Assembly: GCA_964016885.1 (NCBI GenBank)
Contig: OZ024743.1
Location: forward strand, 260,338,001-260,402,000
Source: Eledone cirrhosa
Lineage: Eukaryota
DNA: 64,000 nt
Direction: 5' to 3'
Below are positions 1-64,000 of the stretch, in pieces. The number at the start of each line of letters is the position of its first letter. Position 1 is the stretch's first letter. The translations under genes and the position numbers were made by a program. The notes beneath the pieces are model-generated. The model saw nothing but the letters and a program-made list of their open reading frames with translations. It did no database searches and was not told where the DNA came from.

Positions 1-497
1 TCAACGACTTCAATATCACGATTGTATTGCTGTATCTTCCTTTTGTATTAAAATGTCCCATAGAAGTCTCACTACCGTGTTTTCTAGAAGTTTCATTTAT
101 ATTTCAACAATATGGCCATAGACAAATCTCTTGCAAAAAATTACAGTGTCTACAAGTTTTGTATTCATTTTGAGCTTACTACAAGCATTCTGACACTACA
201 CATTCTATATGTGGATGAATAATCATATTTATCTATCATTTTCCTGATCCAATATACTTTTGGAGCCTGTTCCTGTACTGTTCAGATCAATTCCTCAGGC
301 TCTTTCTTCAATACTCCTTTCTTTAACTAAACCAACCGTCCTTGTCCTTATGTATTACTTCTTTTTGAGAAACACTGAATGGAGTTTCTTGCCTGCAAAT
401 TTTTTTTTTTACCTGTTTCTCTCTTTTTTTGTTTCATTTGGGCTCTACCAACTTTCTATATAACACTTCTCTTATTACTTCCTAAAAAGAGATCATC

Positions 498-608
498 CTT
501 CTTCTTCTTCTTCTTCTTCTTCTTCTTCTTCTTCTTCTTCTTCTTCTTCTTCTTCTTCTTCTTCTTCTTCTTCTTCTTCTTCTTCTTCTTCTTCTTCTTC
601 TTCTTCTT

Positions 609-638
<30 letters not shown>
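498..638. repeat. (TTC)n microsatellite
   Basis: Pure TTC run; explains the poly-Phe ORF 379..663. Confidence 0.98.
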
Positions 639-641
<3 letters not shown>

Positions 642-1671
642 AACATCAGTACCTTACCACTAATACTACCATCTCTGTAATTACCAAAATTATTATCATT
701 ACCATTACTATCATATAAAACTGTAGAGTAAAGAGTATAAAACCTTGCTTGCTATGCCTTATCATGAGGCCTAATAAACCCGCGAGAGAATTGAAAGAGA
801 ACCGCCATGGCACCTGAGGCATTTAAATGTAAACGAGGACCATCGCTCGTCAGGTTTGACCACATCCAATATTTTGGCCACAGAGAGGAGAGCCTGTGAT
901 ATAGAGATAGAGAGAAAGATAAATAGAGAGAGAAAGAACGAAGGAAAAAGAGTGGATCAACGGACAAAATGTCGAGAGTCGATATTCAATTACGGCTATT
1001 AAATTTCAGAGATAAAATCTTAATTGTGTTGATTTTGCTTTCATTTCTCCAGAGTTGATGCTGCGGTCAGTCTTATTGAAAACTGACCCCAAATTTAGAG
1101 CCATGTCTTTACTTACAAATGCCCATATATTTACATTTACTGATATCTAAAAATACACAATTTATAGAAGTTTAAACTTTGATTCTGTTATAGTTTAAGT
1201 TTATAATTTCTCGGCTGGAAAAAAATTGTAACACATATATTACTTGCTTGCTTTTACTCCTAATGTAGTTGTCAGTGACGCCGTAGTGACATACAGTGTT
1301 TCTTAGACATCTTTTGAATCTAGCAGAGCCCATTCTCTCTCCACGTCTGAACACAGCATATTTGTTCCAGAAAAGGAGTGAAAGTGATATAGGAGAAGAA
1401 TCGACAGCATTACTGGACAGAGACTTTATTTATGGACCTAAAAAAATGCAAGAAAAACCTTGACCGGATTTGAACATAGAGCACACGGAGTCGGGAAGAC
1501 TACCGCAGAGTATTCTATCCGATGTTCTACCAATTCTGCCAATACGCCACCACTACGCATATATTATATAGGGAAAAATACGATATAACTATTATGACTC
1601 ATTTTGCGCATATGGTTTATATTTTTAGCAAATTTATATCTGAATTTATTTATATTTAAATACATATATGT

Positions 1672-1965
<294 letters not shown>

Positions 1966-2092
1966 GAAGTTCTATTTAAATTGTTGGGATACAACAAGCA
2001 AATATTTTTATAACTGATAAAGCACTCAACAAATTATTGGAGTAAAAATACGATATATTAACAAATGGAAACTATATTTATAAAACCATATT

Positions 2093-2157
2093 TATTTCAA
2101 TATACATATTTCAAGGACACCAAGTTAAATTATGGTGTGCTTTCATCAGATAAAATA
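2093..2157 (-). ncRNA. Minimal type I hammerhead ribozyme (inverted copy)
   Basis: Reverse strand reads tattttat-CTGATGA-aagcacacca..tggtgtcctt-GAAA-tatgta-TA-ttgaaata. Confidence 0.75.
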
Positions 2158-2231
2158 TATATATTATGTACTTTAATTATATTATGTACTTTATATTTAT
2201 CTCTCTCTATATATATATAGATAAATATAAA

Positions 2232-3471
2232 GTACATAATATAATTAAAGTACATAATATTTATCTCTCTCTATATATATATATGTATGATGCATGTCTA
2301 CCGGTATGTGTATATATATGTGTGTGTATCTATGTAGGGCTTGTGTGTATATGTATATATACATACAATTCGAATGCACTCTGTTATAAAGGATTTCTTA
2401 CGGTTTATGCTAAACAAACTTATATAATAACAGTCACAACTACATAACAGGTGGATTTATTAGATATAACATTTATAAAATTATAACTTACTATTGAATA
2501 ATATAAGGTTTGTATAATCCTAAATTTCCTTTATTATCTTAACATTTATAACATTTAATATAAGTAAATAACTTAATTTCCTTCACGCTGTTTTGCTATT
2601 ACATAGAAATAATTTTTCTCCGATTTTTTCTCCGATTTTTTCTCCGATTTCTCAGAAAAATCTATGTTTAGAAAAATTCCTATATCTTAAACATAAAAAA
2701 TCTGTTATTGTATGTATATATATGTATGTGTATGTATATATATATATATGTGTGCGTATGTATATATATGAATATATTCTTTTAATAATATATAGTTTTA
2801 ATAATATATAGATTTTAATAATATATAGATCTCAATTTTAATTTATAAATCTCAATAATTTAATTGATAATTTAATTGATAAACTAAACAGTTAATCATA
2901 TTTAAACACTGGATAAAATTCTCCAGTTATTATTACTTATTTATTTTCTATTCACGCTTATTTACTATTCCTAACTCATCCAATAAATATTTATTTTTTC
3001 ACTTCATCTTAAAAGTTACGCTAATACAACCTACCACTTAGGGCTTTCTCTTTCTCTTTCTTCTTCTCTTTCTCTTTCTCTTTCTCTTGTTTTCTTATTT
3101 TCTTCTTATTTTCTTTAGGGTTTGCTCTTTCTTTCTCTTTTTTTTCTCTTTTTCTCTTTTTTTCTCTTTTTCTTTTCTTTCCCTTTTTTCTATACTTCAA
3201 CGGCTTATTTTAAATCTACTGTGATTTAAACATATCCGACACTAATTTGCATAATAGAATAAATAAATTTTAATAACCCCCACTATCCGGGAGCTTCCAA
3301 CAGAAATGGTCGCATTCTTTAAGGGTATGTCAATATTTATTTATAAAACTGATCTATATTATATTTTATCTGATGAAAGCACACCATAATTTAACTTGGT
3401 GTCCTTGAAATATGTATAATCAAATAAATATGGTTTTATAAATATAGTTTCCATTTGTTAATATATCGTAT
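2232..3471 (+). repeat. 5' pseudo-LTR of the Naiad-like element
   Basis: Near-identical to 6320-7711 apart from indels and the SINE in the 3' copy. Confidence 0.92.
3362..3426 (+). ncRNA. Minimal type I hammerhead ribozyme in 5' pLTR
   Basis: tattttat-CTGATGA-stem II (acacca/tggtgt)-GAAA-tatgta-TA-atcaaata; the short self-complementary stem III is typical of PLE HHRs. Confidence 0.85.
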
Positions 3472-3609
3472 TTTTACTCCAATAATTTGTTGAGTGCTTT
3501 ATATCAGTTCTAAAAATATTTGCTTGTTGTATCCCAACAATTTAAATAGAACTTCTACATATATTCTGCTCCTTTATTGTCGAGCGCTTTATATTATAAC
3601 TGAAAAATA

Positions 3610-5847
3610 ATGGAATTCTTTAAGATCTCTTCTTCTCTAAAGGACATACCTATACCTAGGAATAAAGACTTTATTAAACAATTAATAGAAAAATGAGACT
3701 CTTTTATAAGAAGAATCAGGTGGCGTGCTTTCCACTTCGATAAATCTGATGTAAAAGAGAATGTTTCCAATCTTGATAAAATCTTCAAATCTACCCCCCC
3801 CCCCCCCCAACAAACTACTAATGGATTTTGAAAATAAAATCATATCTATCATCCAAAGCATAAAATACAAAAACAACTTCATAGGCCAGGATTACCTAAG
3901 AAATATGAAAAATAATATTGAAAACTTGGAGAAAACGGAAAAAATTCTAGTCAAGTCAGACAAAACCAATAATCTTTACGGAATACAAAAGGACATCTAT
4001 AACGATCTTATATTAAAGGAATTAAGGAAGAAATACAAAATAACAACTAATGAAGACCTTGAAAAATTGAATACAGATGCCTCTTATATAATGCATGAAT
4101 TAGGCATTGAAAATAGGACACAACCCTTCATGCCAAGGAAACCTAAAATTAATATGAAGGACCACAAAAGGAACTTTGAAACTGAATTACCAGTCAGATT
4201 AATTGCACCATCTAAATCGGACCTTGGCATACTTAGCAAGAATATTTTAGACAGAATAATACCACAAATTAAGGAATTATCTTATTTAAAATTCTGGAAA
4301 GGAACTAATGAAGTTATCGAATGGTTTAAGGAAATTAAATATAACTATAATAATAAGTTTATTCAATTGGATATTGCTAATTATTACTCATCCATCACTC
4401 CTAATCTACTTAATAAAGCACTAACATATGCATTTAAACATACAGACTTAACTAGTAATGAAATGCACATTATCTTAACGGCACGGAAAACATTAATTGA
4501 ATTTAACAACCAACTCTGGACTAGAGCAGATAGAAATAATAATTTCGATATCACTATGGGATCATCCGATTCCGCTCAGGTAACGGATTTTGTGGGCCTT
4601 TTTATAAATAATTCTCTACATAGAAAAATACCTGAGATAACCGGAGGTTTATATCGTGACGAAATGCTATTACTTATCGAAAATAATAACTGTGAATTAA
4701 ATAGGAAAAGAAAAGAAATTATACAATTTTTTAATTACCTTAATCTAAAAGTAGAAATAGAGAAAAACCATAAAATAGTTAATTTTCTAGATGTAACCTT
4801 AAACCTTAACACATGTCTTCATTATCCATTTCACAAACTAAACGAGAACTTAAACTACGTTAATTTTAACTCTAATCACCCCAGATCCGTTAAAAATACT
4901 ATAGTGAATTCTGTACAGCAACGCATTTCTAGAATTTCAGCTAATAGGAATATATTTGATGATAAAGCACATTATTACAACGAAGCGTTAGGTCGAGCTG
5001 GATATAGAAATAAAATTAAATACATTGATAATAATAATATAACAACTAACCATAATATTAACAATTTTAACAACTATAATAGAAAACCTTACAATAATTC
5101 GGAAAACAAAAAAAGAAACAGAACTAGGAATATATTATGGTCCGCTCCTCCTTTCTCATTAAATATTAAAACTCCTATTGCTAAACTATTCTTTAAAGCT
5201 CTTGACAAATGCTTCCCTAGAACACATAGATATTACTCAATATTTAATAGACATACTATAAAATTAACTTATTCACCCACCAAAAATTTAGCGCAGAATA
5301 TTAATAGAATTAATAATAGAAATTTAAACCTAACCAAAATACCACTAATAACCCCAGCAATATCCAATTTAGTAATACAGCTCAATTTAATAATACAGCT
5401 CCTAGTGACTTAAATTTTGATAAATGTAACTGTAGAAATAAATCTAACTCTCCGTTAAATAACAATTGTTTAGCTAAAAATATAGTATATAATTGTAATG
5501 TAAAAACTAATTTAAATTCATTTAATTATGTAGCATCTACTTCCTCAGATTTTAAATCTCGTTTTAATAACCATAAATGCTCTTTTACGCATTTAAACAA
5601 AAAATCTTTCACTTCTCTATCTAGCTTATTATGGGATCTTAAATTAAAGAACGTTAAATATTCGTTACTTTGGAATATTATTTCAAAAGCTACTCCATTT
5701 AACTCCTCTTCCGAAAATTGCGATCTTTGTATAGAAGAAATATTCTTTATATTAAAAAGCAAAAATTCCCTGAACGTAAGAAGCAATCTTTTCAGTTGCT
5801 GAAAACATAGATTGAATTCAACGTTTAAATATGAATTTAAAATGTAA
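3610..5847 (+). pseudogene. PLE polyprotein (reverse transcriptase + C-terminal GIY-YIG endonuclease) with two frameshifts and two in-frame TGA codons
   Basis: ATG at 3610 gives MEFFKISSSLKDIPIP...IEK*DSFIRRIRWRAF. Frameshift in the C15 run 3794-3808 into ORF 3761..5413 (LDIANYYSSI, TMGSSDSAQV, LYRDE, VNFLDVTL, SNHP). Second shift near 5330 into CNCRNK..PL...C..KNIVY...YVAST...FKSRFNNH...CDLCIEE...NVRSNLFSC*KHR, stop at 5845-5847. Confidence 0.9.
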
Positions 5848-7065
5848 TATATAACTCATTCTATTAAATATATTGAACCTATCGATAAATCATTAGATTC
5901 CTTCATTTGACTGCTTAAAACTCTCATTATATAAAAACAATTTTTCCTAGAAAATTTTTCTAGATAAACATACTGAAAGCTCTTAAAAGGGGAAAATATT
6001 TTCTTTGAAAGTTTCTCCTATTTTTGAAAGTTTCTCTTTTTGAAAGTTTCTCTTTTTGAAAGTTTCTCTTTCTTTTTCTTTGAAAATTTCTTTGAAAAAT
6101 TAAGTTAAACATACTGAGAGTTAAATATTATATATAAAAAATTTAAATTCATTTTTATACTGAATGTTTAGACATATTCCTATTTTAAAATTATATCTTA
6201 AAATATTTTAAATATTTTTTAAAATTATATTGCTTAAAATTGTATGAATATATTTCCAAATCGTAATTCCTTTTAAAACTATAATTCATTTTTATTTTTT
6301 ATTGTATTTTATATATTATGTACATAATATAATTAAATATATATTTATCTCTCTCTCTCTATATATATATATATATGTATGATGCATGTCTACCGGTATG
6401 TGTATATATATGTGTGTGTATCTATGTAGGGGTTGTGTGTATATGTATATATACATACAATTCGAATGCACTCTGTTATAAAGGATTTCTTACGGTTTAT
6501 GCTAAACAAACTTATATAATAACAGTCACAACTACATAACAGGTGGATTTATTAGATATAAAATTTATAAAATTATAACTTACTATTGAATAATATAAGG
6601 TTTGTATAATCCTAAATTTCCTTTATTATCTTAACATTTATAACATTTAATATAAGTAAATAACTTAATTTCCTTCACGCTGTTTTGCTATTACATAGAA
6701 ATGATTTTTCCCCGATTTTTTCTCCGATTTCTCCGAAAAAACTATAAATTTAGAAAAATTCCTATATCTTAAACATAAAAAATCTTTTATTGTATGTATA
6801 TATATGTATGTGTATGTATATATATATATGTATATGTATATATATATATGTGTGCGTATGTATATATATGAATATATTCTTTTAATAATATATAGATTTT
6901 TTAATAATATATAGTTTTAATAATATATAGATTTTAATAATATATAGGTCTTAATTTTAATGTATAAATCTCAATAATTTAATTGATAATTTAATTGATA
7001 AACTAAACATTTAATCATAGTTAAACACTGGTTAAAATTCTCCAGTTATTATTACTTATTTATTT

Positions 7066-7154
7066 AACTTTGCCTTTCATCCTTACGGGGTCGATAAAAT
7101 AAAGTACCAGTGATACACTGGGTGTTTGCTGGCCTTGTGCCTAACGTAGAAACA
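7066..7154 (+). mobile_element. 5'-truncated SINE nested in the 3' pLTR, with 18-bp TSD
   Basis: gcctttcatccttacggggtcgataaaataaagtaccag core; attattacttatttattt on both sides (7048-7065, 7155-7172); absent from the 5' pLTR. Confidence 0.92.
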
Positions 7155-7601
7155 ATTATTACTTATTTATTTTCTATTCACGCTTATTTACTCTTCCTAA
7201 CTCATCCAATAAATATTTATTTTTTCACTTCATCTTAAAAGTTACGCTAATACAACCTATCACTTAGGGCTTTCTCTTTCTCTTTCTCTTTCTTCTTCTC
7301 TTTCTACTTCTTTTTCTTCTTCTCTTTCTCTTTCCCTTTCTCTTTCTCTTGTTTTCTTATTTTCTTCTCAGGGTTTGCTCTTTTTTCTCTTTTTCTCTTT
7401 TTTTTCTCTTTTTCTTTTCTTTTCCTTTTTTCTATACTTTAACGGCTTATTTTAAATCTACTGTGATTTAAACATATCCGACACTAAGTTGCATAATAGA
7501 CTAAATAAATTTTAATAACCCCACTATCCGGGAGCTTCCAACAGAAATGGTCGCATTCTTTAAGGGTATGTCAATATTTATTTATGAAACTATCTATATT
7601 A

Positions 7602-7666
7602 TATTTTATCTGATGAAAGCACACCATAATTTAACTTGGTGTCCTTGAAATATGTATAATGAAATA
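7602..7666 (+). ncRNA. Minimal type I hammerhead ribozyme in 3' pLTR
   Basis: Same motif as 3362-3426. Confidence 0.85.
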
Positions 7667-7961
7667 AATATGGTTTTATAAATATAGTTTCCATTTGTTA
7701 ATATATCGTATATATAACATTCTTTCATAGTTGGTAATAATGTGGCTAACATCTTCGGTCTTCGTTTTGAACAGCATACATTTATTGTCAACTGATGACT
7801 TCCCTCTGTCTGGAGTGTGCGTGTGCGCGTGTGTGTGCGCGCGCGCGTGTGTATGTGTGTGTGTGTGCGTGTGTGTGTGCGTGTGTGTGTGTGCGTGTGT
7901 CAGTGTATCAGCATGAGTCTTATTAGAAGGCTACAACAATGCAAAAGAGACAATGTTAAAA

Positions 7962-8150
7962 ATAATTGTTTCTACGTTTGGCACAAGGTCAGCAATTATC
8001 CCAGTGCATTACTGGTACTTTATATTGTCGACCCCGTAAGGATGAAAGGCAAAGTTAACCTCGGCGGGATTTGAACTCAGAATGGCAAGGGCCGTAACTC
8101 TATACGTCAAAGCAAAGCGTCCGACCCTCTACCGATACTGCCAATCCAAT
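7962..8150 (-). mobile_element. tRNA-derived SINE (main family)
   Basis: Reverse complement of the SINE at 39957-40143; B box gagttcaaatccc. Confidence 0.9.
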
Positions 8151-8374
8151 AATGTTAAAAAATAATGGTTTCTTATATAGGGACAAGGCCAACAATTTTG
8201 TATATATATATACACACAACTGCAAGGTAACGTACCAACATATTTGGTGTCGATTTAATCGACTTTCCCCTCCCTCAAAATTGTTGGCCTTGTCCCTATA
8301 TAAGAAACCATTATTTTTAACATTATTGGATTGGCAGTATCGGTAGAGGGTCGGACGCCATGCTTTGACGTATA

Positions 8375-9550
8375 TGGGACCTCAAGGATAACAATATTAC
8401 CTATGATCTCACTTGGAGCTTACTGTCCAGAGCCAACTCTTACACGGGAGGACGCCGTCCGTGCAATTTATGCTCGGAGGAAACTTTACAAATGCTGTTT
8501 TCGACGGACCAACTCCTAAACAAGAAAGATGAACTGGTAACTGCATGTAAACACAGATTGCGTAGGACTTACCTCGCCCTCAAATCCCATAATGACCCGG
8601 GGGGGAGGGGAGACAAGGGCTATAACACCCCACTTGCCGACTTTGTAATGGGTAACCCCTGCTTGCAAAGGTAGACGTAAGATCGTCTTCTATATCTTTT
8701 TATCGCTTCCTCTATATTTCCTTCTTCCCCCCACCCCTCCCTAGTCCTTCCACCCCAGTCCTCTTTCTTTGTCGTCGTCCTTTTCACTTTCTCGCCCACC
8801 CGAGGCAGCTCCTCGGTCCTTTGTAGCCTCAGTACCCTCACCCCTTCCCCTATTCTATGATAGAATTGGCCGACTCCGCTTTGTGGTAGACCCCGGATAC
8901 TTGCCTTCTTATCCGATGGCTGCCCCCTTTTCCGTGCTTTCTACATTTCTTAGTGGTATCTTTGCTTTAATTTCTCGTATATCAGTATTTATTTATTTAT
9001 TTATTTATTGGGGGGCTTCTGAATTAATTTTCCGTATCAAATGTTTCATATACTTCGTACGAGCATTTATTTGCACTAGAATTTTTGTATCGTAGCGGCA
9101 CCCTTAGATATAGTATTAGTATTCTTTTTCGGGATTCTGAATTATTATTTCGTATTAGTTTTTTTTTTTTGCACTGGGTGGTTGCTGGCCTTGTGCCTGG
9201 GGTAGAAACCTTTATTTCGTATTAGTCACGGGACTCCTAGTAAACCTTTCTTTAGTCTAGCAGTACCAGTGAGAGACTTGATAGCTGTCCTTAGGTTATA
9301 GTAACCAGAAATTGGTTTTTTTTTATTTTTATAATTAATTGTTTTTTTAACATTCTCGGTATTTTTCTTTATATTTACCCCATATTGTTTTACTTATTGT
9401 TCCGACTTCCTCCCCCTCCCTAGTATACTTCCTTGACCTCCTGCCCAGCTGTAGTTGGCACTATCAACGCACGACTGGGTTTCCTCCACCCCCTCTCCCC
9501 CTTTCTTCTACTGGCAGGTTCAGCTACCCCTTCCCTCCACAAATTGCCAT
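8375..9550 (+). mobile_element. 5'-truncated Naiad-like PLE fragment (GIY-YIG C-terminus plus probable 3' region)
   Basis: 8375-8674 translates WDLKDNNITYDLTWSLLSRANSY...PCNLCSEE...LLNKKDELVTACKHR. The 3' extent is uncertain. Confidence 0.78.
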
Positions 9551-9615
9551 GAACTTTTGAGGGAGGGGAAAGTCGATTAAATCGACACCAAATATGTTGG
9601 TACGTTACCTTGCAG

Positions 9616-9801
<186 letters not shown>

Positions 9802-9811
9802 ATATATATAT

Positions 9812-9860
<49 letters not shown>

Positions 9861-9907
9861 TTGTTGGCCTTGTCCCTATATAAGAAACCATTATTTTTAA
9901 CATTATT

Positions 9908-10095
9908 AGATTGGCAGTATCGGTAGAGGGTCGGACGCCATGCTTTGACGTATAGAGTTACGGCCTTTCCCATTCTGAGTTCAAATCCCGCCGAGGTTAA
10001 CTTTGCTTTTCATCCTTACGGGGCCGATAATATAAAGTACCAGTAATGCACTGGGATAATTGCTGGCCTCTTGCCAAACGTAGAAACAATTATTT
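9908..10095 (+). mobile_element. tRNA-derived SINE (mirror of 7962-8150)
   Basis: ttggcagtatcggtagagggtcggacgcc head, B box, central conserved domain. Confidence 0.9.
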
Positions 10096-10514
10096 TTAAC
10101 ATTGTCTCTTTTGCATTGTTGTAGCCTTCTAATAAGACTCATGCTGATACACTGACACACGCACACACACACACACACACACATACGCGCGCGCGCACAC
10201 TCCAGACAGAGGAAAGTCTTCAGTTGACAATAAATGTATGCTGTGCAAAACGAAGACCGAAGATTTTAGCCACATTATTACCTACTATGAAAGAATGTCT
10301 TCTCGTTACCACCTACCCATGAGACATGATGTGGTAACCAGAATAATCTGAATTACACTAAGGAAGACGAAAATAAAACCAAGTAGAGAAGAATATGTAG
10401 AGTCTAATTGTTCAAAGGAATAATGGTGGAACGTAAAAAGAAAGACTGCCAACGAATTCAAACATAACCGGTCTGATATTGTTGTTTGGGACCATATATT
10501 ATTTATCTGGCTGT

Positions 10515-10686
10515 ATTGGTAGAGGGTCGGACGCCATGCTTTCTAGCATAGTTACGTCCCTTTACGGTCAGAGTTCAAATCCCGCCGAGATTAACTTTGC
10601 CTTTCATCCTTACGGGGTCGATAAAATAAAGTACCAGTAATATACTGGGTAATTGCTGGCCTTGTGCCAAAAGTAGAAACAATTAT
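10515..10686 (+). mobile_element. tRNA-derived SINE
   Basis: Matches the main SINE family. Confidence 0.9.
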
Positions 10687-11865
10687 TTATTTATTTAATT
10701 TATACCTCTGCATTGAGCTAGTAACACATGACAGAGTAAGGGAAGTATCTAGTACTTCTTACAGTTGATAAACAAAAACAAGATAGACAGAAATTAGTGA
10801 ATATAATTTTTTTTTTTAAATGATAAATTTTAAATAAAACCAGTTGATAAGATGCTTTGTCGTGGAAGTCAGGTGCCCGCTCGATGTCTAGGTAATAAGA
10901 AAAATGTAAAAGAAAGAGTCTATCCTCGGACCATTGAGGAGGAGTTTGCAGATCCAAGATACACGCTCAGCTTCATACCTATTATTATTGGAGCTACAAG
11001 ATATATATATACCAACTCGCCTCGATCAAATTATAACGCAACTTGGATTTGTGAAGAAAGAACATAGCTTCTTAATTCATTAGCTATAAATGGCCGAGAT
11101 ATCTGGAAACTTCAGAAACTGTAAAATATCTTTACGCTTCATCGGATGAACGAGGGACAAAGGACGACAAATTTTTCCTTTACTTTATAACCTTGCCATC
11201 ATATAGAATTTTGCATGCTGAACATTTACGCGATGGCCATTTAAATATAACCAGCCAAGTTCACACTATATTCAAATGAGTATTTCCAGTCGATGTTTTC
11301 TATTTGCTATATGCAGATGTGCATTTCCAGCAAATATTCATCACGCAAAATTTTATGTTGACTCTAGTTTATTTCTATTACTGACGAAAGATTAACAGAT
11401 CTGGAAATAGCATTATCTGATATTCTCAAAACACTAGTAACTCTGTGATATATTCATAGAGGTAATATAGAAAAATAAATTTTTTTCGTTACAAAAGTTT
11501 TTTTTCGTTGATAGCGAGGTTACCCATATTTATATTGTATAAAAACGCATGATATATGTTTATATATGTTTCATATACACCTCTGTTATACTTAAACATT
11601 GTCTTAGTGCTACTGCCAACTAAATATGTATGTATGTATTTCTGTGTATGCGTTAGTGTGTGTATGTATCCGTCCGTGTCTCTGATTACGTTTACACCTG
11701 GATGTATTTATATGTCTCGCAACTTAGTGTTTCAAAAAAAAAAAAAAGGAATCGGTAAAATAAGTGCAGGACTTAAAAATATAAGAAACTGTGGTCGAAA
11801 GGATCGACTAAATCAAAGCGGTGCCCCAGCATGACCGCTTTTTGATGACTGGAACTAGCAATAGA

Positions 11866-11901
<36 letters not shown>

Positions 11902-11908
11902 ACGCACA

Positions 11909-12211
<303 letters not shown>

Positions 12212-12276
12212 ATATATATATATTACAAATAAAATAACAGGAGGCTGGACTGGTGTAAATCCTTGAAAAGTTTATT

Positions 12277-12334
12277 ATACTATGATCATTTCAATAACCG
12301 GGTTCCGTATGAATCCGGTGATATCATCAGGTAT
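12277..12334 (-). ncRNA. Minimal hammerhead ribozyme
   Basis: Reverse strand reads atac-CTGATGA-(accggattc/gaacccggt)-GAAA-TGATCA-TA-gtat, with palindromic stem III. Confidence 0.85.
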
Positions 12335-12487
12335 TCGAAGTATAACAAAGGAATATATAAAATCCATGGAGCCGAAAATCAGAAACAGAGAGGACGACTG
12401 ACCAACTAGCTGCTTTTCACCTCGGTCAGTCGCCCTCAAGACCATACGGAATGACCAATTCTATCCGGTGGTGAACCAACAAACCTA

Positions 12488-12534
<47 letters not shown>

Positions 12535-12669
12535 CAAAGAGATATTTAATTTGCTGGTAATTCAACAAATTTATTTATTATAGCACATTCGAAGCACTCT
12601 ACAGATGTTCTTGGAGTATAATATCAATGATAGTAATAAATGGAAACTATATTTATAAAACCATATTTG

Positions 12670-12731
12670 TTATATCAAATATATTTCAAGGGTACCAAAA
12701 AAGGTTTGGTACGCTCTCATCAGATAAAATA
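12670..12731 (-). ncRNA. Hammerhead motif in a Naiad-like pLTR fragment (about 12532-12760)
   Basis: tattttat-CTGATGA-gagcgtaccaaa..tttggtaccctt-GAAA-tatat; the downstream atatggttttataaatatagtttccat is shared with the 3362 HHR flank. Confidence 0.72.
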
Positions 12732-12842
12732 CAAAATTTGTTTTATAAATAGTGACATACCTGATAAATCAGACCTAATCGGTTCAGGTTCCAAATGGAC
12801 TGAGTGCTCTACCACTACGGATATTACCTTCCAGTGTTCTAC

Positions 12843-12884
<42 letters not shown>

Positions 12885-13035
12885 CGACTGTTCTCGGAAC
12901 AGTTACTGTCAACCAATTCCATACACTAGTAAACAGTAGCCTATGGTGCCACGTAGCAGAAATGAACCCAGGATAGGATAATGTCGTTGCCATGCGAAGT
13001 CCTTAGCCACTCAGCCATACCTGTATGTATGTAGG

Positions 13036-13067
<32 letters not shown>

Positions 13068-13140
13068 CATGGCAAATAACTATATGTATCATCTATCCCT
13101 CCTTTTTTTCTCTCTTTCTCGATACGTAAATACTATATAT

Positions 13141-13346
<206 letters not shown>

Positions 13347-13414
13347 GTTAATCCGGATTGAATCGGAGGTAACCACAGTAAGTAAGGTACTCAATACATT
13401 GCAGAGTATAACAT

Positions 13415-13546
13415 TTTTAATATAGATGAGATTCTACAGGACTAGAACTGTTTCATTCTTTAGAAATCATCAGGAGTCTGCAGATTCCTGATGATTTCTA
13501 AAGAATGAAATAGTTCTAGTCCTATATAATCTCATCTATATTAAAA
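13415..13546. ncRNA. Palindrome carrying two divergently oriented hammerheads (13430-13478 minus, 13483-13531 plus)
   Basis: ga(c/t)tc-CTGATGA-tttctaaagaat-GAAA-(c/t)ag..ct(g/a)-TA-(g/t)aatc on each arm, centred on ctgcag at 13478-13483. Confidence 0.82.
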
Positions 13547-13664
13547 CTTATATATATAGATATATATATATGTATATTGTCATACTTTGGAAGGGTTATG
13601 CTGGCAATATATATATATAATATATATATATACTCCTTAGCCACTCAGCCATAATACCTGTATG

Positions 13665-13812
<148 letters not shown>

Positions 13813-13853
13813 CATACTTTGGGAGGGTTAAGCTGCCAATATATATATATAAA

Positions 13854-13931
<78 letters not shown>

Positions 13932-13998
13932 ATACTTGGGGAGGGTCATATTTGTGTAATATTGCCAGAATTAATAACAGAATTTAGAACGTAGCACG

Positions 13999-15078
13999 AT
14001 GGAAAGCATCCAGCAGATAGCTAATTCCATACACCAGAGTATAACTGTAACTATCGACTTCCCTTCCAAACACCCTAACAATAGACTACCTGCATTAGAC
14101 ACAGAACTCTGGATTAACACTATAGACGAGAGAGCCCAAATTCTCCACTCACACTATGCTAAACGCATGGCCTCCAAATACCTAATACTCAAAAACTCAG
14201 CAATGTCCAGTAGTGCTAAGTTTAATATTCTGATCGCAGATTTGGTACGAGTGATGAAGAATGTGTCCCGCATGTGCGACCCAACAGAAATGGAAAGACA
14301 CATCCAACACTTCATCAACCGCATGCAGTTCTCTCGCTACAACCAAAGAGACAGAGTCAGAGTATACGAAAGAGCCATGGAAAAGTATAAGACCCTCATA
14401 GAACTGGACATGAAAGGAATTTGCCCATTATACAGGAGCAAATCATGGAATAGCTTAGATAGGGCTAGACATAAGATAGGGAAAGCCACCTCATGGTACG
14501 ACAACTAGAGATACCAGAGTGTCATGTTTGTGGACGCCACCCCTGGAGGGAAATTAGCTAACCAGTGTAGAAAGGCCCTGAGAAAGACCCACTTAAAAAT
14601 AAAGGTGGTAGAAAAGCCAGGAACCACCATAAAATCCATGATCAGCAAAACCTACCCTTTTAAGAAAACCCACTGTACCAATAGGAAATGTATCATATGT
14701 AAGGTGAACCCCCGGATAAACTGTAAAACTAGAAACGTAGTCTATAGCATAAGATGTACAGAGGGTACTTGCAGAAACATGACAAAAACATACATAGGTG
14801 AGACAGCTCGTAGCATAGGTGAAAGGATAGACCAACACTGGGGGGAACTAAAAGGACGAAAAAACGGGTTAGTACTATACGAACATGCTAGACAACAACA
14901 TGACGGTAACATAGACAACATAGAAATTAGAATAATATCTAAACATAGAAATGACCCAGCAGATAGGCAAATCAGAGAGGCCAGTGAAATAGAAATTAGA
15001 AGACCAAAGCTAAACAGAAAGAATGAATGGAATAACAACAACACCCAAACAAACAACACTGACCTAAGAGAAGTATAA
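13999..15078 (+). pseudogene. PLE RT C-terminus, Cys-rich linker and GIY-YIG endonuclease, with one in-frame TAG at 14506-14508
   Basis: ORFs 13999..14508 and 14524..15078 share a frame; RLPALD, C-x4-C-x2-C, NVVYSIRC...YIGETARSIGERIDQH...REASEI...LN. Confidence 0.88.
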
Positions 15079-15314
15079 ATAAGTAAATAAAATAAGATAA
15101 ATAAATAAATAAATACATACACAAGCACAATAACAACAAGCACATAAACACACACTAGTCACCCATCACACAGCAAACATAACACTATACACACGCGCAA
15201 ACGCATGCGCAAAGAAGACGAAATAAAATAAACAAACAAGCAAATAAATAAATAAATATATAGACAGACTGAATAAAAATGGCGTAGACATACAACACAA
15301 CAGAAGGAAAATAT

Positions 15315-15372
15315 AACACCACTGACGATGTTGCAGATGTGCAACGAAAGATTTATGATAAACTATATATAT
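15315..15372 (+). ncRNA. Probable hammerhead in the PLE 3' region
   Basis: CTGACGA-t-gttgca-gatg-tgcaac-GAAA followed by an imperfect stem III; stem I is poor. Confidence 0.55.
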
Positions 15373-15617
15373 GTGTTTGTGTCTATATTGTATCTGTATT
15401 ATTTTTGACCGTCGGTCAGTCAATGGCAACATTGAGGACCGAGTAAGTTAGATTACCGATATAAAAGACAGCGAGAAGCAAAAACCAACCAAACAGTGAG
15501 TGTGTTCTGTTATTAATTCTGGTAATATTACACAAATATGACCATCCCCAAGTATAACAATATTTGTTTCGACACACGATTTCATATAAAAAATCTCGCA
15601 AAACTAATTCATCGCCG

Positions 15618-15655
<38 letters not shown>

Positions 15656-16372
15656 AACATATATGTGTGTATGGTTGGGGTGGCACTGTTACAAAATGCC
15701 ATAAAACATAGGTATGGAATACACAGGATGACATTACTTGTGTAAGATGTTAATGTTGTTGTTTTGTTGGGCCCATACATAAATATGAGTAACTGTAATA
15801 GAGAACTCGTATGTTCGTGTATTTATTCACAAACGGTCGTATATTTGCATTTACTGATATTTAAAAGTAATTTATAACTCAGAACGGCTGTTATCAAATG
15901 CCAAATTTCTTTGCAGAATACATATATCAATTCTTTTCTATCTCCCATTTCATTTCAATAGCTGCTGGTTTTTCTTTCATTCTCTCTTTCTCTCTCACTT
16001 TCTCGCCCTCCCTCACCCTCTCTCTTTCGTTCTCTCTCGTTCCCTCTCGTTCGCTCTATCTCTATCTATATTTGTCCACGCTCTTTTTCTCTTTCATTTG
16101 GTAAAAATAAAGTAAACGTCTATTGGTCGTTATGAAATAGAGAATCGGTTTTATTGTGTTTGTTTTCTAAACGAAGACATTATTTATTCATAGAACAAAG
16201 TCATTTGTTTCTCACAAACTTTAACACCTGACGATGCCATGGTCATACTATTTTCACCTGGTGATAGATCGTAGGGGCGCCTTCCTAACATACATCGTGT
16301 CTTGGACACTTAAGCCTGGTCCAGCCCATCCCTCTCCAAGTCTGTACACAGCCGATTTCTTCTAGAAGAAAG

Positions 16373-16403
<31 letters not shown>

Positions 16404-16882
16404 AGGGAAAATGAGAAAGCAAAAATAGGAAAGAGTGTATGTGAAAAAATCAACCCCAGTATGAGGCTGGTACTTTATTTATCAACCAACTTTTATATAG
16501 ACACTTTAAATCTTATATTTCAAAAGAATGGTTGAAATAGCCATCATATTTGATAGATATACAGCTAAGTTTGTGTGAGAGAGATAGGGGGAGAGAGAGA
16601 ACGAGAGAGAGAGAGACAGATAGAGAGAGAATGAGAGAGAGACAGAGCGAGAGACAGAGAGAGAGTGAGAGAGAGTAAAGTGAGAGAGAGAATTGAACAA
16701 TTCAAACAACATGAAGTAAAACTTATAAAACACGATACAGTCAAATGATTGGTTGATACAATCGCCATATTGGAGAATAGAGAAAAGGTTTATGAGAATT
16801 GTGGCTAATAAGAAATATGATATGAGGAAATAAATGTCCAAGTGTTGGCATTTAAATTTCTACATTTTGCAACCATTACAAC

Positions 16883-16885
<3 letters not shown>

Positions 16886-16914
<29 letters not shown>

Positions 16915-17007
16915 CTTCTTCTTCTTCTTCTTCTTCTTCTTCTTCTTCTTCTTCTTCTTCTTCTTCTTCTTCTTCTTCTTCTTCTTCTTCTTCTTCTTCT
17001 TCTTCTT
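16886..17007. repeat. (TTC)n microsatellite
   Basis: Direct reading. Confidence 0.98.
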
Positions 17008-17238
17008 CCCCCGCCTCCTCCTCCTCCTATTATTATTTTATTTATGTTTGTTCTTCGTATCTTTCTTACCTCCCCTTCTTCCTTCTCTGAAACAACAGCT
17101 TGTCAAGTAGCAGAATGGATGTTAAACATACAGAATGTGTAAATGAATTTTGTGTGGAGGTGGAATTAGTGTGAGACATATTTGTGTTCATACCTCTCCC
17201 AAACTATCTCTCTCTTTCTTACTCAATATACATATATA

Positions 17239-17352
<114 letters not shown>

Positions 17353-17462
17353 TATATATATATATATAGTATGATACATGCATACACAGAGGCGCAGACA
17401 GACACACACATACAAATACAAATATGTATGTGTGTATATCTCCCTATGTATCACCCTCTCTC

Positions 17463-17495
<33 letters not shown>

Positions 17496-17513
17496 ATTAT
17501 TAATAGTTATATA

Positions 17514-17592
17514 TTGGGTCGTCAAGTATTAAATTTGTAGAAATTTGTAGAAAGAAAATAAATTTCTACAAATTTCATACTTGACAACCCAA
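17514..17592. mobile_element. About 79-bp mariner-type MITE (MADE1-like architecture)
   Basis: TA-ttgggtcgtcaagtattaaatttgtagaaattt ... aaatttctacaaatttcatacttgacaacccaa-TA. Confidence 0.8.
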
Positions 17593-17862
17593 TATGTATA
17601 TACGTGTGTGTGTGTGTGTAAGTATATATGTACATATATATAAACATATATATATATAGAAAGACAGAGGAAGAGAGTGAGGGATAGTAAAGCATCACTC
17701 TGATTCACTCCATCGTTACTCAGAGTTTCACACAGACACGTTTTATTGTTATTCCAATAAATATAAACTTTACGTCATTGTCAGACATCTTTTCTCTCGT
17801 CTGTACGGATAAAATTGCATGTCTACAAGTATTTGTCTGTATATGTATATATATTCATATAT

Positions 17863-17972
<110 letters not shown>

Positions 17973-18113
17973 CATATACATATATATGTATATATATACG
18001 TATATATATATACTGTATGTATATATATATATATATATACACACACATACATGTGTTTGGGTACACATGCATACATATATATGTAAAGATATACATATAT
18101 ATGCTTATATGTG

Positions 18114-18168
<55 letters not shown>

Positions 18169-18308
18169 ATGTGTATATGCATATATATTTGATTATTACA
18201 CAATCGTGTCGGTCTGCTAATAATTCTTCACACTATCTTTTCCTCACCCTCTCTCTCTCTCCCTCTCTCTCCCTCTTTCTCTTTCTCTCTATCTATCTAT
18301 CTATCTAT

Positions 18309-18397
<89 letters not shown>

Positions 18398-19552
18398 ACT
18401 TTACTCTCTATCGCCCTCTTTCACATTCTCTCCCCTCATCCTATCCCTCTTTCTCTTTCTCACTCTTTCAAACACATACTCATTCAGTTTCTGTTTCTCT
18501 CTCCATATTGTATTATATGTAAATGCATGTTTATATCTATGCATGTCATATATATATTTATTTATTAATTTATATATATATATGTGTGTGTGTGTATCTA
18601 TATATAATAGCTACACATACATACATACATACATACATACATACATACATACATACATACATACATACATACATACATACATACATACATACATACATAC
18701 ATACAAACATACATATAAATTGCATGAAGGCATTCACCATCTCAACTGAGATCATGATTGACATGAAAAACTAGGAAATAACAAATACAGATTGACTCTG
18801 TAGATTATAGGTGAGTATGAACTCATGCATTCAAATCGGGATTTAAGGAATTGCATCCGCCATTTATGCTAAATTAAAGTATATTCCTACAAAGTTGACA
18901 TTACATTTCTTTACTTTTATTAGAGAATTTACATTAATCGACAGTAAATAAATCGATACACAATATATGATATTGTGCAGCTGTTGCAATCGCATTCACA
19001 CTACGAATAGATTGCGAGAGAAAGCAGATAACAGATAAAGTATTTTTAAAATCTATCGACGCAAATGTTCTCCTTTCTCTTCTGCATAGACTCAGAGGCA
19101 TGGCTGTGTGGTTAATGGTGTTGGGTTCGTATGTATGTGGTTTCGGGTTCTCTCCCTCTGTTCAGAACCTTGTGCAAATTGTCTTGCATGCTATAACCTT
19201 GATTTGAGCAATGTCTTGTGAGTAGAATTTGGTAGACAGAATCACACCCACACACATGTACAGATATAAATCATAAATATATATGCATATATATATATAT
19301 ATATATATATGGAAAAGAATGAAACGAAATTTCATTTCTCACTCTTAGTACAGTTTATACTTAAATGTAAGTATGTATACGTACATACATATATGTATAC
19401 AGACGTACAGTAGTATGTATATATATATACATACATGTACACACACACATATATATATATGTACGTATGGCTTTACCGAACATTTATTATAATGTTCGGT
19501 TTGTTTGTAAACATATGTTTATATATAAATGTATATATATATATATATATAA

Positions 19553-19602
<50 letters not shown>

Positions 19603-19643
19603 TATATGTATATATATATATTATATATATATATGTATATATA

Positions 19644-21502
<1,859 letters not shown>

Positions 21503-21528
21503 ATAGAGAAATTAATGTGAGCAAGAAG

Positions 21529-21621
21529 CCGATTGTGTTGTTGTTTCTGTTTACCTTTTACATATATATATATAATATATATATGTATGTAAAAGGTAAA
21601 CAGAAACAACAACACAATCGG
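21529..21621. repeat. Short inverted repeat around a (TA)n core
   Basis: ccgattgtgttgttgtttctgtttaccttttacata ... tatgtaaaaggtaaacagaaacaacaacacaatcgg. Confidence 0.9.
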
Positions 21622-21675
21622 TACAGTATACGGAAGGTATATATTAGGTTAACGCTTGATATAGCAGGAAGCGGG

Positions 21676-21720
21676 TCATAACGTTTCGGACGCTAGTCCT
21701 TCATCAGAAGAAAGAATGAG
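21676..21720 (-). ncRNA. Possible minimal hammerhead
   Basis: Reverse strand reads CTGATGA-aggac-tagc-gtcc-GAAA-cgtta; stem I is weak. Confidence 0.55.
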
Positions 21721-22035
21721 AAATAAAATAGATTGAGAGGACGGGCGGGATGGAATTGGAAAAAATGTCCATATATTGATAGTTATCACAAACGTTTGTT
21801 TTTTCTTAATTTGTTTCGTTTAACTTAGTCTGGCAGACCGTTTTGTTTATAGTTAGTATACTGTTCAACCTAGCAAATATTTGGTCCCTTATAATCGGAA
21901 TACAGACGTGTATATATCTGTGTTTTTCTCTCTTTATATTGAATTATATTACACGGCCCGGAAAATATTTTCCTTGAGGTAATTTTAATTGTAAGGGACC
22001 TATATGCATTATATATAAACATATATATATATGGA

Positions 22036-22076
<41 letters not shown>

Positions 22077-22081
22077 TTATA

Positions 22082-23803
<1,722 letters not shown>

Positions 23804-23847
23804 TTTATATATATATATATAAATATATATATATATACATATATATA

Positions 23848-23921
23848 TATACATGTGTGTGTGTGTGTGTACGTGGGCATCCTTACATTTATGTATCAGC
23901 TGTTCTAGGGCAAGAACTAAA

Positions 23922-23994
<73 letters not shown>

Positions 23995-24068
23995 TAATTT
24001 TAGTTCTTGCCCTAGAACAGCTGATACATAAATGTAAGGATGCCCACGTACACACACACACACACATG

Positions 24069-24072
<4 letters not shown>
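23848..24072. repeat. Inverted repeat around a (TA)n core
   Basis: acgtgggcatccttac...aactaaaattataat (TA)n attataattttagtt...gtaaggatgcccacgt. Confidence 0.92.
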
Positions 24073-24099
<27 letters not shown>

Positions 24100-24798
24100 T
24101 TATATATATATACATAAACATATATACACATACATATGTACATATGGGTTATATCGAACATTAATAATAATGTTCGATTCGTTTGTAAACAAACTGAAGA
24201 TGTGTCGTGCCGGTGACCGATCATCACCTGTTTGTTCAACACTGACTTTGAGGAACAATCAACATGTTTTCTGGGTCATTACCCTTCATACTTACACACA
24301 CACACATATATATATATATTATATATATATATACATTTATGTTATGTTTAGTGGTTTACTACTGGACAGAAGTGGTCATTCCGTTTAGTTAGCCATGATA
24401 TAATAATAGTAGGAAAAGCACTCACTGTTAGGCAACTCACTCAACGTTGATGTTTAATCCTGTGGTTGGTGCCGGAATGGAGTTAAATATTAGTTTATAA
24501 AAGAGTTTGTTGGCTCTATAAGTTTCCTCATGTATTCTTCATTAGATGGTATAGGTATATCCTTGAGAGATGTCGGGAATGTGAAGAATTCCATTTTTTA
24601 TTCAATATACAATCTATTGTATAGAAAAGCGCTCAACCTGCTGGGAGCTAGTTATATTTAAAGGTTAAACAAGGTTCAATGAATAAATCAAAGAATGAGT
24701 TTTACAATAGATTGGAAGCACTCAAAGATAATGGTTTTCCGGAGTTATTAATATTAATTCAAAATATTAACAAAAATAGAATTTCTTGTGATCAAGTA

Positions 24799-24865
24799 TA
24801 TTTTATTATACATATTTCAGAGGTACTGAGCTAACTTCAACAGTACGTCCTCATCAGATAAAATA
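24799..24865 (-). ncRNA. Intact minimal hammerhead
   Basis: tattttat-CTGATGA-ggacgtactg..cagtacctct-GAAA-tatgta-TA-ataaaata, with a perfect 8-bp stem I. Confidence 0.88.
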
Positions 24866-25644
24866 AGATGATGCATGACGTACCCTGACATAGTAGATGG
24901 TTAAGATCCAGTCATGGTAGTGAGTAAGATATGACAAAACTCAATATTTATATATCTCAAGATTGAGACATGAAAAAACTTACATATAATACATATAATA
25001 CAAAGGGTGCGTGCGAGAAAGCTTAAAAATACATAACAGCAATTTACATAACTGTTAGAGATTCAAATAATTTAAATTATTGAAGAAAGAGGAAACAAAA
25101 AAAAGAAAGACAGAGAGAAAACAGATGAGGGGAAATTATAGCTAGTAGAGGTATAGAGAGCAAAAGAGAATTGATCAAGGAAAGAGAGACAAGGAGGAAT
25201 AATTATAGGGAGGGATGAATTATATATATTTATACATAACTATACATTTGGGCATAGCTTTGCGAAAGAGTAAACTCTAATCTTTGAATTATTGAATTAT
25301 CTAGAAGTATTCATCAATCTAAATCCTAAATATAACTGGGTGTAATTATATGAAGGTTAATTTCCAGTCCTTAGTTAATTAGTTATATATACTATCCAAA
25401 CGTATCCGGTTGACCGTTAACTTTCAAATCATTTAAGTTAGTTCAGAGTAATGAATTAATCAAAGTGTATAATATTTCAGGCTATAAAAGTTTATAAATA
25501 TCTGTATTAATATTAAAGTATACTATCATATTTAATTTATAAAATCATATTTTATGAAATCATATTTAAACTATTTGCAAACATGAGAAAGAAGACATAA
25601 TATTTTCATCCTCACGAAGTTAATTCTTATTAAATTTTATTATA

Positions 25645-25822
25645 TTGGCAGTGTCGGTAGAGTGTCGGACGCCATGCTTTCCAACATAGTTACGTCCCTT
25701 TACGATCTGAGTTCAAATCCCGCCGAGGTTGACTTTGCCTTTCATCCTTACGGGGTCGATAAAATAAAGTACAGGTAATGCACTGGGTAATTGCTGGCCT
25801 TGTGCCTAAAGTAGAAACAATT
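25645..25822 (+). mobile_element. tRNA-derived SINE
   Basis: Matches the main SINE family. Confidence 0.9.
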
Positions 25823-27153
25823 ATATTATATTTAATTATTTATATTATATTGAAGATAATTCGCATCATATAATTTATAAAATAATTAGAGTTATAATTT
25901 TAAAAATTAAGATTAATAATTATAATGCCTTAAAGCATCAAAAGGCCTTATAATTAAACTTTTTAAAAAATTATTATTAAATTAGATATATGCATTTGTC
26001 TAAATATAAACAAAGATTATATTGTCTAAAGATTAAGATGATACTTATCAGTTATATATAACATAATATAATACAATAAATAAGTTACTGATAATATTGT
26101 TAAAAATTAAGGTTTTATCATTTATTATAATAGGGTCATGTAATACATATATACTATAAATATACAAGTCAAACTTCATGAATCATAAGGATAAGAACCA
26201 GATTCAAAGTAAAAAAGTGAATTCTTTGCGATCTTAAAAATGCCCACTATCCAAGCTATATAGTTTAAAAATACAAGAAAATGTTTTTAAAAATGTATAT
26301 AGTAGTATAATGTGTCTGCAAACATGAGAAAGAGAAAACCTAAGGATTTCATTGACTCGAAGGTAACCCGAATTTAATTAAATTAAATTAAATAATAATC
26401 GTTATATAACTTAAAATATCATGTCTTCTTTCTCATATTTGCAAATAGTTTAAATATGATTTCATAAAATATGATTTTATAAATTAAATATGATAGTATA
26501 CTTTAATATTGATACAGATATTTATAAACTTTTATAGCCTGAAATATTATACACTTTGATTAATTCATTACTCTGAACTAACTTAAATGATTTGAAAGTT
26601 AACGGTCAACCGGATACGTTTGGATAGTATATATAACTAATTAACTAAGGACTGGAAATTAACCTTCATATAATTACACCCAGTTATATTTAGGATTTAG
26701 ATTGATGAATACTTCTAGATAATTCAATAATTCAAAGATTCGAGTTTACTCTATCGCATAGCTATGCCCAAATGTATAGGTATGTATAGATATATATAAT
26801 TCATCCCTCCCTATAATTATTCCTCTTTGTCTCTCTTTCCTTGATCAATTCTCTTTTGCTCTCTATACCTCTGCTAGCTATATTTTCCCCTAATCTGTTT
26901 TCTCTCTGTCTTTCTTTTTTTTCTTTCCTCTTTCTTCAATAATTTAAATTATTTGAATCTCTAACAGTTATGTAAATTACTGTTATGTATTTTTAAGCTT
27001 TCTCGCACGCACCCTCTGTATTATATGTATTATATGTAAGTTTTTTCATGTCTCAATCTTGAGATATATAAATATTGAGTTTTGTCATATCTTACTCACT
27101 ACCATGACTGGATCTTAACCATCTACTATGTCAGGGTATGTCATGCATCATCT

Positions 27154-27220
27154 TATTTTATCTGATGAGGACGTACTGTTGAAGTTAGCTAAGTACCTCT
27201 TAAATATGTATAATAAAATA
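27154..27220 (+). ncRNA. Hammerhead copy with GAAA mutated to TAAA
   Basis: Mirror of 24799-24865; the catalytic G12 is lost. Confidence 0.75.
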
Positions 27221-27357
27221 TACTTGATCACAAGAAGTTCTATCTTTGTTAATATTTTGAATTAATATTAATAACTCCGGAAAACCATACCTTTGAGTGC
27301 TTCGAATCTATTGTAAAACTCATTCTTTAATTTATTCATTGAACCTTGTTTAACCTT

Positions 27358-27408
<51 letters not shown>

Positions 27409-27857
27409 GTTCGTAGATTAGTTATAACCTCTATGTCGTCCTTGATATTATTATATATACCAGACCTTATGCGGATGTAAGAAACATGTATTACATGGCT
27501 GTTAGATTGATCCCTAGTGTATTACTGGCTGTCCTCACGCTTCTGCGTTAATCCATCTTCATAGTTGTTCAACCTGCTAGATAATAGGGGCGGGGGGACA
27601 ATAGTGTACTATGACATATCTGAATATAAAATAAAAATTGGGTGCGATAGTCATGGATGGAATGTTTTAATCATAGGTCTACTTAATTATAATTGGCTTA
27701 AGTTTAGAAATATCAAATATTTGTTGCTTTTAGCAACCCCAGCGATAGAAGAAATGTCAACCACATAAAGATAGACTCTCAAGTTTTAAGTTGTTGGTGA
27801 AGGTGGTGGTGTTGGTGGCTGCGGTGGCGGCGGTATCAGTGATACCTGCTGCGATGC

Positions 27858-28205
27858 TGTCTACTGTAAGCTTGCCTAGTGTAAGCCTTTCCAAAGTAAG
27901 CTTCTTGCGAGCTTCCCTAACGTTGCGAGCCTGTCTACTGTTAGCCTGTTTACTACGAGTCTGTCTACCGCTGCGATCCTCTCTACAGTAAGCCTGTCTA
28001 CTGTCAGTCAGTTTACCGCTGCGATCCTCTCAACTATAAACCATCTACCGCTAGTCGTTTTACCGCTGCATTTCTCTCTACGGTAAGCCTGTCGACTACG
28101 AGTCTATTTACCGCTGTGGTCCTGTCTACTCCAAACTTGGCTAGTGCAAGCCTGTCTACTGCAAGCTTCTTTACCGCCGCGAGCCTGTTTACTACAAGCC
28201 TATGT
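27858..28205. repeat. Degenerate tandem repeat of about 15 bp (agcctgtctactg-like)
   Basis: Recurrent agcctgtctac / gtttaccgctgcg units. Confidence 0.7.
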
Positions 28206-28289
28206 CTGTTCTACGTCATTTGACCTCTCGTGATCAACAGAATACTTGAAAATGCACCCCGTTGTCGAAATATAATGGGTCTATAGTGA

Positions 28290-28600
28290 AGGTGCGTGGC
28301 TTACTGGTTACGGTATATGTCTCTCGAATACAAGGTCTAGAGTTTGATTCCCGGCCACGTGTTGTGTCTTTGAGCAAGTCATTTTATGTCGCGCTGCTCC
28401 ATTCCACTCAGCCAGAAAAAAGGAGACAAACCTGTAATTAAGGTCTTGTCACAGGCTGTGTCCCGCTGAATCTACCTGAGAATTATGTTAAAGGCACATA
28501 TGTCTGTAGAATGCTCAGCCAATTGCACGTTCATGTCATGAGCAGACTGTTGATCAAACAAGTAGAATATTCATGATCGTAACCAACAGAGGTCCAACGT
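28290..28600 (+). mobile_element. Second, longer tRNA-SINE family (related copies near 45135-45480 plus, 19095-19240 plus, 52395-52560 minus)
   Basis: A/B-box-like head, tgtgtctttgagcaagtc core, and gctgaatctacctgagaatta tail shared with about 45347-45368. Confidence 0.72.
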
Positions 28601-28616
28601 ACACACACACTATCTA

Positions 28617-29374
28617 ATACAGTTTTCCATCCTTCTCTGCCAAGCTTCTATGCATTGCTGGAAATACAGCTCCTTCATTATGGCTCTCTTGATGGCCTTC
28701 AAAACGGGTCTCCTTGATGACTCCCTTTTGCTTGAGGAAAAGAAAAAAAATGACACGGAGCAAGATAGTGTGAATAAGAAGGTTGTTCCTGTACAGCGAT
28801 GTTCTTCTCGGCCAGGAACTGCCGGATGCTCAGGGCGTTATGAACCGGCGATTTTCCGCATGTCCAAATCTTTGGTGATAATCTTCCAAACACTGTTGCG
28901 GGTTATGCCCAGCTCACTTGCGATCAGTCAAACAGTCAGCCGATGATCATCCCGCACCACCAGATTCACGCGCTCAACATTGGCCTCAGTCCTACTCGTT
29001 GAAGGCCTCCTGCTCCTAAGGTCGTCTTCCACGTTCTCACGTCCCTTTAAACCTCTTGTGCCAATCGAAATTCCATGAGCGTGACATCGTCTCATCTCCG
29101 TACACATCTTGCAGTATTTCCGAGTGCTTCTGACGGAGATTTCCTCAGCTGGACCAGAAACTTCAGGCTGGTTTGTTATTCTGTGCCCATCGCTCGACGA
29201 CCTAAAATTGAGTAGCTGTTAACAAAAGCACGCTAAAAAAACATACAATGGCTGCAGAGCTGAGATCGCAGTTATATACTCCCCGGATATTATGTCACAG
29301 GGTGACGCAACCCACTAATCCTCACTCATAGCTCACATACGACACTAAGTCCTGTTACTTTTCAGCCACATCTC

Positions 29375-29375
<1 letters not shown>
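28617..29375 (-). mobile_element. Decayed mariner (DD34D-type) transposon with one TIR retained
   Basis: TIR TA-cgagatgtggctgaaaagtaacaggac at the right end; start near 29190; QPSYSHYLAPCHFF resembles the mariner YSPDLAPCD motif. Confidence 0.85.
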
Positions 29376-29408
<33 letters not shown>

Positions 29409-29537
29409 TTTGGTATATTGTGTGTTAGATTTTGCCTACCACAATGTTCGATTTGTCAAGCTATTTAAACGTATGTTATTACTCTAAGGACCTACCTTAT
29501 CGAGTGCTTTGCTAACTCATTATTTCATAGAGTGGAT

Positions 29538-29727
29538 TGGCGGTGGATTGGCAGTATCGGTAGAGGGTCGGACGCCATGCTTTCCAGCATAGTTACGTCC
29601 CTTTACGATCTGAGTTCAAATCCCGCCGAGGTTGACTTTGCTTTTCATCCTTACGGGGTCGATAAAATAAAGTACCAGTAATGAACTGGGTAATTTGCTG
29701 GCCTTGTGCCTAAAGTAGAAACAATTA
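29538..29727 (+). mobile_element. tRNA-derived SINE
   Basis: Full-length match to the main family. Confidence 0.92.
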
Positions 29728-29772
29728 TTTCATAGAGTAGGCCGATTCTGCTTGCAAACCGGCAGAGATTGG

Positions 29773-29804
<32 letters not shown>

Positions 29805-32469
29805 CCAATTTATAGAGACTGCAAATTGGCAAAAGTATAGGCAACGAATTTGCAGGAGATAGGCAGGAATTTGGCAGAAGAGGCTCGAATTTGTAGAAGT
29901 ATATGAAGCAACGAATTAATGGAAGCTTTACAGCCTCAGACAAAATGCTTTGCAGTATTACTATTCCGGCTCCTTACATTCTAAGTTCAGTCCCAACTAA
30001 GTCCTATTTGCCTTTCATCATTCTGGGATTGCTATATAAATTACCAGCCTATGATGGTAACCTTGAATCGTCGGACAAGATGCTTTGCGGTAAATATTCC
30101 GGCTCTTGCGTTTTGAGTTCAAATACCGTTAGGGCCTACTGAGAGAATAGACTTAATCCATCCCCAAATTTTAGACGATCATCATTACTTGAATCTTTGG
30201 ATGTTTTAGTGATGTTTATTCTGTTGCTAGCATTAGGGCTAATTTAAGGATACTCCTTCCCTCCATTCGCTCAGAATCTGTCGGGAGTAACACCTTCCCT
30301 GATGACTAAACGAGAAAAAGATTAATCGTATATAAGACATAACACGTCATGATTGCTCCCTATTTATTTTCATTGTGTTAATCTATGAAAAATATATTTT
30401 GTTTTGTTATGGCAGAAACTCTGGTGACATATACAACATGTCATCATGCTATATGGTATATATATCATAATGACATTATTATATAACATCGCAATTCTAA
30501 TTGGTTATTTCACTGTGGTAGTGTGCATATGTAGTGTTTCGTTTCTCATTAGTTGCCCTTTGTGAGAAATATATTAATACAACATATTGCTAGCAATTGG
30601 TTTAATATTGTGTGGATCTCTATTGTATATCAATTCACTAATTTGATGGACATTCTGAAACACTGCCTAAACAATATATCACTCTGCATTGCATAATGGG
30701 ATGAGAATCTGGGAAATCGATATAGCAATAATGATTGGTCGGTGATTTTTAATTCTGAGAAAGAAAGACTGAGATAGAGAGATAGATAGAGAGAGGAGGA
30801 GGGGGACAGAGAGGGAGAGAAAGGAGAGAGGGGATAAAACAGAGAGAGTGAGAGAGACGGAGGTGGGGGAGAATATAGCGATAGTGGCTGAGAAATTCGT
30901 TGCCGACATCTGGCGTGATGCTATTTCACGATTAAAGGTCTTCGTTTTTGACTTAGGTGAAGATAAAGCCATTCTCATTGAAATGTAATCGAACGCGCCA
31001 ATCAATAGCGATATTGACATTAAGTGTCCTCTGCTGTATGCAAAATTTCGTTTTATTCGGTTGATGAAGGAAGTTGGGCTACACGAGAGCGAGTTGTTTG
31101 ATAGATTTAGTTGTGCTCTTTTTGTCAGAATAACTTTTGACATAATCGATATAGCTGACATATTTGTTAAATAACTTATGGTGTGGTGAGTCATTGTATT
31201 ATTTATATATATCTTAATCTACATGCTTTATCATATTATATTCCTTGCTTCATTTCTCTGAGAAGAAATCCCGCCAGAAACGAATGTGCCTTCATAATTC
31301 CTTGACTATAAAATAAGTATCAGCAATATAATACATATTGATTGAATAACCAATACCTCTTCCTTTGATATAGCAAGAAGGCAGACTAGCAGGAATATAA
31401 TTAATTTCACCTTCCTTGTCCACCCATGTCGTTAAAATAAGTATATTGAGTTGAAATTACATCTTTATAAATATGTGTTTATTAGTATTTAGGAAACTGT
31501 AATACGTCGTAAGCTAACACCAAACAGAGTAAGATCTCACGTTTGAGCCATTACAATCCATTCACTTTGAAGAGGCAGGAATGTAACTAATTACAGTTTA
31601 TTCTACCTTATAAATTTAATGACATGTTTCTAGTTAAAATCCACCAGTAATTAAACAACTAAAGAGTGAGTAATGAAGAGTAAAAGCAAGCTCTTTGCTT
31701 CAGTTGGGTTTATTTCGATGTAAACTCTAGCATCTCGATACAAACTGCGCAGTAAATTACGGAAATTATTATGTAATAAAGGTAAAATATAATGGTCAAT
31801 AGCATACATTTTCCGAAATATCTATGCTATCTCTCACCACATCAAATGAATTATCATTCGTATTTACCTATAGAACGCCATTGAAAACAAAATAAAGCAA
31901 TGGTTTCCTTGGATGCATGAATATTTTTTAAAATAGAATTACTGTTGGCAAATAATTTGGAGGTGGGGAGAGGGTAAAGATTTAATTAGCGGACGGTAAT
32001 ATTTGATGATATCAAACTGTTCGTTTTAAAAAGAAGTGTAATACTAATATTAATACTAATTAAACAACCAATAGCTCTAGTGCTATTATTATTCTGATGA
32101 TCAGGTAGGTATACAGGTGAAACTTCAGAGTAACAACTTAGCAATAATAAAGAATATTATTAAACAATTATTAAACACAACTTCGGTATTGAGTTGTCAT
32201 TCTTGCGTCTGAGAGAGACTAGATAGATATATTTCTTTATTAGCCACAGGGGCACAAAAGAAGGGGACAAATACAAAGGGGGAAGTTTACATACAATAAA
32301 AACGTGTAAAATGTTATCACAGATGGAATTTAAAAGTTAGTCGATTTTCCCCAATAGAGGGAGACAGTTTATATGGGTAACACATACCCCCGAAAAAAAA
32401 TGTGCAACCCTCATCTCCAGGAGTACGAAGAGCTTGTACTCCTTTCCTCTCCTCCTCCTTTTCCTCAAC

Positions 32470-35400
32470 CTACAGGCTAATATAGAGAGAAGGCCCATTC
32501 ACTCGGGCCATTCTCGCCACTTTCACCCACCTTTCATAAAACTTGCTGGGGTACAGCACCTCTCTCTCCATCCTGATTCTTCTTCCAAAGTGGTATTTGA
32601 TAAAAAGAATCAGTTGTTGGCCGGAGAGAAAGGTGTCTGACCTCAGCCCTTTCAACCTTGTCCACCATACAACCTCTTTCGCCATAGCTATCACACAAAG
32701 GAAAACCGCCTCTCCTTCGTTTTTGAAGGAGGGTGGCGGTTTGATCATGACAATGGACTCGGTGGTCAACTGGATTGGTCCCACCCGCGACAATAGTCGT
32801 TCTACATAGCCCCACAGGTCAGTGACGCCCGGGCAGTGTATGAATGCGTGCGCGACGGTTTCTTCGTCTCGCACGCACCTCGGACAGATCTTTTTTGCAG
32901 GGTCCCTGCCCGGGCGCCCATGTCTGTAGAGCTTGTCTCGAACTGGTAGAGCTCCTCGGTAGCACTGCCAGGCCAGGGACTTTTGGAAGTTGTCCATCGG
33001 TCCCGGGCGGAAGGTCCTACCGAACAGACTGGCCAGTTCATCTTCCTCTACGCCTAGAGTTTCACCGAGCGCGTCGTCGCACTTGCTGCGGACCAACCCT
33101 CTATAGAATGACGAAGTGGAGTCTCCACTGATCGCCGGGTCCGCCTGCCAGAGGGCTGTGAGCGCCTGAGCACATTCGATGTGCCAGTCGCCCATTTTCC
33201 ACGGTCTCTGCTTGACCCAGGACTGCAGCTCGGTCAGCGAGACGAGTCGTGGGAAGGCTCGCCTCACGAACGGGGCCCACACCGGTTGTCCGGTGAGGAA
33301 TACGTAGAGATGCCGCAGCCTGAGCGCGTGTTTGCGCATCGTCAACCACGGCATCCCCAGCCCTCCGTTAGAAGGGTGTTAGCAGCAGATGGATCTTCTC
33401 ACCAAAGGAGCCCGCCTCTTCCAAAGGAATCGGAAGAGCGCGCGCTCCATTTTGGCGAGCGTTTTGGCTGTACAAGGCACGACGGTCAAGCGGTAGTAGA
33501 TGGCGGACGCTATAAAAGTGTTCGCCACCTCCGCTCGACCTTTCAAGGATAGTTTGCACTCGGCCCACTTCTGGGTGAGTGCAAACACCTTGGCCGTCAC
33601 TTCGTTCCAGTTCTTCTCCACCTGGAGGTCCGGACCAAACCAGACCCCGAGCAGCTTTACCGGTCCTTCCGTCCAGCGTCCGACGACGCCATCGGAAGGC
33701 ATCGGTCTGCCTCTCCACGATCCGAGTTGCAAACCGATGGACTTGTCCCGGTTCAGCTTCGCTCCTGTGAGACTTTCGTATTCCTTTAGTAAGGTGCCGA
33801 CTTCCTCGATTTGCGAGGCGCTCGACACCATTACTGTCACGTCGTCGGCGTAGGCCGACGCCGCTTTCCGCAGTCCCGGTTCCAGAGGGATGCCCTGCAA
33901 TAGCTCCAGCTTCCGCAGTAGTGGCTCGAGAGTCAGTACGTACAGAAGGGAGGAGAGAGGGCATCCCTGTCGAATGGATCGCGTAATATGGAACGGCTCC
34001 GAGAGGTAACCGTTCACCTTGACCCTTGAGCAGATGTTGCTGTTGTGCATTGCAGCAATCCAGCCCCTGAACACGGGTCCGAAGCCTGCCGCCTCGAGCA
34101 CCGCATCCAGGTAACAATGGTCAACCCTATCGAAAGCCTTAGACTGATCCAAGTTGATCAGGGCCCCACCGAAGCCGGGTTTACACCCTACCCTCTCTAT
34201 GATGTATCGCATGAGGTGGAGGTTGTCGTGTATGGACCTGGTCGGGATCGCGCATGTCTGCCCTTCTCCCACCAGGTTCTCGACGACAAGCGCCAGCCTC
34301 TTTGCCAACACCTTGGCCAAAATCTGTAACTCTGTGTTTAGCAGAGTTATGGGCCGGAAGTTTCCTATGTCATCCCCCTTATTCTCGTCCTTCCTGACTA
34401 GTGTGACTACGCCCCCGGTTACAGAACTGGGAATTCTCCCGTTCTGTTGCCAGTTGCAGTAGACCGCTTCCAGGCGACCGGAGAATAAGTCCGGCATTGC
34501 CTCCTAAAATTCGTAGAGTAGACCGTCGAGACCTGGAGATTTGCGTTTGCCGCATTGGCTCAGCGCGTCCCCTATCTCAGCGGCTGAAATCGGCTTTTCG
34601 CAGAACTTTGCCTCTCTGTCCGAGAGTCGCGGTAGGCCGTCGAGGTATGGACCAAAATCCATAGCCCCTCCCGGCGCGCCGCCCCGCCCGAACAGTTGAG
34701 CAAAGTGCCGCTGAAAGGCCGCACACATCTTCTTCGGCTCACGTATCACGCGTCCGTTTTGGTCCTTCAAATACCGAATCGTGGACTTGTTGCCACTTTT
34801 TGCCTCCGTCACTCGGGCCCAGCTAACAGCTTTGGCTCTCTCGTTTCCCAGAGCACGTATTTTACTTCTGACAACGCAGCCCTCGTGCTTTGCGTCGAAG
34901 AACTGGTCCAAGGCTGTTCTCGTTGCTAGCTCTCTGGCTACGTTGCCACTTCTAATTGCCTCTTCTACTTTATCTACCAGTTCCTTTTCGGTTCTATTTC
35001 TATCTAACGCTAATTCTTTACTAAAAACTAACGAGTCTAATCTAACTGCCCTCTTGAGAGAGTACCACCATCTGTTGTTGACAATGGCCCCTGTCAAGTG
35101 CTGTTTAACTAAAGTGCTAATCCGTCTACTGAAGGCTTTGCTTGTCGGTAACGACAAGTTCAGCTTCCAGTAGCCGGGTCCTTGTCTATGGGTTCTATCA
35201 AGGTTGGCCATGCAGGTCACTAGTTTGTAATCTGAATAGGCAACCATGAACATTTGTGGACAGCTTAACATGTCCCTATCCTTATTTCTAACTAGAACCC
35301 TATCTAGGTACGATCTAGATGTTCCGCTACGATTACTCCACGTCCACAGTGGCACAGTCGGAAAATCTAGTCGATATCTATCGGCCAAGTCAAATCGGTC

Positions 35401-35907
35401 GATTAACTGTTTGAGGCTGTTACACCCCCCTTTATCGGGACATGCTCCCACATAGTCCCAACGTGCATCTAGGATTCCACTCCAGTCCCCCACTAAAAGC
35501 AAGGAGCGGGACGTTCCCAGAAAAGTCTCTAGACGTTTGAAGAAGTCTGACCACATTGTCCCGGATGGGGCATATGCGGCCACCAGCCTGAAGGCTGCAC
35601 CTTCACTACCGTCAACGTCTAGGACCACCAGTCGACCCTCCGGGTCCAGATGTACCGTCTGTGTTACGAGGCCCAGGTGTTTCCGCAGCAAAACGGCAAC
35701 TCCGCCCCCACCCCCCGGTTGATAGAGAGATGCGTAGATCTCAAAGTCATCGAAGATGGGGGCCAGCTGTCGCTCGCTGTGGATCCTGGACTCGCAAATG
35801 GCTACCACATCCATACTGTGCGACCTGAGGTCGTTTAAGAGTTTGCCCTGTTTCCAGGGCATCCCCAGGCCGCGTACGTTCACACATCCAACTCTTATAT
35901 TGGCCAT
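32470..35907 (-). pseudogene. LINE ORF2: APE endonuclease + RT + Cys-rich domain, one frame with two premature stops
   Basis: NVRG, CESR, GDW, SYLDRV, SD(Y); SPGLDG, FRPITLLN, DQSKAFDRV, IRQGCPLS, YADD; CPRC...ETVAHAFIHC. Stops at 34504-34506 and 33379-33381 are in frame. Confidence 0.95.
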
Positions 35908-35940
35908 GTTGGAGCTGAAAAGTTAAAAGAGGAAAAGAGA

Positions 35941-37835
35941 TCACTCACCCTTCGTCTCCTGGGGACCAGGCTGCACGATTTCCATGGCGGTGTTGGAGGG
36001 GTTGTCTGGGTGGGTGGTGGTTTCCGGTGGGGTGGGTACGGAGATGTTTGGTGGGGTGGGATCTGGTGGGATGGGGGTGTCTGGGGTGGGGAGACATTTG
36101 AGAAGGACGCGGTTAAGTGGTCTCACGCAGGAATTCCCCACATCATTTTCAAATGTTTCTTTTAGGGACCTATAAGTTTGTATAGGGACCCTAATCAGTT
36201 TTAGGTTCAGTTTTTTGTTATTTTTAATAGAGTGGGCGAAAGTTTTCCCTTCGGTGAAAACCGAAGGGTTGTTCGTGATGGTCTCCATTAATGTTTTGTT
36301 TACAGTGTTTATGTAAGTGTAAGTGTAATTTTCTTGTGTTGTGTTTGTTTTTGTCTGTAGTTCTTGTGTGTGCTTTCGTTGTAGGTATTTTGTTTTCAGG
36401 AGGTGGGGGTTTTGTTTGTGATGTTTTTGTTGTTTGTGTTGGTGGTTGTATGTTTGTGGTAGTGTTTGCTGCTTTTTTGCTTTTGTGATGTCTTTTCTTT
36501 CTTTTCGAGCGATGGGGTTCTCCCTCGTCTTCATCTGTTGTATCGTCTGTGTGATTGGGGAGGGGTATGTCTTGGAGAGCTGTTGTGTCTGTATGTGATT
36601 TTGCAGTGGTTTTAGCTGGAGTGGGGTTGGGTGGGACTGTGTTTGTTGTGGTTATTTTTGTGTGTTGGTGTTGTTGTTGTTGTGGTGGTGTTGGTGGTTG
36701 TGTTGTTTTGATGGATGTCAGCAGAAGAGCCTTTTTTTACTCATTAATTTAGGACAGGAAGCCCTCAGGTGACCCCTGCTAAAGCAATGGTAACATGAAG
36801 GCCGCCTACCCTTAACCGAAAAGTTTATGTAGGTGAGTCCGTCCAGGATTACACGTTGTGAGATCATAGCTATTCGCTCTGGGCTCATTTGCACCAGAAC
36901 TTCAACGCTAGTCCCATTGAATACATCTCTGGGGGACTTTCCTACTGACAGTATTCTGTCTTCATCAAAATTGATGAAGCCGCACAGTATCCACCATATG
37001 TTCACCTTTGATGTGACACTCGTGATTTTAATCTTTTGTGTCCTTTTTCCCATATATGTAGGGAAAAAGCTATACAGGTTGGATACAATTGGCGACACAG
37101 AGTAATTTTGGGCCGCCAATTGATCCTTCATGAGTACCAAAATACTCCCAAAGAGTTTGCTTCTTTGAATGAATGAAATATCATTCATTGAATTTTTGAA
37201 AACCAGTTCAATTTCTTTCTGTGACAATTGGAGTGGTTTTCGGGTAGAATTGGAAACTGTCCTAAAAACTATCGTTTTGAGAGCAGTTTCCTTGCGAATT
37301 TCTACCGGAGAATTGATGCTGAAAGCACCATTTTTTTCGAAAGTGACATATCTCCTAGCGTCCTTTAAAAGTTGTTCGGCATTTGTTATGTCGAGATATG
37401 TCAGTTCCTCCTTTTTCTGAACTGTCTGTGCAAAGGAGATTTTGGTTTCTTTGTGGAATTATCCGTGTTGGTGGTGTTGTCATTATTGTTGTTATTGTTG
37501 TTGTTATTCTTGTTATCACTGATGTTGATATTATTCGTATTTTCCTTGGTGTTGGTGTTGTTGTTGTATTTGATGCTGGTGTTATTGGTGTTGTCTTTAT
37601 TTTTTTCTTTGTTGTTGTCATTGTTGTTTTTATCATCATTATTGGTGTTGTTGTTGTTATTTTTGTTGTCATTGAACTGTTTGGTGTCATTTGTGTTGTT
37701 TGGATATGAATTTGTTTTTACAATTTCATTTCGTCTTTCCATCTCCATAGTATCTAGGGAAGAAGACGATGTTGACTGCGAGCTATGTAGTCTTACCGAC
37801 TCTCCACCACCATTATCGTTGAACGCAGCGTTCAT
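35941..37835 (-). pseudogene. LINE ORF1 (Asn-rich N-terminus, CCHC zinc knuckle, Pro/Thr-rich C-terminus), frameshifted
   Basis: Segments 37401..37835, 36718..37227 (CYHCFSRGHLRASC) and 35941..36534 lie directly upstream of ORF2. Confidence 0.82.
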
Positions 37836-38055
37836 AACGTAATCAAACTTCTTACGATATTTTTCCAAATTTCGATGGAGAAAACATTTTTCAAACGAAT
37901 ATTTCGCCCCTGTAGGAGCGAAAATGAGTTGACCCACCTCCTGAAGGTCCAGACGGAGGGTAAAGTTACACAATAATATAAAATTTAACTGAAAACTCAC
38001 GTTTTTTTCTTACATAACATAACGGAAACTTCTCCGCGAAGTTAAACACGTCTGG

Positions 38056-38395
<340 letters not shown>

Positions 38396-39048
38396 CGAGA
38401 GAGAGAGAGAGAGACAAGAGGCAGAGGGAAGGGGAGAGAGGGAAGGGAAAAGGGGAGGAGAAAGGGAGATAGTGAGAGGGAGGACTTGAGAGAGAGAGAG
38501 AGAGAGAGACTATTATATTTATTTAGATTTTTTTCTGTGTAATGGAACGTCGTTATTCACTGCTAATAATAGCTCTTATATAGACACGTAGAGTTATTTT
38601 CCAAAACGGATTATTCTACGGAAATGGAAGAAAGAGCTCTACTTAGCTTCCAGGCCTTGCCATTTAGATTTAAGCAAAATATATATATTCCTTCTATATT
38701 GGATTATTATTTTTCCGAAAGAGAGAAAAAAAAAGCAATTTTTTTCTCACTGTGGGGTCCTAAGATTTTGATTCATGTGAACACTATTTTGATTCATCTT
38801 TCCACCATTTTGATTGCTAGACATAATATCATTTCATATCTTTTGTCACTAGCCGTAATTGTATGTATTGAAAGTGCTCGGAGCAAATCCTTCAGTTATA
38901 TAATAAACCTTGGTCTTTTGCGGGTATTTGCTTAGAAAGTTGAATAGAAAATTGGTACGATTTGCAAATTAAACCATCAGCGTGGAATATGAAAGACATA
39001 CCATGAAGGATAGATGAAAATAAAATGTAGAAAGAAAGTATGTAATAT

Positions 39049-39132
<84 letters not shown>

Positions 39133-39136
39133 GGTG

Positions 39137-39200
<64 letters not shown>

Positions 39201-39323
39201 CATGTGATTATAAATGTATACACATATATATATGTATATACATACATAATAAGTATATACTTATATAAATAAATGTAAATATATATGTATATATATATAT
39301 GTATATACATATATGTATATATA

Positions 39324-39367
<44 letters not shown>

Positions 39368-39388
39368 CATATATATACATACATACAC

Positions 39389-39449
<61 letters not shown>

Positions 39450-39491
39450 CATGCATGCACATATATATATGCATATATATACATATATACT

Positions 39492-39635
<144 letters not shown>

Positions 39636-39956
39636 AAGTTTTTTGGTGTAGATGAATGTCAAAATAAATATCTCATTACGTACTGAAATCGAATTTCGAT
39701 TTTCAAATCGTAATTTAAAGCCTATATTCAGTTTATTGTCCACTAGCCTTTATGTTAATTGAGGCCGCCGGCTGAGATATTTAAATGATTTCTAGTTGCG
39801 CTGCTATAACTCTTGGCAAGTGACATGAAATATCACCAGTAATTTGACCAAATTCTAATCTCTTATTACATAGTTTTATAAATATAGTTTATGTATATTT
39901 TTTACGATAAATGTACCAGTCTTTTGGTGTTTTGTCAGTATTATTATGATACCACA

Positions 39957-40348
39957 GGGCGGTGGATTGGCAGTATCGGTAGAGGGTCGGACGCCATGCT
40001 TTGACGCATAGAGTTACGGCCCTTGCCATTCTGAGTTCAAATCCCGCCGAGGTTAACTTTGCCTTTCATCCTTACGGGGTCGATAAAATAAAGTACCAGT
40101 AATACACTGGGTAATTGCTGGCCTTGTGCCTAACGTAGAAACAATTATTATGATACCACACGAGGGCGGTGGATTGGCAGTATCGGTAGAGGGTCGGACG
40201 CCATGCTTTCCAGCATAGTTACATCCCTTTACGATCTGAGTTCAAATCCCGCCGAGGTTGACTTTGCCTTTCATCCTAACAGGGTAGATAAAATAAAGTA
40301 CCAGTAATGCACTGGGTAATTGCTGGCCTTGTGCCTAAAGTAGAAACA
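39957..40348 (+). mobile_element. Two tandem full-length SINEs (39957-40143, 40161-40348) with three copies of a 17-bp TSD
   Basis: attattatgataccaca at 39940-39956, 40144-40160 and 40349-40365. Confidence 0.95.
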
Positions 40349-40406
40349 ATTATTATGATACCACATGTTCTGGTTTTTACTGCACGCGCACACACACATA
40401 TATATA

Positions 40407-40448
40407 GAGGGTGTCCCCTAAAAATGTATACATTTTTGGGACACCCTT
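40407..40448. mobile_element. About 42-bp palindrome resembling two fused Tc1-type TIRs
   Basis: ta-gagggtgtcccctaaaaatgta|tacatttttgggacaccctt-ta; resembles the CAGGGTG TIR starts at 22082 and 47060. Confidence 0.6.
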
Positions 40449-41591
40449 TATAAATGTAAGTATATATATATGTATATATATGTGTGTTTGTGTGCGTGTG
40501 TGTGTAAATATATAATTTATTTTATATATGCATATACAGATTATATTTTTCTATATACATTTGTATATTGCTGTGAAAAGAAAGAAATGAAAACATAATT
40601 TGTTTCTGTCTTGGCCCAAAGTAAAACATATATTACACAACTCATTGACTGTTCGAAAGGCAAGTATCCATTTATAGGGCTCTTACACTAGTACTGTTTC
40701 ATTCATCACTGAATAAAACAGAACCAGTTATCTTCCATTGAAATACAATACCCTTTCTACCTTGGTGTATTGAATACTTTATTTTAAATTTAGTTCATTT
40801 CCTTTATTTAACGGAAGACATTTCTACCATAAATAAAAATGTGAATTTTTATTTTATAACATTAAAGATTCAGTAAGAGAAAGGGAAAACTGAAGTCCGT
40901 TGGGGTTGAAGATGGTTGTTGTAAAATCTAGGTGATAATTTTATGTAAATACTTGTATTGTAAAGACAGGTATTAGAATTTAGATAGGTGAATCTTGTAA
41001 CTTGATGGAAGGGTAATCTTGTATCACAGAGACAGATAAAGTATTATAATGTACATCTTGTGGCAAACGGACTATTTATTTCCGAAATAAATAGTCCGTA
41101 TTCTGAGTCGGAAAAGAAATAGGAAGGTACAGGGTTGGTGGTAGTATTAGGCCAACTACTGAGCTGTCTAAGGTGCAGACCTCAAGAAGCGTTACAGATA
41201 TATACAAATTTGTATAAGTAAGCTGAATATATTTTAATTTCCTGCGATCAATATATATATAGGCAGAGCAAGATGTATCAAATCTTAGGTTTGTTAGCTT
41301 AGCAAACTATAGGTTGAAATTATTTTATTTGAGAGAATGTGGAGAGGGGGCACGAAAACCAGGCGCTCGGCTTGTGTAAGACAACTACCCATTGTTATGC
41401 AATTTTAAGATGACGTTAACATTTTAAATGTATAACGAAAAGGAAAAAAAATTGCTTCCAGTGGGGCAAGCATCCGAAAAAAATTTGATTCAAGATTGAA
41501 ACCATTTCAATTATTTACGAGCCTGCGAGGCCCGTCTAGATTATTTATCTTATCATTCTATTAGACTGTGTTTAATGTACGTGCTTACGTG

Positions 41592-41637
<46 letters not shown>

Positions 41638-44600
41638 TGTGTGTGTATGTGTGTATGTGTCTGTGTGCGTGTGTGTCACACATTTATCCAGCCAATATTT
41701 AAAACTATTTTATCATTATCATATGACACGAAATAAATATATAAATTCAAATTTTTGTTACGGCAGTTTTTAGATTTGTAGATTATTAAAACATCTTTTT
41801 TTATCAGATTTGTGGTAAATTTGTTTTCTTATGCGTGAACTGTCTAATTTTAGAACAATACCTATGTATGAATAAAGCTGCCAAAATATATATCTATATT
41901 AAAATCTATTATATTTTTTTAACGAAACATAAGACACTGAAGAATAAGTTTCAGTTCTCCGATTCATTGAAAAGAAAAAATCGTGCATTGATTTTATAAA
42001 TGAATATGAATACCAAACTAAAAAGGCGCCGATAAGTTCAGTTCTCAAAATTGTGAGAGACAAAGCTTGCACAAAATGGCTGCCGTGAAATTAATTTTCC
42101 TCCAATATGTCTATATGCTTGTAAGATGTGTTTATTTTTTGTAATACGTGTATGCGTATGTATATATGTAAGTGTCTATCATTTTTATTGCTGGAAATAG
42201 AGAGAGATTATTTTAATCTATTTCTATTCCTTTCTCTTTCTTTTCATTCTAAATACGTCTATTAAAAGACGTCTAATGTAGGAAATTCCACCCATATTTT
42301 ATCCCCGTTATAATATATTTTTATCAGTTATTAAAGTCATTTGAAACTCATCAACTAGGAAGCTGTGTTCAAATTACAATTGAAATATCAAGATGAAAAT
42401 TATAGCTATTTTCTATAGCTTAGTGATTCAGTAGGAGTAACTGATGTTATCAATATAATAATGGAAATTAGCTGGCGGCAAAATTGCTACTAAGTTCTTC
42501 GCTTCCTATTACCTTATAATCGGACATTGGGAGGAAGTTAAGGCAAGCAAAGAATTCGATACTCCAAACATACAATGTCTAATACACGTGGATGTCCAAG
42601 ACACCAAGGAAGCTGAGATAGTGAGAGAGTACGAACAGAAGGAAGGAAGGAAAGAAGGAGACCAACTAGTAAGTTCTGCATTATTTGAGCGATGAACCAA
42701 ATAAATGATGAAGACAACGAAATAAAAGCAATTGGCAATAAAAGAAGATTTTTTCGAAACGTAGGGCGCCCATGATTGTTAAAATGACATGAAGAGGAAG
42801 ATGAATAAGGAAAGAAAGGAAAAAACATTGAAATACAAAGGAAAAGAGAAAACGGAAAAAAAGAAAAGGAATAAGAAGGCGCAGTCTGAAAACGTTTTCA
42901 TTCGGGGGAATGTCATATCATCATCTTCGACGTTTACGATTGAGCCATCGCGCCTATTCAATACTTTTGCCTTTGAACCCGAATCTAACAAAAAGGGGAG
43001 AGAATATAAACCACAACAAAGAAAGGAAAATGAAGATTAGGGAAGTTCACCATTTTATTTCTTTATTTATTGTTGACAAATACAGGAAAATTTCTTTCTT
43101 GTTAAGATTCATTTTTCTTTATTCTTCATTTTTTTCCCATTTTTTTCTTTTCATATTACAAAGTTATATTAGATGTATTTTTTGCGTGTGTTTGTATCTT
43201 TGTGTTGTTTCTTTCTCGAATGGTTTGTTGGCTGTGTGTTTTTATTTATTTCGATATTGTAATTACATGGTGTCAATGACAGTTTATTCAAAGCAACGTT
43301 CCAGTCCACACGATTTGTCCTTACCACGAAATACCAACCTTTCAAAGAAGCGAAGGTCTTTCGTTTTTTTCTTCTTCCCCCCATTATTCTTTGTGTTTTT
43401 TGTTTGTTGTTATTGTGGTTTGTTTTGTGGTTTACTTTCCTTTTTGCCTCTTAAGCATCGTTCTCTCCGCAGTTTCTTTGTCTATATATGAACGTGTGTC
43501 TGCGTGTGCATGTCTTCCAACCACGACCCTCCTCCTTTTTCTCTCTTTTTGGGGTTTCACAGTAAAACAAAAACTATTAGCAATAAAATAAAAAAAAAAT
43601 AAAATAAAATATTAAAATAAATGTATAAATAAATAAATAAATTAAAGACGAGATGCTGACTTAATGTGACTCTGAGGTTGTGGAATTGGGAAGAAATCTT
43701 ACGAATCCATTTTTCTTGTCTGATTTCTTTTTTATTTTTATTCTTCTTTTTATCTTTGAGGTTTCTGAGGTTACAAAAATACTATAAATATTCCGGAATT
43801 GTATAAAATATTTTGAAATTATGAATAAAATCAATTAAATCAATTAATATTTCTCAGACTGATCAACTTTCTTTCTTGTTTAATTTTTTTTTCTTATATT
43901 TTCTTGTCTTGCTTCTGAGGTGAGTAAGAACTTAATTAACAATGCTCGATTCGTCGATATTTTCGGTGAATGGATTCAGCGATCGGATTTCGATTCCCAG
44001 CTGAAAAATATTAATTTATTTACCGTCTTTATGTTCCCGAGAAAAGTCAGAAACGCCAACATTTCAAATTTCTCTTTCCTGTATACATTTAAGTACTTTT
44101 TTAAACGGTCTTATTATATTTAGTGTCAATTATAACAGTTTCCTATGATGAACCTTGTTATTCAAAGGTTAAACTTGCTAAGAACCATGTCTGGGTTTCG
44201 ATACTTCACCGAACTAATATCTTTTTCATTTCTAACGTTGAAAATAAAACCATGAAATATAAGGACACCACAAATTCTAAATTAGAACTTTCCTTAAAAT
44301 AGAGATCTTAAATAATTATCAAAGGAAATTAGTAATTAAATTCTTATTCAATTCAATTAATAAACTAAAGCAACAGAAAAGTTATTGTATATTATAATAT
44401 AGATTTTTATACAGTTGATTATATCGACTAAAGTAGTTGACTGGTGCTTTATTTTATTGACACCAGAAAGATGAAAGACGAAATTGTCGTCGATGGAGTT
44501 TGTACTAAGAACGTAAATAGGGACAAACAATTGCTTACACTACCGTTTCTGCCAATCTAGTGCTATTAAATGCTATAAAATATAGATAACTGGGCTTACT

Positions 44601-46659
44601 AAAATATATGAGTATAATTTTTTAAGGATGACAAAACACATACAAAAAAACATACATACACACACGGCTTTGTGTGTTTGTATGTGTGTGTATGTATGTG
44701 TGTGCAAGTATGTGTGCGTGTGTGTGTGTGCGTGTGTGTGAGTGTGTGTGTATGTGTGTTTATATTCGCGCGTGTGTGTATGTGTGTGTGTGCATGTATC
44801 GATATATAAATCTGTACGCAAATTTTTTGTAAATAATGTATGTGTGTTAGTATGTGTTTAAGTGTGTATGCATTGTGTATATATGACGTCCCGCTGAGTT
44901 ATCTCCCTTAGACGTTGACGTTTGACCTGAACGAAATTTAATTATTTCAATTTTAGACTGGCAGTATTGCACAATGGTAGTAAACTCAGCTGCATTTGAA
45001 AAAGCTACTGATTCATGTATATTTAGTTGGAATCCCTTCACTTAAGCCTTCGTTCGTTTTTTAACACTGTGCGACATGGCATGAACGTCACAACATCTAA
45101 TTTTAATTTCATTTCTTATTTTTACTGTGGTGCAGCATTGCCGAATAGTTAAAAAGTTCGCTTCGCAATAATTAGGTCCCAGGTTCGATCCCATAGCATG
45201 GTATTTGGGGCATCTGTAATTTACTATAGCTTTGGGTTGACATATGCCTTATAAGTGAAATTGGTTAGACAGAAATTGTTCGGAAGTCCGTCGAATGGAC
45301 AGTAACTCTAAATTCAAAAGATCAGCTTTGTCACATACGGTGTCATGCTGAATCTACCTGAGAATTACGTTGATGTGACACCTGTCTGTGGAATTCCCAG
45401 TCACGTGTATGTTAATTCCTTAACATGTTGTTCTATTGATCGAACAACTGGAACACTCATCGTCAAATTTGACAGCGGTCCATTCCATTACATCCTTTCA
45501 TGACTTTACTACACCGAGTCGAGCGGAACAGAAGATTGCTCAGTTCCAACAATGACAGGTTACAAGCAATTGACTCATATGTCCTTGACGTTATTACTAA
45601 TAGACTCGTGTGTTCTAGATCTGTTTAACTACCAGCGACTGGGTCTCCCGTTAATGTATGTATGTGTGTATCCGTAACTCCTGGTAGAGTCGTAGGGGCA
45701 CAGTAGAGTCATGCAGCGTTTCTTGAGCATTTTTTAAAACCTGGTGGAGCTCATCTCCCTTCCAGGTCTGAACACAGTAGATTTCTTCCATAGAAAGAGA
45801 GGAGGTATAGAAAGGAAGCGAGAAAGATAGATAGAGCACTGGACTGGTACTTTTTACATCGACCTCAAAAAGATGAAAGATAAAGTTGATCTCGACGAGA
45901 TTTGAACTCAGAGCGCAGAACACCAGAACGAATACCTAAACAACCTACGCGATGTTCTAACCTCACTGCCAATTCTCTCGTTGATAGGTGTCATTAGAGG
46001 AATGAATAAATGCTTAACACCAACTTGTTAGGCTGGTTGTATGTTGGTGCTAAGTTCGATTCCTGAATTAGGAGTCGTTAGTAGATATATGACTAATAAT
46101 TGATGACAACAAAAGGATAATCCACTTTGACTCCTCTGCTGTTCAGTCGAACAAATTGCTATTTTAATCAAAATGATATGCTACTGGTGGGTTATAATTT
46201 AGGCACAAAGTCCGCAATTCGAGGGAAGGGGAGGTCGACTATATAGATACCAGTACCTGACTGCTACTTTATTTTATCGACGTCGAAAAGGCAAATTTAA
46301 CCGCGGAAGAATTTTTTTTCTATTGCTCAGCCAGGCAAGGTAATCAAGCCACTAAAATGCGAGGAAAATGGATATGGCAGAAAACATAATTGAGGAGAAA
46401 AAAATGACGATTGATGTTGCTTTTGAAGTTTTGCAAATTATAATGCAATTTAAGAGAATTTTGGCTGCTATTTCTAGCAGCCTGAGTGACCATATTTTGG
46501 CTCTTTATGTACTGAAGTCGATGGAATTGACTATATCTGCCATGCCATGGACTCTTAGCTCCTGATGGAGACGTAGGGGTGTGGTCGTGACATACGTCAT
46601 GTCGTGGGCATTTAAAAACTGGCCAAACCCATCGCTTTCTAAGTGTGAACACAGATGGC

Positions 46660-46720
<61 letters not shown>

Positions 46721-47059
46721 ATCTATCCTAGTACTAGCTTCGTACTTTATTTATCAACCTCGTAGACAGAACAAATACCACAAAGCCGTCTACTGACTTC
46801 ACCAATTCACCGCCTTTGACTAGATCTATATTTTGCAAATATCTCTTGTTTGAAATGTTTCAAATATTTCAGTGAAATGTTTCAAATATTAATTTCGATC
46901 GATATAACAAATCTTTTCCAGTGTGATTATTTCAAATGAATATTTATGAGATGAGTAAATAAAATAGAAAATAATTAAATTATTTTTTAGATGTAGAATT
47001 CGTTTACAGGATTATTGGAGACACATACGCAGCGACAGAGGCGGAGTTGTGTGTATATA

Positions 47060-47745
47060 CAGGGTGATTTATAGAAACTGTCCCCGCGCATGTTTTGTGT
47101 CACTGTATATTCATTTTCTAACCGATCAACCTTAAGTTTCCGGACATGGCAGACACAACGTCTGAAAAACAAGTCCCAAATGAAAGCTCCTGGACCGGAA
47201 TTTCCGGCTCATACAAGTAGGTGCAGGAGCATATTTCATGCTTCTTTCGGAGCCGACAGATCTCCCATCAAAGCCGAAATACAAAACTGAGTGAAAATGT
47301 GTGAGATCTATAGAACAATGGAGAACCTCAATACAATGTCGGAGGAACGTCCTACCCACTATCGACCACCTAGGAAGCGTCCACAGGAAGCTATTGACAT
47401 GGGCTGAGATTCTGTTGAACAGAGCTGTAAACGAAGGCTGCGTACGAAATTCCAATTGTTGGGCTTCTCCACAGAAACTTGCAGAAGGGTTATCAAAGAG
47501 GACCTTAAGAAGTACCCCTACAGAATACAGACTAAACAAAAGCTTACTGTAGTTGATATGTTCAAGAGAAAGGGCTATGGCTGAATAAATACCGGTAAAT
47601 ACCTGCACAGATTTTCCGAATGTGCTGTGGACCTCTGATGAAACCGACTTTCACTTCAACGAGAAGATCAACTCTAAGAGCAATGTGTTCTGGATATCGA
47701 AGAAACCCATTGAAATGGCTGGGAAACCTCTCCACTCGGCTATGT
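47060..47745 (+). mobile_element. Decayed Tc1/mariner-superfamily fragment (DD41D/rosa-like)
   Basis: TA-cagggtgatt TIR-like start; remnant LWTSDETDFHFNEKINSKSNVFW resembles the first catalytic Asp block. Confidence 0.7.
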
Positions 47746-47757
47746 GTGAGTGCAAAT

Positions 47758-47842
<85 letters not shown>

Positions 47843-47982
47843 TGTATATATATATAGAAGGTAAGTAATATTGTAGAACAATAAAACTATGCATATATCA
47901 GATAAGTAGCACTCAACAGTTGGTAGAACTGGAGTATATATAATAAAGATGAAATAAAAGATGGTTATAAGAGTTCCATATA

Positions 47983-48048
47983 TTTTATTATACGTATTTC
48001 GAATACAAAATCAGCCTGGGACAGATATTGTGTTCTCTTCAGATAAAA
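47983..48048 (-). ncRNA. Minimal hammerhead (left arm)
   Basis: ttttat-CTGAAGA-gaacacaa..ttgtattc-GAAA-TACGTA-TA-ataaaa. Confidence 0.85.
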
Positions 48049-48111
48049 AATGTAGACTTAACACTTTCCTATAAACAAGTGCTATTATTCCTCATATCAT
48101 TGTACCTTATT

Positions 48112-48177
48112 TTTTATCTGAAGAGAATACAATATGTGTCCCATGATGATTTTGTATTCGAAATACGTATAATAAAA
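48112..48177 (+). ncRNA. Minimal hammerhead (right arm)
   Basis: ttttat-CTGAAGA-gaatacaa..ttgtattc-GAAA-TACGTA-TA-ataaaa; palindromic stem III. Confidence 0.88.
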
Positions 48178-48214
48178 TATATGGAACTCTTATAACCATC
48201 TTTTATTTCATCTT

Positions 48215-48303
<89 letters not shown>

Positions 48304-49264
48304 CATATATATACAGAGAGGGAGAGAGAGAGAGGGGGGTAATATGAGTGGGGAGTAAGATTAAGACAAAGGTGAGAATGTCGCGTCACCTAGTGATTAA
48401 GGTGTTGGACTCACAATCATAAGGTCATGAATTCGATTCCTAGACTGGAAGGCGCTTTATGTTCTTCAGCAAGAATGATTAAAGCAGTTGGGTGGCCAAC
48501 TAAATCTACATAGGTGTTAACTGTAATAATATCATACCTATTATTAAAACACACAAAAAAAAAAAAATTTGAAATACAACTTCATGGAAGGTCAGTTAAT
48601 TCTACATAAATCTCATAGAGAAAGGATTTGAAATAGAAATAGACCCCATTTGATCATAATAGTGAGAGATGGGGAGGATGGGAGAGACGGAAGCGATGAC
48701 AGTGGGAGTTTGGTTCCTCTGTGTTCGGACCTGGTGTGTGACTGATTTAATAGTAATTGTTTTTCTTTTATATGTCGGATAATGTTACGTGTTCCTAAGA
48801 TAATCTTTGAAAAAGAAATAGAATTAAAGAACATTTTATAACTAATGTAGGAGAAAAATGTTTATTATCATGATTATCATTTTTTTCCCCAGAAGAAAGG
48901 GCAGCGGGCTGGCAGTAACTGTAGAACGTCAGTCAAAATGATTTGCAGTATTTAGGTACCTCTTTCCTCGCTCAGTGTTCAAACCCTGTCGAGGTTAACT
49001 TTCATCCTTCTGTTGTCGATAAAATAACTACTAGTTAAGTACTGGGTCGTTTTCATCGACTTTCCTCTCACATCAATTACTGGCCTTATGCCAATGTTAG
49101 AAGTAATTATTATTTTCAGAAGTAGTCGCTCATAAGATTGACAGAATAAAACAATATTTCCATTGTTTTTTCCATTATTGATATTATCTGCCGGTCGCAA
49201 CTTCTGGCAGACGAAATGTACCGATTGTCAGTTTTTATACACTGAATAGCCTAGTATTGATATA

Positions 49265-49318
<54 letters not shown>

Positions 49319-49393
49319 ATACACGCTTTGATTACCTGTATAGGTAATATTTATTAGAATGCTGTTGAAGTGTGTATATATTTTGGGGGGACA

Positions 49394-49424
<31 letters not shown>

Positions 49425-51273
49425 CGTGTGTGTGTGTGTGTGTGTGTGTGTATCAGTGGGTGGTATATATGTTTAATGGTAACGTTGATTTGTACATCCT
49501 TAAAATAACCATGTGGCATGTATTTGTTCTAAGAAAAAAACAAAGGAATATATAATTTTCCAAATTCACAAATATGAAACTGATATTGAATTGTTGATTT
49601 CATCTAAAGTTTTGAACCCTTTTTTTTTCTCCTATAATTTAATTATTTTACTAAATCCCTCTAAATTTTGATTATGCTCAAAATTATTTAAAAACCATAA
49701 GCACTGTCTTTCAATGGTAATATGGAAATATATGCTTAAAGTGTTTATATTTATCTAAAAGCCATCCTTCAGGATTTTGTGTAAGAACCTTTTATTAAGT
49801 TGTGTTCTATACGCTGAATTAATAACGAGAAAGTTATATTTCTAAATCCCTTCAAATTCTTGATAATTTTCAAAATCATTTGAAAATTACAAGCAGTGAT
49901 TAGAAATATGGCATTGAGACAGTTGCTAGCTGACTTATTGTAATGAGAATCTCGATATACTTCAACCTTAAAATTTGACATGTGAGTATGAAAAAGGAAA
50001 ATCATAGGAACTCACATATCCCTTATGGTCACATTTTACCTCGAAAGTTGAATTTCAAAGTACTGTGCCACTTTAGCCCGTAGTCTACTTCGTCATTTAT
50101 ATTTTAGCGTGCGGTCTACCTAGCCATTTATAGTTCAACATTTAATCTACCTGGTTTTTGACAGCTCAGTGTGTGGTATAACTGCACATTTACAGTTCAG
50201 TGTGCATTCTACCTCAACTACAAAAAGTCTATACTGGAAAAAGATAAACACAAGTTGAATAATATTGAATAATGATTTATTATTAATGATATACATTTAT
50301 TCATCAAATCAAAACCATCAAATATGCTAAGTAGCCCTCTAATGGTCATCATTATGATCGTATTCCTTATTAGAAATCATTACGATGGAATTCATTGGTG
50401 CTAAAATGTTACAAAACCACAACATCAGCTGGGGTCCCCGGTAAACAGGTTAGGTCATTACAAAGTGCTTACCTCACGCTAGAATAGCACCAAAAATATT
50501 TATAAAATATCTATCACAAATTTATTGCGAAAATGTGAGAGACAGAACTGAGCTTCCAGTTTCCAAAATATACCGTATTTCAGTTCTTTCTTATGGACTT
50601 TGATCTGAGACGGAGTTGAACTCCCGGTTGCCGGAATATACAGTATTTTAGTTTTCTCTTATAATCCCTGAGCTCATATTTTTAAGATATAAAATAGTCG
50701 AAAAATAAAATAATAATAATTAAAATATAAATGAAAATGCGGGAGAAGAAGGCAAGCAACCCTTCTAATCAATTCTCCTTCCCCTAGAAACATCCTAGGC
50801 TTCATGCCTATGTAAGAAACAATTATACCAGAAGAAGAAGAAGAAGAAGAAGAATGCAACACAGAAGGAGGAAAGGGAGGCAAAGTTGTGTGAGAGAAAA
50901 AATGGACTGGGCGTGCAGGGCGAGAGAACGAGAAAGAAGGGGAGAGAGAGAGACCCCCACCTGACTGCTGTAGGTTAAGAACTGAAGTAAAAGGCAGTAC
51001 ATTACATGGGAAAGCAATATGTTTGTCGTGGCAGCTGTATGAGCGAAAATTGAGGGGAGGGGATCCAGGTGGGTTGAGGGAAAGAAACTCTGGGGTGATA
51101 GAGACAGAGGTGGGAACGACCTCCCCAACAGGTCAAGTAGCGGTGTAGGAGGGTTAAATAAGCTTCATACATGTATTGTGCCGTATTATCATGGAGATGG
51201 AGATGCCAGATTCCATATGCAATATATATATGTGTGTGTGTGTGTGTGTATTTATCTCTCTCTCTATATATAT

Positions 51274-51376
<103 letters not shown>

Positions 51377-51664
51377 CAGACAGACAGAAAGAAAAAGATG
51401 TATAGATAGATATATACATAGATAGATATATATAGAAATATAGCTAGATAGAGAGAGAGAGAGACACACACACACACACACTAGTCACTGGGTGCGTTTA
51501 GCAGAGTTCATTCTACTGCTACTATTCTGTATCCAGTTCTGAATTTGAAGATAACTTCCTCCCCTTGTTCCCTCTAAAAAATAATATCTCAAGGGCGCTG
51601 TCCTTCCCATCCTTAGGGGGAAATAACATTAAAATTATATACATACATACATATATATATATGT

Positions 51665-51740
<76 letters not shown>

Positions 51741-52227
51741 GTTGACGGACCCAGCATATATATATATATATATAGTAGAAATAGTAGAAAGTATGACCCC
51801 GACGTGTAGTGGAGACGTGTGTATATTTTCTTACTATGATATTTTGTAATATATTTTACATAGATCAATAATAGAATGGACATACGGGGAACTACTTCCC
51901 CCCAGAAACGATCGTAAAATAATGAGTTGTACTATGAATTAACCGTTTTTTGTTTAATTTCATTGTTTTACTATTTGTATATATATATATGTAAGTATGT
52001 ATGTATTAGTGTTTCATCTAATAGCTTGGGAAGGTGAAGCGAATATAACATTTTTCTGTTGGTTGCTTATAAATGACCACTTCTGTTGTAAGTAGATAGT
52101 ATATGCCAGTCTCACTTCCGGTCAGGCAGAGGCGGGATTTGAACTAGGAGCGCAGTGAACTGGAATAAATGCCGAGGCATTCAATCAGATATCCTAACGA
52201 TTCTTTGTAATTCGTACACACACACAC

Positions 52228-52272
<45 letters not shown>

Positions 52273-52336
52273 ACGTGTATATATATATATATATATATAG
52301 TTACATATATATGTGTGTGTGTGTATGTGTGTATAC

Positions 52337-52368
<32 letters not shown>

Positions 52369-53030
52369 ATATATATATGCATGCATGTATATATGTAAGC
52401 ATGTATACATACAACTGGCGCTTTTGTTCCAGTTGATTAGATCAATAGAACACCCTACTCCTAAAATTAACCTGTATGTGGCTGAGTATTCCAAAGGCAT
52501 GTGTACTCTCAGAGACATTCAATGTGACACAGAATGTGAGATGGCTGGTCCTTCAAATTACAGGTGCAACTTCTTTTTGCTCAAGGACACCAGGCACCAC
52601 AGAGAACCGAACTCATGTCGATAATGAGCTAAATATCCTAACATCAAAGCCACACGCCTTCACACATACTTATAGGAATATATACACATAGGAATAAACG
52701 TTAAGACTGTTTTGTGTGATTATATAATCACACAAACCTCTTGACGTTTATTCAATAAAGATACTAATCTTATTTCACTGGTTGTTACATACTATCAACG
52801 TGAAGTTCTTTATACTGCATACACCAAAGTTTGTTGATTGATACAACATTCAGGAATAAACGCTTGAATAAATAACGACTACACGCACACACACACGCAC
52901 ACGCACACACACACACACGCACACGCACACACTCACACACTCATATATATATATATATTTATTTATTTATATAGATACATATGTTTATATATATATACAT
53001 ATATATGTATATATACATACATATGTTTGT

Positions 53031-53075
<45 letters not shown>

Positions 53076-53154
53076 TTGTAATAAAATGAAAACGAAATTT
53101 CATTTCTCACTCTTAGTACATACATACTTACATATATATATATACATACATACT

Positions 53155-53187
<33 letters not shown>

Positions 53188-53191
<4 letters not shown>

Positions 53192-53274
53192 CGAAGGAAA
53201 TGTGGTAAGGAACCAGATGGACCATAACGCACCGTCGAAACGGCTTGAGCTCAGCCAACGGGGTCCTACTCGTT

Positions 53275-53279
<5 letters not shown>
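53188..53279. mobile_element. Tiny two-part PLE-end insertion related to 12017-12211
   Basis: ataacgaaggaaatgtggtaaggaaccagatgg joined to ccgtcgaaacggcttgagctcagcc...ctcgttccta within (TA)n. Confidence 0.78.
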
Positions 53280-53309
<30 letters not shown>

Positions 53310-53312
<3 letters not shown>

Positions 53313-55830
53313 CACCAACTCACAACATTGTTCTGGGGGACTTCAATGCACATCTGAGTAAGGAGAGCAGTGAAGATCCTTGCTGGTATTTCCATAACAA
53401 CACCAACCAAAATGGAAGTCTACTGAGAGACACTCTGCTGGAGGCGAAGTTGATAGCAACCAACCTAAAGTTTAGGAAGAATCCGGCGAAGATGTGGACC
53501 TACATCTCAGATATGCCCCTGTCCAAGTCCCAGATTGATTTCATTCTAGTGAGGAAAAAGTGGCGGAATAGTGTTCTGAACTCAGAACCATACAATTATT
53601 TCAGTACACTGAGCAGTGACCACCGGCTTGTTATGAGTGAGGTCCGGGTGAGCTTAAGAAAGAGCAAGGCTCGGCCCCGGAGAGCAATCTATGACTGGGG
53701 AGCTTTCAAGGAAGATGATAAGCTACAGGAGTGTTCACAGTAGAAGTGAGGAACAGGTTCAGTGCTCTGTGTGGAGAGACAGAGGAGAGAGAGATTGGAG
53801 GGTCTGAGGAGAGTGTGACGAAGAGGTACGGGTACTTCACCACTGCAGTGGCGGAAGCAAGTGAGACCCTGGTGCCGAGGAGAAAGAACAAAAGGAAGCA
53901 CGTCAGCTCTGCAGACCCAAAAGTGTGTACAGCCAGAGAACACCTGAAAGCTGCCAAGGACCAATTCTATGCTGATCCTATGGAGGAGAGGAAGGAGACT
54001 GTGGAGGTAATGAGGGAAGAACTCTGTACCGCTTACATTGAGGCCAGAGAGGAGGCACTGATAGAGAAGCTCAGAAGTGTGGAGAAAGCGGTTGGCACGT
54101 CTGGATGTAAGGATAGCTGGATGATCATCAACGAGATCACAGGGAGGAAGAGAAGGTGTTCGAGTCAGATCCAGGGAACAGGGCCCGAGGATAGGAAGGG
54201 GAAATGGCTAGACCATTTTAGGACCCTACTAGGAGAGCCACCCTCCACAGCCCAGAACACTGGGGAGATCAGGCGGCTGTTTGAGGAACTGGATATTGAG
54301 ACAGGACCCTTCACCAGAGAGGAGCTTCAGAGAGCCAAGAAGAAGATCAAGGAGGGCAAGGCTCATGGAGAAAATGGAGTGACATCAGAGGTGATGAAGA
54401 GGTGTGATTTTGATGATATCATCCCGGGGTTCTGTAACCAGGCACTGGAGAAAGGAGTTGCCCCGAATCAGTGGAGGATTAGTAACATCGTCCCAGTGCC
54501 AAAGAAGGGAGATTTCTTTAACACCAACAACTACAGAGGGGGGGGATCTCGCTGACGTCACTTATGGCAAAGATCCACAACAGGAGAATTCTTAACAGGA
54601 TCCAGCCCGAGTTGGAGAAGAAGCTCAGGGACAACCAGAACGGCTTCAGAGAGGGAAGATCAACCACCAGTCACATCCTGGTGCTAAGGAGAATATTAGA
54701 GGAAGCTAGAGCAAAGTGCCTTCCCTCGGCCATGGTTTTCATTGACTTTAGGAAGGCCTTTGATTCTGTGGACCGTCACTGCCTGATGAAGATCTTACAG
54801 GCTTATGGAATCCCCAAGAAGCTAGTGGACCTGATATCACTGCTCTACACAAATACCAAAACCCATGTCATTACAGCTGATGGGATGACAGAGTTCTTTG
54901 AGATACTGGCTGGAGTGCTCCAGGGAGATACATTTGCTCCCTACCTTTTCATTATCGTAGTGGACTATTGTATGCGCCTTGTGCTGGAGAAACACCAGGA
55001 CTCTGGCTTCACTGAAACACCGGATTAGAGCAGGAGAGTTAAGGCAAAAAAGATATCGGATACTGAATTTACCGACGGCATAGTTTTGGTGACAAACACA
55101 GTGAAGGGGGCAGATGATTTGATGCAGGAGGTGGAGACTGTGTCGATGAGTGTGGGGCTGAGAGTGAATGAGATTAAGACAAAATATCTGGTAGAGAATA
55201 TTAAGAAGCCAGAGAAGATTACTAATGTAGGTGGGAAGCCGCTGGAATTGGTTGAGGACTTCCTGTATTTTGGAGCAAAGATTGGGAATACGGAAGATGA
55301 TGTGGTCGAGCGGAAGAGCAAATCCTGGGCGGCGTGCCACAGCTTGAGATCGGTGTGGAAGTCGGACCTTCGTAAAGACCTGAAGATCCGCCTCTTCGTT
55401 GCTGTAGTGGAGTCTGTGCTGCTGTACGGGACTGAGACTTGGACACTGACCAAGAAACTCACTCAGATGGTGGATGGGTGTTACACGAAAATGCTGAGGA
55501 TGGCTTTCAACATTAATCAGTATACACTGAGGATGAAGAGCTCAGAGCTGTACGGGAGCCTCCCCTAAGTCTGCTCAAAAGTGACACAGAGGAGACTGAG
55601 GTTATCTGGACATGCTCACCGACATCCAGAGTTGACACTGCACTCAGTGCTCCTGTGGGAGCCCCTGCATGGACACACTGGAAGAGTAAGATCGAAGTTA
55701 ACATATGTTGATGCCCTAAGGACAGACACTGGTCTATTGGAGACGCAGGAGATGGCAGCGAATGAGGGACAGAGACCGCTGGAAAGAACTCGTCCATGGA
55801 TCTCTGGAATTTTACCCGCCCTAGATAGAT
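53310..55830 (+). mobile_element. 5'-truncated RTE/RTEX-like LINE (partial APE endonuclease + RT), frameshifted
   Basis: LGDFNAH, IDFILV, SDH; VPVPKKGD, QNGFREGRST, IDFRKAFDSV, GVLQGDTFAPYLF, decayed FADD (FTDG), LLYGTETW, RRLRLSGH. Confidence 0.92.
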
Positions 55831-55839
55831 AGATATATA

Positions 55840-55917
<78 letters not shown>

Positions 55918-56231
55918 CCGAAAGACACACACACCCATGGAAGAAGTAAATGAAGTCAAGGATATAGCAGTTTGTAAAGTTTTATTTGCAATTTATTTAG
56001 AGTAGAAAATCAATGATATAATCTGAAGAATTAATGTATAACTGTTGATATTCCTGAAGTTGTGTTCAGCTCAGCAACTCACATCGGTATAGAATCTAAT
56101 CAATTCTATCATTATAAGTTAATATATTTCTGGGAACTGAATCATTAGTATAAAATATTTTGCTCTTCAAAAAAGAAACAAAAAAAAAACAGACTTGTTA
56201 CTCATCTGGTTAGTCCATTCTTTCCCTTTCT

Positions 56232-56555
56232 TAATAATTATTTCTACTTTATGCACAAGGTCAGCTATATTGTGATGGGGAAAGTTGAGTATATTGGCTC
56301 AGTACTTTATTTTATTAACCTCGGAAGGGTGAAAGTCAAAGTTGATCTTGGTAAGATTTGAACGCAGAATGTAAAGACACAAGGCCAACAATTTTGGGGA
56401 AGAGGAAAGTCGATTAAATCGACCCCGTAAGGGGGAAAGGCAAAGCTAACCTCAGCGAGATTTGAACTCAGAATGTAAAGGGGCGTAACTCTATGCCTCA
56501 CAGCATGTTGTCCGACGCTCTACTGATACAGTTAATCAATCATCCTCACTCCGCT
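56232..56555 (-). mobile_element. Nested or degenerate SINE copies
   Basis: Two overlapping reverse-strand SINE bodies (ttgaactcagaatgtaaag; gtcgattaaatcgacccc). Confidence 0.75.
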
Positions 56556-57183
56556 TCTTAATAATATATCTCATTAAATAATGTTTTATATTAACTGCAT
56601 GTCAATAGAAAGCCAACCAGAGAGAGCGAAGGTTCGCGACTAAGTGTTTATAGTGTTGGACTCACGATCCTAAGGTTGTGTGTTCGATTCCTGCACCGGA
56701 CGTTGATGCTTTATTTCACATTGCATTTTTTTCTGATTAGGACTTGGAACCCCTTTCATTAAAACACCTAATAAACCTTTTATGTGTTGTAAAGTAACCA
56801 GCTAAAGCTGCATAGATATGAAATTTCTTTTTTTCTTTTCGGCCACTTCTGAAGCCGAACAGCACAAATTGATCTCTCTGACGGTCAAGTTTCAATTGAT
56901 ATTTTACTTCTTTTGCTTCTTGGCTTATTATTCTGTTGTCAGTCATTAAAGGCAACTCGATATTCTCTTCTTTTTGTCACTGAGAGAGTCCGCCATCAGA
57001 TTGACCAACAATCTGTCCTTCGTTGAAATTTGAAATTTCCTAACAATGTATTCTAGACATACCATATGGTGGGTGTCACAATCACGATCTAAATTAAAAG
57101 AAATGAACATTAGTCATGGTAATCTAAAACAGTTTGCATGTATAGATAGATGGATACATATATATATATATATATACTCATAT

Positions 57184-57230
<47 letters not shown>

Positions 57231-57783
57231 CATGTGTGTGTGTGTGTGTGCGCGCGTCAGTCTGTATGTGTAATTCCGTATGTTTAAGTATGCGTGAGTG
57301 TAAGTGTGTAAGTGAATTTAATAGAGTTTTATGTTCTTCAAAAGCTACCAAATGCTAATCATTTGTATTACTTTGTTGACGATAAAAATCAATATTAATC
57401 ATTAACTAAATCCAACCCTTCGTTACCATATTCCTCTATGGTTTTCAAATAATTTTGAAAATAATCAAGAATGGGGAGTAATTTATTAATATTTGCCACT
57501 TTCCTGTGATTTAACTGGTGCCTGTAACATTACTTAAAATTATGATCGAAGATTTTGTTTAGATAAATATAAGTACTTTAAAACAAACAGTTTTGTATAA
57601 AAAAAAAATAAAATGGTTTAGTATGAAAAGTTAAAATTAAACTTTCCATCATTCTATAAAGAGCAAACCATCTTTTCGCCTTCACCTCTTATATAGCTTG
57701 TATTGGTTCCAAGATTAGATATATGTATCATGGTAATAATCAATGCAAAACCAAAATCCAAAGAGGTTACACAACAGTTACAC

Positions 57784-57889
57784 ACGAGTTAGGTAGAAGT
57801 GGTTACACAACAGTTAGTTCACCATACCGAGAACAATTGTTCTCGGTATGGTGAACTAACTGTTGTGTAACCACTTCTACCTAACTCGT
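57784..57889. repeat. Perfect 106-bp palindrome followed by a PLE-like tail (57890-57945) shared with 12795-12845
   Basis: Centre gaacaa|ttgttc with no spacer; tail atggactgagtgctctaccactacggatattaccttccagtgttctac occurs twice in the window. Confidence 0.93.
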
Positions 57890-57950
57890 CCCATGGACTG
57901 AGTGCTCTACCACTACGGATATTACCTTCCAGTGTTCTACCACTGCATAT

Positions 57951-58125
<175 letters not shown>

Positions 58126-58275
58126 CAAGTAAGTATGTTTTGAAACAGTGAGCAGGTTTGAAATTAGAAAATAGAATAGCTTTCACCGTATTTTTGACTA
58201 AAGAAATTTTAGCCTGATAATGGGGTTTAGAACCCTCAGATAAATGGAAAAAGATGAGTATTGACGTACATTGAC

Positions 58276-58408
<133 letters not shown>

Positions 58409-58552
58409 GATAAATCTACCAAGAGTTTACGGTAGTGTCCAATCCGTATGAAGAACTCAATGTATTCCGGATATCATGGAAAGAAGAGATGTAATGAAAA
58501 ATCACTTTCGGTGAAAGATAAACGGTATACAGAGTCAAGATAATATTGTTTA

Positions 58553-58639
<87 letters not shown>

Positions 58640-58744
58640 ATATATAGTGCATTTGATTCGGCTGGTGGTGGTCTTAATATGAGCACTCGATGCACAGGCA
58701 GAGTGTATATAATAAGAAAAACGAAACTTCATTTTTATTATTGG

Positions 58745-58970
58745 ACAGTGGACTGACAGTATCGATAGAGCGTCGGACGCCATGCTTCACGGCGGCATAG
58801 AGTTACGTCCCTTTATGTTCTGATTTCAAAGCCCGCCTTGGTTAGCTTTGCTTTCCATCCTTACGGGGTCGATAAAATAAAGTACCAGTAATACACTGGA
58901 GTCGAATTCATCGACTTTCCCCTCCCCAAAATTGCTGGCCTTGTGCCTATATCAGAAACCATTATTATTA
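58745..58970 (+). mobile_element. tRNA-derived SINE, longer variant
   Basis: Head, central domain and atcgactttcccctccccaaaattgctggccttgtgcc tail. Confidence 0.88.
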
Positions 58971-58979
58971 CACACTCGC

Positions 58980-59062
<83 letters not shown>

Positions 59063-59277
59063 ACATCATGTTTAATATATAAATGGCTTCTACAGCCATA
59101 TATATATGTGTGTGTGTGTGTGTGTGTATGAATAAGGATGGTTTTTACGAAGGGCATTGGAAAAATCTACAGTTAACTATTGTATTCAATACTTTAGCAG
59201 GGAAGAAACATATTTATTTTACATATAAATTAGTTCTGCAGGACAAGAAATGTTCCATTCGTATGGAATCATAAGGA

Positions 59278-59325
59278 ATATCCTGATGACCCTATATGAA
59301 TAAAACAGTTCTAGTCTTGTAAAAG
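59278..59325 (+). ncRNA. Degenerate hammerhead of the 13483 family
   Basis: tc-CTGATGA-...gaat-AAAA-cagttctagtcttg-TA; GAAA is mutated. Confidence 0.55.
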
Positions 59326-59335
59326 TTAATTCTAT

Positions 59336-59396
<61 letters not shown>

Positions 59397-59439
59397 CAAA
59401 ATATTAATAAATGAAAAATATTCTCATAATCAAAATATT

Positions 59440-59502
59440 TATTTTATTATACATATTTCAAAGGTACAATGGTGTTTAAGTACGTTTTCATCAGACAAAA
59501 TA
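59440..59502 (-). ncRNA. Intact minimal hammerhead in a Naiad-like pLTR fragment (about 59392-59625)
   Basis: tattttgt-CTGATGA-aaacgtac..gtaccttt-GAAA-tatgta-TA-ataaaata. Confidence 0.85.
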
Positions 59503-59666
59503 TAAGATTTTATATGCGACATACTGGTACGGTTTTGATTATTTAATTCCAATAGTGGCAGTGCTTCTAATCTATTGTAAAATTATATTCGTTGAATAAT
59601 CAACGAACCATATTAATCTTTGGTTATATATATATATATAACTAATATATATATATATATATGTGT

Positions 59667-59710
<44 letters not shown>

Positions 59711-59929
59711 TAGGCCACACATTTCCTTTTACAGGAAAAACCCGGAGTCACAAAAAAAAAAAGAATTGTAACAGGAAACAAAATAAGAGAATTTCGCAGA
59801 GGAGTCAATTTTAATCGTTATTTCCGTTTAGATCACAGTACAAAATATCGCGGAGATATTTGTTCCACTTATCTGTCATCCTTGTTACGGCATTGACTTC
59901 TGCCCATTAATGACATCCAGCGTCGGTGC

Positions 59930-60570
59930 TTGGATATTTACTGCCCTAGGCTAAACCTACAATATACGCTTGTGTATTTAGTGCCCTGGGCTAAACCTAC
60001 AATGTACGATTGTGTATTTACAGCCCTAGGCTGGTCCCCATACAATGTATGTGTACTTAGTGCCCAAGGCTGGTCCTACAATGTTTTTAGTGCCTTAGCT
60101 GGCCCTAAAATTTACCTCTTGGTATTTATGCTCTATACTAGTTCTACTGTGTGCACCTGGGTATTTAGTGCCATACGCTAGCACTACAGTGTGTATCTGG
60201 GTATTTAGTGCCCCAGAATGACCTTGTAATGTGTATCAGGCTATTTAGCCCCCTGGCTAGCACTACAATGCGGGACTAGGAATTTAGTATTTTGACTAGC
60301 CCCACAATGTGTGTCTGGATAATTAGTGCCCTAAATTAGCCCCATGAGGTGAGCTTGGCCATGTAGTGCCCTAAACTAACCCTACAATGTGTACCGCCCG
60401 GGTATTTTTTCGCTTTTGTCTAGCCCTGCAACTTGGGTCTGGATATTTAGCACCCTAGCTAGCTCTACAATATGTGCCTGGATATTTAGTGCCCTAGGCT
60501 ATCCCTACAGTGTGTACCTGGGTAGTTATCCCCCTTACAATGTGTACCGACTTTGACTAACCCTAGTGTA
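59930..60570. repeat. Degenerate minisatellite of about 40 bp
   Basis: Unit approximately gtatttagtgccctaggctagccctacaatgtgtacctgg, about 15 diverged copies. Confidence 0.88.
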
Positions 60571-61410
60571 TGCACCCATTCTCTCAACTAATGTAATTTC
60601 GACTGATAATTTGGTAAGCTAACGAACTTAATTTTTGACACTTCTTGCTCTGACCACACAAAGAAAATTACTAAGCCTGTATTTACCGCTAAACAGTCCA
60701 CACTCATTCACGACAAATCATGTAACGGGTCATAACATCATTCGAGAATGATATAGAGGAAGAATGGACCCTAGTACTAAACTGGTATTATATCTAACTC
60801 GAAAGGATGAAAGGCAAAGTTGACCACAGCATAATTTGAATTCAGAACACAGGGATCCAGAACGAATACAGTAAATCTCTCTTACTGACACTCAAAGGAC
60901 TCTCACCGCCTTACGAAAGAGGCGGGAAGGGCTAAGGTTCGTTCCTAGATTGGTTGAATTGTGGGGCCGAGTTAGTGGCACTAAGATGTACGGCGGTTGG
61001 TCATAAAACGAGAATGAAGAGCGGAGGTGATAAGTTGTGTTCCATACATCGTTTTATAATTAATGGATCTACGCCGTCATAGTCGCAGTGAGAGCAAGGT
61101 TTCCATTTCAAAAGAAAACATTTAACAGTGACGTGAAAGTCAGGAAAGGAGAGAGGGGGAGAGAGTAAAGATAAGGTTGATGACGATGATGATGATGGTG
61201 GGGGTGATGACGGTGGTGATAGTGGTGGTGGTGGTGGTGGTCGTCGTCGTGAAGAAGAAGAAGAAGAAGAAGAAGAAGAAGAAGAAGAAGAAGAAGAAGA
61301 AAGAAAGAAAGATAACATCATGAATAAACATGTGCTTTTGTTTTGCAATATTTCCTTTTTCCTCTCTGTTTCTCTCTCTATCTATCTATCACACGCTCCC
61401 CGCCCCCCCC

Positions 61411-61492
<82 letters not shown>

Positions 61493-61615
61493 TATATAGT
61501 TCTACAGCCCCTACCTCTGATGTTGCAGTGTTCAGTTCTTTGTTGAATGTTTCCTTCAGGGATCGCCAAAGACAGGGATAGAACTTATTACCTCTAGACA
61601 ACACGTTGAATAGTC

Positions 61616-62950
61616 CATCACCATCATCACCATCACCATCACCATCACCATCACCACTCCTATCATCACCTTCACCACCATCACCATCACCATCACCATC
61701 ACCACTCCTATCATCACCTTCACCACCATCACCATCACCATCACCATCACCATCAGCACTCCTATCATCATCTTCACCACCATCACCATCACCACTCCTA
61801 TCATCACCATCATCACCATCACCATCACCATCACCATCAGCACTCCTATCATCACCTTCACCACCATCACCATCACCATCACCACTCCTATCATCACCAT
61901 CATCACCATCACCATCACCATCAGCATCACCACTCCTATCATCACCTTCACCACCATCACCATCACCATCACCACTCCTATCATCACCATCATCACCATC
62001 ACCATCACCATCAGCATCACCACTCCTATCATCACCTTCACCACCATCACTATCACCATCACCATCACCACTCCTATCATCACCACCATCACCATCACCA
62101 TCACCATCACCATCAGCACTCCTATCATCATCTTCACCACCATCACCATCACCACTCCTATCATCACCATCATCACCATCACCATCACCATCACCATCAG
62201 CACTCCTATCATCATCTTCACCACCATCACCATCACCACTCCTATCATCACCACCATCACCATCACCATCACCATCACCATCACCACTCCTATCATCACC
62301 ATCACCACCATCACCATCACCATCAGCATCACCACTCCTATCATCACCTTCACCACCATCACCATCACCATCACCACTCCTATCATCACCATCATCACCA
62401 TCACCATCACCATCAGCATCACCACTCCTATCATCACCTTCACCACCATCACTATCACCATCACCATCACCACTCCTATCATCACCACCATCACCATCAC
62501 CATCACCATCACCATCATCATCATCACCACCATCACCATCACCACCACTATCACCATCACCACTACTATCACCATCACCATCACCATCACTATCACCACC
62601 ATCACCATAACCACCATCAACACCATCACCATCACCATAACCACCATCACCACCATCACCGCTATCATCACCACCATTAGCATCACTACCGCTATTTTCA
62701 ACACCATCACCATCGCCACCATCACCATCATCACCATCACTACCATCACCATCATCACCATCACCACTACTATCACCATCACCACTACTATCACCATCAC
62801 CATCATCACCACCATCACCATCATTACCATCACCACAGCTATCACCATCACCATCACCACTACTATCACCATCACAACTACTATCACCATCACCATCACC
62901 CCCATCGCCACCATCACCATCATCACCATCACTACCATCACCATCATCCC
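61616..62950. repeat. (CACCAT)n-based satellite with a periodic cactcctatcatca interruption
   Basis: Direct reading; produces the SP-rich and MV-rich ORFs. Confidence 0.95.
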
Positions 62951-63140
62951 CACCTTTTGTTCTTCCAGTCCATCCTTCCTTCCTTCCGTCTCTTCTTTGT
63001 CACGGCAGGTACAATGAAACACGTATTGAAACAAACGCCCACACATATAGTCTCACACACACACACGTATATATATACACACATACGCTCTCTCCGCCAC
63101 TACATATACGCGCGCGCTCATATTGTCACATATACACATT

Positions 63141-63440
63141 CAGGTACACATACATATATATACACAAACATACACAAACACACACATAAACACACACAAA
63201 CACAACCACAGACACAAACACACGCACAAACATACACACAGATAAAAAGACACACATATATACACAAATACAAACACACAGATAAACAGACAGGTACACA
63301 TACATATATATACACAAACATACACAAACACACACATAAACACACACTCAAACACAACCACAGACACAAACACACGCACAAACACATACACACAGATAAA
63401 ATGACACACATATATACACAAATACACAAATACATACACA
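63141..63440. repeat. CA-rich duplication, two units of about 150 bp
   Basis: caggtacacatacatatatatacacaaacatacac... begins at 63141 and at 63291. Confidence 0.85.
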
Positions 63441-63694
63441 CAGATAAACAGACAGTTATATACATAAACACACATATACATACACTTACACACGTACTCA
63501 AACACAGCCAAACACTTACACACGAATATACACATACACACACAAACGTACACCCATACACATAGAAGCATGCACAGTCAAATACACATTTTCCTACATC
63601 CACCCAATTCCTTTTTAACCAATCACAAAACACACATGTTCAGATATAACTTGCTTCCAATTTTAGTTTTCGGTGTGACTGGGATTGGTACTGG

Positions 63695-64000
63695 TTTCGG
63701 GTGGGTAACTGAGCTGGGAACGAAGTGGGTGACTGAATGGGTATGTGCCGATGTAGGGTGGGTAACTGAGCCGGTAGCGATGAGGGTACTGTTATATTTT
63801 TTAGGAGAAACGGGTGATGGTTTAGTGGGGGGAGGGGGATAAATGAGCCGGGAGCGAGGTGGGCGTCTGAAGACATGGATGTTGGTTTAGGGTAGATAAC
63901 TGAGCCGGAGGTAGGTGGGTTTCTGAAGAGACGGGTGCTGGTTTAGGGTAGATAACTGTACCGGGGGGGGGCTGTCTGAAGAGATGGGTGCTGGTTTAGG
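63695..64000. repeat. G-rich tandem repeat of about 50 bp running off the window end
   Basis: Recurrent gggtgctggtttagggtagataactgagccgg...tctgaagag. Confidence 0.8.

Follow-up and report, generated by a model that had tools for sequence, protein, structure and literature searches.

Bulged stems before the start codon lie beside the ends of Hydra-clade PLE copies and are a candidate signal for the start of reverse transcription

In the genome of Eledone cirrhosa, copies of Hydra-clade Penelope-like elements (PLEs), telomerase-related retroelements of aquatic animals, end at either of two sites shortly before the ORF, and the locus analysed here raises the question of what sets these ends. The window, that is the whole stretch of 64,000 nucleotides that was analysed (C4:260,338,001-260,402,000 of the 3.0 Gb genome), contains a PLE insertion of typical structure at 1963-7711, with an inverted pLTR, an upstream pLTR with a hammerhead, an ATG at 3610, a broken ORF, and a 3' pLTR (Table 1). 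An initial annotation, made from the letters alone, had noticed a small hairpin present twice between the hammerhead and the ATG and had proposed it as an end mark of PLE insertions. All 11 hairpin sites that it named are present, and the copy ends at 7711, 13550, 21360, and 48222, described as stopping before hairpin 1, and those at 1962 and 27362, before hairpin 2, lie as described; the list was nevertheless incomplete, since a copy at 2022-2043 (minus strand) and a variant with a 1-nt bulge at 57884-57905 (plus strand) had been missed. The tail between the two end sites, E1 and E2, measures about 92 nt in the window element.

Table 1. Coordinates of the PLE-related features and repeats, counted from the first base of the window.
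Feature	Position	Strand	Detail
Minimal type I hammerhead, upstream pLTR	3362..3426, core 3370-3410	+	core motif scan; layout agrees with the available text of PMC4209133
Predicted hammerhead cleavage	after 3418	+	from hammerhead consensus
End site E1: interval holding the last element-derived base of tail-less copies	3468..3471	+	copy-end alignments
Hairpin 1	3476..3498	+	lower stem 3476-3479/3492-3495, upper stem 3480-3482/3487-3489
Hairpin 1 bulge and flank	2-nt bulge 3490-3491, unpaired GCU flank	+	
5' arm of long-range helix around E2 and hairpin 2	3504..3513	+	one mismatch in window copy
End site E2: interval holding the last element-derived base of tailed copies	3558..3564	+	copy-end alignments
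Hairpin 2	3568..3588	+	lower stem 3568-3571/3582-3585, one upper pair, 2-nt bulge 3580-3581
3' arm of long-range helix	3594..3603	+	
Decayed Hydra-clade PLE ORF: RT, then C-terminal GIY-YIG	3610..5849	+	stops and frameshifts break frame
3' pLTR with hammerhead 7610-7650, E1 end into TA	7434..7711	+	
Inverted pLTR, hammerhead 2109-2149, hairpin 1 2022-2043, E2 end into (TA)n	1963..2154	-	
Family B leader: hammerhead 24815-24857, hairpin 1 24718-24745, hairpin 2 24629-24648, ATG	24594..24857	-	
Family B inverted partner, hairpin 1 27274-27300, E2 end	27150..27365	+	
A-related pLTR: hammerhead, hairpin 1 12594-12617, E2-type end	12532..12723	-	
Short family G inverted pair	13345..13554		minus copy: hairpin 13387-13407 and tailed end; plus copy: stops at 13550 before hairpin
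Hairpin with G-C outer pair, further family with Hydra-type EN fragment	19677..19723	-	partner copy stops at 21360 before hairpin
Family C inverted pair	47857..48225		minus copy: hairpin 47909-47935 and E2 end; plus copy: E1 end 48222
Single hairpin, 5-bp upper stem	29481..29507	+	
Single hairpin, then short tail into (TA)n	58683..58704	-	
Variant hairpin, 1-nt bulge, then tail into (TA)n	57884..57905	+	
Interspersed repeat of ~200 nt	7064-7160, 7960-8374, 9857-10700, 25620-25840, 29540-29730, 39940-40365, 58750-58970		

Judging from its motifs and domain order, the element at 3610-5849 is a decayed Hydra-clade PLE. According to PMC8557442, this clade is recognised by an RWK near the N-terminus, the change of DKG to DKT, a C-terminal endonuclease (EN), elements that are "generally" short, a CxCX5C linker, CxxC and CxH motifs around the EN, a hammerhead, and (TA)n targets. 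The single ORF has the RT first and the GIY-YIG EN last, and it aligns end to end with relatives of about 700 amino acids. RWR and SDKT are present in the window translation, and RWK or RWR and DKT in the relatives; the sister copies show a CNCx5C linker, CDLC and CRH/CKH flanking the EN, and no CCHH, the window copy being decayed at two of these positions. The pLTR carries a canonical hammerhead and insertion is into (TA)n. Only shortness (<3 kb) departs from the clade pattern: the element measures about 4.1 kb from ATG to 3' end (3610-7711) because of its long 3' UTR. A homology search with the ORF returned 130 relatives, with 31-47% identity among the matches listed, and a Pfam search of four fragments gave no informative family. 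The element had been called Naiad-like at first, but Naiads have an N-terminal GIY-YIG EN and a DKA motif and are without canonical hammerheads according to the accessible part of PMC8557442, and this label is ruled out here by the C-terminal EN, the DKT, and the hammerheads. Family B had been presented as sharing the hairpin pair in spite of being otherwise dissimilar; the pair is there, and both families turn out to be of the Hydra clade, with similar N-termini. An in-frame TGA at the position of a conserved EN cysteine (window 5797-5805) was considered as selenocysteine and rejected, since three sister copies read Cys at this position, which indicates decay. Two LINE-like elements, both decayed and with frames for AP-endonuclease and RT, lie in the window as well (32470-37460, minus strand; 53249-55568, plus strand), and the interspersed repeat of about 200 nt listed in Table 1 is abundant and often inserted into PLE ends.

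The hairpins share a bulged stem, whose consensus begins with RCUC, followed by 1-7 bp of upper stem, a loop that varies, two bulged nucleotides of which the first is U, and GAGY with an unpaired RCU after it; in hairpin 2 the upper stem is often one C-G pair only. Pairing was analysed in 62 leaders grouped into 29 clusters at 70% identity, the hairpins being located by primary anchors only; two hairpins were found in 20 clusters, one in eight, and none in one (48 hairpins). With a 2-nt bulge the first upper pair forms in 44 of these 48, the corresponding values for bulges of 0, 1, 3, and 4 nt being 4%, 4%, 17%, and 31%, and upper positions 1-3 are paired in 92, 71, and 67% versus shuffle means of 76, 40, and 41%. 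The loops, which the first reading took to be unrelated, hold in fact a covarying upper stem and a bulge starting with U. Its observation that the outer pair covaries was borne out: this pair is Watson-Crick in 42 of 48 hairpins (G-C in 34, A-U in five, U-A in three) versus 28.2 in shuffles. None of 5000 shuffles reached the hairpin pairing values, and none of 500 the pair count of a 20-sequence alignment, in which 89.4% of cells were paired and 17 had changed on both sides; these shuffle controls take no account of relatedness, and two pair-type measures of the same alignment were no higher than in shuffles. These results show that the motif is a conserved, covarying secondary structure.

A strict descriptor of the motif gave nine matches in the window versus a mean of 0.57 (maximum 2) in 60 dinucleotide-preserving shuffles, and 17 matches in 200 kb of evenly spaced genome stretches. 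The folding stability of the whole leader was unexceptional (z = -1.47). Rfam searches of six leader-bearing loci gave only two sub-threshold miRNA matches, both in simple repeats, and for the window the best 150 of 228 matches were all below the gathering score and none lay over 3474-3592. A leader model built on sequence only recovered in the window just its two training copies, and nothing in 20 Neptune-like loci.

The same order of parts recurs in six families (A-F) of the host genome, where the leader ends with hairpin 1, hairpin 2, and, in those with a Hydra ORF, the ATG. In five of the six families the hairpins are preceded by a canonical hammerhead; family E has no canonical hammerhead core just upstream, though it has a Hydra ORF and both stems (L140, L142; window 12084-12211, 53191-53279). 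Genome-wide, the two-hairpin pattern gave 1,705 matches versus 124 for the reversed control, and the hammerhead pattern of the A, B, and C type 32,886 versus none in the control. One metagenome scan supplied 77 further loci, 39 of them with at least 200 nt of leader and 30 of these with a hammerhead; by script, two stems were detected in 24 of the 30, one in four, and none in two, several of the misses being visible variants. Within the ORFs of the metagenome loci the motif was absent (no match in 98,539 bases of ORF interior).

The leader contains, in addition, a long-range helix, in which the stretches that follow hairpin 1 and hairpin 2 pair with each other. In 21 two-hairpin clusters pairing with the own partner had a mean of -11.9 kcal/mol versus -6.5 kcal/mol across families, the own partner was best in 10 of the 21, and none of 20,000 permutations was as low. 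This covarying helix closes E2 and hairpin 2 into one loop. A similar helix around hairpin 1 was not supported in 18 families (own partner -7.7, cross-family -7.2 kcal/mol).

Several short or repetitive relatives accompany these families. In family F (L135, L138, L141, L146; window 12222-12489), hairpin 1 has a long loop, the tail measures 145 nt, and there are internal repeats of about 240 nt; the family keeps both stems, yet no Hydra ORF match was found in any of its four loci, and it is likely a non-autonomous dependant. Family G (window 13345-13554; L251) is very short and abundant, with a tiny hammerhead, both end types, and 83-nt tandem units in L251; a pattern search for its hairpin 2 returned 10 matches but not one clean read-through copy. 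At C1:91476590-91487301, four double-hairpin matches of family E follow one another at intervals of about 3.54 kb and are probably a head-to-tail tandem array, and such evenly spaced double-hairpin matches suggest that true tandems exist in the host genome. L122 is a tandem array of units of about 56 nt with one family E-type hairpin each, and in L139 an element whose hammerhead differs and whose imperfect stem has the same GAGUGCU flank is joined to a family C tail.

Ends of copies were mapped by aligning 14 read-through references with 755,605 bases, comprising the window, 200 kb of evenly spaced stretches, and loci chosen by the hammerhead, a feature situated upstream of E1 and E2 alike. 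Of the resulting rows, 711 matched nothing but the simple-repeat flank of one reference and were discarded, leaving 290 alignments with a minimum length of 40 nt. Among the 173 ends joined to (TA)n, 172 lay within -12..+1 of a hairpin (78 at E1 and 94 at E2, in six families), whereas only 42 of the 242 TA patches of the references fall in the hairpin-end zones. Three of the 290 alignments read through, and 114 had no (TA)n after the end, 31 of them near a hairpin and 83 away from one; roughly half of these 83 break off where one reference has an inversion point, and the others were judged by eye to be insertions or diverged subfamilies. Once TA ambiguity is allowed for, -6 falls within the main junction interval of each of families A, B, and E, and the register is mostly compatible with -6 ± 1. 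It is not strict: two copies of family C stop no nearer to the hairpin than -7, and a small number of copies stop at -9 to -12. Ends follow each stem separately, at stem spacings of 57-99 nt and of about 145 nt in family F.

A second sample consisted of 39 family A copies picked only by the 3' end of the ORF, eight of them without a pLTR within 3.2 kb. The other 31 ended at E1 (19), at E2 (nine), or elsewhere (three, one of which stops inside hairpin 1 into (TA)n), and none of the 31 read through hairpin 2. The metagenome gave 24 end rows, of which eight (cross-family divergence) and three (contig ends) were set aside; of the 13 informative rows 12 had their end at -12..0, and one of these ends joined an (ATTT)n run. 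A TAT or ATA was present at -10..-3 in 30 of 42 hairpins versus a background of 31%, and family A mostly used a 3-nt TA run in preference to one of 6 nt that lies five bases upstream. With ends clustering at hairpins in three samples, the cis-element originally proposed, with two ends beside a UA-rich patch, holds as a correlation.

A second PLE fragment of the window served as a control outside the clade. This fragment, at 13978-15620 (plus strand), has Neptune-like motifs, the label coming from the motif pattern, and a hammerhead at about 15323-15349. No bulged stem was found in 16 hammerhead copies of its family, 24 of 25 copies of which end at four successive TA patches, while one (L246) reads on. 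Since the stem is missing from the Neptune-like copies, the motif is not PLE-wide on present evidence: the claim that it marks PLE ends stands for the Hydra clade and fails for the one non-Hydra PLE tested.

We consider it likely that stems and ends lie about six bases apart in the Hydra clade because the RT-endonuclease, as predicted, binds the stem on the sense RNA and target-primed reverse transcription starts there. The GIY-YIG domain would nick (TA)n, and the freed 3' end would be placed on the RNA 4-9 nt 5' of the protein-bound stem, with UA pairing of 2-4 bases, where it exists, as an aid. The cDNA would then run upstream through the hammerhead, the 3' UTR, and the ORF, leaving the directing stem uncopied, so that a start at hairpin 1 would give a tail-less copy and a start at hairpin 2 a copy with hairpin 1 and a tail of 60-145 nt. 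The directing stem is indeed never part of a copy that ends before it, which fits a start site, as do the internal starts of Poseidon PAc described below. Points against this reading are the strand comparisons, which are mixed or lean slightly antisense, the register that is not strict, and the ends that lie away from the hairpins. Hairpin 2 occurs only before the ATG, and hence an ORF-bearing copy with a tail would require a circular or multimeric RNA or a template jump. A circular route has been proposed in PMC4209133, in the part available; circular RNA is not claimed here as a necessity, as tandems seem to exist in the host genome.

That the stem acts instead in DNA appears unlikely. The cDNA would in this case overrun the site, a hairpin would fold in the single-stranded cDNA, and the GIY-YIG domain would cut about six bases away to resolve the intermediate, in line with the accessible text of Craig et al. 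(PMC8557442), where the tail is ascribed to EN-mediated resolution, and with the D. virilis EN, which needed tail sequence in DNA as recounted in the available part of PMC11167929. Strand tests give the sense strand no advantage: the hairpins fold slightly better antisense (24 versus 11 of 42, p=0.018), the long helix scores 10 versus 10, and counts of G-U versus C-A are mixed. However, the start sites used by the Poseidon RT PAc in vitro coincide with tail ends (PMC11167929, same part), and the stem belongs to a larger fold together with the sense-strand hammerhead and the long covarying helix.

The slightly better antisense folding could also speak for an antisense RNA template, on which the stem would be a stop signal like the template boundary of telomerase and synthesis would halt at E1 or E2; we find this quite improbable. 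A fixed 3' end with variable 5' truncation is the established mark of target-primed synthesis in non-LTR elements, and this combination fits synthesis from the 3' end here, while hammerhead and ORF are both sense. An antisense, self-primed PLE template was proposed from inverted junctions (PMC3846280, as far as available), but PAc works on sense RNA (PMC11167929, accessible part). It is very improbable that the stems have a role in translating or stabilising the hammerhead-cut leader while another nearby feature sets the ends; in all coding families examined, the ATG does follow hairpin 2 within a few tens of bases, but the ends track each stem despite the differing spacing, and family F keeps both stems without an ORF match. 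Local TA microhomology alone, with the hairpin as bystander, would suit the enrichment of TAT/ATA at end sites and the stemless TA-patch ends of the Neptune-like family, but it is largely refuted by the few TA patches that lie near hairpins compared with the TA-joined ends and by the run that family A mostly skips.

Taking target-primed synthesis beside an RNA stem as the preferred reading, we tentatively propose that the leader could be a miniature telomerase-like RNA core, in which an RT-bound stem would set the start six bases upstream, the long helix would close hairpin 2 with its start site, and duplication of the motif would allow one circular or multimeric RNA to give two product types. 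If true, this would account for the tail of PLEs and mean that a portable signal about 25 nt long programs the start of a telomerase-sister RT. PLE RTs form the sister group of telomerase RT, and an internal start fixed by structure is therefore relevant to the origin of telomerase-style template handling. The motif is a defined, covarying, clade-wide element at a fixed distance from both ends, so breaking, rescuing, and shifting the stem become direct tests, and it gives an exact boundary rule for repeats whose hammerhead has at least 32,886 matches in the host genome.

Among known systems, the Hydra clade of PMC8557442 shares the protein motifs, the C-terminal GIY-YIG, the pLTR hammerhead, the (TA)n targets, the tandem and inverted pLTRs, and an optional tail, but its tail is given as 30-40 bp versus about 60-145 nt here. 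No leader RNA structure beyond the hammerhead is described in the accessible main text of that paper, in which "hairpin" and "stem-loop" occur 0 times, and no description of the motif was found in the PLE literature searched, most subscription papers and Repbase/Dfam notes lying outside the search; PLEs appear in PMC5737381 only within a reference. In non-LTR elements, recognition stems at the 3' end (R2 3' UTR, LINE and SINE 3' stem-loops) recruit the element RT and are shared with non-coding dependants; those stems lie within the copied 3' end, whereas the Hydra-clade stem lies just outside the copied part, twice, before the ATG. With the template/pseudoknot core of telomerase RNA (PMC5224487, available part) the leader shares only a layout, namely a short template beside a structured element and a long-range enclosing stem, copied by the sister RT group; neither a pseudoknot nor repeat addition was seen here.

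The nearest parallel is Poseidon PAc from Anolis, the subject of the only in vitro work (Frangieh et al. 2024, PMC11167929). Its RT uses two internal start sites that are the tail ends, needs the RNA 3' of them, and acts on AT-rich targets, no conserved signal being named in the text available. Initiation by PAc takes place within a single AC-rich stem-loop, 111-118 nt into the ORF, where the sequence has no homology to the cut DNA, and the stem-loop text in Fig. S1, as accessible, contains no such motif; in the Hydra clade each start would lie 5' of its own copy of the bulged stem, in the untranslated leader, and mostly with a short UA match. The principle of two starts is therefore already known from Poseidon (PMC11167929, in the same available text), and what appears to be new is a clade-wide, duplicated, structure-defined end signal.
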